Source of the DNA: a virus
Strand: one strand, 5' to 3'
DNA length: 64,000 nucleotides
IMG/VR virus record: IMGVR_UViG_3300025684_000011
Shown here: piece after piece, positions 1 to 64,000 of the stretch
How the letters are laid out: each line of letters starts with the position of its first letter
How positions within the stretch are numbered: the first letter of the stretch is position 1
Made by a program: the position numbers and the translations under genes
The notes under the pieces: model-generated
What the model saw: the letters and a program-made list of their open reading frames with translations, nothing else
Databases searched by the model: none
What the model was told of the DNA's origin: nothing

Positions 1-1
1 C

Positions 2-322
2 TTAAAACCTAATGCTCCTGTTGAAGAAGTATTTCTAAAACGTCTTGATAACTCAAATGGAAAACAAATTCTTCAAGCAGTTAATAGAAAAACTAGAAGA
101 TCTCTTTCACCATCGGAAGCCGCTGATGTTGCTAGAATTGTAAGACAGCAAGATGATAAATTAGGAGCAGGAGTACTTGAAGCTCAAAGAAATAAACTAA
201 GCCCTGATGCTAGAAAAGCATTACAGCAAATTAACTCGTCACAAAATACTAAGGTAAGAGAAGATATCCAACGTAAGGATAACATACTTAGAACACAACG
301 AGATGCATCTAGGAGAGGTTAA
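2..322 (+). CDS. 3' end of a hypothetical protein (truncated by window start)
   Basis: Open frame from nt 2 (LKPNAPVEEVF...RRG) to TAA 320-322, overlapping the next ATG. Confidence 0.75.
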   Translation, partial: LKPNAPVEEVFLKRLDNSNGKQILQAVNRKTRRSLSPSEAADVARIVRQQDDKLGAGVLEAQRNKLSPDARKALQQINSSQNTKVREDIQRKDNILRTQRDASRRG

Positions 323-705
323 TGAGTAATATTATACCACAAGTAAAATTTGATCAAGCAGTACAGAAAGTCTTAAACTTGGGCTTAGGAAGAACACCAG
401 CAGAAAATGTTGTTCAGAATCTATGGAAAGCAAGTATTGACTTAGGACTTGAGTTTAATAACTTAATTACTCAAGCAACTAAGACTGGAAAGTTAGTGGT
501 TACTCAAGATGTTTTAAATAATATTAATACCAATAATAATCCAAACGGTATCTCGTATAATGTAAAACAGCCTCTTAACATTCCACCGGTTGTATTAAGA
601 GAGTTTCGTGTTAATAATTATGATTATGCTTATACAACACAACTTGGAGAATTAATTACTACACAAGATCCAAACGAGGCGTTATTAACTGAAGCCGGTA
701 CATAA
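322..705 (+). CDS. hypothetical protein
   Basis: 127-aa ORF, AGGAG RBS, coupled to both neighbours. Confidence 0.7.
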   Translation: MSNIIPQVKFDQAVQKVLNLGLGRTPAENVVQNLWKASIDLGLEFNNLITQATKTGKLVVTQDVLNNINTNNNPNGISYNVKQPLNIPPVVLREFRVNNYDYAYTTQLGELITTQDPNEALLTEAGT

Positions 706-707
706 AA

Positions 708-1160
708 ATGGCCAACAATTTTAAAAAAGGAACCTATTCGGTTCTCAACCCAAACAAGTACACAGGTAAAGGAGCTCCAACATATAGAAGTGGTTGGGAG
801 TTAACCTTTATGAGATTCTGTGATAATAATCCTAATATTATATCTTGGGCAAGTGAAGCAGTTAGAATACCTTACAGAAATCCATTTACTGGAAAACAAA
901 CAACTTATGTCCCAGACTTTTTAATAACTTATATGGGAAAAAATAATCAACGTAGAGCAGAACTAATCGAAGTTAAACCTAGAGCTCAAGTTACTTTAGA
1001 AGTAGCTCGTAGCCAGAAAGAAAAAGCGTCAGTAATACTTAATATGGCAAAGTGGGAAGCCGCTAGAGCCTGGTGCAAAGGAATGGGTTGTCAATTCCGT
1101 ATTATAACAGAGGAAGATCTTTTTAATAAGGCTAGTCCTAACAGAACACGTCGTAAATAA
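708..1160 (+). CDS. head completion nuclease, T4 gp4-like (TnsA-like PD-(D/E)XK fold)
   Basis: YRSGWE..FM.FCD.NP.I..WASE...IPY, YVPDF and IEVKP motifs. Confidence 0.88.
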   Translation: MANNFKKGTYSVLNPNKYTGKGAPTYRSGWELTFMRFCDNNPNIISWASEAVRIPYRNPFTGKQTTYVPDFLITYMGKNNQRRAELIEVKPRAQVTLEVARSQKEKASVILNMAKWEAARAWCKGMGCQFRIITEEDLFNKASPNRTRRK

Positions 1161-1216
1161 CCTAATTTTTGGTTCAAAGTGAACACCCGTATGGTATTAA
1201 GATCATAAGTATATAC

Positions 1217-1738
1217 ATGACTAAGAAATTAGAAGAGGTATTTGGATTTTCTCCCGAAAGTGATGATGAAAACGATAGTACCGACCTAAACAACACAATT
1301 GACGCAGAAGTCAATATCGAGCCAGTAGTAGTGGATGAAATAAGATCTGCTCAGGCAGTAATAGATATGGCGAGTCGTATAGATACGGCTTTACCAACTG
1401 TTACAGATATGGCTAGTGCTGAAAGAGAATTAGATAACCTTGCACAAAAGGCAGAAAGTCAAAGCGATAGATTAATGGATTTAGGCTTTAATGTTGATGA
1501 CAGAAATGCCGGTAAAGTATTTGAAGTAGGAGCCACATTACTTAAAGTAGCAGTAGACGCCAAAGTATCTAAGTTAGAAAAGAAACTTAAAATGGTAGAA
1601 TTACAGCTAAGAAAAGCAAAACTTAACCAGTCAGACGATAAGGATGATACAAATGTCATAGACGCAGATTCAACTACCTTGGCTAGTAGGAATGACTTAG
1701 TGCAAGCAATACTAAATCGTGTGGGTCAGAATAAATAA
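1217..1738 (+). CDS. hypothetical helical protein, candidate terminase small subunit
   Basis: ATG 1217 lies 5 nt after TAAGTA; coiled-coil; sits between gp4-like gene and terL; function inferred from position only. Confidence 0.5.
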   Translation: MTKKLEEVFGFSPESDDENDSTDLNNTIDAEVNIEPVVVDEIRSAQAVIDMASRIDTALPTVTDMASAERELDNLAQKAESQSDRLMDLGFNVDDRNAGKVFEVGATLLKVAVDAKVSKLEKKLKMVELQLRKAKLNQSDDKDDTNVIDADSTTLASRNDLVQAILNRVGQNK

Positions 1739-1758
1739 GAGTATGAGGAGATATAATT

Positions 1759-2355
1759 ATGCCCACTTTATTAGAATATATTAACCAATTACAACGGGAA
1801 CACAAATACCGTGTAAAAATGGTTTTTTCGCCTAGCGAAAAACAGCTCGAGACTTTAGAAAGACATATGAAAAAATATGATGCTCTTGAAGTCGGAAGAC
1901 CTGAAAAACTTATGCTACAAGCAATCCCTGCAGACTTTCCTAACTATGGAGGTCACGAGGTTGTGGTAATGGACGTTACTACAAGATTGCCAATTCAGCC
2001 TGTTATGTTAGAGACAGAACTTAGAGAACTTTGTAGAGTACCAGAAGGAACTTTAAAAGTATTTGGTGCTGACGAGCCATTGGAAAAGCAAACTCAAAAA
2101 TCAATGGAAGAAACAGATGAAGAATACGAAGCAATTACAGGAACAGAATACCAAGACAAAGAAGCAAATGAAGTTTCTGCTAAAGATGTAGCAGGCGACG
2201 AATATGTTTCTAAACTTGTAGACTCTGCATCAGAAGATGACAGCAGAAAAGTAGTATTATCTAAAGAATCAGATGCTACTACATCTGGACCAATCCTAAA
2301 CGACAAGACAGTTTCTGATAGTCCACTAACAAAAGCAAACAAAGGAGCAAACTAA
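1759..2355 (+). CDS. hypothetical late/morphogenesis protein
   Basis: GAGGAG RBS, TAAATA upstream, 198 aa. Confidence 0.65.
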   Translation: MPTLLEYINQLQREHKYRVKMVFSPSEKQLETLERHMKKYDALEVGRPEKLMLQAIPADFPNYGGHEVVVMDVTTRLPIQPVMLETELRELCRVPEGTLKVFGADEPLEKQTQKSMEETDEEYEAITGTEYQDKEANEVSAKDVAGDEYVSKLVDSASEDDSRKVVLSKESDATTSGPILNDKTVSDSPLTKANKGAN

Positions 2356-2356
2356 A

Positions 2357-4561
2357 ATGGCAAATAATAATGATGACATTAAAAATGTATTATTAGCACT
2401 TAATCAATTTACTCCTGCTGATGCAGTATTAACTGTCGATAGTGAAACTAAGAATACTGATATTGTGCAGGAAGGAATTAGAGTTACCAAAGAAGGTATT
2501 GAAGAAGCATGGGACACGTTAGAGGCTCCTAAGGCTAAAGAAGCTACTGCTGAAGCAGATACAGAGGTTACAGAGCATAACAGCGGTGAAGATGTTACTT
2601 TAACAGTTAACACTCCAACTGAAATCAAAGTACCAGCAGAGCAAGCAGATATGATTGCTAATATGCTTAAATTAGCAGGAGTTGAAGTTGGCGACAAACC
2701 AGCTATGGACCAACCAGATATGGATATGGACAGCGGCGACGGAGAAGACTTACCTATGGTAATTCCAACTGATGACGAAGAAGCACCATTAATGGGTGCC
2801 TGTGCATCAGAAGGAAATGAATTCTCAGGTAAACGCCAAGATGCTATTGATGCTGGAGAAGACGAGTTTGAAGTTGACGGTAAAACTCATAAAGTTAAAG
2901 GCGACAACGGCAAAACTGAATCAGAAGAAGTTCAAGAAGCCAAAGATAAGATGGTTTGTAAGCATTGTGGAGATGAAATTTATAAACCTAAATCAGATTG
3001 TGAATGTGATTGCAATGATCCAAAAGGTGATAATTGGGTCAAAGAAACATATGAAATGGCTGAAGTTGAAGAATCAATTGAAAAGGCATGGAACGAAAAT
3101 GTTACATCTGAAGCAATTGGACAGTATGCAGATCCACTATACGATTTAATTGAAGAATTAGGAAGTCATCAGGTAGTAATGGATGAACTTATTCGTTATT
3201 TAGATGCTGATCAAATTAAAGAGTTTGTTTCAGACTTCCGCAGACATCATGAAATGCCAGCAGATGGTCCTATTGATGATGACGATCCAAGATACATGGA
3301 TGATGAAAATCTTCCAAAAGAAGGAGTTGAAATGAAAAAAGAATCAGACACAGCTTTGTCTACAGGAAATGCAATAATGTATAAAGGCAAAGAAATTGAT
3401 TTGCGTAAACTAGATTATGACATGCAAGACATAAGCGACGGTATGTGGGAAATAAATGCTCCTGTGTATTACACAGACGGTACAGAAGTAGCAGATGGTG
3501 ATTATGATGGTTTATATGATCTGCCAGAATTAAATGATTGGATATATCAAGATTATACGTCCGAGTCAATTGAAGAGTCAGACATTGATCAAATTGCAGA
3601 CGTTGGAAAAGTCTATTCTAAGATTAACAAAATGAAAATGGATTTGGTTGACAACGGCATGGAGCCAGAAGATGCACAGGACAAAGCATGTGAAAAATAT
3701 GACTGTGATCCAGCAATGTACGACAAATATGTTGAAATGAAGAGAGATGAAAGAGAACAACCAATGCAAGAAGCTTTTGACAAAGTGGATAGAATTACCG
3801 ATATGGAAGAACTCAATCTTTACGATCCTGCAGAAATAGAAGCCGCTAAGTCAATGAGTGCAGAACAACTTAAAGACGAGCTAATGGGCGACATCTATCA
3901 TGTAATGGATAAAGCATCAGATGATTTTACTGACAATGATTATATTGTGGATGAAATGGGTGATAACTTTGCCTCTATGCATTTAAACGCAGATGATGCA
4001 ACATTGTCTTGTTATAGTGCAATGAGAGATTTAGTTGATGAAGATCCAGCAGACGTTTTACAAACAGGTCAAATGTGCCTTAAAATATTAGGTGCTCAAC
4101 CATATGAAGCTAATGAGTCTAAAGATAATTTAGATCCTCAAGTAAATCGTATTGCTGAGTTATCAGGTATAACAACCCCAGTAGCACAAGCAAACCCAGT
4201 AGCAGAAGCAGTTTCAACAACAGACCTTATTACAAAGTATCAAGGTTCAGAAGTTGATGTTAACGATATGAACAGATTGTTAAAACTATCTGGAATGGGT
4301 GAACTAGACGAGTCTAAACTAGCAAATGCACCAGCAGGAACTAGTATGGATGAGCCAACTGAATTTGACAAATTACCAAGTGAAGTAGGTAAAGGTGCTG
4401 GTAACTCAGATTACATTAACCGTGCAGATGGCCAAGGAGAAAATCCAATGGGTATGCATAGTAGTGATGTTGAAGAGTCATTTAATACAGCTTTAGGTGA
4501 ATACCGCAAGTTTGTAGCAGAAGGCATTATGGGAAAAAAGACTAAAAAAGCTAAGAAGTAG
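2357..4561 (+). CDS. very acidic 734-aa protein, putative prohead core/internal protein
   Basis: D/E-rich; many hydrophobic-x-E sites; small Cys cluster CKHC...CECDC; directly upstream of terL. Confidence 0.55.
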   Translation: MANNNDDIKNVLLALNQFTPADAVLTVDSETKNTDIVQEGIRVTKEGIEEAWDTLEAPKAKEATAEADTEVTEHNSGEDVTLTVNTPTEIKVPAEQADMIANMLKLAGVEVGDKPAMDQPDMDMDSGDGEDLPMVIPTDDEEAPLMGACASEGNEFSGKRQDAIDAGEDEFEVDGKTHKVKGDNGKTESEEVQEAKDKMVCKHCGDEIYKPKSDCECDCNDPKGDNWVKETYEMAEVEESIEKAWNENVTSEAIGQYADPLYDLIEELGSHQVVMDELIRYLDADQIKEFVSDFRRHHEMPADGPIDDDDPRYMDDENLPKEGVEMKKESDTALSTGNAIMYKGKEIDLRKLDYDMQDISDGMWEINAPVYYTDGTEVADGDYDGLYDLPELNDWIYQDYTSESIEESDIDQIADVGKVYSKINKMKMDLVDNGMEPEDAQDKACEKYDCDPAMYDKYVEMKRDEREQPMQEAFDKVDRITDMEELNLYDPAEIEAAKSMSAEQLKDELMGDIYHVMDKASDDFTDNDYIVDEMGDNFASMHLNADDATLSCYSAMRDLVDEDPADVLQTGQMCLKILGAQPYEANESKDNLDPQVNRIAELSGITTPVAQANPVAEAVSTTDLITKYQGSEVDVNDMNRLLKLSGMGELDESKLANAPAGTSMDEPTEFDKLPSEVGKGAGNSDYINRADGQGENPMGMHSSDVEESFNTALGEYRKFVAEGIMGKKTKKAKK

Positions 4562-4570
4562 GAGTAGCTA

Positions 4571-6130
4571 ATGGCAAACAGACCTAATTTTAGTTTTGTT
4601 AAATCGCCTTATCAATTAGAGAGATTCACGGACGAACAAATCCGTGAACTCTCCATTTGTGCGAACGATCCAATTTATTTTATCGATACTCATTGTTGGG
4701 TACAACATGCAGTTCGAGGTAAAATACCTTTCAAACTTTATCGTTATCAACGTGATTTATTAAAATGCTATCATGAAAACAGATATAGTATTAATATGCT
4801 CGGAAGACAGATGGGCAAAACTGCCTGTGCGGCCGCATACCTAGTGTGGAGAGCATTATTTGTTGCTGATAGTACAATACTTATTGCGGCACATAAATTT
4901 GCTGGTGCTCAAGAAATTATGCAAAGGGTCCGTTATACATATGAAACACTTCCAGACTTTCTAAAAGCAGGCGCAACTAGTTATAATAAAGGTAGTATAG
5001 ATTTTGACAACGGAAGTCGTATCATGTCAGCAACAACCACAGACAATACCGGACGTGGTATGTCTATATCTTTATTATATGCTGATGAGTTTGCCTTTGT
5101 TAAGCCTAGAATTGCAACTGAATTTTGGACATCAATTTCACCTACACTAGCAACAGGTGGTAAATGTATTATTACAAGTACTCCAAACCAAGATGACGAC
5201 CAATTTGCTCGTATATGGAAAGAAGCAGAAAAGAAGATTGATGACTTTGGAAATCCTAATACTAATCCTACACTAGGACAAAACGGATTTGCAAATATAC
5301 AATTTAAATGGAACAGACATCCAGAAAGAAATGAAGATTGGGCAATGGAAGAACGTTCTAAAATTGGAGAAGAAAGATTTAGAAGAGAACACGAATGTGA
5401 ATTTATTATTGCAGATGAAACATTAATTAATCCTTTAAAATTGGTAAACATGAAAAGCCAAGATGCAAAATTTAATTTAGGACAAGTCCGTGTTTACGAA
5501 CAACCTAATGCTACAGCATTTGTAATAGGATGGGATCCTTCATTAGGAACAGGCGGAGACATGGCCGCAATCGAAATATATCGTTTACCAGATGTTGTAC
5601 AAGTAGCAGAATGGCAACATAATAAAACAGATATACAAGGCCAGTTAAGACAACTTGTTAGTATGTTACGTTGGCTACAAACCGAATGCCCTGACGCAGA
5701 ACTATATTGGTCAGTAGAGAATAATAGTATTGGTGAAGCATCGTTAGTTTCAATTAAAGAATTTGGAGAAGAAAACATTCCTGGTAACTTTGTACAAGAA
5801 GTAAGAAAGCCCGGACAAACAAAAGGAAGAAGAGGATTTAATACAACGCATAAAAGTAAAATTACTTCTTGTATGCGTTTGAAGAGCTATATTGAAGGCG
5901 ACAAAATGACAGTAAGAAGTCATAACTTGTTAAGAGAAATGAAAAATTTTATTGCTAAAGGTTCTAGTTTTTCTGCTAAAGAAGGGGAAACTGATGATTT
6001 AGTAATGTCTACAATATTAGCATTAAGAATTATTGAGGTAGTAATGGCATGGGATATGCCAACATATGAATATCTCATAAATAGTGATACAGAAGAAGCA
6101 ATTAAGCCTATGCCTATTGGCTTCTTATAA
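4571..6130 (+). CDS. terL: terminase large subunit (T4 gp17-like)
   Basis: Walker A RQMGKT, Walker B LLYADEFAF, ITSTPN, nuclease GWDPSLG, ENN, DDLVMS. Confidence 0.96.
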   Translation: MANRPNFSFVKSPYQLERFTDEQIRELSICANDPIYFIDTHCWVQHAVRGKIPFKLYRYQRDLLKCYHENRYSINMLGRQMGKTACAAAYLVWRALFVADSTILIAAHKFAGAQEIMQRVRYTYETLPDFLKAGATSYNKGSIDFDNGSRIMSATTTDNTGRGMSISLLYADEFAFVKPRIATEFWTSISPTLATGGKCIITSTPNQDDDQFARIWKEAEKKIDDFGNPNTNPTLGQNGFANIQFKWNRHPERNEDWAMEERSKIGEERFRREHECEFIIADETLINPLKLVNMKSQDAKFNLGQVRVYEQPNATAFVIGWDPSLGTGGDMAAIEIYRLPDVVQVAEWQHNKTDIQGQLRQLVSMLRWLQTECPDAELYWSVENNSIGEASLVSIKEFGEENIPGNFVQEVRKPGQTKGRRGFNTTHKSKITSCMRLKSYIEGDKMTVRSHNLLREMKNFIAKGSSFSAKEGETDDLVMSTILALRIIEVVMAWDMPTYEYLINSDTEEAIKPMPIGFL

Positions 6131-6143
6131 GGTAAATAACAGT

Positions 6144-7055
6144 ATGGCAAATAAAGAAAATATATCATCTGACTTAGTTGGAACTTTAACAGGGCTTAGT
6201 CATAGTGTAGCACTTCGAGATGACGAAGGTAGAGCAACTGTTAATGCAGATGCTTCTATATACCTATACATTAAAGATAAAGGTATTCTTGTATTAGTTA
6301 AGAATGATGTCAAAGAAGTTGAAATTTGGTACGATCCTGCTTCAGCAGATATGGAATTTGTTAAAAACGAAATTAAACCACGGGTAACTACTACAGCTAG
6401 AAGATATCTTTATAGCACAACAACTAGAAGTTATGACGGAGAAATTAGACCTAAAGATTTTGTACACAGAACACAAACAAATGAAAGTAGGAATACAAGT
6501 AAATCCAGTTATCATCCGTTGGGCGAAACAAGAATTATTATTCGACACAATAAAAAAGTAGACGAAGAAAAACGTGGAGCTCGTAGCCGTAATATACAAG
6601 ATGTTTTTATTGAACATAAAGGCGAAAGATTTAGATATCCTCATAAACATTTACTAGGTGCTAGAGTCATGGCATTACATGTTGATCAAGGTGGAAAGCC
6701 TTGGGATCAACTAGGCGAAAAAATTAACGAAATTAGCAGACGTAGAAAAGACATTATGGAATTATTACGTTGGAGTAACAAAATTGAACCGTCATCGCAA
6801 CTTGAAGAAATTAGAAGTCGTGCAAAAAGTGAGGTATTATTGCTTCGTAGAATAATGGATAGTGCCGCTAGAACTGGTAAATTAGATCGTATTGTTGAAC
6901 ATAAGCTAATAATTAGACAGCCAGTATCAGAATCAAATTTAAATATTATACGAAATACAAATGTTAAACTTAAATTAATCCCTGGGTTAGAAATTATTAG
7001 GCCAGAGGGGTTAGTTACTGAAGAACTTAATATACTAACTAATAAATTATTATGA
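6144..7055 (+). CDS. hypothetical protein downstream of terminase
   Basis: ATG 6144 lies 5 nt after TAAATA, preferred over the overlapping 6084 start. Confidence 0.65.
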   Translation: MANKENISSDLVGTLTGLSHSVALRDDEGRATVNADASIYLYIKDKGILVLVKNDVKEVEIWYDPASADMEFVKNEIKPRVTTTARRYLYSTTTRSYDGEIRPKDFVHRTQTNESRNTSKSSYHPLGETRIIIRHNKKVDEEKRGARSRNIQDVFIEHKGERFRYPHKHLLGARVMALHVDQGGKPWDQLGEKINEISRRRKDIMELLRWSNKIEPSSQLEEIRSRAKSEVLLLRRIMDSAARTGKLDRIVEHKLIIRQPVSESNLNIIRNTNVKLKLIPGLEIIRPEGLVTEELNILTNKLL

Positions 7056-7786
7056 TCAATTGGCAGAATGCCTATAATATACCTGGATGGATGCTTTGGA
7101 GAGATTTAATACTTTTAGGTATTATTGCTAAACATACATCAGAAAATTCAAATTTTATAGAAATTGGTAGTTTTGTTGGACGTAGCACTATGGCTATTAA
7201 AGACAATTTACCAGAAAGCACTTGTTTGACAAGTATCGATCCGTTATCAACGCAAATTTGGTCTGCGTATAAAATGGGTCCAGGTTGTTTAGGAGATCAA
7301 AAGGATAAAGAAGATTCTAAGATATACAGCAACTGGAAAGAAATGGTAAAAATAGCACAAGAGCATGACAGCTGGATTCCTAGTTTTAAACATTGTACAA
7401 ATTTTGTTGAAAGTGATAAATGGAAGCTAATAACAAAAAGAAGTGATGAATACGAAATCCCACATGATATGAATATTGATGCAGTTTTTATAGATGGTGA
7501 CCATTCCACCGAACAAGTTGAACGTGATATCTGTAAGTTTATAGATGCAGATCCAAATGATGAGATGTTAATGCTAGGGCATGACTTAAACCTAGATCAC
7601 CATGATGACATATATCCAGCATTAGTTAGAACACAACGACACCCACGTTATAGACATAGAAGGCGCATATTAGTACAGATGCAATTATCTGAAATATGGT
7701 TTCTTTGGCCTACAAAAGGCAAATGGGCAACCCTTTTACCACAAATTATAAACGAAGTCAACCACGAAAGTGAATATTTCTCCTAA
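7052..7786 (+). CDS. class I SAM-dependent methyltransferase (Methyltransf_24-like)
   Basis: IEIGSFVGRST, IDP, FIDGDHS, GHD motifs. Confidence 0.85.
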   Translation: MINWQNAYNIPGWMLWRDLILLGIIAKHTSENSNFIEIGSFVGRSTMAIKDNLPESTCLTSIDPLSTQIWSAYKMGPGCLGDQKDKEDSKIYSNWKEMVKIAQEHDSWIPSFKHCTNFVESDKWKLITKRSDEYEIPHDMNIDAVFIDGDHSTEQVERDICKFIDADPNDEMLMLGHDLNLDHHDDIYPALVRTQRHPRYRHRRRILVQMQLSEIWFLWPTKGKWATLLPQIINEVNHESEYFS

Positions 7787-7814
7787 ATACCGTCTAAAAC
7801 GGATAAATGGACAC

Positions 7815-7843
7815 TTGACTTTAACTAAGAAGATAAGTATAAT
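7815..7843 (+). promoter_or_regulatory. sigma70-type promoter for ssb
   Basis: TTGACT-N17-TATAAT. Confidence 0.8.
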
Positions 7844-7925
7844 TACAATGTAGGCCGGGAAGGTTTACGTTGTTTGGCTCATAAGATATGAACAAATTAA
7901 GGCTCATAATAAGGAGAAAATAATT

Positions 7926-8954
7926 ATGGCAACTTTAGCAGAAATACGAGCTCGTCTAACCGAGCAAGCCGCAAAATCGGGCGGTTCAACTCAATCCGGT
8001 GATAACGGGCTTTTCGCCCATTGGAACATTCCAGAAGGAACATCCGCAGTAATTCGCTTTCTACCAGACGGCGACGAATCCAATACATTCTTTTGGAGAG
8101 AACGTTTAATGATGCGTTTTGAATTTCCAGGCATTAAAGGCCAGGATGAAAATCGCAAATGCATTGTTCAAGTACCTTGTGTAGATATGTGGGGAGAGTC
8201 ATGTCCAATTCATGCTCAATTACGTCCTTGGTTTAATGATCCAAGCATGGAGCAATTGGCTAGGAAATATTGGAAGAAACGTAGTTACGTTTTTCAAGGA
8301 CTTATCGTATCTAGTCCAATGGATGAAGAAAATGTTCCAGATAATCCAGTTCGTAGAATGATTATTAGCCCTCAGATTTTTACAATCATTAAGAGTGCAT
8401 TAATGGACGTTGAGATGGAAGAGATCCCAACTGATTACGAACGTGGTACAGACTTCCGTATCAATAAAACCCAAAAAGGTGGTTATGCTGATTATAGTAC
8501 CTCATCTTGGGCTCGAAAGGAACGTAGTTTAAACGAGGAAGAACTAGAAGCAGTTTCTAAGCATGGACTGTTTAACTTAGATCAGTTTATGCCTAAACGT
8601 CCTGGTAAGGAAGAAGTTGATATTCAACTAGAAATGTTTGAAGCGTCAGTAGACGGGAAATTGTATGATCCAGAACGTTGGGGCAATTACTATCGCCCTA
8701 ATGGAGCAACCTTTGCTACTTCTGCTTCAGCAACTAATCCAGCTCCGGCTACTCCAGTAGCACCTGCACCCGCAACTCCAGTAGCAGAAGCGGCACCAGT
8801 AGCAACTCCGGCAGTAGCACCTGCACCAAGCACTCCAGCAGAAGCACCAGATGGAAATCCATCTCCTGTTGATGCTCCTGCTACAGGTGAAAAGAAACCT
8901 AGTGTGGATGATATTTTAAGTATGATTCGCAACAGGGAAACTACAGGTCAATAG
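7926..8954 (+). CDS. ssb: single-stranded DNA-binding protein (T4 gp32-like)
   Basis: AVIRFLPD, CPIH, YWKKRSY, GTDFRI.K..KGGYADYSTS; Pro/Ala linker; upstream of uvsX. Confidence 0.9.
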   Translation: MATLAEIRARLTEQAAKSGGSTQSGDNGLFAHWNIPEGTSAVIRFLPDGDESNTFFWRERLMMRFEFPGIKGQDENRKCIVQVPCVDMWGESCPIHAQLRPWFNDPSMEQLARKYWKKRSYVFQGLIVSSPMDEENVPDNPVRRMIISPQIFTIIKSALMDVEMEEIPTDYERGTDFRINKTQKGGYADYSTSSWARKERSLNEEELEAVSKHGLFNLDQFMPKRPGKEEVDIQLEMFEASVDGKLYDPERWGNYYRPNGATFATSASATNPAPATPVAPAPATPVAEAAPVATPAVAPAPSTPAEAPDGNPSPVDAPATGEKKPSVDDILSMIRNRETTGQ

Positions 8955-8961
8955 TAATATA

Positions 8962-8985
8962 AGGGTGGCAAGCGATTGTCACCCT
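8962..8985 (+). other. stem-loop between ssb and uvsX
   Basis: AGGGTGGCAA-GCGA-TTGTCACCCT, GNRA loop, no U-tract. Confidence 0.6.
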
Positions 8986-9007
8986 GATTACACATTAAGG
9001 AGTAAAT

Positions 9008-10126
9008 ATGACAAATAGAGCATTTGACGTTTCCAAGTTTCGTAAAAACTTAACAAAAGCCGTGCCTGGTATGAGTACCGGTTTTAATGATCCAAGAGAT
9101 TGGATTAGTACAGGCAACTACTGTTTAAACTATCTTATGTCGGGTGATTTTACAAGGGCAGTACCCCTTGGTAAAGTAACAATGTTTGCAGGAGAGTCAG
9201 GAGCAGGTAAATCTTTTATTGCTTCCGGTAATCTTGTAAAGAATGCCCAAGCACAAGATATTTTACCAGTTATCTTAGATACTGAGAACGCATTAGACGA
9301 GGAGTGGCTAAAAGCATTAGGCATTGATACAGACCCAGAGAAGTTAATGAGGTTTGGAGTTTCAATGGTTGATGAGGTTGCTAAATTTATCTCTGAGTTT
9401 ATGAAAGCATATAAAGACGAGTATGGAGATCTTCCATATGAGGAACAGAAGAAGATCATGTTTGTAGTTGATAGTGTTGGTATGCTATTAACACCTACTG
9501 ATATTAATCAGTTCGATGGAGGAGATCTAAAAGGCGACATGGGTCGTAAAGCAAAAGCACTTACGGCATTGATTAAAAATACTGTAAACCGTATTGCTCC
9601 GCACCCTGTGGGTTTGGTAGTTACTAATCATACCTATGCAAGTCAAGATATGTTTGATCCGGACGATAAAATTACTGGTGGTGCAGGATTTGTCTATGCA
9701 AGTTCTATGGTTGTAGCAATGAAGAAGCTAAAACTTAAGGTAGATGCAGATGGCAACAAAACATCACAAGTACATGGTATCAGAGCCGCATGTAAAATTA
9801 TGAAAACAAGATATTCTAAACCTTTTGAAAGTGTACAAGTAGAAATACCGTACACAACTGGTATGAATCCATATAGTGGACTTGTTGAATTATTTGAAGC
9901 ACGTGGTTTTCTTAAGAAGGAAGGTAACAAATTAGCATACACTATGTTAAATGGTGATATTATTAAGGAGTTCCGTAAGCAATATACCGGAGAAGTACTA
10001 GATAAGATAATGCAAGACGTTATCTCTCGTGGACAAGAACTAGCATATAGTGGTACCGAGGAAGATATTATTGATCCTGACACAGGTGAGGTACTAGAAG
10101 AAGCCAAAGCAGTAGCAGTAGAGTAG
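9008..10126 (+). CDS. uvsX: RecA/UvsX recombinase
   Basis: ISTGNY.LN, GESGAGKS, DTENA, VVDSVG, TNHTY. Confidence 0.95.
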   Translation: MTNRAFDVSKFRKNLTKAVPGMSTGFNDPRDWISTGNYCLNYLMSGDFTRAVPLGKVTMFAGESGAGKSFIASGNLVKNAQAQDILPVILDTENALDEEWLKALGIDTDPEKLMRFGVSMVDEVAKFISEFMKAYKDEYGDLPYEEQKKIMFVVDSVGMLLTPTDINQFDGGDLKGDMGRKAKALTALIKNTVNRIAPHPVGLVVTNHTYASQDMFDPDDKITGGAGFVYASSMVVAMKKLKLKVDADGNKTSQVHGIRAACKIMKTRYSKPFESVQVEIPYTTGMNPYSGLVELFEARGFLKKEGNKLAYTMLNGDIIKEFRKQYTGEVLDKIMQDVISRGQELAYSGTEEDIIDPDTGEVLEEAKAVAVE

Positions 10127-10129
10127 AAA

Positions 10130-10558
10130 ATGAAGGATTTGATGAAAAGAATAGGTCGTTATAGACTTATTTTAGATAGAAATAGTAACGAACCTTACCT
10201 AGAAAGATACTATCTATTCTTAAAGGATCGTGTAAACTTTCCTTTTAACATCTTCCTTCATAAGTTTCTTAGAAGTGACCCGGATGATTTACACGATCAT
10301 CCGTGGTCATACTTCACTCTTATTCTTAGAGGCGGATATTGGGAGCATACGTTAGACGGAAAGTACTGGCGAGGACCAGGACACTTTAGAGTATGCAAGG
10401 CAAATAGCTATCATAGAATTGAAATAGATCCTAATGTTGATGTATGGACATTGTTTATGCCATTTAAGCAAAAACGAGAATGGGGATTTTTAGAAAAAGG
10501 TAAGAACTGGGTGCATCACAAGACATACTTGGATAAACTTGCTAAAAAAATTAACTAA
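10130..10558 (+). CDS. cupin-fold phage protein
   Basis: LHDHPW...GGYWEH...YHRIE. Confidence 0.7.
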   Translation: MKDLMKRIGRYRLILDRNSNEPYLERYYLFLKDRVNFPFNIFLHKFLRSDPDDLHDHPWSYFTLILRGGYWEHTLDGKYWRGPGHFRVCKANSYHRIEIDPNVDVWTLFMPFKQKREWGFLEKGKNWVHHKTYLDKLAKKIN

Positions 10559-10599
10559 GTATAGCGACTTGGTACCAAGTTTATTATGGAGAAAAAAAT

Positions 10600-10830
10600 A
10601 TGAGTGATAATTCAGGAGAAATGTTAGCAGAAATATGGGTAGCATTAAAACCTTACCTTGATAAAAAAGATAGACCAGATGCCGCACAGGCATTTGTACG
10701 AGTTTCAGAAGAGTATATTAACCTAGAAATTCATAGAGAAGAACTAAACGAAGCAGGAACAGAAATTAATCATGCATTAAATGAATTACTAGGCGAAGAT
10801 GATGAGGATTTTGAAGAAGAGGACTACTAA
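10600..10830 (+). CDS. small acidic hypothetical protein
   Basis: GGAG RBS; abuts uvsY. Confidence 0.7.
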   Translation: MSDNSGEMLAEIWVALKPYLDKKDRPDAAQAFVRVSEEYINLEIHREELNEAGTEINHALNELLGEDDEDFEEEDY

Positions 10831-11292
10831 ATGAGTACATGGTATAGAAAAGTTCAGTCAGATATCACACATTTACCAAATTGCATAGGGCATTTTGAGA
10901 ATGAGATAGCTGAAGCCCGTAAAGAGCTAAAAATGAACGGAAGTCTCGAAAAAGCAAGTAGGGAAATGCCAGGACAGGTAGAATGGAGGTTTAATCAGCT
11001 ACAAGAAATTGAAGCAATTCTCGAACATTTGAATATTGAGCTTAGAAAAGTACGATCTGCTAAATTTAGGCAGTTTACAGAGCATTACAACCGTACATTA
11101 AGCAGTCGAGACGCAGAAAAGTACACAGATGGGGAGCCAGAAGTAGCACAGATGGAGAATCTCATCAATGAATTTGCATTGTTGAGGAATAAGTTCATAG
11201 GACTTACAAAAGCCTTAGATGCAAAGTCGTTTCAGATCAATAATATTACTAAATTACGGGTTGCTGGACTAGAAGACGTAGAATTACGTTAA
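10831..11292 (+). CDS. uvsY: recombination mediator, UvsY-like
   Basis: Helical 153 aa; YNRTLSSRDAEKYTDGE and K.FQINNI.KLR.AG; context with uvsX/uvsW. Confidence 0.8.
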   Translation: MSTWYRKVQSDITHLPNCIGHFENEIAEARKELKMNGSLEKASREMPGQVEWRFNQLQEIEAILEHLNIELRKVRSAKFRQFTEHYNRTLSSRDAEKYTDGEPEVAQMENLINEFALLRNKFIGLTKALDAKSFQINNITKLRVAGLEDVELR

Positions 11293-11348
11293 GTCGTTGA
11301 TTTATAACAGAAATCTTTTTTTCAAAATCGTTTAAAATCAACAACTTA
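11290..11348. repeat. 14-bp imperfect inverted repeat, 31-nt spacer
   Basis: TAAGTCGTTGATTT ... AAATCAACAACTTA (1 mismatch). Confidence 0.75.
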
Positions 11349-11364
11349 GCGGACCAGAAAAAGG

Positions 11365-11393
11365 TTGCTCTTTAGACGTTTATATCTTATACT
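11365..11393 (+). promoter_or_regulatory. sigma70-type promoter
   Basis: TTGCTC-N17-TATACT. Confidence 0.5.
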
Positions 11394-11400
11394 GTATATA

Positions 11401-11559
11401 ATGAGGAAACAGCAACAAAAGGTCATGCAAATGGAAGAAGCAATGAAAGCTAATATCGCACATTATAAAAGTTTAGGCGATAAGGTTGCTGAGCAGAATT
11501 GCCGTAATTTTTTGAAATTATATCAAAAAAACTTACAAAAAAAGCAAAATAATGGTTGA
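11401..11559 (+). CDS. small hypothetical protein
   Basis: In-frame ATG just after the promoter; exact start uncertain. Confidence 0.5.
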   Translation: MRKQQQKVMQMEEAMKANIAHYKSLGDKVAEQNCRNFLKLYQKNLQKKQNNG

Positions 11560-11584
11560 CTTATGGTCCAACTGGTGCTATACT
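11556..11584 (+). promoter_or_regulatory. sigma70-type promoter
   Basis: TTGACT-N17-TATACT with extended TG. Confidence 0.8.
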
Positions 11585-11628
11585 GTAAGTACAATAAGAG
11601 TTCAACCACGCGAAACGAAGGAAAATTA

Positions 11629-12660
11629 ATGTCAGCTTTTATAAAAATTACAAATGGTAAGTATCGCACTTTTACAGTACATAACAAGGTACTGCAATTG
11701 GTAGCAGATTACAACGAAAAAGGCGGTTATGTAACTGTCGTTGCAGATGACTCCTTTGGTGAGTTTGCAGATAAACAAATCCGTGTTAAAGTTAAAAGCA
11801 TGGAAGATATTACTCCTGCTAATGCTGGTGAAGCATTTAACAAGGATGATACTCCTATTAAAGAAGTACATGATGCAGAATATGATGCAAAACGTTTAGA
11901 AGAAATTGCAGAACGTTTTGAGATTCTAGAAGATATGACTGATGCCGCTATTGAAGGTACAGTTCGTGCAATGATTGTTGTAGGACCTCCAGGTGTTGGT
12001 AAGTCTTTTGGTGTTGAACGTACTCTTGAAAAAGCGGCTATGTTTGATAAAATTGCAAATATGGCTCCTCGTTTTGAGGTTGTTAAAGGTGCAATGAGTC
12101 CGATTGGTTTGTATTGTAAATTGTATCAATATTCAAATGCTGGTAATGTGCTAGTATTTGATGACTGTGATAGTGTTTTGATGGATGACTTATCCTTGAA
12201 CATTCTTAAAGCGGCTTTGGATAGTTCTAAAAAACGTATTATTTGTTGGAATACAGATTCTTCAATGTTACGTCGTGAAGGTGTTCCGGATCGTTTTGAA
12301 TTTAAAGGTAGTGCTATCTTTATTACTAACATTAAATTTGATAATGTACGAAGTGCAAAACTTAAAGATCACCTTAGTGCTCTTGAGTCACGTTGTCACT
12401 ATTTGGATCTTACACTTGATTCAGCATATGACAAGATGCTTCGTATCAAGCAAATAATGAGAGATGGTATGCTTAACTCATACAACTTCTCAGAAGAAGA
12501 AAACAAAATCATTTATGATTATGTTGAATCTAACCAGGACAGGCTCCGTGAGCTTTCACTTCGTACAGTGATTAAGGTTGCAGACCTTTGCAAGATGACT
12601 GGTATAGATGGTAAATGGAAAAGGCTTGCAGAAACCACAGTAATGAAACGAAGCTTCTAA
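11629..12660 (+). CDS. AAA+/P-loop ATPase
   Basis: GPPGVGKS, VLVFDDCD, FITN, ALESR; ATG 11629 after GAAGGA. Confidence 0.85.
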   Translation: MSAFIKITNGKYRTFTVHNKVLQLVADYNEKGGYVTVVADDSFGEFADKQIRVKVKSMEDITPANAGEAFNKDDTPIKEVHDAEYDAKRLEEIAERFEILEDMTDAAIEGTVRAMIVVGPPGVGKSFGVERTLEKAAMFDKIANMAPRFEVVKGAMSPIGLYCKLYQYSNAGNVLVFDDCDSVLMDDLSLNILKAALDSSKKRIICWNTDSSMLRREGVPDRFEFKGSAIFITNIKFDNVRSAKLKDHLSALESRCHYLDLTLDSAYDKMLRIKQIMRDGMLNSYNFSEEENKIIYDYVESNQDRLRELSLRTVIKVADLCKMTGIDGKWKRLAETTVMKRSF

Positions 12661-12671
12661 AGGAGGTATAA

Positions 12672-13109
12672 ATGTTTAAGAAATCACTTTTAACTATTGC
12701 AACTCTAGCCCTTGTAAGTACAGGCGCTAGTGCGGCAGAGAATATGGAGGTAAAGTACAAGGATAAGGTTTGGAAAACTGTAGTCTCTACTGATTCGATG
12801 TCCGATTCTTCTTATTGTAAAGTTACCTCGGTTAAGCGAAAACATATTACTGCAAATCCTAGTATGGTTTATGTTAACACAAAAACTAATGGAATTGTAA
12901 GTTATCAGATACGTTTAGATAGTAATCCAGCACTACCAAAGCAGACTTCTACGGTGCTAGAACGTGATACTGGATTTATTATGATCCCGTCTACCACTTA
13001 TATTGGTAAGAGTAGAATGAGGATTGTAGGTACTTCGGTTAAAGGTAAGTCTATATTCGAAGATGTAGATTTGCAGTCATTGAATATGGCAACAAAGGCT
13101 TGCCTATAA
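12672..13109 (+). CDS. hypothetical exported protein
   Basis: AGGAGG RBS; signal peptide MFKKSLLTIATLALVSTGASA. Confidence 0.75.
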   Translation: MFKKSLLTIATLALVSTGASAAENMEVKYKDKVWKTVVSTDSMSDSSYCKVTSVKRKHITANPSMVYVNTKTNGIVSYQIRLDSNPALPKQTSTVLERDTGFIMIPSTTYIGKSRMRIVGTSVKGKSIFEDVDLQSLNMATKACL

Positions 13110-13148
13110 AGAATATAGGTGTTGACATTCGCGTGGTGGCACCTATTA

Positions 13149-13176
13149 GTACCCTCCTTCGGGAGGGTACCTTTTT
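13149..13176 (+). terminator. rho-independent terminator, cUUCGg loop
   Basis: GTACCCTCC-TTCG-GGAGGGTAC-CTTTTT. Confidence 0.9.
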
Positions 13177-13195
13177 AATTCGGTAAACAAGAACA

Positions 13196-13224
13196 TTGAC
13201 TTTTAAGTCGTTTGAAAGTATACT
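13196..13224 (+). promoter_or_regulatory. sigma70-type promoter (leaderless uvsW)
   Basis: TTGACT-N17-TATACT; ATG 6 nt downstream. Confidence 0.75.
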
Positions 13225-13230
13225 ATTAAT

Positions 13231-14685
13231 ATGTCAGGAATATGTACATTAGAAATAAGAGATGAGGTAAACGTTCGTTTTCACGAGCTATCGCCGAGTA
13301 CTCGACGATCGTGTGAAGCAAAATTAAAATATATGTTGCCTTATGCATATCATGTACCAGCCTACAGGCTAGGAAGATGGGATGGTAAGATTGGATTTTT
13401 TACAGCCGCTGGATCAACGTATTTGAATTTGCTTGATCGAGTTTTACCTATATTAGATAACGAAGGCTGGAGTGTTGAGCTTGTTGATAACAGAATTAAA
13501 CATAGTTTCGAGTTTGAGCAAGTTACCGAAGACACTTTTTCTGGCATTACTTGGCCTAAAGGACATGTTGCAGAAGGACAATCTATTAAACTTAGAGATT
13601 ACCAGATAGAATGTATTAATAGGTTCCTTGCTAACCCGCATGGTGTACAAGAAATAGCAACAGGTGCAGGTAAGACATTAATGACAGCCGCATTGAGCTT
13701 AATGTGCGAGCCTTACGGTAGAACGTTGGTAATTGTACCTAACAAAGATTTAGTTAAGCAGACTCAAGAAGATTATATTAATTTAGGTTTAGATGTTGGT
13801 GTATTTTTTGGTGATGAAAAGGATGCAAATCATAAACATGTTATTGCTACATGGCAAAGCATAAATTCTTTAATTAAAAGATATAAAGATGGTAAGAGTA
13901 ATGTTAGTATTGATATCTTAACAGATGATTTAATTTGTGTTATGGTAGACGAAGTACACATGGCAAAAGCAGATGTACTTCGTACAATGCTAACAGGTCC
14001 TTTTGCAAATATTCCTATTAGGTGGGGTTTAACAGGTACAATACCTAAAGAAGAACACGAATATATTAGTTTAATTTGTAGCCTAGGTGGAGTATTACAT
14101 AGGCTACAGGCAAGCGAACTACAAGATAAAGGTGTTCTGTCAAATTGCAATGTTAAGATATTGCAATATCAAGATAGTGTTGAATATAATAACTATCAAG
14201 AAGAACTGTCGTTTCTTACTACTAACAAGGAACGTATGACAGAGATAGCAAAGAAGATGGATACGATTAGTGATACAGGAAATACGTTGATATTAGTAGA
14301 TCGGATTAAAACAGGTCAGATGCTAGAAGAAATGCTACCTGATTGTGTATTTGTATCTGGATCAATGAAAAGTAAAGATCGTAAAGCAGAATATAATGAA
14401 GTGCAGACACTAGACAATAAGATTATTGTTGCAACATACGGAGTTGCAAGTGTAGGCATTAATATACCTCGTATTTTTAACCTAGTATTAGTAGAACCGG
14501 GTAAGAGCTTTGTAAGAACTATTCAAAGTATAGGTAGAGGTATAAGAAAAGCAGAAGACAAGGACTTTGTACAGATATGGGATATTACTAGCAATGCAAA
14601 GTTCTCAAAAAGGCATCTAGGAAAACGAAAGAAGTTTTACGACGAAGCAAATTACCCACACGAAACACAGAAGGTAAAATATTAA
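13231..14685 (+). CDS. uvsW: SF2 DNA helicase, UvsW-like
   Basis: LRDYQ, ATGAGKT, DEVH, GLTGT, QSIGRGIR. Confidence 0.93.
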   Translation: MSGICTLEIRDEVNVRFHELSPSTRRSCEAKLKYMLPYAYHVPAYRLGRWDGKIGFFTAAGSTYLNLLDRVLPILDNEGWSVELVDNRIKHSFEFEQVTEDTFSGITWPKGHVAEGQSIKLRDYQIECINRFLANPHGVQEIATGAGKTLMTAALSLMCEPYGRTLVIVPNKDLVKQTQEDYINLGLDVGVFFGDEKDANHKHVIATWQSINSLIKRYKDGKSNVSIDILTDDLICVMVDEVHMAKADVLRTMLTGPFANIPIRWGLTGTIPKEEHEYISLICSLGGVLHRLQASELQDKGVLSNCNVKILQYQDSVEYNNYQEELSFLTTNKERMTEIAKKMDTISDTGNTLILVDRIKTGQMLEEMLPDCVFVSGSMKSKDRKAEYNEVQTLDNKIIVATYGVASVGINIPRIFNLVLVEPGKSFVRTIQSIGRGIRKAEDKDFVQIWDITSNAKFSKRHLGKRKKFYDEANYPHETQKVKY

Positions 14686-15191
14686 TGAACATTTTAACAG
14701 TAGACAATGAAACATATGATTTAGATAGACTTCCAACTGAAGTAGACGGAGATTTAAGGTATAGTGTATTAGATTATAGCAATGCCCAGGATGTAGACTA
14801 TCTCTTTATACCTTTGGTATTCTTAGAAAGTTTTTCTTGCCCAGCCGCCGTGCTAAGGATTGGAGAAGCTGAAATTAAAATGCCATTAGACTGGAGTCTA
14901 ATTATAGGAGAACCAGATCACGGAGAACCTGAGATTGTAAATATAATGAGTTTGAATGACAGAGGCTTTAATGCATTTGAGTTTAATCCAGTAACTGGGT
15001 ATAAGGCAAATTGGGTTCCGGTAGAAATTGTAAATGTATACCAAGAAGTAAAATGGTATGTTCCTAAATTAAAGTTTGGTCATATTTTGACTGTACCATT
15101 GAACTCTGGTAAAGGATCTCCTTGTACATTTTTTCTCAAAGAGTCAACAAAGGTTCCTGAAGTACTTGACCTTAACAAGATTTGGTTTTAA
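14685..15191 (+). CDS. hypothetical protein
   Basis: 168-aa ORF coupled to uvsW. Confidence 0.7.
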   Translation: MNILTVDNETYDLDRLPTEVDGDLRYSVLDYSNAQDVDYLFIPLVFLESFSCPAAVLRIGEAEIKMPLDWSLIIGEPDHGEPEIVNIMSLNDRGFNAFEFNPVTGYKANWVPVEIVNVYQEVKWYVPKLKFGHILTVPLNSGKGSPCTFFLKESTKVPEVLDLNKIWF

Positions 15192-15199
15192 ATAGTATT

Positions 15200-15685
15200 A
15201 TGCCAGCAAAGAAAAAAGCATCAGCAGTACATAAAGTTAATATACATGAGATAATGAATGCAATTGATTATCGTAATGGCAATTATTATACTGACTTAGA
15301 TGATGAAAGTAAGAAGTCTGTTAGTACATATATGGCACAACGTTGGGCGAGCCAGGTACAAGGATCGCAAGAAATACAGGAACATTACTTGCTAATGGTT
15401 AACGATTTAAGCAATATTGATTATATTGCAACTACTAGCGGACATGAAGAATTACGTTATAGAGTTTTAGCATTAATTGGATTAGGACAAAAACTAAGGC
15501 ATGAATTTGTTCCGCCTAAAGGAGCAAAAAAAGATAAACTCAGAGAATGGCTTTTAGAGTTATTGCCTCATTGTAATGATGACGAGGTAGAATTGTTTAG
15601 AGAAATTAACGACTCATCGGTTCTACAGGATATTGCAACGGCTAAAAACACGTCAGATAAAAAGTTAAAGGATTTGTTTAAATAA
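15200..15685 (+). CDS. hypothetical replication-region protein
   Basis: ATG 15200 lies 5 nt after TAAATA. Confidence 0.65.
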   Translation: MPAKKKASAVHKVNIHEIMNAIDYRNGNYYTDLDDESKKSVSTYMAQRWASQVQGSQEIQEHYLLMVNDLSNIDYIATTSGHEELRYRVLALIGLGQKLRHEFVPPKGAKKDKLREWLLELLPHCNDDEVELFREINDSSVLQDIATAKNTSDKKLKDLFK

Positions 15686-15687
15686 GC

Positions 15688-16359
15688 ATGGGAAACGAAT
15701 ATCAGTGTAAATACTGTATGAAGAAGTTTGCTAGGGAACGTACTCTATCAAGCCATATGTGTGAAAAGAAAAGAAGGTGGATGTCAATAGATGAACCTTC
15801 ATCTAGAATTGCTTTTCAAGTTTGGTACGACTTCATGAAGTATGTTGCTCCACAAACAAAGAAAGAAAGAAGCACAGACGATTTTATTCGTAGCCCAGAT
15901 TATATAGGTTTTGTAAAGTTTGCTAATTACATTATAGAACTTAGACCCAATGAAACAAATAAATTTATTAAATGGTTGTTTAAGCATAGTGTTAAACTTA
16001 GCAACTGGAATAAGAGAGAAACGTATTCTCTTTATATACAAGAAAGTAGTAAGACAGAAACGGTTGAACGAGCAGTAGAACGCATGGTGTTGTTAATGAA
16101 GTCATGGAGCGAAGAAACCGGAAATTCTTGGGAACAATACTTCCAGGAGGTACCAACAGCAACAGCCGTGAACTCGATAGTCATGGGAAGAATTAGTCCT
16201 TGGATCATATATTCGTCTAAGTCTGCACAAGATTTATTAGATAGAATGGAACCAGGACAATTAGAGACGATAACAGGGAGCATAGACACAGAATGGTGGA
16301 CAAGAAAAATCCAAAAGAGCCAGACGGAAGTGACTTGGTGCAACAAAATTCTAAATTAA
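15688..16359 (+). CDS. hypothetical protein with N-terminal zinc finger
   Basis: YQCKYCMKKF...L..HMC. Confidence 0.75.
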   Translation: MGNEYQCKYCMKKFARERTLSSHMCEKKRRWMSIDEPSSRIAFQVWYDFMKYVAPQTKKERSTDDFIRSPDYIGFVKFANYIIELRPNETNKFIKWLFKHSVKLSNWNKRETYSLYIQESSKTETVERAVERMVLLMKSWSEETGNSWEQYFQEVPTATAVNSIVMGRISPWIIYSSKSAQDLLDRMEPGQLETITGSIDTEWWTRKIQKSQTEVTWCNKILN

Positions 16360-16502
16360 AACAACATGTTGATAATTTAGAAAAATTAGAAAATAGAATT
16401 ATGCTTTTTGACGAAAAACTTACTATGTTGACACAAGAAATGATTGATATGAAGAACAGGCAAGAAGAACTAATACAGATTATTAAGCAGGGACTAAGAT
16501 GA
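16293..16502 (+). CDS. small coiled-coil protein
   Basis: 69 aa; ATGA overlap with next gene. Confidence 0.55.
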   Translation: MVDKKNPKEPDGSDLVQQNSKLKQHVDNLEKLENRIMLFDEKLTMLTQEMIDMKNRQEELIQIIKQGLR

Positions 16503-17083
16503 GTAGGCCAGACGTAGATATTGACTTTGGTAATCGAGAGGAATTATTGCATATACTAAATGGAGTTCCTGCAATGATTTCTACTAACCAAGGTGCAACT
16601 AAACATAAGACTGGAGTATACTTTCATCCAGTTTCAGTTGATCCATTCACTGGTTGGTGTAACCTAGATCATAAAAAAGCAGAAGATGTAGGGTTCTTTA
16701 AGCTAGACTTACTTAATGTAAGTTTTTATTCTAAAGTAAAAGATAAAGAACAGTTAGATAAATTAATTGCTAAGGAGCCTATTTGGGAGTTATTAACACA
16801 TGATGATTTTTCTAGTCAGCTCTTGCATGTCAACGGACACGGAGATATACTTCGTGCAACAACTCCAACTTCTATTGAACAATTAGCCGCAGTATTAGCA
16901 ATGATACGTCCTGCAAAACGTTATCTTATAAACAAGAATTGGGATACTATAATGAAAGAGGTTTGGGTAAAACCTAAAACTAATGAATATTTCTTTAAGA
17001 AATCTCATGCAACAGCCTATGCTATTATGATTGTAGCACAGATGAATCTACTATGCGAAGAACTAACTAATCCATCTTCTTAA
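16499..17083 (+). CDS. miniature DNA polymerase III alpha (DnaE)-like protein
   Basis: PDVDIDF, KH.TGVY, GFFKLDLL, PTSIEQLAAVLAMIRP, YFFKKSHATAY in DnaE order within 194 aa. Confidence 0.85.
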   Translation: MSRPDVDIDFGNREELLHILNGVPAMISTNQGATKHKTGVYFHPVSVDPFTGWCNLDHKKAEDVGFFKLDLLNVSFYSKVKDKEQLDKLIAKEPIWELLTHDDFSSQLLHVNGHGDILRATTPTSIEQLAAVLAMIRPAKRYLINKNWDTIMKEVWVKPKTNEYFFKKSHATAYAIMIVAQMNLLCEELTNPSS

Positions 17084-17441
17084 CAAGACTAATTTGACGT
17101 CTTTTAGTTCTTTTTACAATTACATTTTCTAAACTAGTTAAATGTCCAGCCAACATTTCAAAATCTTTGGTGGCATATGTTTGTAAGCAATATGAAAAGT
17201 TTTTCATTGTAGTTCTAAGAACAATATTAATTGGTAGTAACCGATTACTTCCCCACCACCATTCTTCACCTGCTTCAATAAATGCTAATTTCTCTTCTGA
17301 TGTTTTTAAAAGGTCATACCGGTATACTGTAACAACAGTATTATCGCTATTTTGTATGATTCCGACAATTTCCTTATCTGCATAGCGAACTAAACTCATA
17401 AAAGGAAATTCTTCTAAAAATTGCTGTATTTTTGTATCCAT
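17067..17441 (-). CDS. hypothetical protein
   Basis: MDTKIQQFLEEFPF start; minus-strand TAAATA at 17453-17458. Confidence 0.65.
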   Translation of the reverse strand: MDTKIQQFLEEFPFMSLVRYADKEIVGIIQNSDNTVVTVYRYDLLKTSEEKLAFIEAGEEWWWGSNRLLPINIVLRTTMKNFSYCLQTYATKDFEMLAGHLTSLENVIVKRTKRRQISLVKKMD

Positions 17442-17503
17442 ATTACTACTTCTATTTAGTAGGAGGACCAGCCGGTTGTTTGTCGTAACTGATAAATAAA
17501 CAT

Positions 17504-18310
17504 ATGGGAACATTAAACTCAACAGTCGCGAAAGCAAACTTAAACTATGCAGGTGCCGGAACTGGTGCTTCGTTAACAAGACATCATGCTTCTTATACAG
17601 ATAGAACTATTAGGTGGTTTCAAGGAGTTGATAATCTATTAGATTTAACAATTTCTGGTAGTGATAGACGACCATTAAGTCTGCTACACAAAGAAGTCAT
17701 GCTTATCCTATGGGATAACTACACCAGCACAACTATATTTAAAAGACGTGCAATTCCAACAGTAGCAGAAAACGGAGAAGCAAGACTAACCATTTATGCA
17801 AGAGATTTAATGACCTCACCACCAGGACGTTATATGTTAAGTGCTACAATAGTAGACGGTAGAGGTCTTGAAACAGCATTAACATGGGATCGTTCACAAC
17901 GGGCTCATTGGGACGTTGAAATTATGGAGGCAGTAGTGCCAATAGGTAGATCTACCTTTGAAATTACAGAATGGCCTCAAGCAGTAACAGGAACAGATTC
18001 GTTTGCAAGTTCATCTACAAACGGTCCATCATATTATAGAAAAGATACCAGTCTATTTTCATCAGCAATATATGCAAGTAACTTTACTGGAACAGTTATA
18101 CTTCAAGGTACTTTAGATGATGTAATCACTGAAGATACTTTATGGGCAGATTTGGTCCCTCAGGATTCAAACACTCCGATAATTACATATACAGGATTCA
18201 CAGGAATTGATCCATTCAATTATTATGCAGGCGTAAGATGGCTTCGTACAATAATCACAACAGATGTCACTAATGCTGGTACATTAGATAAAATCCTAAT
18301 TAGAGTATAA
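17504..18310 (+). CDS. putative virion structural protein (beta-rich)
   Basis: TAAATA-N5-ATG; Thr/Gly-rich; FTGTVILQGTL and WLR motifs. Confidence 0.55.
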   Translation: MGTLNSTVAKANLNYAGAGTGASLTRHHASYTDRTIRWFQGVDNLLDLTISGSDRRPLSLLHKEVMLILWDNYTSTTIFKRRAIPTVAENGEARLTIYARDLMTSPPGRYMLSATIVDGRGLETALTWDRSQRAHWDVEIMEAVVPIGRSTFEITEWPQAVTGTDSFASSSTNGPSYYRKDTSLFSSAIYASNFTGTVILQGTLDDVITEDTLWADLVPQDSNTPIITYTGFTGIDPFNYYAGVRWLRTIITTDVTNAGTLDKILIRV

Positions 18311-18311
18311 A

Positions 18312-18500
18312 ATGAAATTTAAAAAACGTGAATTAACAGACCTCGAGAACCGTCTGGTGGCTTTAGCTACGATACCTACATCTTTAGGAATATATTATCT
18401 ATTTCTTTTGTATATAATACCTTGGTTGTATGAACAATGGCCTATATTACAACATTACTTTTCAATGAAAATAGATCAAAACGGAATACATTTCTCTTGA
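18312..18500 (+). CDS. small membrane protein
   Basis: 62 aa, one hydrophobic segment. Confidence 0.5.
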   Translation: MKFKKRELTDLENRLVALATIPTSLGIYYLFLLYIIPWLYEQWPILQHYFSMKIDQNGIHFS

Positions 18501-18525
18501 CATTCACCCAATAATATACTATAAT
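18497..18525 (+). promoter_or_regulatory. sigma70-type promoter (leaderless primase)
   Basis: TTGACA-N17-TATAAT; ATG 6 nt downstream. Confidence 0.85.
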
Positions 18526-18531
18526 AGTATT

Positions 18532-19491
18532 ATGAATGTTGTAGAGTCTACACTCCGAGGTAATCTTCCTCCTTTAAAAACAAATAGTAGCGGTTGGCTG
18601 ACTATGAATTGTCCTATGTGCATTCACAACGGAGAAAGCCGTCCTGATTCAAAAGGAAGAGGCGGTTGGCGTTTTGATAATGACAAAACAGCATACCATT
18701 GTTTTAACTGTGGGTATACAACTGGTTGGCGACCTGGAAGTAAGTTAGGTTTCAAGTTAATTAAGTTGATGCGAATATTAGGCATTGACGAAGCTGAAAT
18801 ACAACGACTTAAAATTTTGTTATGGGATCAAGTTATTGAGGAAGTAGCAGAAGAAGAACAAGAAGTGTTTAATAAGGAATGGCCAGAAATTCCATATCCT
18901 TTTGAACTAACAGATTTAAGAGACGAGGCTGTTGAGTACCTAACAGGTAGAGGTATATTTGAATTAGCAAAGTGGGAGCAAACAGATCAAATAGGAATGA
19001 AACAACGTATTATTTTACCTTATACAGATAATTCAAAAGTAGTTGGTTATATGGCACGTTGGATAGGCGATCCTCCTAAAGGAACTGCTAAGATGTTAAG
19101 AAAGTCTCCAGATGAATTTGTTTTTAACTTAGATAAGCAACCAAAGAAACGTAAATATACAATAGTATGCGAAGGTGAATATGATGCCTTAGCAATAGGC
19201 GGTGTTGCTATACTATCTAATAAAATTAGCAAATATCAAGCACAACTAATTGAGGATTTAGATACAGAACCGGTAATGTTAGCAGACAAAGATCCAGGTG
19301 GTAAGTCGTTAGTTGAAGATGCAATTAACTTAGGATGGAATGTTAGTTTCCCAGACTGGCCAGCAGGAATAAAAGATGCAAATGAGGCAATATTGCATTT
19401 TGGAAGAGTAGCAACCTTGCAAAGTATATTAATGGCGATTGAACACTCGCCTTTGAAGGTTAAATTATTAATGAGGAGATGGTGTGTATAG
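18532..19491 (+). CDS. DNA primase (T4 gp61-like, Zn ribbon + TOPRIM)
   Basis: CPMC...HCFNCG, CEGEYDA, DKDPGG, KDANE. Confidence 0.92.
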   Translation: MNVVESTLRGNLPPLKTNSSGWLTMNCPMCIHNGESRPDSKGRGGWRFDNDKTAYHCFNCGYTTGWRPGSKLGFKLIKLMRILGIDEAEIQRLKILLWDQVIEEVAEEEQEVFNKEWPEIPYPFELTDLRDEAVEYLTGRGIFELAKWEQTDQIGMKQRIILPYTDNSKVVGYMARWIGDPPKGTAKMLRKSPDEFVFNLDKQPKKRKYTIVCEGEYDALAIGGVAILSNKISKYQAQLIEDLDTEPVMLADKDPGGKSLVEDAINLGWNVSFPDWPAGIKDANEAILHFGRVATLQSILMAIEHSPLKVKLLMRRWCV

Positions 19492-19717
19492 TTTAACGTT
19501 GATCTGGAAAGAAGGACAAAATGATAATGCCTTTTGGGAAGAGGTAATCTTATGGATGACTACAGAATTTGGGTTACCCTCATATAAAGTAAGTAATTGG
19601 AAGGCTACCCCAACGTTACGTTGGGCATATCAATCATCGCTGGACGAGATGAGATTTAAATTCCGTAATAAAGAAGACCAAATGTTAGCAAAACTTAGAT
19701 GGGGCAATGATGGCTGA
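19484..19717 (+). CDS. hypothetical protein
   Basis: 77 aa; GAGGAG RBS. Confidence 0.6.
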   Translation: MYSLTLIWKEGQNDNAFWEEVILWMTTEFGLPSYKVSNWKATPTLRWAYQSSLDEMRFKFRNKEDQMLAKLRWGNDG

Positions 19718-21104
19718 AAATGAAATTAAAGAATATAGTTACGAATTACAGAAACTTTTTTTAGAGTTTCTTATTTCTAGCAGGGACTTGGCGGCTAGGT
19801 GTAATAATGTATTAGATCCAGAATACTTTGATCGTAGATTGCGACCAGCGGCAACATTTATTAAAGAATACATTACAGAACATAGTAACGTACCTGATGC
19901 AAAACAACTTTCAGCAGTTACTACTATAGAAATACAGGAAATTGGCGATAAAGCAGAAGAACATAAAAATTGGTTCTTAGATGAGTTTGAAGGATTTTCT
20001 AGACATAAAGCATTAGAAGGTGCAATTCTAACTAGTGCTGACTTGTTAGAAAAAAGCAATTACGGAGAAGTTGAAAACTTAATTAAAGCCGCAGTACAGG
20101 TTGGCCTTCCAAAAACATTTGGCACAAATTACTTTGAAAATCCTAAGTCCAGATTAGAAGGGCTTAAAGATGCAAATGGACAGTTAACAACCGGTTGGGC
20201 AACTGTTGATAATAAGCTATATGGTGGATTTAATAGAGGAGAACTAAACATTTTTGCAGGTGCATCTGGTGCTGGTAAAAGTTTGTTCTTACAAAACTTA
20301 GGACTAAACTGGGCAAAAGCAGGACTGAATACTGTTTACTTTAGTTTAGAGCTTAGTGAGGGCTTATGTTCTATGAGAATGGACGCAATGTTAACTGGAA
20401 CATCTACTAGAGATGTTTACAAGAAAATTGATGACATTGATTTAAAAGTTCGTATGATTGGTAAAAAAGCAGGGTGTCTACAAATTGTACAGTTACCAAA
20501 TAGTGTTACTGCAAACGATTTATTAGCATGGATTAGAGAATTTCAAACACAACGTAAGATACATGTTGATGCAATACTTGTAGATTACTTAGACTTAATG
20601 ATGCCAGCAGGACAAAAAATTAGTGTTGCTGATTTGTACATTAAAGATAAGATTGTTAGTGAGGAATTAAGAAACTTAGCAGTTACTGAAAATCTATTAT
20701 TTGCAACTGCATCTCAGTTAAACAGAAGTGCGGTAGAAAGTGTTGAATTTGACCATAGTATGATTGCTGGTGGTTTAAGTAAGATACAAACGGCAGACAA
20801 TGTGTTTGGTATCTATAGTACTCCAAGTATGCGAGAAAGAAATAGAGTACAACTACAGTTTATGAAGACAAGAAGCAGTAGTGCAGTAGGACAAAAACTT
20901 GAATTAGACTTTGATCCAACAACATTGCTAATTTCTGATTTAGCAGATGATGCTGAACCGATTGCAAATTCGGCAACTACGGTGTTTAATAAATTGCATA
21001 AAACATCTAGTACAATAATTTCGTCAGCAGAGCAACCACAAGCAACATCTTCTTCTGTTAATAGGGATAAACTTAGAGGATTAGGATTAACGAGAGATGT
21101 CTAA
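19707..21104 (+). CDS. replicative DnaB-family helicase (T4 gp41-like)
   Basis: GASGAGKS, SLEL, LVDYLDL, TASQLNR, KTR. Confidence 0.95.
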   Translation: MMAENEIKEYSYELQKLFLEFLISSRDLAARCNNVLDPEYFDRRLRPAATFIKEYITEHSNVPDAKQLSAVTTIEIQEIGDKAEEHKNWFLDEFEGFSRHKALEGAILTSADLLEKSNYGEVENLIKAAVQVGLPKTFGTNYFENPKSRLEGLKDANGQLTTGWATVDNKLYGGFNRGELNIFAGASGAGKSLFLQNLGLNWAKAGLNTVYFSLELSEGLCSMRMDAMLTGTSTRDVYKKIDDIDLKVRMIGKKAGCLQIVQLPNSVTANDLLAWIREFQTQRKIHVDAILVDYLDLMMPAGQKISVADLYIKDKIVSEELRNLAVTENLLFATASQLNRSAVESVEFDHSMIAGGLSKIQTADNVFGIYSTPSMRERNRVQLQFMKTRSSSAVGQKLELDFDPTTLLISDLADDAEPIANSATTVFNKLHKTSSTIISSAEQPQATSSSVNRDKLRGLGLTRDV

Positions 21105-21587
21105 ATTTTCTTTTTCATCTCTTGGTGGAACAATATCTGGAGTTTCTTCAGCAGTCTCACCGTCATCAAATTCTACGTTTTTATCATCTTTAGCATCTGA
21201 TGTTGCGGATAGGTTATAATTCTGAATGGTATTCCTTAATCTAATAGTTAATGCGGCATCATCAGCAATAATATCAGCCATTGCTATAAAAGCAACTGTA
21301 ATTAATTTCATTTCGCTTGTTCCCATAGGAGCACCACTTCGCATTTTGTTTAATGCTTGTACAAACCTAGATTGTAATTCATCACTAACTAAAGGTCTTA
21401 ATGTAATTTTTAAGCGATTTAATTCAGTAGTAGTAATGTCATGGGATACATTGCCTGTTGTTTTTGATACTTTTTCCTTAGGAGGATTGTTACCAACTGA
21501 TCCGTCAGCACCTGATGTTGATGAAAAATCTTCGTTAATAACAGATAAACGATTAATAAATTCACGTATTTCTTGGGCAGATGTCAT
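21087..21587 (-). CDS. hypothetical late protein
   Basis: 166 aa; minus-strand TAAATA near 21612-21617. Confidence 0.65.
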   Translation of the reverse strand: MTSAQEIREFINRLSVINEDFSSTSGADGSVGNNPPKEKVSKTTGNVSHDITTTELNRLKITLRPLVSDELQSRFVQALNKMRSGAPMGTSEMKLITVAFIAMADIIADDAALTIRLRNTIQNYNLSATSDAKDDKNVEFDDGETAEETPDIVPPRDEKENLDISR

Positions 21588-21634
21588 GTTTTCAAATGTC
21601 TCCTATGAATGTATTTACCATAAATAGAGTTACT

Positions 21635-21889
21635 ATGCAAATAAAAACGAAATCAATTCTAGAAGAAATTACAACGATTGTTCCTAAAAAGGACAAGCAT
21701 TTAATGGTAGAAGGTCTTGCAGTACAAGCTCTTGCTAGAATATCAAACTTGATGAGGGTCATTGAAACTTCATATCCGCCGGATCAAGCACAAGATTTAA
21801 CCAGACGTTTGCAACTAGCTATTAAAAATGGAGATCCTAAGAAGTTCACTCGAGGTGTTAGGATAATTAAAGAAAACGAAAATAAATAA
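21635..21889 (+). CDS. hypothetical protein
   Basis: ATG 21635 after TAAATA (divergent late-promoter pair). Confidence 0.65.
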   Translation: MQIKTKSILEEITTIVPKKDKHLMVEGLAVQALARISNLMRVIETSYPPDQAQDLTRRLQLAIKNGDPKKFTRGVRIIKENENK

Positions 21890-21894
21890 ACAAA

Positions 21895-23175
21895 ATGAAG
21901 ATTAAAGACTTAAATGAAAATGATAACTTTCAGATTGACGAAGGCGTATTTGGCGATTTAGCAAAACGAGTAGTTAACAAAACAAAAGATGTTGCTAACG
22001 GTGTTGGACTTGCTGTTCGCGGACAAGGAGCCAACGAGTTTGCTAAACTTACTAACCTAATTGATCAAAAAGCAGTACAGATGTTTAATACTGCTAGACC
22101 AGGCGAAAAAGATGCAACTGGTAAAGACTTACCTTTAGGTGATATCGTAAAGATGGTTGGTAAAGCAATTATGCAGGCAACTAACAATGCAGTTGGTACA
22201 AAACAGTTATTAGTTTATATCAAAGAAAATAAAAGAGAAATTATTAAGAACGTTAATGTAGCAGATAGAGGCGCCGCTGGAGCAGATCAAATGATTCAGT
22301 TAATGTTACAAGGTGGTAGTGCTACAGCACCTGAAGGCTTTGGTGTTGAAGAATGTGTTAGATCAATTTCATTGATTTTTTCTGTTACATTTTTACATAT
22401 GCAAATCGAAATGGGACAACCTGGACAAGATCAACAGGCAGGCGGACCTACACAAACACCAAGTGAAGCTGAAAAGGCAATGGATGATAACCCAGAGTAC
22501 CAAACAGAATTAAAAACATTCGAACAATTAACTACTAAACTTGCCGGAGAGTTATATACACCTGGTAATGCATTCTTAGCAAACATACAAGCAAATAATG
22601 AATTTCCTGCAAAGCAAGAAGCATTTATTGTTGGATATGCAACAGCCGTTAAAGCAAAATACTTTAATGCAGATTTAAAAGCATTGGAAACTGCCGCAAA
22701 CTCAACTACACCAGAATCAGTTATTGACGACAACCAATGGAGAGCATCTTTCTTTGGACATATTTCTCCGCAAGTAGCTCAGCAAGTACAACAAAATGCA
22801 GACGTTACATCAGCAATACAAACTTTTAAAAATGATTTAGATTCTATTACTACTTCTTTTGCTAAATTAGCATTTATTGAAAAGACAGTAAACGAAGTAG
22901 CAAATGTTGACGCAACAATGAAAAAATTAATTGACTGGGTTGAAAAAGCAATTTCGCTTATTAAGACATTACAATTAGGTAAAGCAGGCGGAGGAGCAAC
23001 AAGTGCCACAACACCACAAGCTGGTAAACCTGATGACGAAGAAGTTTCTAGTACTACTCAAGGTGGTCCAATAGACGATCCAAATCTACCTAACTGGGAA
23101 AAGGTTAAAATGGGATATGATGCATTAGATGCACAAGGGCAAGAAGCATTAGTAAAGGCATTGTTTAACAAATGA
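21895..23175 (+). CDS. putative internal head/ejection protein
   Basis: N-terminus MKIKDLNE...IDEG; helical, Ala/Gln-rich. Confidence 0.55.
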   Translation: MKIKDLNENDNFQIDEGVFGDLAKRVVNKTKDVANGVGLAVRGQGANEFAKLTNLIDQKAVQMFNTARPGEKDATGKDLPLGDIVKMVGKAIMQATNNAVGTKQLLVYIKENKREIIKNVNVADRGAAGADQMIQLMLQGGSATAPEGFGVEECVRSISLIFSVTFLHMQIEMGQPGQDQQAGGPTQTPSEAEKAMDDNPEYQTELKTFEQLTTKLAGELYTPGNAFLANIQANNEFPAKQEAFIVGYATAVKAKYFNADLKALETAANSTTPESVIDDNQWRASFFGHISPQVAQQVQQNADVTSAIQTFKNDLDSITTSFAKLAFIEKTVNEVANVDATMKKLIDWVEKAISLIKTLQLGKAGGGATSATTPQAGKPDDEEVSSTTQGGPIDDPNLPNWEKVKMGYDALDAQGQEALVKALFNK

Positions 23176-24791
23176 AAATAAAAAATATAAACAAAAGAAC
23201 AGCATTACTTGAAAGTGTATGTTATGATTTAGATAAAGAGCAACGATATATTGTTGAAGGAGTAGTATCAGCCTGGGACGATTTACTTGAGGTTGAGTTA
23301 AGACAAGATCAAATCAATAACTTATTTCCTTTAGTACAAAAGTTATCAGACGAAACAGGTAAAAATAGAACGGCAGTAGGATTAACAAAAGATAAAATTG
23401 TAGATACAACAAAAGCCGCTAATGAATATTTAAATAAAGTTGGAAAATTATTACAAGATACAAAACCAGTAGAAAATTTTGATAATAAATTTGAAAAATT
23501 AAAAACAGATATTAAAACTAAACTAGGTGCAGATAGCAAAATTACCACTGGGATAGAAAATTTAGGCAAATATGCTAAAATGAACCCTGGTAAAACAGCA
23601 TTCGCTATTGGTGTTATGACTGCCTTAGTTGGTATTTCAACTGGTGGAAGTGCAATAGCTATTGGTGTTGCCGCTACACTCTTAAAAGGTTCTGTTGAAG
23701 TACTCAAAGGAGAGAAATTATCTACCGCTGTTGGAAAAGGATTAAAGACAGGTGTTATTTCTGGACTTGCCGCAGGTGCATTTAATGCAGTTGGCGATTG
23801 GTTGTCAGGTTTACAGGCAGAGGTTGTACCATTTGAAGGATTAGATCAAATTACTTTTGATGTATCAGGTACAGATGTAATGCCAGGATTTGAATGGAAA
23901 GGCTCTATGAGTTTTGAGAATCTAACCGTTCTTCCTTCTGATGCAGATTTAGCTGGACAGTTAGTAGCAGAGTTTGCTAAAGGAGATGCATCAGCATTTG
24001 ATGCCTTAGCAGAATTGGCAAAGAAGTCGTTTACACCAGAGTATACAGAGCAAATGGCACAATTTGTATCAAATGCAAAAGACATTGCTTTACAAAATGA
24101 TGCAACTTATCAAGCCATTGTACAAATTCAACAAGGAATAGCATCAGCCGCCGGCGGTGCAGTAGCAGGTAAGAGTGTAAGTGATGATAGAGGAGAAGAT
24201 CAACAAGAGTTATTTCAATCGTATACTAATAATGGAATTTTATTAACAGAAAGAAGAATTGAAAGATTGTTTGATACTGTAGGGTATTACAATACAAATC
24301 CAAATATTGAATTTTTAGGCGAAGGACCAGTTTGGGATACCATTAAGAAAGATGCTATTGCAAAAGCAAAAGAACTTGCTAAGCCAACTGTAGATAAAGC
24401 TAAAACAGTTAGCGGAAATACAATGAATGTTGTTACAGCAGATAAACTTAAAAAAGCATGGAAGACAGCAGGAAGTCCAACTGACAGTGAAGTGCTTGCA
24501 AGGTTCTTAGAAAAAAATAAAGTATCTCCTGACGTTATTGCAAGTGCCTATAAAGATTTAAAACTTCCAGATCCAAATGACGATTCGTCACCAGAAGAAA
24601 AAGAAGAGAAGGAGTTAGCACTCCGTAAAACTCCACAGATGAAAGACGGACAATATGAGTTAGATCTTGCTTCATTGCCACCAGCAGTAAGGCAAGCAAC
24701 AAGCAATTTATGGGACGAGTTTAATAAACTTACTCCACAGGAACAAGAAAAGTTTAAAGCAGATCTAAAGAAATCGGAAAACATAACATGA
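23172..24791 (+). CDS. putative internal head/ejection protein with hydrophobic Gly/Ala helices
   Basis: MKIKNI...LLES; AFAIGVMTALVGISTGGSAIAIGVAA segment. Confidence 0.55.
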   Translation: MKIKNINKRTALLESVCYDLDKEQRYIVEGVVSAWDDLLEVELRQDQINNLFPLVQKLSDETGKNRTAVGLTKDKIVDTTKAANEYLNKVGKLLQDTKPVENFDNKFEKLKTDIKTKLGADSKITTGIENLGKYAKMNPGKTAFAIGVMTALVGISTGGSAIAIGVAATLLKGSVEVLKGEKLSTAVGKGLKTGVISGLAAGAFNAVGDWLSGLQAEVVPFEGLDQITFDVSGTDVMPGFEWKGSMSFENLTVLPSDADLAGQLVAEFAKGDASAFDALAELAKKSFTPEYTEQMAQFVSNAKDIALQNDATYQAIVQIQQGIASAAGGAVAGKSVSDDRGEDQQELFQSYTNNGILLTERRIERLFDTVGYYNTNPNIEFLGEGPVWDTIKKDAIAKAKELAKPTVDKAKTVSGNTMNVVTADKLKKAWKTAGSPTDSEVLARFLEKNKVSPDVIASAYKDLKLPDPNDDSSPEEKEEKELALRKTPQMKDGQYELDLASLPPAVRQATSNLWDEFNKLTPQEQEKFKADLKKSENIT

Positions 24792-25960
24792 AGATAAATG
24801 AAGTTATAATACAACATAAAAAAGTAATAACAGAAGCAAAAGCAAGAATTGATCATCCTGAAGATATTATCTTTGATGACAACGGAACACAAGGTGCAAT
24901 GAGAGCTCTTGATGCGATGGTACATGCTTCGCAAAATCACGGAGAGACAACTTCAATCAAATGGGACGGAAGCCCAGCAGTAATTTTTGGATGGATGGAT
25001 AAAAATTCTTTTATTGTAACAGATAAAGCAGGCATGGGTGCAAAGAAATATGACGGAAAGCCTACTAGTGCCGCAGATGTACAGTCTATGATTTTTAACA
25101 GAAGGCCAGACGAAGAAGGTAGGCAGTATTATGCAAATAAGTTTGCAAGCATATATGAACTGTTAAAGAAGGCAACTCCAAAGAGTCTAGTTGGCCAAAT
25201 GATACAAGGTGATTTACTTTATATGAGTGCTGATGATATTGTTCATACAGACGAAGATGTTACATTTGGTCCAGTTAAAGTTAGATATACAATTGACAAA
25301 GATAATCCAGTAGGTGCTAGGATTGCCAAAAGCCAATGTGGTATAGCAGTACATAGTGTTTATGATTCTGTTGAATCTGCTAGTGCCGCAGACGGAGAAC
25401 CATCACCGGTAACTCCTAAATCTTTAGGATTGAAGGATAGTCCAAAATTAGTAATATTTGGTCCAGAAACACAGATACCAACAGATACTGAAATTTCATT
25501 ACCGATGGCAGAAGTAGAATCCTTAAGAAACTTAATTAAAAGCGGTCCAGCACAACTAATTGATGATATGTTAGATCCGTTTACTATGGGTAGTCTTAAA
25601 ATAGCAAACTTACCAGAGTTATTTAAAAAGTTTGTAAACTTTAAAGCCAGAGGCGGAGAAGATATTGGCTCTGCACCTGAATTAGCAAATGAATTTATCA
25701 AATGGGTCGAAGGTCCAGCAGGATTAACAGACAATAAGAAGAAAAATGTGTTATCGCACCTAGAACAATATAAAGCACCTTTTGAAATGGCTTGGCGTAT
25801 TGTTTCTGCACTAAGTAATATAAAGCATACAATTAAGGATCAGTTAGATACTCATGTAACTGGAATTAGAACAAACAAAGGCCACGAAGGTTTTGTATCT
25901 GCTACACCGCATGGTAAGATTAAATTTGTTAATCGACCAAACTTTATGAAGAAGGATTAA
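24788..25960 (+). CDS. ligase-like nucleotidyltransferase-fold protein (DUF6267-like)
   Basis: KWDG (motif I), QGDLLY, EGFV, KIKFVNR. Confidence 0.7.
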   Translation: MKINEVIIQHKKVITEAKARIDHPEDIIFDDNGTQGAMRALDAMVHASQNHGETTSIKWDGSPAVIFGWMDKNSFIVTDKAGMGAKKYDGKPTSAADVQSMIFNRRPDEEGRQYYANKFASIYELLKKATPKSLVGQMIQGDLLYMSADDIVHTDEDVTFGPVKVRYTIDKDNPVGARIAKSQCGIAVHSVYDSVESASAADGEPSPVTPKSLGLKDSPKLVIFGPETQIPTDTEISLPMAEVESLRNLIKSGPAQLIDDMLDPFTMGSLKIANLPELFKKFVNFKARGGEDIGSAPELANEFIKWVEGPAGLTDNKKKNVLSHLEQYKAPFEMAWRIVSALSNIKHTIKDQLDTHVTGIRTNKGHEGFVSATPHGKIKFVNRPNFMKKD

Positions 25961-25964
25961 AGAC

Positions 25965-26798
25965 ATGGCTGAAAAGTATACAGCAACTGAATGGGCAACA
26001 ATGGAAGGTGGGCATACCGTAGAACCTCTTACAGAAGATTCATTTTCTTTTATCAAAGAAAATTGTAATGAAAGTAAAATGTTTCGAAACACACATCTTA
26101 ATTCTTTAACATTAAGAGATGCAGTTGATGCCGCTTTTTTAAATATGACAACATTGTATATGTTATCATGTGAATTTGAAACTGCTCCGTTTGCTCAAGA
26201 CTATGCTAGAAAAACCATGATATTTGGAAACTTTAGTCAAAGTCGTGTTAGTTCAACTGATTTATATCAAGCATTACATATGTCAATTTATAAAGATACT
26301 ACACAAGGTAACAAACTTAAAGCACCTGAGCAAAATGCCGCTTTAAGAGTTAGACTTCATATCAACGAAAAGATGATTAAAGACTTTTTAAGAGGTATTG
26401 CCTCTGGACGTTTAGATAAAACAACTGCAAAAAGACTTATGTATAGGCTTGAAAGCCAAATGAATATTACTATTAGTAACTATAAAAGTTTACGCAGGTT
26501 AATTACAGATTGGGAGCATCTTACTACCTTTCAAAAGCAAACCTGTGTAACTAGACTACTACAATATTATAGAACAAGGGGAAGACGTAGTGATATATTT
26601 GGAACTCTTTCAACCTTTGCTAATCATAAGTCCTGGGAATTAAAAGCAAAAGATAATGCAGAAGTTAAAGCAGTAGGACCGGCAAACGCAGTACACGGTA
26701 CTAGTTCTTCTACAAACTTTATATCAAGTATTGCAAAGGTAGGCGGTGCTGGAGTAGCAGGTTATGCCGCGGCGAGATTACTTGGCCGACTAAGGTAG
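25965..26798 (+). CDS. hypothetical late protein
   Basis: 277 aa, in operon. Confidence 0.7.
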   Translation: MAEKYTATEWATMEGGHTVEPLTEDSFSFIKENCNESKMFRNTHLNSLTLRDAVDAAFLNMTTLYMLSCEFETAPFAQDYARKTMIFGNFSQSRVSSTDLYQALHMSIYKDTTQGNKLKAPEQNAALRVRLHINEKMIKDFLRGIASGRLDKTTAKRLMYRLESQMNITISNYKSLRRLITDWEHLTTFQKQTCVTRLLQYYRTRGRRSDIFGTLSTFANHKSWELKAKDNAEVKAVGPANAVHGTSSSTNFISSIAKVGGAGVAGYAAARLLGRLR

Positions 26799-26802
26799 TA
26801 AA

Positions 26803-27228
26803 ATGACAGCAGTTAGTAAAAGATCTTGGAGTATTCCTGGCTCTCATTTTGGTGGAGATCCAGAATTCTATTCTTGTTGGACGTTATATGATATAAGCAA
26901 TGACGAAGGAAAATCATCAGAAAATTTAGAAAAACTTATGGGTATTGCAACAGCAAGATCTCAGCCTATTCTTGCTGGAGTAGAAATGATTATTGACCAA
27001 GATGTCACAAACGGGCTATTTGGCAGTAAGTTTACAGGAAAACATAATGTATGGACTTACAAATGGATTGTCGACAAAGTAGGTATCATGACAGAAGACA
27101 CACTTAACAAAGAAGCACATGGACTTACTATGCATGTAGGGTTACAAGAAACTGCTAAGTTAACTAAGCAGATATATACCAGGGGTGTTAATACAAACAT
27201 GTTCTTTGTCCGGCATGATTCCTTATAA
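26803..27228 (+). CDS. hypothetical protein
   Basis: 141 aa, in operon. Confidence 0.7.
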   Translation: MTAVSKRSWSIPGSHFGGDPEFYSCWTLYDISNDEGKSSENLEKLMGIATARSQPILAGVEMIIDQDVTNGLFGSKFTGKHNVWTYKWIVDKVGIMTEDTLNKEAHGLTMHVGLQETAKLTKQIYTRGVNTNMFFVRHDSL

Positions 27229-27363
27229 AGTCATAAATACCTAGTAAACAAAAACATAGAATCAAACAACTCATACTGGCTCACATTGGCACTTTACGGA
27301 CACTAAGCAGACTAACCTGCAAGAGCAACCCAGTCTATATTGCACTCAGTAAAGATAACAATA

Positions 27364-27660
27364 ATGAATAAAAAAATTAAAGTAGTATCCGGTGAGGCCG
27401 AAAATTTACAACTTCATGTTGAGCTATGTGCTGAACGTTATAATCGTATGGAAGAGAAATTCACTGGTTTAGAAAACAGATTAGATTATCTCCAAAACGA
27501 CTTCACAGAATTAAAAGAAAAAGCCGATTCAAATTTTAATGACCTAAAAGACTTAATCCACCAAACTGCTAATAAGAGATTTAACACCATGGTTACAACT
27601 ACTGGTACTGTAATTGTTGCCTTAATAGGTATGCTAGGTTATATAATTATTAATAACTAG
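27364..27660 (+). CDS. coiled-coil protein with C-terminal TM helix
   Basis: HVELCAERY..MEEK coiled coil; TVIVALIGMLGYIII. Confidence 0.7.
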   Translation: MNKKIKVVSGEAENLQLHVELCAERYNRMEEKFTGLENRLDYLQNDFTELKEKADSNFNDLKDLIHQTANKRFNTMVTTTGTVIVALIGMLGYIIINN

Positions 27661-27674
27661 TATTGGAGGCTTTA

Positions 27675-27995
27675 ATGGAGATTTTAGTAGAATCAAGAAT
27701 AGTATGGGCAAGATCCGGTAACAAGGTAAAACGTAAAATACGTTGTACTACCGGTAAACGTCGTGGCCGTATTGTCAGCACAGTCGGAGCCTGTAATAGA
27801 AGAATAGATATTAAAAAGAGGTATATCTTTAAACGTGCAAAGCAACGTTTTAAGTCTAGAATGTCTATTAAGCGTCAAAGAACAAAACGTTATAATCCAA
27901 TTTCGAGAAGAGTCAGACGATTAAACAGGCAAAAAGGGCATCGTAACCCTATTAGGCCAGGAATTGGACGTAAAACAACGATAAAAAGAAAATAG
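27675..27995 (+). CDS. highly basic (R/K-rich) protein, putative DNA-binding core protein
   Basis: GGAGG RBS; composition. Confidence 0.7.
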   Translation: MEILVESRIVWARSGNKVKRKIRCTTGKRRGRIVSTVGACNRRIDIKKRYIFKRAKQRFKSRMSIKRQRTKRYNPISRRVRRLNRQKGHRNPIRPGIGRKTTIKRK

Positions 27996-28050
27996 TTATA
28001 TAGTCTTATTTGGCTAAATAAAACAATAAACAGATACCAGGAGGTTTAAT

Positions 28051-28701
28051 ATGAAGTTTAACGATATTTCCAATAGTACAAGTCCAGCCCAAGCCGCTCG
28101 TGACGCATTATTGAAGCAAAGCATTGAGATTGATGAATCAGTTCAAGGATCTCAGCTAAGAGATCACTTAGGGGATCTACAAAAAGAACTTGATACATTA
28201 TCAAGCAAAGGTGGAGAAGAATACACTCGTGCAGTTTTACATAAAGCAGTCTATGAAGATTTAGCAAATGTAGATGCGGAGCCTATTTTTGAAGCAGAGC
28301 TTGGTGACGAAGATATTGAGCAAGCAGAAATTATTATTGCCGCTAACGGTCTTAGTAAAGAGTTCCAAGGCATGATTGAAGATTGTGCTGATATGCTCGG
28401 AAGTGACCTTATTACATTAGTTGATCAGATCAAGTCTAAGTTTGGCGATGGAGCCGGAGAACAATTTGGCACCTCAATTAGAGATTCATTGCAATCCGCA
28501 ATGGACGTTCTTACTACAACTAAAGACGGCGTTGACTCTGCTATTAATGGACTTAAAGATCCAATGTCTATACCAGCAACTGATGATGCAGGAATGGATG
28601 ATATGGCAGATACAGGAATGGATGATGAGGCAGTTATGCCCGCTATGTCCGGACCAGAAGAAGAGCCAACCGGTAGGGAACTAAAGAGTGAACTTGAGTG
28701 A
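28051..28701 (+). CDS. acidic hypothetical late protein
   Basis: AGGAGG RBS; TAAATA upstream. Confidence 0.7.
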   Translation: MKFNDISNSTSPAQAARDALLKQSIEIDESVQGSQLRDHLGDLQKELDTLSSKGGEEYTRAVLHKAVYEDLANVDAEPIFEAELGDEDIEQAEIIIAANGLSKEFQGMIEDCADMLGSDLITLVDQIKSKFGDGAGEQFGTSIRDSLQSAMDVLTTTKDGVDSAINGLKDPMSIPATDDAGMDDMADTGMDDEAVMPAMSGPEEEPTGRELKSELE

Positions 28702-29023
28702 GATAACATCAATTGATGGTGATTTTGCTAGTGCAATAAAAATGTTCTTGATAAGAGCATCATTAGATGGCAAAGATACCTTACCAATGGAAGAACTTGT
28801 CGGAATGTTAACAAAACTTGGGTTTCAAGCCAATGGACAAGAAACTGGAATTAGGAATTACATTACTACATTAAAAGGCAAGAATCCTGATTTAGTTTCT
28901 GACGTTAATGATACAGATGTAATTTTAACAACAATGCCAAGCGATCCTGGTGACGCTGAAGACAATGAAGAAAAAGTTGATGACATGGCATTACAGAACG
29001 CAAAGGCAGACTTAGGAATATGA
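28688..29023 (+). CDS. hypothetical protein
   Basis: 111 aa, overlaps neighbours. Confidence 0.65.
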   Translation: MNLSEITSIDGDFASAIKMFLIRASLDGKDTLPMEELVGMLTKLGFQANGQETGIRNYITTLKGKNPDLVSDVNDTDVILTTMPSDPGDAEDNEEKVDDMALQNAKADLGI

Positions 29024-29367
29024 GTAGAATATTTTATACAGCAACAGAAGCAAGATCTCAGGCACTTCAAGACCTGGTAATCTTAAACGAAGTAAGAGAT
29101 CTAGAAATTGCAGTAATAACAGCAACTGGAACAGGTGCTGTTGAAACCGAAGTGGTCACCTCAACCACCATGGCCGCTCTTTCCACCGATGCAAATTTTG
29201 TTACAGCATCAGAGTATTATGATACTTTACAAGGTACAAGAGATGATAGACAAAAATCTTTACAAATAACTAAAGTTATAAAGTACTTTGAAGACTTAGG
29301 ATATACCATAGATCCAATAACTAACCAATCCACTAATACTACCTTTAAATGGAAGATTTCCTGGTAA
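29020..29367 (+). CDS. hypothetical protein
   Basis: 115 aa ending YFEDLGYTI...WKISW. Confidence 0.7.
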   Translation: MSRIFYTATEARSQALQDLVILNEVRDLEIAVITATGTGAVETEVVTSTTMAALSTDANFVTASEYYDTLQGTRDDRQKSLQITKVIKYFEDLGYTIDPITNQSTNTTFKWKISW

Positions 29368-29375
29368 TTTTCTTC

Positions 29376-29404
29376 TTGACAATGTAGTAAAAATCTGTTA
29401 TACT
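29376..29404 (+). promoter_or_regulatory. sigma70-type promoter (leaderless exonuclease)
   Basis: TTGACA-N17-TATACT; ATG 6 nt downstream. Confidence 0.8.
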
Positions 29405-29410
29405 TAACAG

Positions 29411-30079
29411 ATGATAAAACATAATCTAATATACGACTATAAAAAATTAAATAGAATAGACGGTAAGCAACGTTTATACGAGACACCTGCTGGTGATAAA
29501 GTACCAAGTGTTACAACTATCTTATCAAAAACAGGCGATAATAGTGGTCTTATTGCTTGGCGTAAACGTGTAGGAAATGAAGAAGCAAATAGGATTTCAA
29601 AGGAATCAACTGGTTTAGGAACACTAGTACATACTCATGTTGAAAACTATCTACTAGGAAAAGATCGCCCGGGTGGTAAAAATCTTGTACATGAGATGGC
29701 TACTAAAATGGCAGATAAAATTATTAACGAAGGCTTACCAAGTGTAACAGAAGTATGGGGTATGGAAGTGCAATTATACTTTCCAGGCTTGTATGCTGGT
29801 ACAACAGACTTAGTTGGTATGTACGAAGGCGTTCCTGCAATTATGGATCACAAGACATCTAAAGCATTAAAGAAGCCTGAGTGGATGGAAGACTATTTTA
29901 TTCAGACCTGTGCATATGCTTTAGCACATAACGAATTATATGATACAGATATTAAAAAAGGCGTGTTGTTTATGACTACACGGGACGACAAGTACAAGAC
30001 TTATATAATTGAAGGAAACGACTTTAAGCTCTACACAGATAAGTGGCTGGATAGAGTGGAAACTTTTTATAATAGATAA
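29411..30079 (+). CDS. PD-(D/E)XK exonuclease
   Basis: PSVTTIL, GT.VH, AGTTD, IMDHKTS, Q..AYA. Confidence 0.9.
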   Translation: MIKHNLIYDYKKLNRIDGKQRLYETPAGDKVPSVTTILSKTGDNSGLIAWRKRVGNEEANRISKESTGLGTLVHTHVENYLLGKDRPGGKNLVHEMATKMADKIINEGLPSVTEVWGMEVQLYFPGLYAGTTDLVGMYEGVPAIMDHKTSKALKKPEWMEDYFIQTCAYALAHNELYDTDIKKGVLFMTTRDDKYKTYIIEGNDFKLYTDKWLDRVETFYNR

Positions 30080-30103
30080 ATATATCTAATAGGCTGGCTA
30101 AAG

Positions 30104-30544
30104 ATGTACGATCAAACTTTTTGGGAGACAGATAAACATACTAGAATGTTGCTCTGGAGGGATTGGAGGAGTTCTATAGCAGAACTTCCAACTGATGCTT
30201 TATATGATAAAATTGCTTATTGGTGGAAAATGGTGCCAATGTCAGATAATACTATTGACATATGGGATGATAAATCCTGGCCTACACCATGGGAATTAAT
30301 TACATTTTCTAGTTTTTGTTATCCTAGTCGAGGGTTAGGAATATATTATACGTTGTCTCTAATAGGCAGAGAATCAGAGTTAATTCTTGCCCAAAAAGAC
30401 GGTGAAACAACTCTTCTGGTGAAATTAGAAGATAAAAAACTGTTAAATTACTATGAAGGAGAAGTTCTTGACACTTCTCAATATTCATATGAAGAATTAA
30501 GAATTTTCAGCTCTGCAGACATGCATAGACTGGTTAAAGTATAA
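30104..30544 (+). CDS. hypothetical protein
   Basis: 146 aa; WPTPWELI motif. Confidence 0.7.
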   Translation: MYDQTFWETDKHTRMLLWRDWRSSIAELPTDALYDKIAYWWKMVPMSDNTIDIWDDKSWPTPWELITFSSFCYPSRGLGIYYTLSLIGRESELILAQKDGETTLLVKLEDKKLLNYYEGEVLDTSQYSYEELRIFSSADMHRLVKV

Positions 30545-30615
30545 CTGTATTGCATACTCGCAGATTAATAAGTATGCAACAAGAAAGAATAGAAATAGTT
30601 AAAGGAAATATAAAA

Positions 30616-32925
30616 ATGAATGATGTGGTAAACGTAGTAAAACGTAGTGGGGCAGTAGAGCCCTTAGATATTAATAAAATACATGTAATGGTAGAAGAAG
30701 CGTGTGAAGGATTAGCAGGGGTTAGTGTTTCCCAAGTAGAAATGAATGCAGATTTACAATTTACAGATAAGATTGCTACATCAGACATACAAGAGATTTT
30801 AGTTAGAAGTGCAAGTGATTTAATTAGTTTAGATCATCCAAACTATCAATATGTTGCGGCACGTTTATTGTTATATGGACTTCGCAAAGATGTATTTGGT
30901 AAGTTTGATTATGCTCCTCTTTATGACCTAGTAGTAGAAAATGTTAAACAAGGAGTATATGATGCTGAGTTATTAGAAATTTACTCAGAAGATGATTGGA
31001 GACAACTAGACGTATATATTAATCATGCTAGAGATTTAGATTTTACATTCGCCGGTATGAGGCAAGTAGCAGACAAGTATCTTGTACAAGATAGAAGCTC
31101 AGGACATATTTACGAAACTCCTCAATATATGTATATGTTGATTGCCGCTACTATATTTTCGAGTTATCCTTCTAATACAAGGTTATCATATATTCGCCGT
31201 TACTACGATGCAATTTCTACTTTTAAAATTAATATTCCGACACCCATTATGTCAGGTGTTCGCACTCCAATTAGGCAGTTTGCTTCCTGCGTTCTAGTAG
31301 ACGTCGATGATACGTTACCGTCAATTTTTAATAGTTCATCAGCAGTTGGATATTATATAGCTCAACGTGCAGGCATTGGACTTAACTTAGGTCGTGTTCG
31401 TAGTATCGGATCTAAAATTAGAGGTGGCGAAGTAGCACATACAGGAGTTATTCCTTTCTTAAAAGTTTTTGAATCTGTAGTTCGTTCATGTACACAAAAT
31501 GGTGTTCGTGGTGGAAGTGCTACAGTACACTTTCCTATATGGCATAAAGAAATTGAAGATATTATTGTACTAAAAAATAACAAAGGTACAGAAGATAACA
31601 GAGTGAGAAAGCTCGATTACTCAATACAGATCAGTAAGATCTTTTATGAAAGACTAATTCAAAGTAAACAGATTAGTCTTTTTTCACCTCACGATGCTCC
31701 AGGGTTATATGAAGCATTTGGTGACAATGAAAAGTTTGATGAGTTATATGTAAATTATGAGAATGATAAAAACGTACCTAGGACTGAAGTTTCAGCACAT
31801 GAACTGTTTTCAGGTATTCTAAAAGAACGTGCAGAAACAGGTCGAATTTATATTATGAATATTGACCATTGTAACTCTCATAGTAGCTTTGATGTTCCAG
31901 TTAAGATGAGTAACTTGTGTCAAGAAATTACATTGCCTACTACTCCTATTCAAGGACTAGAAGATGCATCGGGAGAAATTGCTTTATGTATTCTGAGTGC
32001 TATCAATGTTGGTACATTAAGAAACCATGATGATTTGGAGAACTTATGTGATCTTGCCGTTCGTGCATTAGATGAAATAATTGACTATCAAAATTATCCT
32101 GTTAAAGCGGCAGAGATATCAACTAAGTCTAGACGTAGTTTAGGAATTGGATATATTGGATTAGCACATTATCTAGCAAAACGTGAGTTACATTATAGCG
32201 ATGATAAAGCGGCAAAAGAAGTCGGCCGTCTAACAGAAGCATTTCAGTATTATTTAATTTCAGCAAGTGCTCAATTAGCAAAAGAAAAAGGTACCTGTTC
32301 TGCATATAACGAAACAAAGTACAGTAAAGGCATTTTACCTATTGATACATACAAAGATGATATTGATAAGTTTTTAGGAAAGCAATTATTATTAGATTGG
32401 AAGACACTAAGAGAAACAGTTAAAGAACATGGATTACGACATAGTACTTTATCTGCACAAATGCCATCTGAGAGTTCGTCTGTTGTTAGCAATGAAACTA
32501 ATGGCATTGAACCACCAAGAGCATACATGAATACTAAGAAAAGCAAGAAAGGTCCTTTGAAACAAATTGTTCCTCAGTATAATAAACTTAAGAATCATTA
32601 TAGTTTCTTATGGGACGAAGGAGTTAATGAAGGTTATATTAAAATTGTTGCCGCTATGCAAAAGTACTTTGATCAAGCAATTAGTGGTAATTGGAGTTAT
32701 AACCCTAAGTTATATGAAAACAATGAAGTACCAATGAGTGTTATGTTTAACGATCTACTAACAACTTACAAATATGGTTGGAAGACAAGTTATTATCAAA
32801 ACACATACGATTCTAAAGGTGAAGACGAAGAATTATTAGGTGAGGTTCCTGAGGAGTTTACCCAACTTGCGGAGAACCCAAGTATTGTAATAGAAGAGGA
32901 AGAGTGTGAGGCATGCAACATTTAA
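30616..32925 (+). CDS. nrdA: ribonucleotide reductase class Ia alpha subunit
   Basis: ATP cone VVKRSG, TPIMSG, SNLCQEI, C-terminal CEAC. Confidence 0.97.
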   Translation: MNDVVNVVKRSGAVEPLDINKIHVMVEEACEGLAGVSVSQVEMNADLQFTDKIATSDIQEILVRSASDLISLDHPNYQYVAARLLLYGLRKDVFGKFDYAPLYDLVVENVKQGVYDAELLEIYSEDDWRQLDVYINHARDLDFTFAGMRQVADKYLVQDRSSGHIYETPQYMYMLIAATIFSSYPSNTRLSYIRRYYDAISTFKINIPTPIMSGVRTPIRQFASCVLVDVDDTLPSIFNSSSAVGYYIAQRAGIGLNLGRVRSIGSKIRGGEVAHTGVIPFLKVFESVVRSCTQNGVRGGSATVHFPIWHKEIEDIIVLKNNKGTEDNRVRKLDYSIQISKIFYERLIQSKQISLFSPHDAPGLYEAFGDNEKFDELYVNYENDKNVPRTEVSAHELFSGILKERAETGRIYIMNIDHCNSHSSFDVPVKMSNLCQEITLPTTPIQGLEDASGEIALCILSAINVGTLRNHDDLENLCDLAVRALDEIIDYQNYPVKAAEISTKSRRSLGIGYIGLAHYLAKRELHYSDDKAAKEVGRLTEAFQYYLISASAQLAKEKGTCSAYNETKYSKGILPIDTYKDDIDKFLGKQLLLDWKTLRETVKEHGLRHSTLSAQMPSESSSVVSNETNGIEPPRAYMNTKKSKKGPLKQIVPQYNKLKNHYSFLWDEGVNEGYIKIVAAMQKYFDQAISGNWSYNPKLYENNEVPMSVMFNDLLTTYKYGWKTSYYQNTYDSKGEDEELLGEVPEEFTQLAENPSIVIEEEECEACNI

Positions 32926-34022
32926 AGAAAACCGTCTTTAATAAGAATAAAGTAGATTATACAAAACAGCCAATGTTTTTTGGCGAGGAATTAAACTCTC
33001 AGAGATTTGACGAGTTTCGTTATCCTGTCTTTGACAAGTTAACACAAACACAACTTGGATTCTTTTGGAGACCTGAGGAAGTAAGTTTACAAAAAGATAG
33101 AAGTGATTATCTAAACTTTACTGATTCTCAGAAGTTTATTTTTACAAGTAACTTAAAGTATCAAACGTTACTCGATAGTGTTCAAGGTAGAGGTCCGGCG
33201 ATTGCATTTGTACCTTATTGTTCGTTACCCGAGCTAGAAGCATGTATGATTACTTGGGATTTCTTTGAAACTATTCATAGCCGCAGTTATACTCATATTA
33301 TTAAAAACATATATCCTGATCCTAGCGAGGTTTTTGATACTATTCTTGACGATGAAAAAATTGTTGCTAGAGCAGAAAGTGTAACAAAAGCATATGATGA
33401 TTATATCAATGATGCACAATATTACTCAGCCACAGGTAAAGGTGATTTACGAGAAATTAAGAAAAAATTATATCTAGCAATGGTTAATGTTAACGCATTA
33501 GAAGGTTTGCGTTTTTATGTATCTTTTGCATGTACCTTTGCATTTGGTGAATTAAAAACAATGGAAGGTTCTGCTAAGATTGTTAGTTTAATTGCTAGAG
33601 ACGAAAGTCAGCATTTAGCAGTTAGTACACATATTATTAAGAATTGGATGAAAGGTGATGATCCAGAAATGGTTTCTATTGCTAAAGAATGTCAAGATGA
33701 AATTGGACTCATTTATGATAAAGTAGTAGAGGAAGAAAAGGAATGGGCAGATTATTTGTTTACAAATGGTTCTATTGTTGGACTAAACGAAAAACTATTA
33801 CATATGTTCATTGAGCATACTGCAAACAAAAGACTTAAGAGTTTAGGATTACCAATTCGTTATAACCAGAGTCCAAACGATAATCCGTTACCTTGGACAC
33901 AACATTGGCTTTCAAACAAAGGAGTACAAAATGCTCCGCAAGAAACAGAAATTGAAAGTTATGTTATTGGTGGAATTAAACAAGACGTAGACAAAGACAC
34001 ATTTACAGGATTTAAATTATAA
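32913..34022 (+). CDS. nrdB: ribonucleotide reductase class Ia beta subunit
   Basis: FFWRPEEV, ETIHSRSY, LEGLRFY, RDESQH, APQETE. Confidence 0.97.
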   Translation: MQHLKKTVFNKNKVDYTKQPMFFGEELNSQRFDEFRYPVFDKLTQTQLGFFWRPEEVSLQKDRSDYLNFTDSQKFIFTSNLKYQTLLDSVQGRGPAIAFVPYCSLPELEACMITWDFFETIHSRSYTHIIKNIYPDPSEVFDTILDDEKIVARAESVTKAYDDYINDAQYYSATGKGDLREIKKKLYLAMVNVNALEGLRFYVSFACTFAFGELKTMEGSAKIVSLIARDESQHLAVSTHIIKNWMKGDDPEMVSIAKECQDEIGLIYDKVVEEEKEWADYLFTNGSIVGLNEKLLHMFIEHTANKRLKSLGLPIRYNQSPNDNPLPWTQHWLSNKGVQNAPQETEIESYVIGGIKQDVDKDTFTGFKL

Positions 34023-34348
34023 TGTTAGTATCAACTAAAACAAGAAAAAAAGGAGATGTGATCTCCATAAAATTAACAAATGGAGAAGAACTTATTTCTT
34101 CATTTGTAGAAGAAAAAGACCAACATCTAATCATTGATAGACCAGTATCGTTATCAACTGGTCCTCAAGGTGCACCGGCGTTGATGCCATTCTTTATGAC
34201 AGCATCACCAGATGCTACAAGAAATATAAAGTTAGAAAAGCGTCATGTTGTTATGACTGCTGATACAGATGCACCGTTAGCCAAACAATATTCAACTGCA
34301 ATGTCAGGAATTTTACCAGCAGGGGCGATTCCAGGCTTACAAGTTTAA
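34022..34348 (+). CDS. hypothetical protein (small beta-barrel-like)
   Basis: GDVISIKLTNGEELI. Confidence 0.65.
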   Translation: MLVSTKTRKKGDVISIKLTNGEELISSFVEEKDQHLIIDRPVSLSTGPQGAPALMPFFMTASPDATRNIKLEKRHVVMTADTDAPLAKQYSTAMSGILPAGAIPGLQV

Positions 34349-34359
34349 TAAATACTTGT

Positions 34360-34644
34360 ATGACTGAAGTTCACAGAGATACAGATTCTAGAATATGCGG
34401 AGCAAGTACCGTTGTTGCTGGTAACTCAACTGTCTTTGCAAATAATTTATTGGTAAGTGTTGATGCAGATCCCAATTCACATGGCGCCGGAAGTATTATT
34501 GCAAGTACAAAAAATGTTTATGCTCATAACAAACTAATTGTTGAGAACGGTGATGCCGCTAACCCGGATTCATTATGCCCAATACCACCTCATTGTGGCC
34601 CAGACACTAGTTCAGGGTCTCCTAATGTATTTGTAGGAAGTTAG
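34360..34644 (+). CDS. PAAR-like baseplate spike-tip protein
   Basis: HRDTD.R.CGA, H-G-G, C...H, SGSPNVFVG. Confidence 0.85.
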   Translation: MTEVHRDTDSRICGASTVVAGNSTVFANNLLVSVDADPNSHGAGSIIASTKNVYAHNKLIVENGDAANPDSLCPIPPHCGPDTSSGSPNVFVGS

Positions 34645-34645
34645 C

Positions 34646-36508
34646 ATGGTTAATATTCCAGTAATCCCAGGAGTCAATGTTCAAACACAAGGAATACTCA
34701 ATAAGTCTATTAAAGACATAATTTGTGCGATACTCTTTGGCGGTATTGGAAACCTTTTAAAAGGAAATATCATATGTATTGAAGCAAATATAAACGAGAT
34801 GCTTGAAGATGCCGGATATGCTAACTTATATGATATAAAAGACGAATTAAGATTACTACAAGATGAAGTTAAAGCATTTAACGACCACTTAGGTATAAAT
34901 GATATAACGCAAAGGATTAATGATGCGTTAGCAGAAGTAAGATATCTACTAAGTCTAGGAGGATTATGTCCTGTTCCAATTAAGATACCAAATATTAACG
35001 GAGATATATTAGATCAAGTCACTGATAATGTTTTTAATAACTTACAAGGTGTATTAAGTGCATTTGGTCCATTGCTAAAACCTAAAATTTGTATTGATGC
35101 ACAAGGAAGAATAAACACAGGATCTTTTGATCCAGGTAGTATACTTGATAATATCAGGAAAGCATCACAAAATGCGTTAAATGCTGGAAGTGTAATACCA
35201 TCAAGTATTACATCAGGCTTTAATAACCAAATAAGCGGTGTTACAAGCAGTATTAAACAGGCAAGGGCAATAGAACTATTTCCAGACTTTAGACACAAGC
35301 ATAACTTATTAACAGGAGCACCTGTTGTTGCTGGACAACCAGCGATAACTATTGCCGCTAGACCATCAGATGCTGATATTGCCGCAGTAGCTGGACTTTC
35401 GACTACAAGTGGCCCAGCATTTGAGGCCGCAGGAGCCTCTTATCCTCCTCAAGGAAATCCTAATTTAACAGATGCAACTAAGCAAGCACAACAGTTGGTT
35501 GCCAATATTGCAAATAGTGCAAACTATCCTATTAATGCTGATAAAAATCTATGGGCAAGAGCATTGGGACCTGAAGTATATGCATTAGCATTAGATGCTT
35601 TAAACGGAGATGACCCATTTGTAGGTCAATCTCAAGATGTCTATGATTATTGTGGAAGAGTAGTTTCGCAAGAAACACAAACTATTACTGGAGATCCATT
35701 AGGTGCAGGATTGTCAGATACTACAGATGCAAATCTAACACCAACACCAATAAACTATAGTTTACTATGGATTGATGCACCAGCACAAAGTAGGGTTGGT
35801 TGGGCAGTTAGTGGAATTACAGAAGAAGCATTAGTACCAGATGACTATGGTTGCGAAGTACTAACACCAGCACTAGCATTAAACCCTGAAATTGAGTTAT
35901 TTCAAGGCAAATCTCATATACTAAGTCTGCCACCAAGTAACCCAAATGTTAATTCTTTGGAAATAAGCAATTTTGGCTATAAAGATAACGGTTTAAGTGC
36001 CGTACGGACCCAAATTTCCTACGAAATGCCAGTTGGACAGGAATTTTACATATACGAAGCCAAATTAGACGGTTCAGGTAATAGAGTACCCGATATAACG
36101 AAGAGATGGACAAATGGACTGGTTCGTTTTGAATTTTCTGAATACTTAGATGAAGCAAATGGCAGAAACGAAGATCAAATTACTTGGGCTCAATCATTTA
36201 TTCCGGATTTAATTCCAGATCCAAATGATACCAATAAGCAATTTGATTCTCAAGGACGATTGTTAAAGAGTACTTTGATACAAGCACCTTTACCAACCGA
36301 ACCTGGTGAAGTTTGGACTGATAATGGATCAGTAGTATACGATAGTCCTACAGGTGGCTCTCCTATATTAGTAAAAACATGGAAACGTGCTATTGCTAAT
36401 TTAGCAGTTGGAGAAAATATGCTTATTGAAGTTGATAATACCTTTCCAGATTACTTAACTTATAGTAATGAGGACGGAACAGTATACGGCTTACTAAAAA
36501 TTACATAG
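34646..36508 (+). CDS. hypothetical structural protein
   Basis: 620 aa, coupled to PAAR gene. Confidence 0.6.
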   Translation: MVNIPVIPGVNVQTQGILNKSIKDIICAILFGGIGNLLKGNIICIEANINEMLEDAGYANLYDIKDELRLLQDEVKAFNDHLGINDITQRINDALAEVRYLLSLGGLCPVPIKIPNINGDILDQVTDNVFNNLQGVLSAFGPLLKPKICIDAQGRINTGSFDPGSILDNIRKASQNALNAGSVIPSSITSGFNNQISGVTSSIKQARAIELFPDFRHKHNLLTGAPVVAGQPAITIAARPSDADIAAVAGLSTTSGPAFEAAGASYPPQGNPNLTDATKQAQQLVANIANSANYPINADKNLWARALGPEVYALALDALNGDDPFVGQSQDVYDYCGRVVSQETQTITGDPLGAGLSDTTDANLTPTPINYSLLWIDAPAQSRVGWAVSGITEEALVPDDYGCEVLTPALALNPEIELFQGKSHILSLPPSNPNVNSLEISNFGYKDNGLSAVRTQISYEMPVGQEFYIYEAKLDGSGNRVPDITKRWTNGLVRFEFSEYLDEANGRNEDQITWAQSFIPDLIPDPNDTNKQFDSQGRLLKSTLIQAPLPTEPGEVWTDNGSVVYDSPTGGSPILVKTWKRAIANLAVGENMLIEVDNTFPDYLTYSNEDGTVYGLLKIT

Positions 36509-36526
36509 GTTTTTCACAATAAAAGG

Positions 36527-36555
36527 TTGACATTCTATATCTTTAGTGCTATATT
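36527..36555 (+). promoter_or_regulatory. sigma70-type promoter
   Basis: TTGACA-N17-TATATT, extended TG. Confidence 0.7.
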
Positions 36556-36574
36556 ATAAATAATACTGTAATAT

Positions 36575-36973
36575 ATGAAAGGATTCTTTGATATGCATGT
36601 TAGTAAACTGGCTATTGTTGCCGCTTTTTCACTTTCAATGATGTTAATAACATTTAACATAGCAACAGCTCACGAATATTCATACAAGCATTATCATAAT
36701 TCTCATGATAGTTGGGACGTTGACAGGTATGATGATTATAGTTACTATCACAGTGATTATTATAAACGTTATAAAAGAAATGATCGCGAAAGAGAACATT
36801 GGGATTGGTATTATGACGATAAGAGTGGCCCAGAAAGAGAGGACACATATTACATGCCAACACCTTCTCCAATAATCGTGCAACCTGTTCCTCCTATAGG
36901 TTATGAAAGAGTTATTGCATATGATAACTTATGTCATTGCAATATATACGTTCTTGTACCTATTAGACAATAA
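36575..36973 (+). CDS. exported Tyr/His/Asp-rich protein
   Basis: Signal-peptide-like N-terminus, low-complexity body. Confidence 0.6.
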   Translation: MKGFFDMHVSKLAIVAAFSLSMMLITFNIATAHEYSYKHYHNSHDSWDVDRYDDYSYYHSDYYKRYKRNDREREHWDWYYDDKSGPEREDTYYMPTPSPIIVQPVPPIGYERVIAYDNLCHCNIYVLVPIRQ

Positions 36974-37062
36974 TCTTAAAACCCTATCTAGTTTATTCTT
37001 TTGATAAATAAAGTTAACATGTGTATAGCACATGTTATTAATTAAAAAGGTACAAATAAAAT

Positions 37063-37281
37063 ATGGCAATAGAACTAACAGGCAAAGTAAAATGGTTTCA
37101 AGACGCAAAAGGATGGGGTTTTATTAAACCTGACGATGGTTCCGATGATGTTTTTGCACACTATTCAGCAATTAATTCGGATGGATTTAAATCATTAAAA
37201 GAAGGTCAAGCAGTAACATTTGAAGTAATTCAAGGTGCTAAAGGACGTCAAGCCGCCAATATCAATTTAATTGAATCTTAA
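37063..37281 (+). CDS. cspA: cold-shock protein
   Basis: [31 protein letters not shown]. Confidence 0.96.
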
Positions 37282-37414
37282 GACTAACTCTCCATAAATT
37301 ATAACAATAGTAATCTTAAAGACTAAATAGATTATGGTAGTACATGTATAGGAACATAGAGTAACTATGCATATAACATCTGTTTACAGAAAATAGATAA
37401 GGCATTAGAGATTT

Positions 37415-37912
37415 ATGAGTTTAACTGACTTTATCGACAGCAGTATAAGTCGATTCGCAAAATATTATTCTTGGTTTGCATTACTAATGGTATTGTTCGT
37501 TGTGATCAATGTCTTGGGAAGATATTTCTTTGACATTCGTAATGATTATGCAGTTGATTCAACATGGCAATTATACGGTATGCTTATTATGTTTGGTTGC
37601 AGTTATTCATTAGGAAAAGAAGCACATATTAGAACAGATCTGTTCTGGAACAATTATAAAGATCGTACAAAAGCAATTATTGACTTTGTAAGTTATCTCT
37701 TACTATTCTTTCCTTCATTTGCACTTATCACATACATCAGTTTCAATGATACATCAGCCGCTATTGAGATGAACGAACGTAGTTCTGAAACAATGGCTCA
37801 GCTTGTCATCTGGCCTATGAAGATTGGTATTACACTTGGCTTGGTACTTTTGATGGTACAAGCATTGAGTCAAATGATTAAATGTTATAGAAGGATTTTT
37901 ATCAATGAGTAA
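37415..37912 (+). CDS. dctQ: TRAP transporter small permease
   Basis: 4 TM; NVLGRYFF, HIRTD. Confidence 0.92.
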   Translation: MSLTDFIDSSISRFAKYYSWFALLMVLFVVINVLGRYFFDIRNDYAVDSTWQLYGMLIMFGCSYSLGKEAHIRTDLFWNNYKDRTKAIIDFVSYLLLFFPSFALITYISFNDTSAAIEMNERSSETMAQLVIWPMKIGITLGLVLLMVQALSQMIKCYRRIFINE

Positions 37913-39299
37913 TGAATGGCTAGCAATGACAATGTTATTTACAATGATTGCCGGCATATTTGTTGGAGTTCCAGTTAGTTTTACACTAACATTCTTAGCA
38001 TTAATTTTTGGATTAATTGGATTAGGACTAAGTGTTTTTGATCTTACATATCTTAACCTATTAGGAGGTCTTTCAGACGAAGTACTAATGAGTATTCCTA
38101 TGTTTATTCTGATGGGTTACATTGCTGAACGAGCTGGATTGGTAGAAAATTTATTTGAAAGTTTAAAAAAGGTATTTTCAGGCGTTCCTGGTAACCTATA
38201 CATTGTTGTTATCTGTATTGCAGTATTAATTAGTTTAGCAACAGGAGTAGTTGGAGCGTCAGTAACATTACTAGGCATTATGGCCGCTCCAAGCATGATT
38301 AAACAAGGATATGATGCTAAACTATCAGCAGGAGTAATAGCAGGAGGCGGGTCTCTTATTATGATTCCTCCATCTATTCCCCTTATTGTAATGGCGCCTA
38401 CTATGAATCTTAATATCATTGACGTATATGCGGCCGCAATGGGACCAGGACTAGCGATTGCATTTATGTATCTAGTATACGTTATATACCTTATAAAAAC
38501 AAAGCCAGAGGTAGCACCTATGATGCCTGTGGAAGAAAGAGTAGAAATAGATTACAAGTTAATTCTGTTAACATTATGGCATATTGTGCCATTAGCGTCA
38601 TTAATTCTTATTACACTAGGATCAATGTTATTTGGACTAGCAACTAGTACAGAAGCTGGTGCATTTGGTGCATTTGGTGCTTTATGTTTAGCCGCTATTA
38701 ACAGAAAATTAACTTTAACAAATATTCAAGAAGCATTACTAAAAACTACTAACACGTCAGCAGTAGTAATGTTATTAGCAATTACGTCAACTATATTTGG
38801 TGCCGTATTTGCTTCCTTGGGTGGTGACAAAGTCATTGTATCGGTACTAACTTCGATGCCTATACCCGGATGGGCAATAGTTGGAGCGATATTAGTGTTA
38901 TGTCATATTTTAGGCTGGCCCTTTGAGTGGCCAGTGGTAGTGCTAGTGTTCTTACCAATTTTCTTACCAGTATTAATTGATACTGGTGTTGACTTAATTT
39001 GGTTTGCGGCCGCTTTGGGTGTTATTTTACAAACAGCATATTTAACACCTCCTGTAGCCTTAACCGGATACTACCTAAAACAGGTGGTGCCTTCGTGGGA
39101 TCTTAAATTAATATTCAAAGCAATGATGCCCTTTATGTATATTCAGGTTATTTGTGTTGTAATATTGTTTATTACACCTGGCCTTGCAACATGGTTACCT
39201 AATTACCTAGCAGAGCAAAGAAAAAATATAGTACAAGAAGTACTAGATGATGATGTCAAAGGACAGGAAGTCGACTTCCTAGGTGTCCTTGGACAATAA
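37905..39299 (+). CDS. dctM: TRAP transporter large permease
   Basis: IPMFILMG, MIPPSI, TSTEAGA, LTPPV. Confidence 0.95.
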   Translation: MSNEWLAMTMLFTMIAGIFVGVPVSFTLTFLALIFGLIGLGLSVFDLTYLNLLGGLSDEVLMSIPMFILMGYIAERAGLVENLFESLKKVFSGVPGNLYIVVICIAVLISLATGVVGASVTLLGIMAAPSMIKQGYDAKLSAGVIAGGGSLIMIPPSIPLIVMAPTMNLNIIDVYAAAMGPGLAIAFMYLVYVIYLIKTKPEVAPMMPVEERVEIDYKLILLTLWHIVPLASLILITLGSMLFGLATSTEAGAFGAFGALCLAAINRKLTLTNIQEALLKTTNTSAVVMLLAITSTIFGAVFASLGGDKVIVSVLTSMPIPGWAIVGAILVLCHILGWPFEWPVVVLVFLPIFLPVLIDTGVDLIWFAAALGVILQTAYLTPPVALTGYYLKQVVPSWDLKLIFKAMMPFMYIQVICVVILFITPGLATWLPNYLAEQRKNIVQEVLDDDVKGQEVDFLGVLGQ

Positions 39300-39318
39300 T
39301 ATTTTGGAGAATAAAAAT

Positions 39319-40413
39319 ATGAAACGTTTCATCGGAGCGGTATTAGCTACCGCAATGTCATTTGGCGTAGTGGCTTCAGTAGCAACTGCAAATGCCAAAG
39401 AACTACAGATTGCATCTAGTTTTGGAGCAATCTCAACTTTTAACGAGCAAGCAAACTTTCTTGCCGAAAGAGTTAAAGTATTAACTGACGGAAAAATTGA
39501 TATGAAAATCAGACCTTCCGGCGCATTAGTTCCTTCTTTTAAGGTTCTAGATGCTACGGCGTCAGGTGCAGTAGATGGTGCATGGACTCAGTCTTATTAC
39601 TGGGTAGGAAAGTCAAAGACTCTTGCATTGTTTAATAGTCCGTTAGGAGGACCTTACGGTATGGACGGGATTGATTTCCTAGGTTGGATGTTCCACGGTG
39701 GTGGACTTGAATTGTATAACGATTTTTATCAGAATGAGTTAAAAATGGATGTACAGGCACTTCCAGCAATGCCTACTCAGAATCAGCCATTGGGTTGGTT
39801 CCATCGCCCAATTAAAGATCTAGCAGATCTCAAAAACTTTAAATGTCGTCAAACTGGCGCCAACGTAGAACTTTATGCTCGTATGGGTATGCAGACTATT
39901 GGTATGCCAGGTGGTGAGATTATGGCCGCGGCCCAAAAGGGTGTTATTAATTGTGCTGAATTCGTTGGTGGTTTAGAAGACGAACGTCTTGGATTTCCTA
40001 CAGTATGGAAATACTACTACTTGAATTCATTGCATGAGCATTCAAATACTGGTGATCTATTGATTAACGGTAAAGTGTGGCGTTCAATGACTAAGCAACA
40101 GCAGACCGCTGTTCGTTCTGCCGCTTATGAGTCATATCTATGGTGGTTAACTGATATTCAAGCAAAGAATGGTGAGGCACTTGCTAGAATGATCAAAGAG
40201 CATGGCGTTAGAGTTATGAAGACTCCAGCAGATATTTTGGTTGCTGAGTTAGAAACTATTGACGAAATGTTAGCAGAAAATGCCGCAAAGGATCCTTATT
40301 TTGCAAAAGTACTTGCTTCTCAGAAAGCATGGGCAAAGAAAGTAGTTCCATTTAAGAACGTAGCATTTACGCCTTATAACTATGCCGCAGATTACTACTG
40401 GAAGAAAAAGTAG
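39319..40413 (+). CDS. dctP: TRAP substrate-binding protein (TakP-like)
   Basis: Signal peptide; GALVPSF.VLDA..SG.VD, YYW.GK, GWF..PI..LADLK..K.R. Confidence 0.93.
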   Translation: MKRFIGAVLATAMSFGVVASVATANAKELQIASSFGAISTFNEQANFLAERVKVLTDGKIDMKIRPSGALVPSFKVLDATASGAVDGAWTQSYYWVGKSKTLALFNSPLGGPYGMDGIDFLGWMFHGGGLELYNDFYQNELKMDVQALPAMPTQNQPLGWFHRPIKDLADLKNFKCRQTGANVELYARMGMQTIGMPGGEIMAAAQKGVINCAEFVGGLEDERLGFPTVWKYYYLNSLHEHSNTGDLLINGKVWRSMTKQQQTAVRSAAYESYLWWLTDIQAKNGEALARMIKEHGVRVMKTPADILVAELETIDEMLAENAAKDPYFAKVLASQKAWAKKVVPFKNVAFTPYNYAADYYWKKK

Positions 40414-40433
40414 TTTTAAAAGCATATAACGTT

Positions 40434-40465
40434 AAAAATAGGGTGCTTATGCATCCTATTTTTTT
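40434..40465 (+). terminator. rho-independent terminator
   Basis: AAAAATAGGGTGC-TTAT-GCATCCTATTTTTTT. Confidence 0.85.
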
Positions 40466-40494
40466 GGCTATAACTTCTATATTTGTTATAAATG

Positions 40495-40502
40495 TATAAA
40501 TA
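40495..40502 (+). promoter_or_regulatory. T4-type late promoter
   Basis: Exact TATAAATA upstream of the second dctP. Confidence 0.6.
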
Positions 40503-40604
40503 CACTTGGATAGATACGGTTTAATACCTTATCGGAAAAAGCCAGTTTTCTATCTCAATGTTACTTGAAGTAATATTGTTTTCTTAAGAAAAAAGGAGTC
40601 AATT

Positions 40605-41543
40605 ATGACACAGAAAATTAGATGGGTTCTAGCACATGAGCCAATTGAATTATTTCTAAGAGCGGCAAAAGTTTTCGCATCAGAAGTTAATGCAAAAGCA
40701 GAAGGCGCACTAGATATTGAAGTTATGACAATGAGTGAGTATTCTGCAAAGTATAATAACGGTGTTGTTGTTACTAAGCACGAACTTGTTGATATGATTA
40801 ACAGAGGCGACATTGAAATGTCCCAAACATACACAGTAGACATTGGCGAATATGATCACGAATTCCGTGCATTAGATATGCCATTCCTATTTGAGTCACA
40901 CGACCACGCAACTAAGGTGTTCGAAGGCCCAATCGGTCAGTCACTACTAGACGGATTAACAGAATCAGCTGGTGTTAAAGGTTTAGCCTTTACATACTCC
41001 GGTGGATATAGAATTATTCCTGGACAAGAAGGAATTGATACTATTGAAGATATTAGAGGTCTAAAACTTCGTACTTCATTCTCACCTGTTGCTATTGAGA
41101 CTTTCAAAGCAGTTGGTGCAGACGTAGTTCCTATGGAACTTGAAGAAATGACAGACGCAATCCAAGACAAAGATATTCAAGTAGGTGAGTCTACTTACCC
41201 ACGTATCTATGCATTAGGACAAGACAGAGTTTCTAAGGTTATTAACCACACAGAACACTCATTGTTCTTAACAAGCATCCTAATCAACCAAGACTTCTTT
41301 GCAACTCTTGGTGAAGAACTACAAGGTATTGTTGTAGACGCCGCTAAAACAGCCGCTAATTACGAACGTGTAATCAGCATTGAAGACGTTGCACTTACAC
41401 AAGCTAAAGCTGAAAGCGATGGCATTGAAGTTCGTAGAATGTCAACAGAAGAAAAAGCTCGTTTCAAAGCCGCTACTGCTCATGTTTATGACATGTTCCC
41501 AGAGTTAGCTGGAACAGTTAAGAAGATCCAAGATACAAAATAA
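40605..41543 (+). CDS. DctP-family substrate-binding protein without signal peptide
   Basis: LDMPFLF...DHA, GGYR, EDIRGLKLRT, T.H; begins MTQKIRWVLAHEP after AAGGAG. Confidence 0.88.
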   Translation: MTQKIRWVLAHEPIELFLRAAKVFASEVNAKAEGALDIEVMTMSEYSAKYNNGVVVTKHELVDMINRGDIEMSQTYTVDIGEYDHEFRALDMPFLFESHDHATKVFEGPIGQSLLDGLTESAGVKGLAFTYSGGYRIIPGQEGIDTIEDIRGLKLRTSFSPVAIETFKAVGADVVPMELEEMTDAIQDKDIQVGESTYPRIYALGQDRVSKVINHTEHSLFLTSILINQDFFATLGEELQGIVVDAAKTAANYERVISIEDVALTQAKAESDGIEVRRMSTEEKARFKAATAHVYDMFPELAGTVKKIQDTK

Positions 41544-41563
41544 AATATCTTAGAACTACTATG

Positions 41564-41593
41564 GAAAAGGCGCTATTTGGCGCCTTTTCTTTT
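41564..41593 (+). terminator. rho-independent terminator
   Basis: GAAAAGGCGC-TATTTG-GCGCCTTTTC-TTTT. Confidence 0.85.
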
Positions 41594-41690
41594 GACTAAA
41601 TTTTACTAGCCCTTTTTTTATGAATAAGCAACTAATGGTATAAACTCTTTAACACGTTAACTAAATATTAGTAATGGATAGGAGAACATT

Positions 41691-42776
41691 ATGCCGGCAA
41701 GAAATCATAGAAATTGGTTAAAGAAACCATTAGTAGAATATGTTAGTAGCGAAATATATTCAAGTCAAGAAATATTTGAAGAAGAAATCGAAAGTATTTT
41801 CTCAAAGGTGTGGGTACCAGTATGTCACATCAGTGAAATGTATAATAAATTAGATTATCGAACATCTCAGATAGCAGGCATTAATATTTTAGTTTACAAT
41901 ACCGGAGATGGCGTTAAAGCATATCGTAATTATGGCAGTTGGGCACCTACTGGAACATTGCAAGCACCTATTGTAACAGTTGAACCACAACTACACAGCG
42001 AAGTAAAGCACGGAGGTATGGTATGGGTAACACTTGATCCTAATCCTACACAGAGTGTTGAAGAGTGGACAGCAGGTGCATTTGATTGCATTGCTGATGC
42101 TATTGACACAGAAGAACTAGAAATTTTTCATTATCATAAAGCAATTATTCCTACCAACTACAAACTATGGCATGATACTAACAGTGAATTCTATCATGAC
42201 TTCATGCATTACTTTAATCGTGTAACTGGTTTCAACGATGAGTATTTTGCTAGAAAGAATATTCCCTTTGATAACGGGCATGTGAACGTTAGTAGTTTTA
42301 CTGTAAATTATACAGAGTTTGATAAAGAAGGCGATAGAGGTGAACTAAGTTTTCCTAACTTACCTCCAAACCAATGGTATATGGTAGACTTGTTTCCTGG
42401 CTTTAACTTTAATTTACGTGGTAGTGCATATCGTTCAGATAGTGTTACGCCACTTGGACCAAATAGTGTACTAATAGAGTTTAGAGGATACGGTTTAAAG
42501 AAAGATACTCCAGAAGAAAGACAAACTCGTATTAAACATCATAATACTATCTGGGGACCGTTTGGCAGAAACTTACATGAAGATCTTTTAGGTGTAACCG
42601 GGCAAGGAGCATCAATGTCTCCAGGCACAGAGAAAAGAAATATTTTACATGGAAGACATGAAAATAGTACTATACATGATGAAGTTGGTATGCGTCACTA
42701 CTATGCAGAATGGGGAAAATATATGGAGTTAGATCCTAGTAATCCAATAAAAGAGGTTGACAAAAAGGCCGCATAG
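41691..42776 (+). CDS. ring-hydroxylating oxygenase alpha-like protein lacking the Rieske [2Fe-2S] motif
   Basis: IY...IFEEE...IF..VW..VCH.SE; NYKLWHDTNSEFYHDFMH; ED; no CxH...CxxH. Confidence 0.85.
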   Translation: MPARNHRNWLKKPLVEYVSSEIYSSQEIFEEEIESIFSKVWVPVCHISEMYNKLDYRTSQIAGINILVYNTGDGVKAYRNYGSWAPTGTLQAPIVTVEPQLHSEVKHGGMVWVTLDPNPTQSVEEWTAGAFDCIADAIDTEELEIFHYHKAIIPTNYKLWHDTNSEFYHDFMHYFNRVTGFNDEYFARKNIPFDNGHVNVSSFTVNYTEFDKEGDRGELSFPNLPPNQWYMVDLFPGFNFNLRGSAYRSDSVTPLGPNSVLIEFRGYGLKKDTPEERQTRIKHHNTIWGPFGRNLHEDLLGVTGQGASMSPGTEKRNILHGRHENSTIHDEVGMRHYYAEWGKYMELDPSNPIKEVDKKAA

Positions 42777-42787
42777 TGTTATAAATA
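42757..42787 (+). promoter_or_regulatory. tmRNA promoter (overlapping sigma70 and late elements)
   Basis: TTGACA-N17-TATAAATA. Confidence 0.7.
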
Positions 42788-42794
42788 TAATACA

Positions 42795-43222
42795 ATGGTG
42801 AAGCATAACAAACGTTGTACAGGACTCGGGGGCAGTACCCGACGCCTCCACCATAAACACACGAACGAGGAATGGAACTATAAACAGTTTTAAAGATAAG
42901 TGTAGAATATTTTATATCGTTAAAGGTCATCTTAACGTATCTACACAAACAATAGAAGATTGTTACGATTATTATTTTAGAAGAATGTGGAATAATAACG
43001 AGTGTTACATATACGAAGAAGGTTTTGAAGAATCGTATCGTGTTTTTATGATGGGGGCGAAATAGGATCGACTGGCAAGTAGTAGGAATGTGGAGTTGTC
43101 CGGATGTAAGCTCGGTTAACGCGAACAAAACGATAATTGCAAACGATAATTTTGCATCTGAGGATTTTGCCCTAGCGGCTTAGTTACTCTGGGCGGGTAC
43201 TGCCTGGAAACAGAAGTGCCAC
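42795..43222 (+). ncRNA. ssrA: two-piece (circularly permuted) tmRNA, alphaproteobacterial type
   Basis: Acceptor piece ends TCGGG-GGCAGTA-CCCGA-CGCCTCC-ACCA (42853); coding piece starts GGGGGCGAAATAGGATCGAC (43053), giving G3.U70; tag ANDNFASEDFALAA* at 43139-43183; outer ends approximate. Confidence 0.93.
42880..43065 (+). CDS. putative 61-aa protein in the tmRNA intervening segment (ATA start)
   Basis: Stop-free frame 42802-43065; GAGGA 8 nt before ATA; non-canonical start. Confidence 0.45.
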   Translation: MNSFKDKCRIFYIVKGHLNVSTQTIEDCYDYYFRRMWNNNECYIYEEGFEESYRVFMMGAK

Positions 43223-43237
43223 TTAAAGTGAATAACA

Positions 43238-43963
43238 ATGATTGAAAATTTCCATACAAGTGACTTTTTAAGGATTCGGTATATGTCTTCTCCGCAAGAA
43301 CGATCCTCAAATAGAGTACTAATATGGTTTTCTGGAATAGCTGGAGCACTTGGCTCAAAAGCAAGACCAAGTGGATTTTTTGAAAGTTTAAACATTGATT
43401 CAATTATTTGGGTAGATGAGAAAGCACCTTTCTCTTGGGGCAATAGTATAGATATTGAAGAACTTTGTAAAACACTTCTGCCTCTAACAAAAAATAAAGA
43501 ATTACTATTTTTTGGAAATTCAATGGGAGGTTTTCTAGCAATATTACTTTCTAAGTATCTTAAACCTATAAAGGTTATTACAATGAATCCTCAATATAGT
43601 GTTCATCCTGATATAATATTAGAAAAGAGATGGCGTGATTTTATCAATGTAATTACACAGTTTAAACACAAAGATCTGACTAACAGTTTTATTCCTGATA
43701 CTGATTATGCAATAATGTTTGGCGTTGATGATCAGGACGAAATGCATTTTAAGTTATTCAATACCCACCGTAATCTTCCAAATGTACAGATTATTAAATT
43801 TTTAGATTACAAAACTAACTTAGATAATGCCGCACATCAGGCAGGGGTATATCTTAATAGACTTGGCATCTTCCGTGATGTTATTGCAAACTTTTATAAT
43901 AGTAAATCACTGAAAGAAATTTTTATAAAAAACTCCGTTAGATATACAGGGCTGAAACATTAA
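43238..43963 (+). CDS. alpha/beta-hydrolase-fold protein
   Basis: Nucleophile elbow GNSMGG; later D and H. Confidence 0.75.
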   Translation: MIENFHTSDFLRIRYMSSPQERSSNRVLIWFSGIAGALGSKARPSGFFESLNIDSIIWVDEKAPFSWGNSIDIEELCKTLLPLTKNKELLFFGNSMGGFLAILLSKYLKPIKVITMNPQYSVHPDIILEKRWRDFINVITQFKHKDLTNSFIPDTDYAIMFGVDDQDEMHFKLFNTHRNLPNVQIIKFLDYKTNLDNAAHQAGVYLNRLGIFRDVIANFYNSKSLKEIFIKNSVRYTGLKH

Positions 43964-44073
43964 TACTAAAGGAATGCCTGTTAGGGTGGCATTTAGGGTA
44001 AACTTGAATGATGATAATGAATAATTAGAAAGTAACATTAGTTACATACACACACAGAAAAGGAGACATAACA

Positions 44074-44355
44074 ATGTCTGATACAATCAAAAACTATAAT
44101 GATGCTATGAGTGCATCATTCCCTAAGGTAACATTCAATAAGAATGGATACGAAATCCGCACACAAGTTCTTGAAATGGCAAAAGAACAAGAATGGAATG
44201 ACTTTCATGCTAAACTTCAAGCATGGGAGCAAACAGTGGTGCGTGATCCAGACACATCAGAGGTAATATCAACAACTTTATTACCTTCGGTTCCAGGCGT
44301 ATCCGCAATTCTTGAGACCGCCGAAGAGTTTTATAACTTTATTAATAAGAAATAA
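44074..44355 (+). CDS. hypothetical phage protein
   Basis: AAGGAG RBS; NKNGYEIRT.VL.MAK. Confidence 0.75.
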   Translation: MSDTIKNYNDAMSASFPKVTFNKNGYEIRTQVLEMAKEQEWNDFHAKLQAWEQTVVRDPDTSEVISTTLLPSVPGVSAILETAEEFYNFINKK

Positions 44356-44519
44356 AACTTTTAAAACAACTCTGCCATCTTTAGTAGATTAGCAGTAGAA
44401 ACTGACGGTAGCTAGAAATCCGATTACAAAAAAAGTAGCACTATAAAAGGGGTGGTTACCAAATAAACCCGAGGAGCCCAACGGTTAGGCTCCACTTTTC
44501 TTAACAGCTATATATTAAC

Positions 44520-45158
44520 ATGCTATCAACATATGCAAATAAACAAAATACTCATCTTGTAATAGATACAACAACTAATGGAATATTAATTGCAGTACAT
44601 AGCAACGTTGTTGCGAATGCAATATGTTTTAAAATATTGAATACAGAATCAATGTCTATTAGGCTAGTAGATTTCAATGAGCAAATAAATTCATTGCTTA
44701 ACCCACAGTTTAATGAGTCTAGTAATTTTATATTAACTAAAGTTGGACATAACTTAACACCTCAATCAACAGCAAATGTTGGACAACTTGTAAAAAGTAC
44801 AGATGGCCATGGTCGTTTTGGTGTAGCTAAAATGTCTGAAGTAACAGATGAGTGGATAGCATTAAGAAAGAAAGCACATAATATCAAAGAAGTTATAGCA
44901 AGTAGCGATCTTCGAGTTCTTAGATCAGCAACACCGAGCAAACAGTTCTTTGGAGACACTATTACCTTTCCTTTTATTAAAAAAGAACTTGATAAATGTA
45001 ATCCACAGGAAGATCAATACACAGATGCTATTCGAGAATGGGCAAGTATAGTAAATGTTCCTGTAAAAAAAGGATTTGAAATGCTATCAGCAGAAAGCAA
45101 TAATATTACTCATTTGGTTAATAATTCAAGAATATTTTGGAGTAAAAAATGTCTTTAA
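44520..45158 (+). CDS. PP-loop partner family protein, copy 1
   Basis: Shares KC.P..D.Y...I.EWA motif with 46179 and 54014. Confidence 0.7.
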   Translation: MLSTYANKQNTHLVIDTTTNGILIAVHSNVVANAICFKILNTESMSIRLVDFNEQINSLLNPQFNESSNFILTKVGHNLTPQSTANVGQLVKSTDGHGRFGVAKMSEVTDEWIALRKKAHNIKEVIASSDLRVLRSATPSKQFFGDTITFPFIKKELDKCNPQEDQYTDAIREWASIVNVPVKKGFEMLSAESNNITHLVNNSRIFWSKKCL

Positions 45159-46186
45159 ATTATGCTTTTAGTACTAAATTAAAACATGGCAGTGAATATG
45201 CTAAGAAAGACATTGCTGTTTTTCGTTCTCTCTATCGTATTGATCCAGATCCATTTTTAGTTGATAGAACTGGCTCTGTAGTCTTTCCTTTCTCAGAAAA
45301 CAATTATTTTCCAATGATACAACCGTTATCTAATGTTATGAGTTGGGAAGAATGTACAAAAGAGAGAGTTGAAGAACTAATATCCTTTGACAAAGAACTT
45401 TATGTTATGTGGAGCGGAGGAATAGATAGTACATTAATGCTTTTATCTTTTATGAAATATAGTAATATGAATAATGTTACAATAGTTTTAAACATGGACT
45501 CAATTAAAGAATATCCTTATTTTTATAAAAGGTTTATAGCTCAATGTAATTATAAATTACTGTCAACTGAACAATTAATGAATAATGCATTGCTAAATGA
45601 CATCAATGGATTAATAGTATCAGCCGAACATGCTGATCAGTTAGTTGGATCTCCTTTGGCTCAGTTACTTGCAACAACATCAGGTAGAACAATGCTTGGT
45701 CTTCCATTTGATGAAGACAATTTCAGCAAATTTTTAACAAACTTAAATGTTCCAGTACATCATATTGATACAATAATGGAACTCTATAACATTAGTATTA
45801 AAAACAGTCCTCGTCCAATTAAGAATATGTGGGATCTCTGTTGGTGGCATGGATTTAACTTTAAATGGCAAACCATCTACATGAAACTGGCTATTAGAAT
45901 AAAAAATCCTTTGAATCTTTTAACTTTCTACTCTTCGGTAAACTTTCAAAATACCAGTATACACCAAGAAGGTAATACACTTGATCTAAAGAAAGTTTTT
46001 AAAGATATAATCGTTAATTATACCGAAGATACTGAATACCTAAGAAAAGAAAAATTTGCATCTTCAACATTATATTATGGACTAACCTCTTCGACAGGAT
46101 TAGACAAAAATTGGAATAAAATTAATGTTGATATGATTGAATACTATAATAAAGATAACACTATAAAGGAAATAATGAATGCTTGA
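45149..46186 (+). CDS. asparagine-synthetase-like PP-loop ATPase, no glutaminase domain
   Basis: DRTG, MWSGGIDST, SAEHADQLVG, WW..FNFKWQ. Confidence 0.8.
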   Translation: MSLNYAFSTKLKHGSEYAKKDIAVFRSLYRIDPDPFLVDRTGSVVFPFSENNYFPMIQPLSNVMSWEECTKERVEELISFDKELYVMWSGGIDSTLMLLSFMKYSNMNNVTIVLNMDSIKEYPYFYKRFIAQCNYKLLSTEQLMNNALLNDINGLIVSAEHADQLVGSPLAQLLATTSGRTMLGLPFDEDNFSKFLTNLNVPVHHIDTIMELYNISIKNSPRPIKNMWDLCWWHGFNFKWQTIYMKLAIRIKNPLNLLTFYSSVNFQNTSIHQEGNTLDLKKVFKDIIVNYTEDTEYLRKEKFASSTLYYGLTSSTGLDKNWNKINVDMIEYYNKDNTIKEIMNA

Positions 46187-46898
46187 TACTTTTAGCAATA
46201 GAAAAAATGTTACAATGATGCTTATAGACCAAGAAGATCTCAGTATATTAACTGTTACATCAAGTGTCTCGGTACTTAATGCATTGTCAGAAGGTTTTGA
46301 TAACTCTGTACCTGTACTTGGAAGAATAACAAATCCTGATGCGTTAAAAGCACTAAGAACTTATAATCAATCAGCTTCTCAAGCTCTGTTAGTAAATGTC
46401 GGACTTGATGATCTAACTCAAGAAATTGAAACCAAAGCAAATTGGGACACGATTGGACTAACACCAATCAGCTTTGGCTTAAAGCCAATGAACGAAAAAG
46501 CAGAAGGGTTTGTATTAAAAAGAAAGATTGCAAATAGAAGAAACAACGTACTGTCTCAGATTGAATCTAAATTAGAACGTTATGCCAGTCGAGTTATTAA
46601 TTCTTCTCTTGATGATATTTTTATTCCCTATATGTCGGACGAACTTAGTAAATGTAAACCAGATGAAGACCAATATACCAATCCTGTAATTGAATGGGCA
46701 ATAGCATCAGGTTTAGATGTAAAACAAGCATATCATGAGTTAAGCATGGTAACAAGTTCTGCTAATTTAATTACTATGCGTCTTCATGCTCATTGGAGGT
46801 TCTTTGTAAACCAAGTTAATAAGCTCGACTTTCAAGTTGACGGAATACTAGAAAAAGTTATTGCTGATGCTGAACTAAAACTTAGATCTGGGCTATAA
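46179..46898 (+). CDS. PP-loop partner family protein, copy 2
   Basis: ELSKCKPDEDQYTNPVIEWAIASGLDVKQAYHEL. Confidence 0.7.
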   Translation: MLDTFSNRKNVTMMLIDQEDLSILTVTSSVSVLNALSEGFDNSVPVLGRITNPDALKALRTYNQSASQALLVNVGLDDLTQEIETKANWDTIGLTPISFGLKPMNEKAEGFVLKRKIANRRNNVLSQIESKLERYASRVINSSLDDIFIPYMSDELSKCKPDEDQYTNPVIEWAIASGLDVKQAYHELSMVTSSANLITMRLHAHWRFFVNQVNKLDFQVDGILEKVIADAELKLRSGL

Positions 46899-46923
46899 AC
46901 GGATAAAAATCACAAAAAAAAGG

Positions 46924-46952
46924 TTGACTATTGGATAGAGTTATGTTATATT
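46924..46952 (+). promoter_or_regulatory. sigma70-type promoter
   Basis: TTGACT-N17-TATATT, extended TG. Confidence 0.75.
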
Positions 46953-47001
46953 AATAACATAGTTAGAAAGACTCTAACTACTTTTGATAAAAGGAAATTA
47001 A

Positions 47002-47298
47002 ATGTCAAAAACTACAACGTCAATCAGATCATTCGATCTAGAAACGAAGCAAGGCAAGCTCTTTCACGCACTAGTGCTAGAGAAGCAAGCTCTTACTAAA
47101 TCAGCAATTAAGAAGCGATTTGGTATTGCAAATCCTACCGCGACTGTATCGAACATTCGCCAACGTGGTTATGCTATCTATGCAAACCAACGTAAAGCCG
47201 GTAATGGCGTACATGTAACTGAGTATTCACACGGTGCTCCGTCACGTCGTATGGTTGCTTTGGCCTATAAGGCTCAGGGAATGGGTATTACTGTTTAA
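47002..47298 (+). CDS. small basic winged-HTH-like DNA-binding protein
   Basis: LT...I.KRFGIANPTATVS.IR..GY; own promoter and terminator. Confidence 0.7.
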   Translation: MSKTTTSIRSFDLETKQGKLFHALVLEKQALTKSAIKKRFGIANPTATVSNIRQRGYAIYANQRKAGNGVHVTEYSHGAPSRRMVALAYKAQGMGITV

Positions 47299-47321
47299 TC
47301 AGTAGTTTCTAAAACTGACTA

Positions 47322-47349
47322 AAAATAGGGGGAGAAATCCCCCTATTTT
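47322..47349 (+). terminator. rho-independent terminator
   Basis: AAAATAGGGGGA-GAAA-TCCCCCTATTTT. Confidence 0.88.
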
Positions 47350-47397
47350 CTTGACATAAATATCAGGCATTGAATGCAAGAAAGAGAGAGTATACAC

Positions 47398-48258
47398 ATG
47401 TCAAAACGTATCCTAATTATGGGATTACCAGGATCTGGAAAAACAACTTTAGCTGAGAAGTTAAAAACTTATATAGAGGCAGAAGCCGGTATAAGTTCAG
47501 CACCATTAGATAAACAAATTAGAGTAATTGAATCTCCTAAACTAGACGAATATAAATGTACAGTAGATTGGTTCAACGCAGACGAAATCCGTAAGAAGTT
47601 TGACGACTGGGATTTTAGTCATACTGGACGCATTAGACAAAGTATTCGTATGTTTGATTTGTCTCAAGAATCAAATGCTGATTTTGTTATTTGCGACTTT
47701 GTTGCACCGTTAGTAGAAATGAGAAATAATTTTAAAGCAGATTGGACAATTTGGATTGATACAATTAAAGAAGGTAGATATGAAGATACCAATAAAGCAT
47801 TTATTGAACCTGAGGTATATGACTTCCGTGTACCAGAACAAGATTGTGAAAAATGGGCTAGATATATTTGCGACAGAATTGTAAAAGATGAAAGAAGACC
47901 TATGTTTGACTGGAGGAAAGAAACAGTACAGATGCTAGGCCGTTGGCAACCATGGCATGATGGACATCGTGCATTATTTGAAAGACTAATTCAACGCACA
48001 GGACAGGTTGTAATACAAATTAGAGATGTACAAGGATGGGAAGGTTCTAATCCTTTTGAAATTGATCAAGTTAAACGTTTTATTAAAGCAGACTTAGATC
48101 CATTGTACCAAGGACAATATGAAATTCAGATTGTTCCTAATATTGTACATATTGGCTGGGGTAGAGGTGTAGGTTATACGTCAGGAGAAGAAACCTTTGA
48201 CGAATCAGTAACAGAAATTTCTGCAACTAATATTAGAAAAGGAATGGGACTAAAGTAG
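47398..48258 (+). CDS. APS-kinase-like P-loop kinase fused to HxGH nucleotidyltransferase
   Basis: GLPGSGKTT, NADEIR, DFS..GR; GRWQPWHDGH; ISATNIR. Confidence 0.8.
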   Translation: MSKRILIMGLPGSGKTTLAEKLKTYIEAEAGISSAPLDKQIRVIESPKLDEYKCTVDWFNADEIRKKFDDWDFSHTGRIRQSIRMFDLSQESNADFVICDFVAPLVEMRNNFKADWTIWIDTIKEGRYEDTNKAFIEPEVYDFRVPEQDCEKWARYICDRIVKDERRPMFDWRKETVQMLGRWQPWHDGHRALFERLIQRTGQVVIQIRDVQGWEGSNPFEIDQVKRFIKADLDPLYQGQYEIQIVPNIVHIGWGRGVGYTSGEETFDESVTEISATNIRKGMGLK

Positions 48259-48259
48259 A

Positions 48260-48541
48260 CTAACGTCTTTTCTTTTTATTAGAAACTAAGGCGTGTTGTT
48301 CTAGTGCCTCACGTCTTAGTTTTTCTATATCATCTTCTTTTGAAAATTTAGGCTTTTCTCTCATGCTTAATTGAGCATGAAATTTCTTTTTAACTGGTTC
48401 AGGGTCCTCTACGTTTCTTATAAGCATGGTTATGGCTTTGTAGCCGTCGCCCATAAAGATTAATTTATTATCTTTGTATAATAATGTTTTAGAAGAGGTT
48501 TCTTGGTTTATCATAAAATTTTCATGTACGAATATTGTCAT
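48260..48541 (-). CDS. hypothetical protein
   Basis: Start probably 48541 or 48514. Confidence 0.55.
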   Translation of the reverse strand: MTIFVHENFMINQETSSKTLLYKDNKLIFMGDGYKAITMLIRNVEDPEPVKKKFHAQLSMREKPKFSKEDDIEKLRREALEQHALVSNKKKRR

Positions 48542-48653
48542 CTTTACACTCGCATTTTTGGCATACATCATTAGGACAAGTTTGACATTCTGGTGAATAG
48601 CAATGACACCTGCATTTACATTTACTACAATATCTTTCTGGACTACCTGTCAT
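48522..48653 (-). CDS. 43-aa Cys-rich metallothionein-like peptide (absent from ORF track)
   Basis: AGGAGAG RBS; MTGSPERYCSKCKCRCHCYSPECQTCPNDVCQKCECKDDNIRT. Confidence 0.75.
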   Translation of the reverse strand: MTGSPERYCSKCKCRCHCYSPECQTCPNDVCQKCECKDDNIRT

Positions 48654-48661
48654 CTACTCTC

Positions 48662-48991
48662 CTACTTTTTGCCTATTGAATTTAAACTATCCATAACATT
48701 ATCGATATTTGGCTCCTTGCTATTTGGATTATACACACATTTATATTGCTTTGGACAATTCTGATCAAACATTAATTCGTAAGTTTTGTTACCGCCTTTG
48801 TATATACATGCTTGTTGTCCACTTCTTGACTGGATAATCTTTGCTAGTCGGCAGGTTGTCATACTAGGCGGTATTATATCTCCTCTTTGAATCTTTTGTT
48901 GACGAGTATAATCTTTTTTACTACCATATGTTTTTGCTCCTGCGATTGCAATACTTGGAATCAACAATAACATTACTATATATTTAATCAT
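48662..48991 (-). CDS. exported Cys-containing hypothetical protein
   Basis: Signal peptide, 4 Cys. Confidence 0.7.
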   Translation of the reverse strand: MIKYIVMLLLIPSIAIAGAKTYGSKKDYTRQQKIQRGDIIPPSMTTCRLAKIIQSRSGQQACIYKGGNKTYELMFDQNCPKQYKCVYNPNSKEPNIDNVMDSLNSIGKK

Positions 48992-49205
48992 ATAATTTTA
49001 CTCTCTTTGGGTCAATTAAAGAAGGTTCGCATACAGCAGTATATGATCTTCTTTTTGGTACATCTTCACCAGCAGTTCCAGGAACTGCTGGTTGCTGATT
49101 CAATCTACTTGCAAAATATTTACAATCGTCTATGTTGCGAAAGTACATATCATTGCTAACTATTTGAGTACCTAAGTAAACAGTTAACAAGAATGCATGA
49201 ATCAT
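48984..49205 (-). CDS. small hypothetical membrane/exported protein
   Basis: 73 aa, Cys pair, coupled to neighbours. Confidence 0.65.
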   Translation of the reverse strand: MIHAFLLTVYLGTQIVSNDMYFRNIDDCKYFASRLNQQPAVPGTAGEDVPKRRSYTAVCEPSLIDPKRVKLYD

Positions 49206-49672
49206 TATAAGTTTATCACCGCAACAGTAAGTATGCCAATGACAACCATAGCAGATAATATAACAAATCCAATTAACTTTAGATTTTCAAGTAGCTCTGC
49301 ACTTTCTTTTGCCTTCTTTTTACGTCTAACTAATTCTGCTTCTTTTGCGGCCTGTATTCTATTTGCTCGTTCCTGAATGATACCTGCCCATGTTCCAGGA
49401 CCAAATCTCATATTAATCATATTTGCTACCTCTTGCATCTGCTCTTGTGCAATTTTAGCATCTATTGTTTCTCTTGCTATATTACTTGTACTAAATTGGT
49501 CTGCTATAGAGATGTTTCCACTTCTTTTGGAATTCATCTGACTATTTCCTTCGAACATTTTGTCAATGGCATCAGCTATATCGCCTATGTCTTTACATGT
49601 TTCTATTTGGTCCTTAATGAATGATACACTCTGTTTGACCAAAGCGATGCCTGCTAGTGTTTCCGCTATCAT
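49205..49672 (-). CDS. hypothetical protein with C-terminal TM helix
   Basis: AGGAGAG RBS; coiled coil plus TM. Confidence 0.7.
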   Translation of the reverse strand: MIAETLAGIALVKQSVSFIKDQIETCKDIGDIADAIDKMFEGNSQMNSKRSGNISIADQFSTSNIARETIDAKIAQEQMQEVANMINMRFGPGTWAGIIQERANRIQAAKEAELVRRKKKAKESAELLENLKLIGFVILSAMVVIGILTVAVINL

Positions 49673-49878
49673 TACAACTCTCCTTTCTACTGAGAAGAGA
49701 CATTTTAAAAACTGTCTGGATATTACATGTATTTAACAAAACAGGCCCAATTTTTATACTTTAGGTACGACAATACCTGTTATAAACTTATAAGTATATG
49801 GTTGGTTAAGCAAACTGGCGAGCAGTTTTGTATTTTAACTAATACTCAAATCCTATAATAGGAATAAAGGAAAAATCA

Positions 49879-50781
49879 ATGAAGATATTACCCTTAGCCA
49901 CGATCGCAGTATTCGTGGGCATCTTTACGGCGAATGCTGGTGAAAAACTAGCACTTCCGTCTACGGAAGGTGTAGACATTACAACATATGGTGAAGTCCG
50001 AGCATATGTTGAATCATCAACTACAAATGATGTTGATACAGCAATTAAAACATCAGACAGTAAAGTAGGACTAAAATTTAAGACTAAAGAACCAGTATAT
50101 GTCTTTGGAGAAATGTCAGCTAATGTTGATCTATCCTCAGACGGAGCAGACGATGTAACAACTCGGTTTGGTTATATTGGCGTAGGTACCAATGCATTGG
50201 GAGAAATTTCACTTGGACGTACAATGAGCATTATGGATTCATTTGTTGATAAAGCAGATGTGTTTATGGGTGCAGGAAATCAAGGAGTTCAGAAGACTCC
50301 TTTTACTATGAATAACAGTTTGAAGTATACTGGTAGTTTTAGCGGAGTCGATGTTGGCTTTCAAACACAAATGACTGATGATGCACAAAACCATGACTTG
50401 GATTTATATCAAATTGGTTTAGGCTACAAAGGCATTGGTGTTGCATATGCAAGAGATGAAATTAATTCATCTGACTACTATGGCTTGGGTGTTTCTCAAA
50501 AGTTTGGAAAAATTGGAGCATATGCTAGTGTGTCGGTATTAGATGATGATACACAAGCAAATGATGCAGTTGGATATGAACTTGCTGGTTCATATGATTT
50601 AAACGAAAAACTAACACTACAAGGCGGTTGGCAAGATACTGACGTTCAATCAGATGACGGTAACTTGACAATTGAATCACAGTATAAGATTGCAACTCAA
50701 TCAGTATTTTTTACTAATATTGATTATGACTTAACAACAGAAGATGCAACTCTTCGAACAGGTCTTAGCTTTACATTCTAA
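49879..50781 (+). CDS. Gram-negative outer-membrane porin
   Basis: Signal peptide; YGEVR, SKVGLK, R.GYIG....GEISLGR, NSLKY; C-terminal Phe (GLSFTF). Confidence 0.88.
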   Translation: MKILPLATIAVFVGIFTANAGEKLALPSTEGVDITTYGEVRAYVESSTTNDVDTAIKTSDSKVGLKFKTKEPVYVFGEMSANVDLSSDGADDVTTRFGYIGVGTNALGEISLGRTMSIMDSFVDKADVFMGAGNQGVQKTPFTMNNSLKYTGSFSGVDVGFQTQMTDDAQNHDLDLYQIGLGYKGIGVAYARDEINSSDYYGLGVSQKFGKIGAYASVSVLDDDTQANDAVGYELAGSYDLNEKLTLQGGWQDTDVQSDDGNLTIESQYKIATQSVFFTNIDYDLTTEDATLRTGLSFTF

Positions 50782-50795
50782 ACTAGTTTTGAATA

Positions 50796-50844
50796 TTTAC
50801 CCTCCTCTAGTAATGATATATAATATTATATAGAGGAGGGTAAA
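50796..50844 (+). promoter_or_regulatory. 14-bp hairpin sequestering the RBS of the next gene
   Basis: TTTACCCTCCTCTA ... TAGAGGAGGGTAAA; TTG start 2 nt after the stem. Confidence 0.7.
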
Positions 50845-50846
50845 GT

Positions 50847-51569
50847 TTGCCACTAATAGAGCAATATCCTAATTATAAATTCTTAGAAACCGTGTTTAGA
50901 CTTGGACACTTAGATAAACTCAAAAAAGCATTTTATGATAGTAAGCCTGTATGGAACCAAAGAGCAACAAAAACATTCTTTGCTGATTGCGGCTGGTATA
51001 AGTATCCTTATTGTTGTTTCGTTCCTGGTTATGAAGAATTAAATGCTCCAAACGTTATTGGTTTACTGCAATCTGAGATATACAATGCAACAGTTAACAT
51101 TGTTAAAGAACTGTGGGTAGCACTATATAAAGAAACTGACGAAGAATGGATGCCTTTCGGAGCAGAACTTAACTTAGTATATCCTGGCAGGAAAATTCAA
51201 CCTCACACAGATAATCATTTCTATAGCAATTATGCAACTAGATGTCATGTTGTATTAGAAACTAATAGTAATGTAGAATTTACATTTGGAAACAACGAAT
51301 CACCAACATTTAATGTAGGACATTCTTTTATTTTCAACAATAAAAGAAGGCACGAAATATGCAATTTTGGAAGCACAAACAGAGTTCATTTAGTAGTAGA
51401 TTTTTTACCCAAGAACATATTTCCTTATACAGAAAGAACTCTTGCTCCGTTTGGTACTGACAACTCGTGTCATATCATTAATACTATACGTTCAAAAGAT
51501 CATCCTTTACATAATAAATATGTAGACTATGTTGACGATACACCTATACCTAAAAGAAAAACTATATGA
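50847..51569 (+). CDS. Asp/Asn beta-hydroxylase-like 2OG-Fe(II) dioxygenase
   Basis: PG..I.PHTD, RCHVVL.TN, FNN...H...N....R.HLVVD. Confidence 0.85.
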   Translation: MPLIEQYPNYKFLETVFRLGHLDKLKKAFYDSKPVWNQRATKTFFADCGWYKYPYCCFVPGYEELNAPNVIGLLQSEIYNATVNIVKELWVALYKETDEEWMPFGAELNLVYPGRKIQPHTDNHFYSNYATRCHVVLETNSNVEFTFGNNESPTFNVGHSFIFNNKRRHEICNFGSTNRVHLVVDFLPKNIFPYTERTLAPFGTDNSCHIINTIRSKDHPLHNKYVDYVDDTPIPKRKTI

Positions 51570-52225
51570 TTTCAGACGATGTTAATCAACCTGTTCAGGC
51601 ACATCCTGAATATTTTATCCCTCTAAATTTAACACTACCTCAAGTAGATATCGAAGCACTTAAAGGCGGCATTATTGCTGATTTAAGCGTCAAGCACAAG
51701 GATAGCGATAGATTATGGTTTAATACTGCTATCGCATCTGGTAATCCATTAGAAGAAACGCAGAGAGTAGCAAATGATTTCTTAGAACAATATAATCTTG
51801 AGGCAAGTACTATGGGAATATTTGTTGTTAATGCTAATACATACGATTGGAACATACATTGTGATTCACAACGTTTAGAAACTCGGCTAAATTTTTATGA
51901 ATTAACTACTGCTCCGGGCTTAGTTCGCTGGTTTCCGGATACAAACGACGGATATGAAGAGATACATAAAAACATAGAAGGTAATGAATTTGTTGACTAT
52001 GTATGGCCATGGGTTATACAGTTTAAGCAACAACATAGGGATTGGAGCAAAGTACCACCTGCTATTTGGTCTACATCTACTGGTTGTAGTAGTGCGTTAG
52101 TTAGGACTAATTTACCACATCATGTAGTACAAGGTGATGGAATTAGGATAACAGTTACCTGTAAGGTTGTAGACAAAGAAACAAAGAGTACAGTTGACAC
52201 ATGGAGCAGATTACAACAATGTTAA
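51566..52225 (+). CDS. putative 2OG-Fe(II)/cupin-fold dioxygenase
   Basis: IHCD...RLNF...LVRTNLPHHV....RITVT. Confidence 0.65.
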   Translation: MISDDVNQPVQAHPEYFIPLNLTLPQVDIEALKGGIIADLSVKHKDSDRLWFNTAIASGNPLEETQRVANDFLEQYNLEASTMGIFVVNANTYDWNIHCDSQRLETRLNFYELTTAPGLVRWFPDTNDGYEEIHKNIEGNEFVDYVWPWVIQFKQQHRDWSKVPPAIWSTSTGCSSALVRTNLPHHVVQGDGIRITVTCKVVDKETKSTVDTWSRLQQC

Positions 52226-52653
52226 AAAGAGTTACAAACTTAACTTATGGCATGGCCGAAGAGTTAAAGAAAGATCCTGTTAGGCCGAATATTACGCCTT
52301 CAAGGAGAATTGGAAAAAACAAAGATATTTTCTACGAGTTATCTGATGAAGGAAATATTGATGCAGTAATTTGTGTTACCTATACAAATGATGTACCTAC
52401 TGATGAATCAAATTTATTTGATATGCCAGGTAAAGACGTTGCTATTTTTTATAGTGTCTGGAGTAACAAGGCCGGTGCTGGACGCAAGATAATCTTTGAT
52501 ACAGTCGATGTAATAACAAATGAAAATAAAAATATACAACGTTTTGTAACACTAAGCCCAAACACTAAAATAGCAGAAAGATTTCATCTAAGAAACGGAG
52601 CAATAGTATTCCGTACCAATGACAATACTGTAAATTATGAGTATTTAAAGTAA
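52201..52653 (+). CDS. hypothetical protein (possible GNAT-like fold)
   Basis: DPVRP, FYSVWS...GAGR, TLSP.T..A..FHL.NGA. Confidence 0.6.
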   Translation: MEQITTMLKRVTNLTYGMAEELKKDPVRPNITPSRRIGKNKDIFYELSDEGNIDAVICVTYTNDVPTDESNLFDMPGKDVAIFYSVWSNKAGAGRKIIFDTVDVITNENKNIQRFVTLSPNTKIAERFHLRNGAIVFRTNDNTVNYEYLK

Positions 52654-52667
52654 TATGCATAAACTGG

Positions 52668-52696
52668 TTGACAGACACAATATATTGTGTTAGTAT
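52668..52696 (+). promoter_or_regulatory. sigma70-type promoter
   Basis: TTGACA-N17-TAGTAT. Confidence 0.6.
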
Positions 52697-52731
52697 ACAT
52701 TATAAAGTTAAAAAAATGAAAGGACTTTAAT

Positions 52732-52947
52732 ATGAATAAAACAAAATATATCGCAACTAGATTATTCTTAATTGCACTTGCAACATTACTATTCGTACAA
52801 GTAGTAAGGTTTATTGCAGTACTTGGAACAGACTATGGATTTACTCTACAACAAGTAGGTGCTGGTATTAGTCTTGTTGTAATATTTTCAGTTATGGGTT
52901 TTTGGTTGTCTTCCGATTATGACATGAAGAAGTTAGGTGATAAGTAG
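52732..52947 (+). CDS. small 2-TM membrane protein
   Basis: 71 aa; AAGGA RBS. Confidence 0.7.
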   Translation: MNKTKYIATRLFLIALATLLFVQVVRFIAVLGTDYGFTLQQVGAGISLVVIFSVMGFWLSSDYDMKKLGDK

Positions 52948-52961
52948 AACGGAAATAAAGT

Positions 52962-53037
<76 letters not shown>

Positions 53038-53114
53038 CTTTTGTTAAAAGAATAACAGAATAACAGAATCATAATTGTAATATAAGTAAGATATAATACA
53101 AACGGAAAACGAAG

Positions 53115-53360
53115 ATGAAATGGTTTTTTATATTAATGGTAATGACACAAAATACTCCTGTACAAGATCATTTGTACTTAATACAGGAGCCAAAATTCTC
53201 CACACCACAAGAATGCTTGAGATTTGTTGAAGTTAATCAACCTCTACTTCGAGCTCTTGGAGCTGAAAAGTTTCCAACTCAGTATGTTGAAAACATTTAT
53301 TGCCTAACGCAAGATGCGTTAGATAGTTTTATTACAGATAACCCAGGAAAGAGTATATAG
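53115..53360 (+). CDS. small hypothetical membrane/exported protein
   Basis: Hydrophobic N-terminus, Cys pair. Confidence 0.65.
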   Translation: MKWFFILMVMTQNTPVQDHLYLIQEPKFSTPQECLRFVEVNQPLLRALGAEKFPTQYVENIYCLTQDALDSFITDNPGKSI

Positions 53361-54014
53361 ATGAAAATTTTAACAACGGACGGCATGCTAGATAAAAGAA
53401 ATACAATGTACCCTTCTTATGCCGAAAAGATTACAAATGCATTTAAAACTTCTGAGGCCTATAGTTCAACTTATGGATATGTACTAAACGGAGAAGTTGA
53501 ATTACCAAATAAATGGATTGCAAGAGAGAAGGAATATTTTTCTTTTGCAAGTCATGAATCAACAGATTTTCAAGTAACAGGGACGGCAGTATTTTTTACT
53601 AGACTAGGACATATGCATCAAAACAACTTAGGAGGTCCTATTGAAGACAGTGGACGACTTTGTTATATAGATGGTTGTAGTGATAGTTTATTAATATATC
53701 CAAGTCGTGCAGGAGATCCAAGTGTTAACCTTTTAGCTTTCCCTGCAGGCATTAACCAAACATTTCATATTCACCCTAGTGTAAGATTAGGATTTGTTGC
53801 TGAAGGATCAGGTAATGCAGAAATGATAACAGGTGAAGTGTATCCGTTAGAAGCAGGAAGTATCTTTTGTATTGAAGAAAGAGAAAATCATAGATTTCAA
53901 ACAATAAACGATACAATGAAAATTATTGCATACCATCCAGATGGAGATTGGGGACCAACTGATCAAAATCATACAATGTTAAATCGTACATATATACTCG
54001 ACGGTGGCCAATAA
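53361..54014 (+). CDS. cupin-domain protein
   Basis: YIDGCSD, QTFHIHPSVR.G, E.H.F.T, YHPDGDWGPTD. Confidence 0.8.
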   Translation: MKILTTDGMLDKRNTMYPSYAEKITNAFKTSEAYSSTYGYVLNGEVELPNKWIAREKEYFSFASHESTDFQVTGTAVFFTRLGHMHQNNLGGPIEDSGRLCYIDGCSDSLLIYPSRAGDPSVNLLAFPAGINQTFHIHPSVRLGFVAEGSGNAEMITGEVYPLEAGSIFCIEERENHRFQTINDTMKIIAYHPDGDWGPTDQNHTMLNRTYILDGGQ

Positions 54015-54718
54015 TGTTCACAACAGAACCAACACTACAATATCTAATTGTAGATAGTAGAACTAATGTTATTCTAGTTGGAACAACAAATGCAGATGTA
54101 GCATCTGCATTGATGCTAAGAAGATCCTACTATAGATCAGAAGTAGACTACATGAACAATTCAAGTAAGAACAAAGGTCTTTTTGCTACTGGTTTAGATA
54201 GAGAGTTTGATAAGATGATAGTCACCTATAGAATGAATTATCATGTTAAGTGGGGCGGTACTCCAAACGAATCAGGTCGGCACGAAATAGAGACTGTTAG
54301 GGATTGGACTAATCTTGATAAAAACGCTGTTACACAAGCTAGACAAGAAGCAATGACAGCTGAATTATTCTATGCTAGTGCATGGCAGATTCTTATGCAT
54401 TCTTTAAGATGGACACCTCCAGAAAATGACATGGTGATTAGATTTTATCCTGAACTGTTAGATGCAGTTAATAAATGTATCCCACTCCACGATTATTATG
54501 TTGATGATATTATTGAATATGCTTCTATTACTGGAATAACACCTAAGCAAGCCTATAATGAAATTAACAACCAACTAATACCTATACGCAAACAACGTAT
54601 TCGTGCGTATGCCCTTTGGCAAAAATATACCCAAAAGATGCTAATGGTAGACACTAAACAAGAATTTCAGAATATACTTTCAGAAATTAGAAACAACGTA
54701 TTTTTAGGAACAGAGTAG
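54014..54718 (+). CDS. PP-loop partner family protein, copy 3
   Basis: VNKCIPLHDYYVDDIIEYASITGITPKQAYNEI. Confidence 0.7.
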   Translation: MFTTEPTLQYLIVDSRTNVILVGTTNADVASALMLRRSYYRSEVDYMNNSSKNKGLFATGLDREFDKMIVTYRMNYHVKWGGTPNESGRHEIETVRDWTNLDKNAVTQARQEAMTAELFYASAWQILMHSLRWTPPENDMVIRFYPELLDAVNKCIPLHDYYVDDIIEYASITGITPKQAYNEINNQLIPIRKQRIRAYALWQKYTQKMLMVDTKQEFQNILSEIRNNVFLGTE

Positions 54719-54719
54719 A

Positions 54720-55037
54720 ATGTATAGACCATTACCAGACGGATTAACAATAAGAGAATCAAATGTACAAGGATTAGGATTATTTGCAACCAAAGATTTT
54801 GATGCAGATGTAGTATTAGGAATTGTGCATGTTATGAATAAAAACTTCCCTCATGGAAGTATTAGAACGGCATTAGGTGCTTTTTATAATCATTCAGATG
54901 ACCCTAATTGCAAAAACCATGAAGGCTTCTGGCATCAGATTCCTGTCCGTTATTTAACTACAACTAAACCTATCAAATCAGGTGATGAATTAACTGCAAA
55001 GTACACTTTATATAATAATTTTGAGGATGTAGCATAA
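54720..55037 (+). CDS. minimal SET-domain methyltransferase
   Basis: GLGLFATKD, NHSDDPNC, I..GDELT..Y. Confidence 0.9.
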   Translation: MYRPLPDGLTIRESNVQGLGLFATKDFDADVVLGIVHVMNKNFPHGSIRTALGAFYNHSDDPNCKNHEGFWHQIPVRYLTTTKPIKSGDELTAKYTLYNNFEDVA

Positions 55038-56128
55038 TGGGCGAATTATTATTATCTACAGTTTCTAGTCAAGTACATACCGCAACAAACAAAACACAAG
55101 ACCAACTGGATTTTTATTCCATTTATAATGTTATTGCTCCATTAGTTAATTTATGTGACAGAACTGGTCACGTTATAACTCCTTATAATTATAAAGTTAC
55201 ATTACCAATCCCAGCTAATGGCAAAGTAGGAACATTTGAAGAAATTGCAATCGCTAGGGCAAAAGAGTTATTAGATTTAAGTAAGGCAACTAACAAGCCT
55301 TGTTTAGTTTTGTGGAGTGGAGGCATTGATAGTACAACAGTATTAACAGCATTAATTATAGCCGCTGATGGAGATTATAGTAATATTAAAGTTTGTATGA
55401 ATGCTCAATCAATAAGAGAAAATCCTAAATTTTATTATAATTATGTTAGAGGTAAAATGGAAATTGCTCCTAGTGAAATAATGTTTGATTATATTAATAA
55501 AGATCATATTATTTGTAGCGGAGAGGGTTGTGATCAGTTATTTGGAACTGACATATATCTAGCAATTCAGGGTTGGGATAATAATGCAAGTATGTTCCAA
55601 CCATATACTTTTGAAAATGTTGGTGCATTTTTTATGCATAAAGGAATGCCTAGCAGACAAGCAAAAATTTGGTTTGATATAATGGATAACCAAATTAAAG
55701 CAAAACAACCTTGTGAAATTACAGATTTTAAAGATTTCTTTTGGTGGTACAACTTCTGTTATAAATGGCAAAATGTATATTATAGACTTTTTAATATGGG
55801 AAAAAGAATGTCTATAACACTTGACCAAGATTTCTTTGATAACAACTACCATAACTTTTTTATGAATGACGACTTTCAAAGATGGAGTATAAACAATCCT
55901 GATAAGAAAATTACAAAGGATTGGGCTTCTTATAAATTTACAGCCAAAGAGTTTATATATGCGTTTGACAAGGATGAGGAATACTTTAATAATAAAGTTA
56001 AGATTCCAAGTCTGATAAACGTGTTTCGAACTATAGAGCATGTTGGCGGACTAAATTCTGATTTTGAATTTTTACCTAAGAACTTTGATATTGAACCTTA
56101 TATTAACAAAACAAACAGTTTTACTTAG
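55037..56128 (+). CDS. asparagine-synthetase-like PP-loop ATPase, no glutaminase domain
   Basis: DRTG, LWSGGIDST, SGEGCDQLFG, WW.NFCYKWQ. Confidence 0.85.
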   Translation: MGELLLSTVSSQVHTATNKTQDQLDFYSIYNVIAPLVNLCDRTGHVITPYNYKVTLPIPANGKVGTFEEIAIARAKELLDLSKATNKPCLVLWSGGIDSTTVLTALIIAADGDYSNIKVCMNAQSIRENPKFYYNYVRGKMEIAPSEIMFDYINKDHIICSGEGCDQLFGTDIYLAIQGWDNNASMFQPYTFENVGAFFMHKGMPSRQAKIWFDIMDNQIKAKQPCEITDFKDFFWWYNFCYKWQNVYYRLFNMGKRMSITLDQDFFDNNYHNFFMNDDFQRWSINNPDKKITKDWASYKFTAKEFIYAFDKDEEYFNNKVKIPSLINVFRTIEHVGGLNSDFEFLPKNFDIEPYINKTNSFT

Positions 56129-56164
56129 GCTAACAATGTCACCCAAAAACTAATATATACTAAC

Positions 56165-57106
56165 ATGGAATATGGATTAGACAACAAACAAGAATTTTAT
56201 GTTGATTATACATCTTGTACTAGACCAGTAGGTAACATGCGAGATGAAATGGAAATTGCATGTACTAACTTAGCAGAAGATGCACAAAGTAGAAATACTT
56301 CTGTACTCATCAGCCTTAGTAGTGGATTAGATAGTCAGGTATTGTTGCACACATTTCATTCTTTAGGACTGCCATTTAGTACAGCCTTCTGCCATTGGCC
56401 AGGTTATAATGATAACGAACGTAGTAATATAGATATACTAGATAAGAAGTATGATAATAAAACTACTATTATTGAAATTAATCCAGATGATCATAAAGAA
56501 GAAGTTGAAAAACTAGCAATCAGTACTGGAATCCCAGCAGAACATCATTTAATGAAAATGTTTTTAAATCAACTACCAAATGAATTAGATATATTACAAG
56601 GTATTGAAAGTTTTGATTTTATATTCCGTAATAAAAAAACATATTGTATGGAAAGTTGGACTGCAATAGAAATAGCAAGTCAAAGAGCATTACAAGAAGT
56701 TAACCGTGAAGGTAAGATAGTATCAATTGACAGACGTTCTAAGTTTAACGAGTTTACACTAGCATTGTTAAGTGATTCAATAGTTGAAGGCTATTGTAAT
56801 TCTATTAGGTATATTGCTGGCAATGGTTTAATTGAGAAAAAATCAGGAGAGTCACCTCCTTTAATATTTTCATGGGAATATTATGTCAAACCTTTGTTAT
56901 ATGGTTTATATTGGAAAGGTGAATTAGAGTTATTTCCAAAAGATGTTAGTGCAAATAATATTGCCTGGATAATGAATCCAAGCGACAGCAGGTTGAGACA
57001 TAACTATAAAAATAAATGCGCCTATGTTGAGAGGAACGAATTAATAAACCATCTAAAAGATTTTGGGTCTAATAAGACTCGTAGATGGCATCAGTATAAA
57101 GGATAA
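56165..57106 (+). CDS. divergent PP-loop ATPase
   Basis: ISLSSGLDSQV, QGIE. Confidence 0.65.
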   Translation: MEYGLDNKQEFYVDYTSCTRPVGNMRDEMEIACTNLAEDAQSRNTSVLISLSSGLDSQVLLHTFHSLGLPFSTAFCHWPGYNDNERSNIDILDKKYDNKTTIIEINPDDHKEEVEKLAISTGIPAEHHLMKMFLNQLPNELDILQGIESFDFIFRNKKTYCMESWTAIEIASQRALQEVNREGKIVSIDRRSKFNEFTLALLSDSIVEGYCNSIRYIAGNGLIEKKSGESPPLIFSWEYYVKPLLYGLYWKGELELFPKDVSANNIAWIMNPSDSRLRHNYKNKCAYVERNELINHLKDFGSNKTRRWHQYKG

Positions 57107-57110
57107 AAAT

Positions 57111-58421
57111 ATGCCGGCACCACTTATAGATCCAAACGGATCTTTACCAGAAAAGAATATAATTGTAAATCCTTATATTAATAAGAAGTTAGGATATTAT
57201 ATTGTAGACGGTTTTGAGTTTGATTCAAAAATTAGAGCAGGATTACATTCTGTTAAAGTGAATAAGCCAGTACAATGGATATTTAACAACAAAGAATTTA
57301 GATCTCATGACTGGAGTGTTGAACCTAGTGAAACTTTAGATCAGTTATATGATGCAAGAGCTTTTGACCTAAGAGTAAAATATGATTACCTTATTTTAAG
57401 TTTTAGTGGAGGAAGCGATTCTTGGAATATTTATAAAGCATTTCAACGACAAGGCTTACACATTGACGAGGTAATTGTTAATACAATGTCTAAGGCAAGT
57501 AAAGGATTAGTAACAGATACCAGTACTAAAGCATTTAATGCTCCTGAAAGCGAACATGTAAGAAATACAATACCTAGGCTTAAAGAAATACAAAAAGAAA
57601 TGCCTATGACAAAGATTACTGTTACTGATCAAAGTGACTATCTGTTTGAAAGCCTAGAGGCGGCCGGAGATGCTAGTTGGGTATTAGAGAAACGTGAGGG
57701 ATTGAATCCTGCAGGTATTACTAGATTCAATTATTTGCATTTTATGGAAGTAAGAAAGAGATTTGATAAAGATAAAAAGATAGGGCTGATAGTTGGTATT
57801 GAAAAGCCTAGAACACTTGTTCACCAAGGACGTTTCTTTGTTAGATTTGCAGACAGAAGTACCAATATGATTACAGTAGCAGAACATTTAAAAGACTATC
57901 CTAATTCAACAGTTGAATTCTTTTACTGGTCTCCAGATTGTGTTCCTTTGCTTATTAAACAAGCTCATGTTGTTAAGAAATACCTTGAGGCTAATCCTTC
58001 TATGCAAGTTCATTTCAATAGTGAAAATTCTACAGGAAAAGTATATAGATTATTGCACGAGCCTTTACTTAGAAACTTATTATACAGTACCTGGGATCAA
58101 CGTTGGTTCCAAGCAGAGAAAGCAGTATTAGATTGGGATAGTGAATTTGATCAATGGTTTAGAGTTGGTTATCAAGATACTAAAGCATATCAAATTTGGA
58201 TGGAAGGTCTAAAGTATGTAGCAGACAACTTAAAGCCCTTTCTACGTTATGTAGAAGATCCTGATAATGATATATGGAATACTAGTGTAATGAATTCTTT
58301 TATTGATAGGGGTGATGAATTAGTTGGACAACGTCCGGATGGTTTGGCTCCGGTCCTTCATAACTACGAAGTTGGTAGAATGAAAGTAACCGGGCCAGGT
58401 GTTAATACGTTTATGCGTTAG
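57111..58421 (+). CDS. divergent PP-loop ATPase
   Basis: LSFSGGSDSWNI, HIDEV, GIEKP, EFFYWSP. Confidence 0.7.
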   Translation: MPAPLIDPNGSLPEKNIIVNPYINKKLGYYIVDGFEFDSKIRAGLHSVKVNKPVQWIFNNKEFRSHDWSVEPSETLDQLYDARAFDLRVKYDYLILSFSGGSDSWNIYKAFQRQGLHIDEVIVNTMSKASKGLVTDTSTKAFNAPESEHVRNTIPRLKEIQKEMPMTKITVTDQSDYLFESLEAAGDASWVLEKREGLNPAGITRFNYLHFMEVRKRFDKDKKIGLIVGIEKPRTLVHQGRFFVRFADRSTNMITVAEHLKDYPNSTVEFFYWSPDCVPLLIKQAHVVKKYLEANPSMQVHFNSENSTGKVYRLLHEPLLRNLLYSTWDQRWFQAEKAVLDWDSEFDQWFRVGYQDTKAYQIWMEGLKYVADNLKPFLRYVEDPDNDIWNTSVMNSFIDRGDELVGQRPDGLAPVLHNYEVGRMKVTGPGVNTFMR

Positions 58422-59338
58422 TTCTTCTGTAATGGAATATTATTGTCTATTAAAAATGCTTTTAATTTAACATTATTACGGAAAGCAAAAAGTTTTGTTT
58501 CTAAGTCTGTTCCTGCAATAGGAAACAATCCAATATTTTTAAGTCCTTGAACAAACTCTTTTCTCTTAAAAACATTGCTAATATCTTCTTTAATACTATC
58601 TAAGTTAGGCGACTTCCTTGATGCAATTAATCCAATAGGACTAACAAACGGAAACTCTTCCTTATACACATCTTGCCATGTAGGAATGTCTAATCCTAGA
58701 TCTTGACTTGACATAATGCTTGTAATATTAGCATCTAAATGATTTTTCACAGTTGGATAGTTTGCAAACATGCAATCAATATTACCTGCTAGTAAATCAC
58801 TCAAAGCAGTAGTTCCTCCTTTGGCATAAGGAATAACCTTACTTTCAATTTTTAACTTTTTAATTAGTACTTCTGTAGCCAAATGTTCACTACTTCCGTA
58901 ACCCGCGGCACCAAATAAAATTCTTCCCTTATCAAAGTTTTCTAAGTCTGCAACTGTTGACATTTTTCTATCATCATTACAAACTAATACATTAGGCATT
59001 GTAGCAACAACACCAACTAGTTCAAAGTCTTTAATAGGATCATATGGTAAATCTTTAAACCTAATTTCGTTAGTAACATAGATTTGTGCCATTGTGGCTG
59101 TAATAATAGCATTATTAGTTGTTAACATATGTTTGATTGCAATTTTACCTGCGGCACCTGGCCGGTTTACAACATTATATTTGTTATTAGAATCAACAAC
59201 ATTTCTTTCAATTAATCTTGTAGTTTGATCACTTGGGCCTCCAGGTCCGTGATGTACTGTAAATTCAATGTCCGCGGCGGAGGCAGTTGAAACAGCAAAT
59301 GCCATAATTGCGGCACTAATTAAAATATTTTTAATCAT
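58418..59338 (-). CDS. tctC: tripartite tricarboxylate transporter substrate-binding protein (TctC/Bug)
   Basis: Signal peptide; PGGPSD..R, VVNRPGAAG.I, YDP.KDF, G.GS..HL, IPY.KGG..A..DLLAG. Confidence 0.88.
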   Translation of the reverse strand: MIKNILISAAIMAFAVSTASAADIEFTVHHGPGGPSDQTTRLIERNVVDSNNKYNVVNRPGAAGKIAIKHMLTTNNAIITATMAQIYVTNEIRFKDLPYDPIKDFELVGVVATMPNVLVCNDDRKMSTVADLENFDKGRILFGAAGYGSSEHLATEVLIKKLKIESKVIPYAKGGTTALSDLLAGNIDCMFANYPTVKNHLDANITSIMSSQDLGLDIPTWQDVYKEEFPFVSPIGLIASRKSPNLDSIKEDISNVFKRKEFVQGLKNIGLFPIAGTDLETKLFAFRNNVKLKAFLIDNNIPLQKN

Positions 59339-59359
59339 GTATCTTTCTTCTCTTTTAGG

Positions 59360-59388
59360 TTGACTTCTGAGTCAATATGTAGTAGTAT
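59360..59388 (+). promoter_or_regulatory. sigma70-type promoter
   Basis: TTGACT-N17-TAGTAT. Confidence 0.55.
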
Positions 59389-59431
59389 ATATGTAATTTG
59401 TAACCTGAGTGTTTTCCAAGAAAGCAGAAAC

Positions 59432-59740
59432 ATGACATATGATAAAAAACTAGACGAGAAGATTGCTGACTTAAACTCTACGAGAGTTTACAAAAAGACA
59501 ACACCTCTATATACTACTGATTGGTATATTAAGTGGATAGCATCATTTGTAATACTATTAGCAGTTATGTGTCGTAGTGTTGACGAAGTTCCAAAGATAT
59601 ACGATCTTGTACTATCCTTTATAGGTTGCTCTGGTTGGTGTATGGTTGGATATATTTGGCATGATAGAGCCTTACTGGTATTGAATTCAGTACTGCTATT
59701 TGTACTAGGATCAGGGATCTTAACATACATATTTAAATAG
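59432..59740 (+). CDS. small 3-TM membrane protein
   Basis: DWYIKWIAS, W.DRALL.LN. Confidence 0.7.
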   Translation: MTYDKKLDEKIADLNSTRVYKKTTPLYTTDWYIKWIASFVILLAVMCRSVDEVPKIYDLVLSFIGCSGWCMVGYIWHDRALLVLNSVLLFVLGSGILTYIFK

Positions 59741-59775
59741 TCAATCCGGTAAATAGCTGTACGGAGGATATTTAA

Positions 59776-60207
59776 ATGGATGCAACAAAACTTGGATTTG
59801 ATTTTGCAGAACTTATAACACCTGGTTTAACAGTTTTAATCGCATTAGTGTTTACTATGTGGTTCAAAGATCTAGCAACAAAAATAGCAAAAGGTGCAAT
59901 GTTTAAAATGAACAGAGCATTTGACGAAGGCGATTCTGTTATTATTGATGGTGCTGATGCAGTTATTGTTCGTATCGGACTAACAGAAACAGTTTTTGGA
60001 ATCTACGGAGAAAAAGGTTACACTTGGAGATATGTTCCTAACGAACGTATACCTTTTTTAAAGTTAGAAAAGATTGTTAACAAAGATGTACATCTAGATA
60101 CTCCTATGGAAAAGGCTTTACAAATACAAAAACAACTTGATGAATTACAAAATCAACGTATCAGTGAAAACCAAGCAAAGATAGACGAAATCACAAAAAA
60201 GAAGTAG
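59776..60207 (+). CDS. truncated MscS-like protein (TM helix + beta domain)
   Basis: KDL...IAKG......FDEGD.V.IDG....I..IGL..T...VPN. Confidence 0.7.
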   Translation: MDATKLGFDFAELITPGLTVLIALVFTMWFKDLATKIAKGAMFKMNRAFDEGDSVIIDGADAVIVRIGLTETVFGIYGEKGYTWRYVPNERIPFLKLEKIVNKDVHLDTPMEKALQIQKQLDELQNQRISENQAKIDEITKKK

Positions 60208-60211
60208 ATAA

Positions 60212-60652
60212 ATGTCATACAGTATTACAAACCGTGATAAACGTGTCATGGATTTTCTACGGCGTTCTGCAATAGACAATGAAGGTTACGGAAATGCTAA
60301 AATTGCATCTGCAATATCTATCAAAGGAAAAATTATAAGTTTAGGACATAATTCACCTAAGACTCATCCTTTCCAATCTTTGTACGGAAAAAATGCTGAG
60401 GCAGTATATCTTCATGCAGAAACTAGTGCTATTTCTAATAGTCTTAATCATATGGGCAAGACAGAGCTAGAAAAGGCAACTATATATGTATACAGGGTTA
60501 AACGTCCTGTAGATAATGTTAAAATTTGGTCGTCTGGATTATCAAAGCCTTGCGAAGGATGTATGAGAGCAATTACTGATTTTAATATTAAAAGAATTGT
60601 TTATAGTACAGATGAGGATACCAGGTTTGAAGTATACAAAAGAACAAATTAA
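60212..60652 (+). CDS. zinc-dependent cytidine/dCMP deaminase-fold protein
   Basis: G.N, LHAE, KPCEGC, IKRIVYS. Confidence 0.85.
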   Translation: MSYSITNRDKRVMDFLRRSAIDNEGYGNAKIASAISIKGKIISLGHNSPKTHPFQSLYGKNAEAVYLHAETSAISNSLNHMGKTELEKATIYVYRVKRPVDNVKIWSSGLSKPCEGCMRAITDFNIKRIVYSTDEDTRFEVYKRTN

Positions 60653-60767
60653 CAGACTACTAAGAAATGCTAGAATTGCCTATGATACATGTAAAGGTGA
60701 TTGGGGTAAAAATTATTGGTCAAATGTTTTATATCAATTACAGAAGAAATTTAATTTGTTAAACTAG
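60627..60767 (+). CDS. 46-aa hypothetical protein (absent from ORF track)
   Basis: GAGGA then TTG; MKYTKEQINRLLRNARIAYDTCKGDWGKNYWSNVLYQLQKKFNLLN. Confidence 0.55.
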   Translation: MKYTKEQINRLLRNARIAYDTCKGDWGKNYWSNVLYQLQKKFNLLN

Positions 60768-61415
60768 GTAACCTTTTTTGTCTAAACGTTCTACAAGTTC
60801 TGTCCATGGAATTTGTGGTTCAAGTTCAACAGTAATATTAACTCTATGTTCTTGTATATCATCTAGATCTAATTTATGAGCCTTATCAACATGGTTCCAG
60901 CAAGGTCCAGGATCTTGTTCAACATGTACTGGTTCGCCCCAGTCACCATCTCCTGCCAAATAACTAAAACCTCGTTCCATCCTTTGTGTTTTACTATTCC
61001 ATTGCTCAAATTTTCTTTCTAGCATTTTAGGATCTTCTACGCCAGTTTTCCACCAACTTATTTTAGCACCAACAATTCCTTGTATTGGTACGTTTAGCCT
61101 AGCAATCATAGGTATATCAAATTTATGTGCGTCACAATGTGGTTTTGCGGCATGAGCACCTTTATAACCAATAAACAAACAAAATCTTCTAAAGCCTAAT
61201 TCTAATTCTTCTACATGATCTTTCATACGTTTACCAATAGGACTGTTATCAAATATAGCCTGATCTAAATTTGCTTTATCAAATTTTGCTCCGTACTTTT
61301 CATATAATTTATCTAGTGCTACCTGTGCATGTGGCATTAAGTCAGTTTTAGCCCATTCCAACTCTTCTTTAGTTGGTTCTAAGTGTGGCATTGGTATATG
61401 ATAATCTAAGTTCAT
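60759..61415 (-). CDS. putative 2OG-Fe(II)/cupin-fold dioxygenase
   Basis: PHCD...ARLNVPI...VDKAH......RVNITV; resembles 51566. Confidence 0.65.
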   Translation of the reverse strand: MNLDYHIPMPHLEPTKEELEWAKTDLMPHAQVALDKLYEKYGAKFDKANLDQAIFDNSPIGKRMKDHVEELELGFRRFCLFIGYKGAHAAKPHCDAHKFDIPMIARLNVPIQGIVGAKISWWKTGVEDPKMLERKFEQWNSKTQRMERGFSYLAGDGDWGEPVHVEQDPGPCWNHVDKAHKLDLDDIQEHRVNITVELEPQIPWTELVERLDKKGYLV

Positions 61416-62170
61416 TTAATGTTGTTTCCATATTTTTCAATACTACGGTCTAATAGTTCTTCGTAACCTTTCCATTCCCAACTAAGACTAATACTACACA
61501 GAATTTTACTATAGAAACTACCATCTTCTTTTTGTAGTTTATGAGCTCCATGACACCATGTATCATTGTTGTAAACAAAGGCACTACTTTCTAAACCTCT
61601 TGTTTCAACATAACAAGCTCTTTCTGTATCAAATGGAATTCTTTCTGCTCCAATACCTTGTGATCCTTTGCCTAATGGCTGTAACCAGAATGTTGGTGTA
61701 GGATTTTCGTCTTGTATCATAATTCTGAGACTATTTGGATAAGGTAACTGCTCGTTTTTATCTTTGTGTATTCCAATAGGTCGTTGGTTACTCCAAAATA
61801 ATATTTGACTTATTCCGTTTGTTGGAATGTTTGTATGAAGGTAATCAATAAACTTAGGTAGTATATTTTTACCATCTATCATTGGTTTTGTCCAACGGTC
61901 ATCTGCTCCTGGGCTATCAATAATATTAATGCCATTCCAATTTGGCATTGTATATTCATTTAGTTTTCCTGTCAGTTTATGCATACGTTCTGCTTCTTCA
62001 GGACTATCAGTATATCTCTCATCTGGTTTTAATCTAACAATAGGAGCATTATGTTCGTTCCACATTGCTTGAAAACCATCGTCCATAACAATGGGAGGAA
62101 TGTCTAAAACCACAAATGGAATTCCTTTATATTTCTCCGCAAAGTGTCTTGGATAGTTACTGTTTCTCAT
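61412..62170 (-). CDS. putative 2OG-Fe(II)/cupin-fold dioxygenase
   Basis: IHKD...LRIMI...FVYNN...CHGA...KIL; ATG 62170 lies 5 nt after TATAAATA. Confidence 0.65.
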   Translation of the reverse strand: MRNSNYPRHFAEKYKGIPFVVLDIPPIVMDDGFQAMWNEHNAPIVRLKPDERYTDSPEEAERMHKLTGKLNEYTMPNWNGINIIDSPGADDRWTKPMIDGKNILPKFIDYLHTNIPTNGISQILFWSNQRPIGIHKDKNEQLPYPNSLRIMIQDENPTPTFWLQPLGKGSQGIGAERIPFDTERACYVETRGLESSAFVYNNDTWCHGAHKLQKEDGSFYSKILCSISLSWEWKGYEELLDRSIEKYGNNIK

Positions 62171-62200
62171 ACTACTATTTATATTTAGGTAATACAAGGG

Positions 62201-62440
62201 TTGCTCAAAACTATAATTACTAGTATAAAAACATTGGGGACTACATTGGCAGAAAATAAAAAACCTAAAGCACAAAAAACAACAGAAGAAGAAATTGCAG
62301 AATTTCTAGCAAAAGGTGGAGTAATAAAAAAGATTCCAATGGGAGAAAAAGGATATACTGCCGTTAATGTTTGGGGCAGGCGTGTTAAGAAGCCAGACAC
62401 AGAAACACCTTCTAAGACTACTAAAACTAAGAAAAAGTAA
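62201..62440 (+). CDS. small basic protein with SutA-like motif
   Basis: EEIAEFLAKGGVIKKIP; start may be TTG 62246. Confidence 0.6.
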   Translation: MLKTIITSIKTLGTTLAENKKPKAQKTTEEEIAEFLAKGGVIKKIPMGEKGYTAVNVWGRRVKKPDTETPSKTTKTKKK

Positions 62441-62482
62441 TAGTACGCCTTTAACTCAATATAAAACTATTTTAAATATTAG

Positions 62483-62641
62483 ATGAAAAACATAATCTCA
62501 TTCGTAGGTGTCTTTCATATGTGTGTTGGCCTATTTTTCTATACATTTTTATGGGTAGAATATCCTCCCTTAATGTATATGATGTTAATATGGGCAATTC
62601 CTGCTTGGCTAGTTTTATTATATAATTCTGCTACTAAATAA
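62483..62641 (+). CDS. 52-aa 2-TM membrane protein (absent from ORF track)
   Basis: MKNIISFVGVFHMCVGLFFYTFLWVEYPPLMYMMLIWAIPAWLVLLYNSATK. Confidence 0.55.
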   Translation: MKNIISFVGVFHMCVGLFFYTFLWVEYPPLMYMMLIWAIPAWLVLLYNSATK

Positions 62642-62706
62642 TTGGTAAGGCAAACTTATAAAGAAATGTTAAGTAACATTATAAGAAAATTCGTAGGAGA
62701 ATACAC

Positions 62707-63072
62707 ATGGCAGAATATTGGGGTTATCATACACTCTTTGACTGTTTACACGGCGATATTGATAAAGTACGTTCTGGAGAAAATATTAAAAACTTCATAG
62801 AAGAACTAGTTGATGCTATCGGAATGAAAGCATATGGTGATCCTATAATTGAACATTTTGCAACACATGATCCAGATGCGGCAGGACATAGTTTAGTTCA
62901 ACTAATTGAAACAAGTTCTATAACAGGACATTTCGTTGATAAAAACGGAGACCTTTATATAGATGTGTTTTCCTGTATGGAATATGATGTACAAGTAGCA
63001 CAGTCTGTTGTACAAAAATATTTTTCTCCTGAAAGAATTAGAGTAAATTACTTAACTAGACAGGCTAGTTAA
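62707..63072 (+). CDS. speD: S-adenosylmethionine decarboxylase proenzyme
   Basis: WG.H...D, IETSSITGH, YIDVFSC. Confidence 0.85.
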   Translation: MAEYWGYHTLFDCLHGDIDKVRSGENIKNFIEELVDAIGMKAYGDPIIEHFATHDPDAAGHSLVQLIETSSITGHFVDKNGDLYIDVFSCMEYDVQVAQSVVQKYFSPERIRVNYLTRQAS

Positions 63073-63073
63073 T

Positions 63074-63346
63074 ATGTCAAAGAAAAAATACCCCTTCTGG
63101 GCTAGAGCAAATCATCACTTAGATCATTCTAATATGGGATATTGGTATCACCTTTGGCATTCGTTTTATAACGGAAGTAGACTTTTGATATTTGTTCTAA
63201 CCAGTTATATTCATGGTATTTTTCCTTGGTTGTTTAAGTTTCATGCCGCCCACGGAGTCATTCGTATTAATGAGGAATTAAAAAGAATGCCTCATTTAAA
63301 AAAGGCAATGGACGAGATAGCAGAAGAGTATAAAAAGAAGGATTAA
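63074..63346 (+). CDS. DUF6356-like membrane protein
   Basis: HL....MGY..H.......IHGIFPWLF. Confidence 0.65.
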   Translation: MSKKKYPFWARANHHLDHSNMGYWYHLWHSFYNGSRLLIFVLTSYIHGIFPWLFKFHAAHGVIRINEELKRMPHLKKAMDEIAEEYKKKD

Positions 63347-63349
63347 GTT

Positions 63350-64000
63350 TTGTCTTGGGGTAACCAAATTAAAGAGAAGGTCTCTTTCTTCCATATGAAT
63401 GCATGGAAAAGAAGGCCTAATGCTAATATATTTTATAGTCCAGGAGTTGACAGATGTTTTGCAGTCGACACCTTTGATCCTTATACAGCATTTGATGTTG
63501 CTAAGATATTAAGCAGTAAAATGCCAGCCATTGCGGTAATTGTATTACATTTTGAAGATAGAACAGATGTTAACAATAGTAATGTTACAGATTTTACAAT
63601 AACAGATAAACAAGTGATTGGAGGAGCCGCTGGATTATTATTCAGTAGGCAGACTCCTGTATTTAGAAAAATGCAAAAGCCAGTTTTAGAATTCTGTGAA
63701 AGTATGCCTTTAGATTATATGCCAGGCTCAAATGGATATGATACTTTTATGAAGTTCTCAGAATATACTAAATTTGTAATACGTTGTTGGCATGCAACAA
63801 AATTGTTTGATATGGTGCATAACTTTTTACCAATGGAAGAGTTTGCAAACGAATATCTTTCTGGAGAAGTACCAGACGATATGTGCTTACCAGCAGATAG
63901 TAGTAACACAACAACATCTGACTTAGGACCTAAAAATGAAATTCGTAGAATACTTTATAATGCAGATTCTATAGACGAAGCAATGTCTAAGATTGCTGAT
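63350..64000 (+). CDS. hypothetical protein, truncated by window end
   Basis: Open frame from TTG 63350 (or ATG 63395) to window end (...EIRRILYNADSIDEAMSKIAD). Confidence 0.7.
   Translation, partial: MSWGNQIKEKVSFFHMNAWKRRPNANIFYSPGVDRCFAVDTFDPYTAFDVAKILSSKMPAIAVIVLHFEDRTDVNNSNVTDFTITDKQVIGGAAGLLFSRQTPVFRKMQKPVLEFCESMPLDYMPGSNGYDTFMKFSEYTKFVIRCWHATKLFDMVHNFLPMEEFANEYLSGEVPDDMCLPADSSNTTTSDLGPKNEIRRILYNADSIDEAMSKIAD

Follow-up and report, generated by a model that had tools for sequence, protein, structure and literature searches.

DctP-type solute-binding proteins (SBPs) of the TRAP transporters are textbook extracytoplasmic proteins. A gene for a member of this family that carries no export signal, here termed DctP2, lies on a 64,000-nucleotide (64-kb) stretch of viral DNA (IMG/VR record IMGVR_UViG_3300025684_000011; the whole stretch is hereafter called the window), and the question is what role is left for such a protein. 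An earlier note on this DNA had proposed that a stand-alone DctP was repurposed in the cytoplasm to sequester, sense or channel a small acid, such as a metabolite, a signal or a defence messenger.

Phage and Host Setting

The window comes from the genome of a large T4-like phage. Nearly all of its genes are on the plus strand, and they include those for a large terminase, a UvsX-like recombinase, helicases and NrdAB. The DNA is of marine origin: near-identical copies of the 5.5-kb stretch containing the DctP2 gene and the TRAP cassette were found in runs of 16 studies labelled marine, seawater or estuary. A megablast search of positions 37000–43000 against the catalogued cultured phages gave zero matches. 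When DctP2 was compared with the same catalogue by tblastn, only matches of at most 27% identity were obtained, which coincided with genes annotated as DctP in genome records of Salmonella or fell on short records that have no annotation; no isolate in that catalogue has a close homologue. The following RNA gene bears on the host.

42753–43223: permuted alphaproteobacterial-type tmRNA (RF04321, 105.9 bits; RF01849, 101.3 bits)

The type of this tmRNA, for which ARAGORN made no call at these positions, suggests an alphaproteobacterial host. A tRNA-Thr (TGT) at 52962–53037 is the sole tRNA in the window.

Predicted Absence of an Export Route

40605–41543 (+): leaderless DctP-family protein DctP2, 312 aa (HMM, fold model, alignment)

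The DctP2 protein begins MTQKIRWVLAHEP. The open reading frame had been described as starting at the first strand of the mature fold, behind a ribosome-binding site (RBS) and with no leader, and this description was borne out. The RBS, AAGGAG, is located at 40593–40598, 6 nt before the ATG, and strand 1 is formed by residues 3–9 of the AlphaFold model, so that the hydrophilic N-terminus is part of the fold. An in-frame TGA (40566–40568) lies 13 codons 5' of the ATG, and none of the 12 sense codons between them is a start codon. From the stop codon of dctP1 to the ATG of DctP2, all three frames are closed, and hence no hidden leader can be joined to the protein. Residues 18–297 were aligned with positions 12–281 of the PF03480 profile, which leaves no room for a leader. 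The sequence has no Cys, no RR and no hydrophobic stretch; a lipobox is thus absent, as the protein contains no Cys. Its pI is 4.8, indicating an acidic protein. Neither a signal peptide nor a lipobox, the export signals of the DctP family, was therefore found. On the evidence of its sequence, the Sec, Tat and lipoprotein routes to the periplasm are all closed to DctP2. The same phage encodes two proteins with clear Sec signals, DctP1 and a TctC-family protein, and the bare N-terminus of DctP2 is meaningful because the phage uses ordinary signals where export is wanted. The dN/dS values of DctP2 against its relatives (0.12–0.19) indicate purifying selection.

Leaderlessness across the Clade

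A scan of IMG/VR gave 42 viral loci with DctP2 homologues (38–99% identity, most 63–99%), all 42 of which are leaderless: the stop-to-stop frame either opens a few codons before the (K/R)W(V/L)(L/I)AHEP strand or contains only a short hydrophilic addition, and neither form has the length or hydrophobicity of a signal. In a protein search, the homologues with E ≤ 1e-10 numbered more than 1,495, and the 120 best-scoring ones are all 311–330 aa long. A comparison with 1.84 billion cluster representatives gave 8,196 matches at E ≤ 0.001. Fused, longer forms of DctP2 were absent at E ≤ 1e-20, which is weak evidence. DctP2 is assigned to a distinct orphan subfamily, named WVLAHEP after its N-terminal motif. 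Among 168 rows of this subfamily, a signal-like hydrophobic leader was recognized in 74 and none in 94. The leader label changes 11 times on the tree of these rows, compared with approximately 55 times in shuffles; the tree is not securely rooted, and no direction (signal lost or gained) is drawn from it. DctP2 falls inside a 35-row clade that is entirely leaderless, and the signal-bearing proteins are gathered for the most part in a single other cluster. The predicted leaderless state is clade-wide and not peculiar to the DctP2 of the window. The earlier note had asked whether the loss of the leader extends to the whole clade, and had named close homologues that all carry signal peptides as evidence against its reading; every close homologue proved leaderless.

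Tandem leaderless DctP pairs, 47–48% identical to DctP2 and flanked by PP-loop B genes, were observed in two loci (L032:8001–9920 and L036:6993–8939).

Fold and Putative Ligand Clamp

DctP2 matched the Pfam family DctP (PF03480) with an E-value of 2.2e-51 and 175.4 bits, against a cut-off of 23.4. It also passed NCBIfam NF037995 (126.9, cut-off 50), and scored 138.6 with the narrower TIGR00787, under the cut-off of 175.05. The AlphaFold model, obtained from a 46-sequence alignment, has a pLDDT of 96.6 and contains a long spanning helix (236–271). This model and its Foldseek matches exhibit the two-lobed type II binding-protein fold. The Foldseek matches are IseP, SiaP and sugar-acid-binding TRAP proteins, with TM scores of 0.84–0.87 and identities of 18–27%. 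Arg147 of SiaP is known to bind the ligand carboxylate (PMC5812351). In the alignment, R156 of DctP2, located in the GLKLRT motif, corresponds to this arginine within the GLK(I/M)R of solved members, in agreement with the earlier claim that the GLKLRT arginine is kept; R136 aligns with the second clamp arginine, SiaP R127. Neither R136 nor R156 varies within the 25-row phage clade. The carboxylate clamp thus appears to be intact in DctP2, which makes a small carboxylic acid the most likely ligand. Only about 50% of the wider WVLAHEP subfamily retains R156, so that classical carboxylate binding may not hold for all of its members.

DctP2 shares with SiaP, IseP (8T9T), 4P47, 4N8Y and 4P9K the family HMM, the fold, the clamp arginines, and the PFLF and H-containing motifs. 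It differs from them in having no signal peptide, in belonging to a subfamily that is unlinked to DctQM, and in the replacement of the canonical QENP motif, for which the WVLAHEP subfamily has E[ST]TYxR. The invariant set of this subfamily consists of H11, E12, T130-S132-G133-G134, R136, E195, T197, R200, H218, E254 and R255. The subfamily-specific polar residues among them (H11, E12, E195, T197, R200, H218, E254 and R255), together with the E[ST]TYxR motif and the location of the genes in enzyme clusters (below), could mean that DctP2 is itself an enzyme, whose binding fold was recruited for acid catalysis in a pathway of PP-loop, BKACE and ATP-grasp proteins. We consider this unlikely: H101, H218 and the PFLF motif are shared by DctP proteins in general, the model could be superposed over its full length on ordinary binding proteins, and literature searches gave no catalytic precedent in the DctP family.

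A Predicted Separate Transcription Unit

40434–40463 (+): terminator closing the dctQMP1 operon and parting it from DctP2 (hairpin −18 kcal/mol, z −6.3, U run)
40495–40502 (+): TATAAATA box upstream of DctP2, T4-type late-promoter consensus, putative promoter
40503–40604 (+): 5' leader of DctP2, approximately 100 nt, modestly structured (fold −21 kcal/mol, z −2.35)
41563–41590 (+): intrinsic terminator after DctP2 (hairpin −18.6 kcal/mol, z −6.8, U run)

The promoter and terminator with which the gene had been credited were both recovered, the TATAAATA box at 40495–40502 as a presumed promoter and the hairpin at 41563–41590. The box is rarer in the 64-kb window (5 copies) than expected from shuffles (11.5), and each of the three copies on the plus strand lies in an intergenic stretch ahead of a gene. 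No riboswitch or other Rfam family was detected in the 5' leader. Metatranscriptome contigs of three studies cover the DctP2 unit (40517–41532, 40528–41541 and 40633–41567); RNA-library contigs begin 15–30 nt 3' of the box and end at 41532–41567, and separate ones span the 3' end of dctM and dctP1, stopping at 40387–40425. Such contigs can contain DNA and prove neither transcription nor expression rank; that their edges repeat across studies and match the predicted promoter and terminators is a consistent hint of a monocistronic DctP2 mRNA. DctP2 would probably be expressed late, from its own transcription unit.

A late-type promoter box would also suit a protein that is associated with the virion, or is extracellular after lysis, such as a sugar-acid-binding adhesin, which would need no signal peptide. 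One phage group has the gene between a head-closure gene and more late-module genes, after the tail sheath and tail tube, several phages place it within the tail and head module, and the closest relatives of known structure are binders of sialic acid and other sugar acids. A virion or extracellular role nonetheless seems improbable to us. Bacterial chromosomes contain leaderless homologues that are surrounded by metabolic genes and not by phage genes; DctP2 has no added capsid- or fibre-attachment domain; and the genome position of the gene varies widely between phages.

A palindrome, TTAACGTTAA, was observed once per locus in five loci, 3–17 nt before the first start codon of the DctP ORF (L013:1976–1985, L016:7979–7988, L026:2988–2997, L027:7974–7983 and L035:7966–7975). 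It is preceded by a conserved GGAGTCATGACC hairpin and a TAAATA box, and may be a leader element. The sole TAACGTTAAA in the window is located at 40427–40436, before the dctP1 terminator, and could be there by chance (31 of 100 shuffles).

The Neighbouring TRAP Cassette

37415–40413 (+): phage TRAP cassette dctQ-dctM-dctP1 (PF04290, PF06808, PF03480)
37415–37912 (+): dctQ
37905–39299 (+): dctM
39319–40413 (+): dctP1, from its likely ATG

The complete dctQ-dctM-dctP1 operon stops 192 nt 5' of DctP2, so that the word stand-alone, used in the earlier note, is apt for the transcription unit and not for the locus. The dctP1 gene overlaps dctM, and its product bears a classic Sec signal (MKRFIGAVLATAMSFGVVASVATANA). 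DctP1 most resembles the TakP-type ketoacid- and lactate-binding proteins (2HZK, 7UG8 and 2ZZV), whereas DctP2 belongs to a different subfamily; identities between DctP1 and the rows of the DctP2 subfamily tree are at most 22%, and DctP1 joins that tree on a very long branch.

The position of DctP2 directly after a complete TRAP operon, and the presence in relatives of another leaderless paralogue at the opposite end of the cassette, could indicate that DctP2 has kept a part in TRAP transport. It might be an additional receptor for the adjacent phage DctQM, or for a host QM, that is exported by an unrecognized route, or it might act on the transporter from the cytoplasmic face. We regard this as quite improbable. 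DctQM is nearby in only 1 of the 33 non-redundant viral groups, which is the window lineage, and DctM was not found within 6–10 kb at the other 32 loci or at any bacterial WVLAHEP locus. A genome scan with the window DctM as query likewise gave no DctM beside any WVLAHEP locus, leaderless or signal-bearing, whereas distant classical DctP loci in the same scan do adjoin DctM genes. Furthermore, a signal-bearing SBP encoded by an overlapping gene is already part of the cassette, which also ends in a terminator of its own, the N-terminus of DctP2 is hydrophilic and within the fold, and DctP1 and DctP2 are of different subfamilies. Among the viral loci, the cassette is confined to close relatives of the window phage (L004–L008 and L014). 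In this lineage, the importer may supply an acid to DctP2; a ligand shared by DctP1 and DctP2 is put forward as a possibility only, because the two proteins are of different subfamilies.

Several observations were made on the genes around the cassette. The third DctP paralogue of the relatives (L004:3257–4336 and L006:3219–4325) is leaderless and 33% identical, with R156 changed to Q, and lies between homologues of 36575–36973 and 37063–37281, across the cassette from DctP2; the window has no third paralogue, and the corresponding spot is 90 nt only. The gene at 37063–37281, immediately 5' of the cassette, encodes a cold-shock protein, and its coding region contains a sub-threshold Rfam match to the cspA thermoregulator (24.9 bits). 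Downstream of DctP2, the gene at 41691–42776 encodes the catalytic domain of a ring-hydroxylating oxygenase alpha-subunit (PF00848, E 2e-6) with no match to a Rieske domain. Its homologue is located 3' of DctP2 in the nearest relatives only (L001, L004 and L005), and none was found there in L006.

Recurrent Gene Neighbourhood

When all ORFs of 58 loci were clustered, two PP-loop families (SGGxDS) were the commonest true neighbours. A PP-loop gene of the asparagine-synthetase-like type lies within 3 kb of DctP in 17 of the 33 non-redundant loci, often adjacent to it. Also recurrent near DctP are DUF2061 (E 1e-15), a signal-bearing TctC-like protein, a PurD-like ATP-grasp protein, QueC-like PP-loop proteins, a fatty-acid-desaturase-like protein, a Rieske protein, BKACE, an SDR and an AMP-ligase. 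The window contains the following members of this set.

44520–46898 (+): candidate functional neighbours of DctP2, namely a 212-aa protein, a PP-loop SGGIDS enzyme (45149–46186) and a 239-aa protein
55037–56128 (+): PP-loop paralogue, closest to the PP-loop genes beside leaderless bacterial DctP; putative link to DctP2

Homologues of 45149–46186 are located directly 3' of DctP2 homologues in L011, L015, L017–L024 and L045. The PP-loop gene closest to DctP2 in the window, which is flanked by two putative partner genes, lies 3.6 kb downstream and is not adjacent; this counts against the reading preferred below, as do the differences in neighbour sets between lineages and the loci that have no nearby ligase. 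The model of the 45149–46186 protein has a pLDDT of 88.6, and Foldseek gave weak matches (E 2e-3 and weaker) to AsnB, beta-lactam synthetase, TsnB9, NAD synthetase and LarE. All five of these enzymes are known to adenylate a carboxylate. A search of the PP-loop and partner proteins with NCBIfam and Pfam gave no names and only marginal PP-loop matches. The idea of a single conserved partner family was dropped, as hhalign detected no relation between the partner families f8, f10 and f21.

A similar arrangement is present in bacterial chromosomes, where a partner protein of approximately 250 aa and a PP-loop protein of 390–410 aa are followed by a leaderless DctP. This trio was found on a 243-kb Pseudobdellovibrio contig, on a 504-kb contig of an unclassified bacterium with ClpXP, and on a contig of a Xanthobacteraceae MAG with HisRS and RND pumps. 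AMP-ligase, SDR and BKACE genes are also present in two of the three contigs, and DctQM was found within 10 kb of the trio in none of the three. In phage loci L009, L012, L013, L016, L026 and L027, the partner and PP-loop genes lie beside DctP2 homologues and their products are 25–47% identical to the bacterial ones; the BKACE proteins of phage and bacterial clusters are 60–65% identical. The PP-loop paralogue of the window (55037–56128) is 27–29% identical to the PP-loop proteins of L091 and L093 (E 5e-27 to 5e-29). A complex prediction for the L016 trio of PP-loop, partner and DctP proteins scored 0.00, which is evidence in neither direction. Bdellovibrio and Bacteriovorax have an MFS transporter and a 204-aa protein as DctP neighbours instead.

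Two further arrangements were noted. The TctC-family gene of the window (58418–59338, minus strand), whose product has a clear signal peptide, converges on three tandem PP-loop-like genes (55037–58421), so that SBP and PP-loop genes are found together for another SBP family as well. In Bdellovibrionota, a DctP-like gene is located near dlt-like genes, consisting of a carrier-sized ORF (about 78 aa), an AMP-ligase and an MBOAT, and near an NMT1-type ABC system (L091:6126–10343, L095:1013–2751 and L096:5757–8766).

These neighbourhoods also bear on the suggestion that DctP2 counters host defence as a sponge for an immune signalling molecule. By reasoning alone, a phage-encoded cytoplasmic binder of a high-affinity type is what such a sponge would look like. 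The defence part of the earlier note nevertheless found no support, and we hold it to be highly improbable. PADLOC gave no match for DctP2 or its neighbours, with only a marginal QueC-like PP-loop match (E 0.0046) when PADLOC-DB was searched with DctP2 and the PP-loop and partner neighbours; the bacterial chromosomal homologues sit in metabolic clusters, and late expression would be odd for a sponge. The immune signals known so far are mostly nucleotides and not simple carboxylates.

Proposed Role of DctP2

We propose that DctP2 is a carboxylate binder of the cytoplasm, probably expressed late, and that the acid it captures is most likely destined for acid-adenylating enzymes; we put the probability of this reading at roughly 55%. 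It fits best because the fold and clamp are those of a carboxylate binder, no route to the periplasm is recognizable, the gene is under purifying selection and independent of DctQM, and the neighbours are of carboxylate-activating types. The cytoplasmic half of the earlier small-acid proposal is retained here, on the basis of the leaderless homologues and the Sec signals of DctP1 and TctC, and its sponge or defence-messenger half is not; channelling of a small acid fits the recurring carboxylate-adenylating PP-loop, ATP-grasp, AMP-ligase and BKACE neighbours. DctP2 would be made without an export signal from its own, probably late unit, and would stay inside the infected cell. Its two lobes, with the R136/R156 clamp, would close round a small carboxylic acid, which may then be held for or presented to PP-loop, PurD-like ATP-grasp and AMP-ligase enzymes. 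In the window lineage, the captured acid may be that imported by the adjacent phage TRAP importer.

More tentatively, the leaderless DctPs in general could provide cytoplasmic substrate capture in undescribed ATP-dependent acid-ligating pathways, accompanied in this phage by a two-sided relay with the TRAP importer. In such a relay, the periplasmic binder would feed the importer and the cytoplasmic binder would trap the product for a phage-specific modification or metabolite. We regard this extension as speculative and somewhat doubtful.

Exported binding proteins are known as auxiliary metabolic genes of phages, such as the cyanophage PstS, which keeps its signal peptide and feeds a host membrane transporter. 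DctP2 is likewise a host-type solute-binding gene on a phage, and differs in having no export route. A second comparison is offered by the orphan Bug/TctC proteins of the TTT family, for example AdpC of R. palustris (PMC5812351). Similar to DctP2, they are carboxylate-binding SBPs without adjacent membrane partners, often encoded beside acid-using enzymes (PMC5812351). Unlike DctP2, they belong to another family (PF03401) and are exported to the periplasm, and the TctC protein of this phage has a signal peptide. Our literature searches, in which the term DctP is polluted by dCTP, found no description of a phage DctP family or of leaderless or cytoplasmic TRAP SBPs. The present locus contributes the juxtaposition of the leaderless DctP2 with an entire phage TRAP system that has an exported receptor of its own, the boundaries seen in RNA libraries, the clade-level split between leaderless and signal-bearing proteins, and the trio conserved in bacterial chromosomes.

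The leaderless DctP proteins form a large family in uncultured aquatic phages and some bacteria, usually encoded beside acid-activating enzymes, and DctP2 probably handles an acid within the infected cell rather than serving import. DctP2 is small, soluble, Cys-free and well modelled, which makes it an easy entry point, and its ligand would make the product of the whole gene set tractable. The steady company of carboxylate-activating enzymes points to an undescribed pathway run by abundant marine and freshwater phages in infected cells. A large and conserved leaderless branch under purifying selection would give the TRAP SBP fold a second life as an intracellular metabolite handler.

Follow-up and report, generated by a model that had tools for sequence, protein, structure and literature searches.

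Positions 42791-43223 of the window, by which we mean the whole 64,000-nt stretch of virus DNA analysed here (IMG/VR record IMGVR_UViG_3300025684_000011), encode an alpha-type permuted (two-piece) tmRNA. The Rfam model RF04321 matches with 105.9 bits at 42791-43183 (threshold 47; model positions 1-213), and RF01849 matches with 101.3 bits at 42753-43223 (threshold 50; model positions 1-355). Along the strand the encoded CCA comes first, followed by the 5' GGGGGCG and then by the tag frame (Table 1), which is the permuted order. ARAGORN does not call a tmRNA in the window, although the Rfam models score above threshold. Apart from the tmRNA models, one tRNA is the only Rfam match above threshold in the window, and no intron family is found. 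The intervening segment (IVS) is inserted between the CCA and the 5' G, outside the T-loop, and is predicted to be cut out during maturation. The seven-pair acceptor stem carries G3.U, the alanine identity feature. In the alignment of nested loci, 7 of 7 acceptor-stem pairs form in 13 of 13 related loci, the third pair is U-G in all 13, and two pairs show compensatory changes. When the locus is compared with cultured phages by blastn, the sole match is to a Rhodobacter phage and covers part of the tmRNA.

The DNA of the window comes from a marine phage that is large and T4-like. Its genes include those for a T4-type large terminase, a RecA/UvsX-like protein, helicases and a class I ribonucleotide reductase. 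Among cultured phages, the PA5oct-like jumbo phages have the closest terminases (49% identity). The predicted tmRNA promoter overlaps the stop of the upstream gene. The same TTGACA-17-TATAAA arrangement recurs upstream of the tmRNA of locus L141; upstream of the tmRNA in L177, only an extended -10-like TGgTATAAT can be read. A consensus promoter scan passes over TTGACA-17-TATAAA on account of the final A in its -10 hexamer, and finds no terminator. Directly upstream of the promoter, a 361-aa protein (41691-42776), syntenic in L124 and L125, has a weak match to PF00848 (ring-hydroxylating oxygenase alpha subunit, 28.5 bits). It is preceded by a TRAP transporter set (37415-41543) made of a 165-aa ORF, a DctM-like large permease (37905-39299) and two DctP-like solute-binding proteins (39283-40413 and 40605-41543), which are unusual auxiliary metabolic genes for a phage. 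The phage also encodes a tRNA-Thr (anticodon TGT) at 52962-53037.

Table 1. Features of the tmRNA locus and its spacer (window positions, all on the + strand).
Feature	Position	Details	Basis
Predicted sigma-70-like promoter of the tmRNA gene	42757-42785	TTGACA 42757-42762, 17-nt spacer, TGt-TATAAA 42780-42785	read from sequence
tmRNA acceptor piece	42791-42853	3' half of tRNA-like domain and T arm; encoded CCA 42851-42853	RF04321 and RF01849 alignments, nhmmer acceptor-piece model
Intervening segment (IVS)	42854-43052	199 nt, 29% G+C	removal predicted from homology to characterised two-piece tmRNAs
Predicted closing stem, 5' strand	42854-42864	UAAACACACGA, pairs with 43038-43048	minimum-free-energy fold, covariation, duplex energies
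Shine-Dalgarno-like GAGGA	42867-42871	8 nt before ATA 42880	sequence; conserved in L124, L127, L137, L138, L215, L218
Out-of-frame minigene	42872-42883	ATG-GAA-CTA-TAA, stop overlapping ATA as AUAA	sequence; not conserved
Predicted nested gene	42880-43065	61 codons and TAG, probable AUA start	homologues, dN/dS, codon-position pattern, AlphaFold2, protein properties
Predicted closing stem, 3' strand	43038-43048	UCGUGUUUUUA, also encodes tail part Y-R-V-F-M	fold, alignment, covariation
tmRNA coding piece	43053-43223	5' acceptor strand GGGGGCG with G3.U; nested gene's TAG 43063-43065; tag frame	Rfam alignments
Tag reading frame	43139-43183	GCA...GCT and TAG, product ANDNFASEDFALAA	alignment to alpha_tmRNA consensus

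The spacer and its closing stem

One forward frame of the spacer has no stop between ATA 42880 and a TAG that lies inside the conserved tmRNA 5' end, GGGGGCGAAAUAG. A forward frame is equally open in 0.34% of composition-matched shuffles. The preliminary description of this DNA had already placed a 199-nt spacer between the CCA (42853) and the mature 5' G (43053), a single stop-free frame ending within the tmRNA 5' end, GAGGA 8 nt before an ATA, and an out-of-frame ATG-GAA-CTA-TAA minigene across that ATA, and all four observations stand. Its premise that intervening loops are short does not: among distinct spacers of alpha-type tmRNAs in viral contigs the median length is 86 nt, and 45 of 104 have at least 100 nt.

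The first 11 bases of the spacer pair with a strand at its far end, just before a 4-nt leader (UGAU) and the 5' G. Across 13 nested loci, 97.4% of the cells of the closing and acceptor stems are paired, compared with 37-66% in slid-register controls. Eight pairs are altered on both sides in these loci, a covariation that none of 500 shuffles equals. Pairing of this kind extends to spacers with unrelated interiors: for 78 of them the median duplex energy is -15.0 kcal/mol for a spacer's own ends and -8.2 kcal/mol for mismatched ends (p = 1.6e-34). The alignments thus show covariation of the two spacer ends as a closing stem, which is predicted to stack on the acceptor stem. The minimum-free-energy fold extends the closing stem by a stacked 4-bp helix (42865-42868/43033-43036), which includes the first two bases of GAGGA. 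Against shuffles, the spacer folds with a z-score of -2.6 and the whole precursor with one of -4.3. In spacers with other cargo (L036, L019, L032 and L078), AAGGAG lies within the stem.

The nested gene shares its last nine codons (tail Y-R-V-F-M-M-G-A-K) with the 3' strand of the stem, the leader and the mature tmRNA 5' end. Free-standing homologues, described below, have variable tails after the motif EEGFEE-Y, and the tail in the window is therefore probably a by-product of reading out through the RNA.

The sequence itself recurs in independent data. Spacers identical to that of the window are found in four other IMG/VR loci and near-identical ones in three ENA assemblies, and 14 DNA runs each contain at least 82% of its sampled words. 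(The locus in the nearest record, G001, is identical to the window and hence uninformative.) We reject an assembly error or indel near 42872-42882, which the preliminary description proposed to check: independent assemblies repeat the sequence, and relatives hold the same frame relation. An indel is also not needed to account for the missing ATG, because relatives keep ATA or ATT at the aligned start position. We also reject a 130-codon antisense ORF (42736-43128, - strand) that spans the tmRNA and the spacer. Its frame is interrupted by stops in L124, L127 and L216, and it is probably a by-product of the codon use of the sense gene.

The nested gene, its family and other spacer cargo

Scanning viral contigs for the conserved tmRNA 5' end gave a sample of 120 loci. 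In two of these, L004 and L069, the spacer codes for a peptide that is clearly homologous to that of the window and starts at ATG. A profile search finds 63 family clusters at 90% identity, and an exhaustive HMMER search finds 126 family representatives at 50% identity. Members have in common the motifs VKGH, W-N-x-E and EEGFEE-Y. The interior of the protein is conserved down to 40% identity, where synonymous sites are saturated. The predicted product has a mass of about 7.6 kDa and a pI of 5.7, and AlphaFold2 models it as three helices (pLDDT 85). From its homologues and codon-level conservation, we take the nested frame to be a genuine conserved protein gene. The preliminary description had inferred a gene nested in the pre-tmRNA, and that proposal is supported by the homologues and by dN/dS values of 0.1-0.3, to which we return below.

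The family is widespread and common in marine viromes, and it forms clusters without a Pfam, PHROG or fold match. Pfam gives no match below E 0.005, and the weaker ones occur in only 1-2 of 37 members; with PHROGs, 3 of 37 members have weak matches, all unnamed. Searched with the predicted structure, Foldseek against PDB and BFVD gives a best E above 5, VIA-align (wide) gives Z of at most 3.5, and the ESM Atlas (shape, features) gives TM of at most 0.55 over short stretches only, with no credible relative. The Pfam, PHROGs and structure libraries thus hold no credible match, yet a distant relationship is possible. In cultured phages, tblastn with the peptide finds no match. A query with the 241-aa protein encoded downstream retrieves only near-identical loci.

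The same gene occurs in several positions relative to tmRNA genes. We collected extra loci from viral and metagenome contigs and classified them with nhmmer models of both tmRNA pieces. The gene is nested in the tmRNA spacer in 26 of 173 loci, lies directly upstream of the acceptor piece in 15, has a tmRNA 1.3 kb upstream in 2, and has no tmRNA within the fetched flanks in the other 130; the set consists of the loci that match the window best, and its proportions are accordingly biased. Two free-standing members illustrate the last class: one adjoins an SNase gene (L128) and the other lies in a radical-SAM cluster (L131), and Rfam finds no tmRNA at either locus.

In the family tree, a single clade (SH-aLRT 98) unites 15 of the 16 distinct nested sequences. 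The clade also takes in L263, whose gene abuts the acceptor piece, as well as L152 and L168. L004 falls elsewhere on the tree. Given this placement, the gene has moved between positions in and around the tmRNA gene. On the tree, entries into and exits from the spacer amount to four changes, at least three of them forced by well-supported branches; the tree is built from 61 columns with many forks open, and the count is uncertain. Within the nested clade (98), the ten distinct sequences that lack an ATG, including the window, form a monophyletic subclade (SH-aLRT 88).

The VKGH/EEGFEE protein is one of several kinds of cargo. Spacers in the 120 loci from viral contigs are 3-499 nt long. Among 45 distinct spacers of at least 100 nt, 33 have an ATG ORF on the forward strand that takes up at least 55% of their length, compared with 13 on the reverse strand, and 34 of the 45 beat 95% of their shuffles. 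At least three recurrent ORF families occupy the slot, together with singletons of 54-120 codons, most of which have a Shine-Dalgarno sequence. Stem-forming ends flank exchangeable ORFs that bring their own Shine-Dalgarno sequences, and the spacer is a general cargo slot for small ORFs in phage tmRNAs.

Two of the other recurrent cargo types can be described briefly. A WSICAD membrane-peptide ORF of 38-44 codons fills spacers of 159-192 nt in L032, L043, L048, L070, L113, L088, L098, L102, L110 and L019; it has an AGGAG- or GGGG-type Shine-Dalgarno sequence, and its UGA ends four bases before the tmRNA 5' G. An EYICINNYS ORF of about 35 codons (L013, L015, L058, L062, L063, L078 and L117) runs on into the 5' end of the tmRNA and terminates there at the UAG that also ends the window gene. 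Singleton ORFs of 65-120 codons, several with predicted membrane helices, are found in L016 (in a 499-nt spacer), L018, L044, L017, L081 and L036. The spacer of L036 encodes a basic 65-residue protein, with AAGGAG inside the closing stem. A contig from RNA run X16, which matches window positions 42819-42856 and has one unmatched end, joins a near-identical acceptor piece to the start of an L097-type ORF, and another cargo type may be present in RNA pools.

Start codon and selection in the subclade without ATG

The frame in the window is open from 42802, and it contains no in-frame ATG, GTG or TTG until codon 36. In the closest homologues that do have an ATG, P0006 and L069 among them, this codon aligns exactly with ATA 42880. 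The window thus has ATA at the aligned start despite GAGGA, and nine other distinct sequences likewise have a non-canonical codon there. The aligned start is ATA in the window and L124 and ATT in L127 and L216, with no in-frame stop just upstream in these sequences. It is ATA in L215, with an in-frame TGA just upstream, and ATA in L137, L218, L138, L220 and L221, with an in-frame TAA immediately 3' of the CCA. These last six sequences have no ATG, GTG or TTG before the conserved core, and with an in-frame stop just upstream, initiation there would therefore have to be non-canonical. All ten sequences of the subclade have GAGGA, AAGGA or GGAG 4-9 nt before the ATA or ATT.

Outside the subclade, nested homologues begin with ATG (L004, L069, L140, L149, L223, L224 and L225), which answers a check raised in the preliminary description, and all of them except L069 have a Shine-Dalgarno-like motif just upstream. 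The alignments show that ATA or ATT replaced the ancestral ATG in the window's subclade, with the Shine-Dalgarno sequence retained. AUA 42880 is the probable start codon of the nested gene. Two public gene calls, P0001 (L124 1501-1761) and P0003 (L127 145-402), run upstream through the tRNA-like acceptor piece, an over-extension that is an annotation artefact caused by the missing ATG.

AUA, AUC, AUU and CUG initiate in E. coli at 1-2% of the level of AUG, and infC and pcnB, both starting with AUU, are the only confirmed natural cases there; AUA is a very poor initiator in E. coli, where it is not confirmed as a natural start (bioRxiv 10.1101/063800). The gene in the window resembles infC and pcnB in that a near-cognate AUH codon would stand behind a normal Shine-Dalgarno sequence, an arrangement that in those genes keeps translation deliberately low. 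It differs in the codon: infC and pcnB have AUU, whereas in the window's subclade most members have AUA and one lineage has AUU. The window gene also shows no sign of IF3-type autoregulation.

The gene could be translated from somewhere other than AUA 42880, by reinitiation after the minigene or from a near-cognate codon further upstream such as ACG 42865. Several details fit this reading. A minigene stop overlaps the ATA in the window and in L124 (AUAA), and in L138 the minigene ATG-AGG-AAC-AAA-TAG overlaps its own ATA as AUAG. In L215 an out-of-frame five-codon minigene ends only 4 nt before the ATA. L124 moreover has an in-frame ATG five codons upstream, where the window has the ACG. However, L127/L216 and L137/L218 have no ATG at all before the core and yet are under the same selection. 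The codon at -5 has no Shine-Dalgarno sequence upstream, and it is missing from the shorter spacers of L137 and L138, which have their in-frame TAA right after the CCA. The only elements common to all ten sequences are the Shine-Dalgarno sequence and the ATA or ATT at the position of the homologues' ATG. We consider another start unlikely. A conserved role of the minigene as a coupling device is rejected, given its absence from L127/L216 and L137/L218, and the minigene is probably incidental.

Substitutions in the subclade show purifying selection on the predicted gene. NG86 dN/dS is 0.09-0.32 with dS up to about 1.3, measured over about 60 codons, nine of which are also under RNA-structure constraint. 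Between the window and L127 there are 12 synonymous changes at 29 sites and 10 non-synonymous changes at 151 sites (binomial p = 4e-5). Among the ten distinct sequences, variable sites are distributed 15/8/29 over the three codon positions. The gene frame is stop-free in all ten, and the other two forward frames have 2-12 stops. Third-position changes pile up across the interior of the gene, away from the closing stem.

These data bear on whether the cargo gene is a pseudogene in this subclade, where loss of the ATG would have silenced it and recent divergence or RNA constraint would have left the frame intact. The lack of a canonical start codon is what such silencing predicts, and the spacer RNA does fold better than shuffles and has its ends constrained by the closing stem. 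Recent divergence nevertheless sits poorly with ten distinct sequences that have reached such dS values with no stop or frameshift, and RNA constraint sits poorly with a low dN/dS and a third-position excess in the interior. The Shine-Dalgarno sequence is retained as well, and the same protein is conserved at loci without a nearby tmRNA. We find silencing improbable. A decayed insertion, which the preliminary description offered as its alternative, likewise finds no support, the frame being intact in ten distinct non-ATG sequences under purifying selection. That the spacer acts mainly as RNA, be it a structured element, a scaffold for processing or a small RNA that is released, with an incidental reading frame, is very improbable: the closing stem shows covariation and is common to spacers whose interiors are unrelated, and both spacer and precursor have favourable fold z-scores, but the stem accounts for only about 11 bases per end, the interior is conserved as protein even where synonymous sites are saturated and in free-standing genes too, and stem and gene are compatible rather than alternatives.

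Expression, proposed mechanism and relation to known systems

The reading we prefer, and consider likely, is that a small-protein gene with an AUA or AUU start sits in the loop of the hairpin-like IVS of a phage permuted tmRNA, all on one precursor. One transcript would then probably serve as both messenger and stable-RNA precursor. Contigs assembled from three RNA libraries in two studies differ from the spacer at 0-1 positions and bridge the junction of the spacer and the 5' G, with DNA carry-over as a possible source. They span 42946-43201 (X17), 42940-43090 (X16) and 43012-43119 (X18); assembled contigs show no RNA ends, and these cover the stretch in part, the uncovered parts being uninformative. 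We take them as a weak hint of expression of the spacer.

Under the preferred reading, the tmRNA promoter would give a single precursor made of the acceptor piece, the gene-bearing spacer and the coding piece. Ribosomes would join the RNA at GAGGA/AUA, most of them during transcription while the stem still lacks its 3' strand. They would then pass through the closing stem and the acceptor strand as far as UAG 43063, where translation would end. The RNA would then refold, and cuts at the CCA (42853) and at G 43053 would release the two-piece tmRNA. A ribosome on the last nine codons would block the acceptor stem, and therefore translation and maturation would exclude each other at that moment. 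The weak AUA or AUU start would keep ribosome traffic low on a strongly transcribed stable-RNA precursor. The order in which translation comes first and folding and processing follow is a model only. Coupling or competition between translation and tmRNA maturation was already suggested in the preliminary description; it becomes more concrete with a covarying closing stem and a stop codon in the acceptor-stem strand, and we infer it from this arrangement.

The fate of the spacer suggests one further step. Non-stop RNA is the substrate of tmRNA. Once excised, the spacer would break off within the codon that follows AUG 43048-43050; lacking a stop, it would be a substrate for trans-translation. 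The gene in L069 ends at a UGA inside its spacer, so a non-stop spacer is not general for the family. A more elaborate proposal is that of a dual-use pre-tmRNA. The cargo would be translated only co-transcriptionally, before the closing and acceptor stems form, and termination at the UAG would free the RNA to mature. The change from AUG to AUA or AUU would have been selected as a throttle that leaves maturation unblocked, and the released spacer would act as a non-stop mRNA, with the tmRNA from the same transcript marking the resulting product for destruction. We regard this full scheme as speculative and rather doubtful.

The closest known relatives of the host RNA are the permuted tmRNAs of Alphaproteobacteria and marine myophages (RF01849, RF04321; Caulobacter; phages Melnitz and Mosig). 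They have the same gene order as the window, a G3.U acceptor stem and an alpha-type tag ending in LAA, and those of the marine phages Melnitz and Mosig are phage-borne, as is the window's in its marine T4-like virus. They differ in that the IVS of the described permuted tmRNAs is treated as discarded, whereas the IVS of the window holds a protein gene under selection, some of whose bases also belong to the closing stem and to the mature 5' end. The Melnitz paper reports two-piece tmRNAs in marine phages and does not describe spacer ORFs (PMC9004378). The 2025 tmRNA database paper reports only a tRNA-Ala gene and a repetitive element within spacers (PMC11915505), and we find no description of protein genes in permuted-tmRNA spacers in the searchable literature.

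Other systems share single traits with the window. Group I introns with homing-endonuclease genes occur in the tmRNA T-loop (PMC11915505). Such tmRNAs resemble the window in having a protein gene in a part absent from the mature RNA. They are spliced, whereas the window has no intron or splicing, removal is predicted by ordinary tRNA-type end processing, and the cargo is not a nuclease. In tRNA-tufB operons and in phage T4 tRNA clusters with small ORFs, stable RNA and mRNA are co-transcribed and separated by RNase P or RNase E. There too one transcript yields a stable RNA and a message, as we propose for the window. The window differs in that the message lies between the two halves of one functional RNA and overlaps it, and its translation would therefore have to unwind helices needed for maturation.

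Two-piece tmRNA is a textbook example of a permuted RNA gene with a thrown-away spacer. The loci analysed here indicate that abundant marine phages use the tmRNA spacer as coding space, with a message that shares bases with the helices defining the mature RNA. New here are a widespread three-helix VKGH/EEGFEE cargo family, the occurrence of the same gene nested in, adjacent to and free from tmRNA genes, covariation evidence for a closing stem in the alpha-type marine lineage, and a long-lived putative AUA/AUU start. Gene callers miss such genes or, as with P0001 and P0003, extend them into the tRNA-like domain. The recurrent association of the family with tmRNA genes is no more than a lead: the protein might help to take over host translation. 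If one subclade has kept an AUA or AUU start for long, it would provide a rare natural example of non-canonical initiation being sustained in a bacterial system, and the locus would offer a natural system in which translation and stable-RNA maturation have to be coordinated on one molecule.

Follow-up and report, generated by a model that had tools for sequence, protein, structure and literature searches.

A hitherto undescribed two-gene unit is present twice in a marine T4-like phage. It is composed of an ATP-using enzyme with a predicted AsnB fold (the ligase) and its own helper protein, which from its sequence and model is non-enzymatic (the partner). Such units are frequent among uncultured phages, in which ligase and partner are inherited as pairs. 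A literature search returned no description of the ligase or partner family.

The units lie in a 64,000-nucleotide stretch of phage DNA, hereafter the window (Table 1). The coordinates of all five ORFs, the SET gene separating the ORFs at 54014 and 55037, and the overlapping stops and starts are as given in the original prediction. The end of partner A overlaps the start of ligase 1 by 10 nt (45149 versus 45158), and ligase 1 and partner B also overlap (start at 46179, stop at 46186). A GC hairpin probably marks the end of the first operon. In the second operon, the SET gene is a lineage-specific insertion that separates partner C from ligase 2, two genes whose counterparts directly adjoin one another in the sister locus L051. 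A T4-type late promoter (TATAAATA) was absent from the vicinity of both units, and a scan for sigma-70-like promoters performed no better than on shuffled sequence. Megablast of the region against GenBank phages gave a single 77-nt match, which was unrelated. The window has two more PP-loop ORFs, at 56165 and 57063; because neither matched the ligase HMM even at E 10, they were not counted as ligases.

Table 1. Features of the two ligase-partner loci in the window.
Feature	Coordinates	Strand	Length	Description
Partner A	44520..45158	+	212 aa	Cognate partner upstream of ligase 1; family HMM E 1e-46
Ligase 1	45149..46186	+	345 aa	Predicted stand-alone AsnB-type PP-loop adenylating enzyme without glutaminase domain
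Partner B	46179..46898	+	239 aa	Orphan partner; family HMM E 7.5e-54
GC hairpin	47321..47350			Strong, 13-pair stem; T run on both strands (terminator scan)
Cupin	53361..54014	+	217 aa	Pfam Cupin_2 E 2.5e-8; first gene of second operon
Partner C	54014..54718	+	234 aa	Partner of ligase 2; family HMM E 2.2e-41
SET-domain protein, minimal	54720..55037	+	105 aa	Pfam SET E 2.3e-10
Ligase 2	55037..56128	+	363 aa	Paralogue of ligase 1; family HMM E 2.2e-114

The predicted paralogy of the ORFs at 45149 and 55037 was borne out by a full-length BLASTP alignment (26% identity, E 4e-26) and by shared motifs. Both ligases contain WSGGIDST, S(A/G)E..DQL.G, and WW..F..KWQ, which in ligase 1 take the forms WSGGIDST, SAEHADQLVG, and WWHGFNFKWQ. 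The PP-loop begins at residue 88. S89, G90, G91, I92, D93, and S94 were invariant across 47 enzyme sequences, as was D163 of the second motif. The ligase keeps what is clearly a catalytic ATP site. The second motif may correspond to the AsnB SGEGxDE-type motif, which provides the Mg/AMP-binding acid; this tentative mapping, with S/TGE..DQ.FG at the matching position, follows the general AsnB motif and not an alignment. The region itself reached AsnB only as a weak HMM stretch (1ct9 325-392, E 1.8). Family-level searches were similarly sparse. No Pfam family matched the ligases at E ≤0.01, the only NCBIfam match was LarE (16.6 bits against a cut-off of 150), profile searches of PDB sequences reached AsnB and ASNS only at E 0.4-1.8, and phmmer with ligase 2 against PDB sequences found nothing.

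Class assignment was instead drawn from the AF2 model of ligase 1 (pLDDT 92). Its 12 best structural neighbors all belonged to the AsnB class (AsnB, ASNS, beta-lactam synthetase, carbapenam synthetase, and TsnB9), aligning by VIA-align at Z 10.2-12.3 over 188-253 residues with an rmsd of 3.2-6.2. The best scores were to 7ylz (12.3, 253 residues), 8sue (11.6), 1mbz (11.1), 1ct9 (10.9), and 1q19 (10.3), and the top Foldseek match was TsnB9 (E 3.9e-4). Like these enzymes, the ligase is predicted to combine a PP-loop Rossmann core with a helical subdomain. The next structural class, other PP-loop families, scored Z ≤8.5 (GMP synthetase 8.2, TilS 7.4, TtuA 7.2). The model thus supports the original proposal of a stand-alone AsnB-type synthetase domain. 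The proposed lack of a glutaminase domain also held, as only about 60 residues precede the Rossmann core and the model aligns solely to the synthetase half of AsnB-class enzymes (490-576 aa), from about residue 133-186 onward.

The ligase nevertheless differs from the AsnB class in several respects. Identity to its members is 8-13%, below all Pfam and NCBIfam thresholds, and the DRTG and WW..F..KWQ motifs are specific to the ligase family. At 345 aa against about 500-575 aa, it lacks any N-terminal Ntn-type domain; to our knowledge, all characterized AsnB-class enzymes keep their N-terminal domain. The ligase is also accompanied by a separate partner protein, which none of AsnB, beta-lactam synthetase, carbapenam synthetase CarA, or the hydroxyamidotransferase TsnB9 is known to have. 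Among 53 sequence relatives (up to 604 aa), no fusion of partner and ligase was found. Apparent N-terminal extensions of high-GC bacterial homologues were set aside, as they look like ORF-calling artefacts.

Membership of the QueC family or another characterized family, which would have spoken against a new enzyme, was not seen. The ligases had no Pfam QueC match and no PADLOC match to Qat or Cap, a QueC-like PHROG matched 23 PP-loop residues only (E 8e-4), and PDB QueC matched the ligase profile at E 1-2.5. As PADLOC found no match for the ligase at all, assignment to a known defense system is not supported. Weak matches to TilS and QueC-like profiles, confined to the PP-loop, would fit a ligase that modified RNA or DNA in the manner of TilS, MnmA, and TtcA (tRNA) or QueC (queuosine), with the partner as a nucleic-acid-binding subunit. 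Compatible with such a role, the window's ligase region adjoins a KTI12/PSTK-like kinase, and the one weak tblastn match of the ligase in GenBank phages, from Pseudomonas phage Cygsa01, bears an automatic MnmA label and adjoins a tRNA gene. We consider a nucleic acid substrate extremely improbable. The TilS and QueC-like matches span only 25-45 residues around the PP-loop, and the AsnB class ranks clearly above TilS, TtuA, and GMP synthetase structurally. Neither ligase sequence shows a visible Zn-binding Cys cluster, and no Fe-S cysteine motif or known RNA-binding domain was found in the ligase.

The association between ligase and partner recurred well beyond the window, as the original prediction required of a true pair. 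A partner-family HMM matched 57 ORFs in 80 IMG/VR loci, most of them directly upstream of the ligase gene; the usual order is partner then ligase, and the partner usually overlaps the ligase start by 4 nt. In a tree of 156 non-redundant ligases, all 44 partner-coupled leaves fell within one 49-leaf clade and none outside it. Ligase 2 belongs to the same partner-coupled clade as ligase 1, in a subclade of its own with support 1.0. Four look-ups centered on the partner gave a ligase-sized gene abutting downstream in two (one confirmed, ligase HMM E 3.6e-86) and an overlapping downstream gene cut by the contig end in the other two. Three single partners used as queries in IMG/VR recovered no related loci. 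Partner subtypes matched ligase subtypes between genomes. For example, the ORF of locus L007 that is most closely related to partner C (1789-2421) immediately precedes the ligase most closely related to ligase 2, and the partner A orthologue of L004 occupies the same position as in the window. Nearest neighbors agreed in 25 of 41 pairs, and partner and ligase distances were correlated (Mantel r 0.60; 2000 permutations reached 0.17 at most); linkage alone can produce such co-diversification. Together, these data support a tight and specific coupling of the ligase to the partner family in many genomes.

Comparison with relatives also clarified the first locus, where the ligase had been described as flanked by two partners. 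The adjacency is real, but the two are not partners of one ligase. Relatives (L004-L006, L016-L018) have the order partner-ligase-partner-ligase, and in L004 partner B' precedes a 352-aa ligase. The apparent sandwich is therefore two tandem pairs, of which the second has lost its ligase; tblastn detected no remnant of it in the window. The window's order is also kept in L179 with a dN/dS of 0.21, so purifying selection has maintained partner B even though its own ligase is gone. This persistence is explained equally well by an adaptor that also serves ligase 1 and by a free-standing function.

That the ORFs at 44520, 46179, and 54014 form a single second family was confirmed both by pairwise BLASTP (A-B 6e-15, B-C 4.5e-8, A-C 1.3e-4) and by their matches to a 140-sequence family HMM (1e-41 to 7.5e-54); no other ORF in the window matched this HMM even at E 10. 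The family comprises 246 clusters (50% identity) at E ≤1e-3 and 151 at E ≤1e-10, with lengths of approximately 210-245 aa. The AF2 model of partner B (pLDDT 90) is a compact, confident two-domain fold. Structure searches returned no named fold relative, PDB Foldseek and VIA-wide gave only generic helical matches (Z ≤7.7), and the N-terminal domain had no detected likeness to an Ntn-type domain. With no invariant column among the 140 sequences and a modeled fold without named relatives, we conclude that the partner is, as far as sequence and prediction indicate, non-catalytic.

Our preferred reading, held tentatively and at somewhat less than even confidence, is that each unit encodes a two-subunit ATP-dependent ligase, with a catalytic AsnB-type subunit and a non-catalytic, substrate-selecting partner. 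By analogy with the AsnB class, the catalytic subunit would bind ATP at the PP-loop and adenylate a carboxylate, and an amine would then attack the acyl-adenylate to give an amide or a ring. Because the ligase lacks a glutaminase domain, the nitrogen must come from a second substrate or from free ammonia. The partner would be synthesized in step with the ligase through translational coupling and probably forms a stable complex with it, replacing the missing N-terminal domain and thereby choosing the substrate or presenting it. The QatB-QatC and CdnD-Cap9 systems, described below, provide a precedent for PP-loop enzymes that have their own protein partner. Counting against this reading are the lack of partner-ligase fusions among the 53 relatives and the lack of resemblance between the partner's N-terminal domain and the Ntn-type domain that it would replace. 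At the second locus, the cupin and the SET methyltransferase may act within the same operon, presumably on the same substrate. A comparable arrangement among AsnB-type enzymes is that of the lasso cyclase (C protein), which likewise is without glutaminase activity, activates a side-chain carboxylate, and has a separate recognition protein (B protein/RRE). Unlike the ligase, the cyclase retains its N-terminal domain (about 600 aa) and requires a short precursor peptide and a protease. None of the genes seen here carried a lasso protease or RRE annotation. The partner differs from the RRE as well, being a two-domain protein of 210-245 aa whose strand-helix order, judged by eye in the predicted model, is unlike the PqqD-type winged helix.

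The ligase superfamily as a whole covers at least 526 stretches in IMG/VR, to which species-representative genomes add at least 117. Clades other than the partner-coupled one have upstream proteins of 127, 164, and 200 aa. These were treated as separate families, since hhalign of upstream families (127, 160, and 197 aa, among others) against the partner profile gave probabilities ≤3.4% for all but one cluster (96.6%). Because different clades use different, unrelated upstream proteins, the partner would behave as an exchangeable specificity module; the ligase that carries a fused fiber-chaperone-like domain at the partner's position also favors such exchange. The cupin family of the ORF at 53361 occurred within 2.5 kb of 66 of the 156 non-redundant ligases and shared their strand in nearly every case, making it a frequent third member of the module. 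In Bacteroidota, cupin, small protein, and ligase form a self-contained cassette that lies in unremarkable parts of the chromosome, unaccompanied by further pathway genes.

A self-contained cassette would also fit a reading in which the upstream protein is the substrate. The ligase would then either adenylate a small carboxylate and join it to the partner, or activate one of the partner's own carboxylates, giving an internal isopeptide or lactam. Further modifications would come from the cupin and SET protein, and the modified partner would be the functional product. Precedent exists in the QatB-QatC and CdnD-Cap9 anti-phage defense systems, in which QueC-like PP-loop enzymes have a dedicated protein partner: Cap9 attaches a deazaguanine to CdnD, and in the Qat system the N-terminus of QatB is inserted into QatC (PMC13376578). 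There too, a PP-loop adenylating enzyme lies beside a partner of no known family, and the unrelated folds of CdnD and QatB mirror the unrelated upstream proteins of the ligase clades. By analogy, these systems offer a conceptual precedent for a partner as second substrate. A protein-modifying SET domain inside the operon would suit such a product, as would an Asp at partner position 16/17, the best-conserved polar residue of the family (81% in A4, at least 90% in A5). The parallel is incomplete, in that the Qat and Cap enzymes are a QueC-like subfamily with a zinc site and reside in defense islands rather than phage genomes, and QatB and CdnD have a long N-terminal tail bearing a conserved Gly2, a feature absent from the partner family. 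Partner N-termini vary, with 0 to about 25 residues ahead of the first strand and often no free tail, and partner A types lack the family's last helix and C-terminus. No acceptor residue is invariant, and the compact, confidently predicted fold is unlike typical precursor proteins. We therefore hold a substrate role for the partner to be possible but on balance doubtful.

The original prediction had further compared partner C-termini to tail-fiber-assembly domains. This likeness was not supported: none of 140 partners matched a fiber-assembly Pfam family, and there was no significant fold match. Two faint, non-significant likenesses to DUF4376-type proteins (BFVD E 0.43; ESM feature score 0.89, a lead only) point that way for the partner. 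Gene neighborhoods give a mixed picture for the original idea that the pair modifies virion proteins, specifically tail fibers, by amidating or cross-linking them as they assemble. One clade, found in prophages of Burkholderiales and Xanthomonas and in related IMG/VR contigs, is placed right behind the fiber gene, in the order Baseplate_J, fiber N-terminal protein, 197-aa protein, ligase, 167-aa protein, and cupin. In locus L045, the ligase is fused, at the partner's position, to a fiber-chaperone-like domain matching proteins annotated as tail fiber, tail assembly chaperone, or tail fiber assembly protein (E 6e-6 to 6e-4). This ligase is located 2.6 kb beyond a 914-aa gene with a fiber-like segment and a free chaperone-like ORF. 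Peptidase_S74 and Mtd_N genes lie near the L012 and L007 ligases, respectively. Against this, cargo genes are commonly inserted after fiber genes, the chaperone motif occurred in 1 of 166 loci, and Aquimarina and Neolewinella carry the cassette in non-prophage chromosomal settings. Within the window, both units lie outside the structural genes, in an accessory island that also encodes TRAP and TTT binding proteins, a porin, hydroxylases, and a kinase. Fiber modification thus appears very unlikely.

The contents of that island bear on another explanation, in which the ligases are steps of a small-molecule pathway (e.g. toward an amide-linked or cyclized metabolite or a lipid head group) that draws on imported carboxylates and oxygenase tailoring, with the partner as scaffold or without a direct role. 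DctP and TctC proteins bind carboxylates, and the window's TctC protein carries a signal peptide. Recurrent neighbors at 52 non-redundant phage loci were FA_desaturase (8), cupin (8), DctP (7), TctC (6), P-loop kinase (6), Asp/Arg hydroxylase (4), and 2OG oxygenase (4), counts that are not independent because many loci come from related marine T4-like phages. Locus L007 additionally encodes radical SAM/SPASM and Rieske proteins, and the known AsnB relatives without a glutaminase (beta-lactam synthetase, carbapenam synthetase, and TsnB9), which are also the nearest structures, have small-molecule substrates. A pathway role is nonetheless unlikely in our estimation, as neither a transporter nor a further biosynthetic gene is present in the minimal bacterial cassette, and tight, clade-specific coupling to a non-enzymatic protein would be unusual for a plain metabolic step.

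Returning to the two-subunit ligase, a wider form of it can be entertained at low confidence: a modular protein-ligase system in which a stand-alone AsnB-type enzyme is aimed at client proteins by interchangeable adaptors. Its products would be side-chain amides or isopeptide links on proteins of the host or the virion, and a cupin hydroxylase would often take part. The adaptors in such a system would comprise the partner family, the unrelated small proteins of other clades, and, in one phage, the fused fiber-chaperone-like domain.

The ligase superfamily is large yet nameless, lying outside every curated family. The characterized glutaminase-less AsnB relatives of which we are aware all produce amides or rings of an unusual kind (beta-lactams, carbapenams, lasso peptides, and hydroxamates), and a new AsnB branch with its own subunit is therefore likely to perform new chemistry. 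As the ligase-partner pair is small, predicted to be soluble, and easy to express, the question is directly testable. Should the partner prove to be an adaptor or substrate, the recently discovered principle of a PP-loop enzyme working on a partner protein would extend from QueC-like defense systems to a phage-encoded AsnB-type enzyme. A modular protein-ligase, if real, would constitute a new class of enzymatic post-translational modification in phages and some bacteria.

We confirmed the positions of all open reading frames (ORFs) named in the original prediction. The two enzymes encoded in the window, ligase 1 and ligase 2, aligned end to end (26% identity, E 4e-26), in keeping with their proposed paralogy, and the motifs WSGGIDST, S(A/G)E..DQL.G, and WW..F..KWQ are common to both. 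No family in Pfam, NCBIfam, or PADLOC matched the enzyme. A profile of 47 enzyme sequences reached PDB sequences via the PP-loop only (LarE, E 0.007; AsnB/ASNS, E 0.4-1.8). The AlphaFold2 model from this 47-sequence alignment was confident (pLDDT 92.4, pTM 0.90), with the AsnB-like hydroxyamidotransferase TsnB9 as the top Foldseek match (E 3.9e-4, 317 columns). The first 12 ranks of a VIA-align search were all AsnB-class (Z 10.2-12.3, 188-253 residues), including TsnB9, human ASNS, beta-lactam synthetase, E. coli AsnB, and carbapenam synthetase. FAD synthase, ATP sulfurylase, GMP synthetase, LarE, NAD synthetase, TilS, and TtuA ranked lower (Z 8.5 or below).

Compared with AsnB-class enzymes, the ligase model covers the synthetase half only, so the N-terminal glutaminase-type domain, whose absence had been predicted, is missing and not just inactive. 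All 47 aligned sequences have SGGIDS, E121, D163, K281, Y297, K300, and K302, and the three signature motifs are retained in all enzyme clades inspected. From these sequences, the family members appear to be working enzymes. AsnB-class enzymes adenylate a carboxylate, which is then attacked by an amine. By analogy, the same chemistry would be expected of the ligases; we consider it highly improbable that they modify nucleic acids. At one related locus (L052), two complete ligase domains (HMM stretches at residues 30-314 and 399-690) follow one another within a single ORF, a natural ligase-ligase fusion.

Features of the window and of two related loci (L045, L052)
Feature	Coordinates	Strand	Description
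Partner A	44520-45158
Ligase 1	45149-46186		345 aa
Partner B	46179-46898
98-aa ORF	47002-47298	+	weak winged-helix match (HTH_39, E 0.0014)
Terminator	47321-47350		strong bidirectional hairpin, 3' of the 98-aa ORF
Kinase	47374-48258	+	294 aa; N-terminal P-loop kinase (KTI12/APS-kinase-like); C-terminal stretch NMN-adenylyltransferase-like (NCBIfam E 7e-5)
Accessory run	49879-52653	+	Porin_4 Gram-negative porin; Asp/Arg beta-hydroxylase-family protein; 219-aa protein of no known kind; protein with malonyl-CoA-decarboxylase C-terminal-like stretch
Cupin-partner-ligase	53361-56128
Partner C	54014-54718
SET protein	54720-55037	+	minimal SET domain, 105 aa; between partner C and ligase 2
Ligase 2	55037-56128		363 aa
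PP-loop proteins	56165-57106, 57063-58421	+	two further stand-alone proteins (SSGLDS, SGGSDS); same operon, 3' of ligase 2
TctC/Bug-type binding protein	58418-59338	-	clear signal peptide (…STASA/ADIEF); convergent with PP-loop operon
L045 ligase	5395-6999	+	534 aa; 3' of the same 914-aa gene as the free ORF
L045 free ORF	2758-3234	+	158 aa; tail-fibre-chaperone-like; directly 3' of 914-aa gene with fibre-like segment
L052 tandem ligase	5857-7986	+	709 aa

The partners A, B, and C do form one family, as proposed (pairwise E 6e-15 to 1.3e-4; partner HMM E 1e-41 to 7.5e-54). Apart from the three partners and the two ligases, no ORF of the window matched the enzyme or partner HMM, even at E 10. 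An exhaustive profile search returned 246 representative partner clusters, 151 of them at E 1e-10 or below and nearly all of 200-245 aa. Pfam searches of 140 members matched no meaningful family. Partner alignments lack invariant columns; the best-conserved positions are small or hydrophobic residues and an Asp near the first strand (81% in alignment A4, at least 90% in A5), and several Arg, Glu, and Lys positions are conserved at 65-85%. Before the first strand lie between none and about 25 residues. The structure model was confident (pLDDT 90.3), with an N-terminal alpha/beta domain (11-103) and a C-terminal helical bundle (111-237). Foldseek found no PDB match below E 0.17, VIA-align against 48,161 chains gave generic helical matches only (Z 7.7 or less), and ESM Atlas and BFVD returned uncharacterised viral proteins only. 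We interpret the partner as non-catalytic, with a fold that has no recognisable relative.

The enzyme family is large, with relatives encoded in at least 526 stretches from IMG/VR and at least 117 from species-representative genomes. The best 80 of the IMG/VR loci contain 116 ORFs that match the enzyme HMM and 57 that match the partner HMM. The latter mostly lie immediately 5' of an enzyme gene, in the same orientation, with a 4-nt overlap commonest. In a FastTree phylogeny of 156 enzymes (non-redundant at 90%), every leaf with an adjacent upstream partner (44 of 44) fell in one 49-leaf clade (support 0.79), bearing out the predicted linkage in other genomes. The five clade leaves without an adjacent partner include ligase 2, where the SET gene alone intervenes. 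When four diverse partners were looked up, two directly preceded a gene of 365-367 aa, which in L176 matches the enzyme HMM (E 3.6e-86); the other two overlap a downstream gene truncated by the contig end. In locus L007, a partner-C relative precedes a ligase-2 relative and a partner-B relative precedes a ligase-1-type enzyme; partner and enzyme subtypes match across genomes. Partner and enzyme distances were correlated over 41 non-redundant pairs (Mantel r 0.60; maximum 0.17 in 2000 permutations), and nearest neighbours agreed in 25. This shows that partner and enzyme are inherited and diversify as a unit, a relation that does not prove physical contact.

The enzyme had been described as flanked by two partners, a reading that its relatives do not support. 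Relatives (L004-L006, L016-L018; 58% enzyme identity) have the order partner A', ligase, partner B', second ligase, which amounts to two partner-ligase pairs; the window lacks the second ligase and any remnant of it. Locus L179 shares the window's three-gene order (identity 74% for the ligase, 66% for partner B). We obtained dN/dS values of 0.13 (ligase), 0.21 (partner B), and 0.45 (partner A), at dS close to saturation. Given its dN/dS and the order retained in L179, selection maintains partner B even though no ligase is paired with it, which means that it has either come to use ligase 1 or functions apart from any ligase.

Other enzyme clades are preceded by different small proteins of 127, about 164 (with a hydrophobic N-terminus), about 200, 224, and 227 aa. 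By hhalign (probability 3.4% or less), these are not detectably homologous to the partner or to one another, except for one cluster (96.6%) that is a distant partner cluster. Of the 156 enzymes, 66 have a member of one cupin family within 2.5 kb, almost always in the same orientation; the share is 14/15 and 13/13 in the two Bacteroidota clades and 3/3 in the prophage clade. The ligase-2 subclade has the order cupin, partner, ligase, as does the window; in the sister locus L051 the SET gene is missing from between the latter two. Across 52 non-redundant phage loci, FA_desaturase, cupin, DctP, TctC, P-loop kinase, Asp/Arg hydroxylase, and 2OG oxygenase recur as neighbours. That the ligases are steps of a small-molecule pathway seems rather unlikely.

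The window is part of a ~252 kb marine-metagenome contig (ENA ERZ27246217) that encodes a large terminase, a UvsX-like recombinase, DnaB-type and other helicases, and ribonucleotide reductase, and therefore represents a large T4-like phage. G+C is 32-40% across the whole window. The accessory island around the units holds DctQ/M/P genes, a porin, an Asp/Arg hydroxylase, cupin, the SET protein, a kinase, and a TctC protein. The kinase gene (with the module) and the accessory run are syntenic in L004 and L179. The 98-aa ORF is 94% identical to that of L179 (dN/dS 0.04), conservation far above its neighbours'. The two further PP-loop ORFs matched nothing in Pfam or NCBIfam and, up to E 10, did not match the ligase HMM either, and so belong to other, unnamed PP-loop families.

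Modification of virion fibres by the window's ligase units is doubtful. In its favour, Undibacterium, Comamonas, Xanthomonas, and Ralstonia prophages, as well as related viral contigs, have the gene order GP46, Baseplate_J, a tail-fibre-N-terminus-like protein, a 197-aa protein, ligase, a 167-aa protein, cupin, and Peptidase_S74 and Mtd_N genes lie close to the L012 and L007 ligases, respectively. Residues 33-162 of the L045 ligase match proteins annotated as tail fibre, tail assembly chaperone, or tail fibre assembly protein (E 6e-6 to 6e-4) and share an SDW...W..YR motif with the free ORF of that locus; the ligase N-terminus is fused to a paralogous copy of this ORF's chaperone-like domain. 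However, the motif occurs in only 1 of 166 loci, and the window's two units lie away from structural genes. The Aquimarina and Neolewinella cassettes neighbour sulfate permease, thiolase, pseudouridine synthase, PQQ dehydrogenase, and BipA genes, so these cassettes are not in prophages. Nor does the partner bear significant likeness to fibre chaperones (Pfam on 140 members; VIA-align and BFVD fold searches); its C-termini, originally thought to recall tail-fibre-assembly domains, had no significant match in either type of search.

A literature search found no description of the family. Precedent from CdnD-Cap9 and QatB-QatC (PMC13376578) suggests that the partner could be the protein substrate of the ligase, by analogy a possible but minority reading. 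Most likely, if still tentatively, the pair would constitute a two-subunit ligase in which the partner serves as an exchangeable, non-catalytic specificity subunit.
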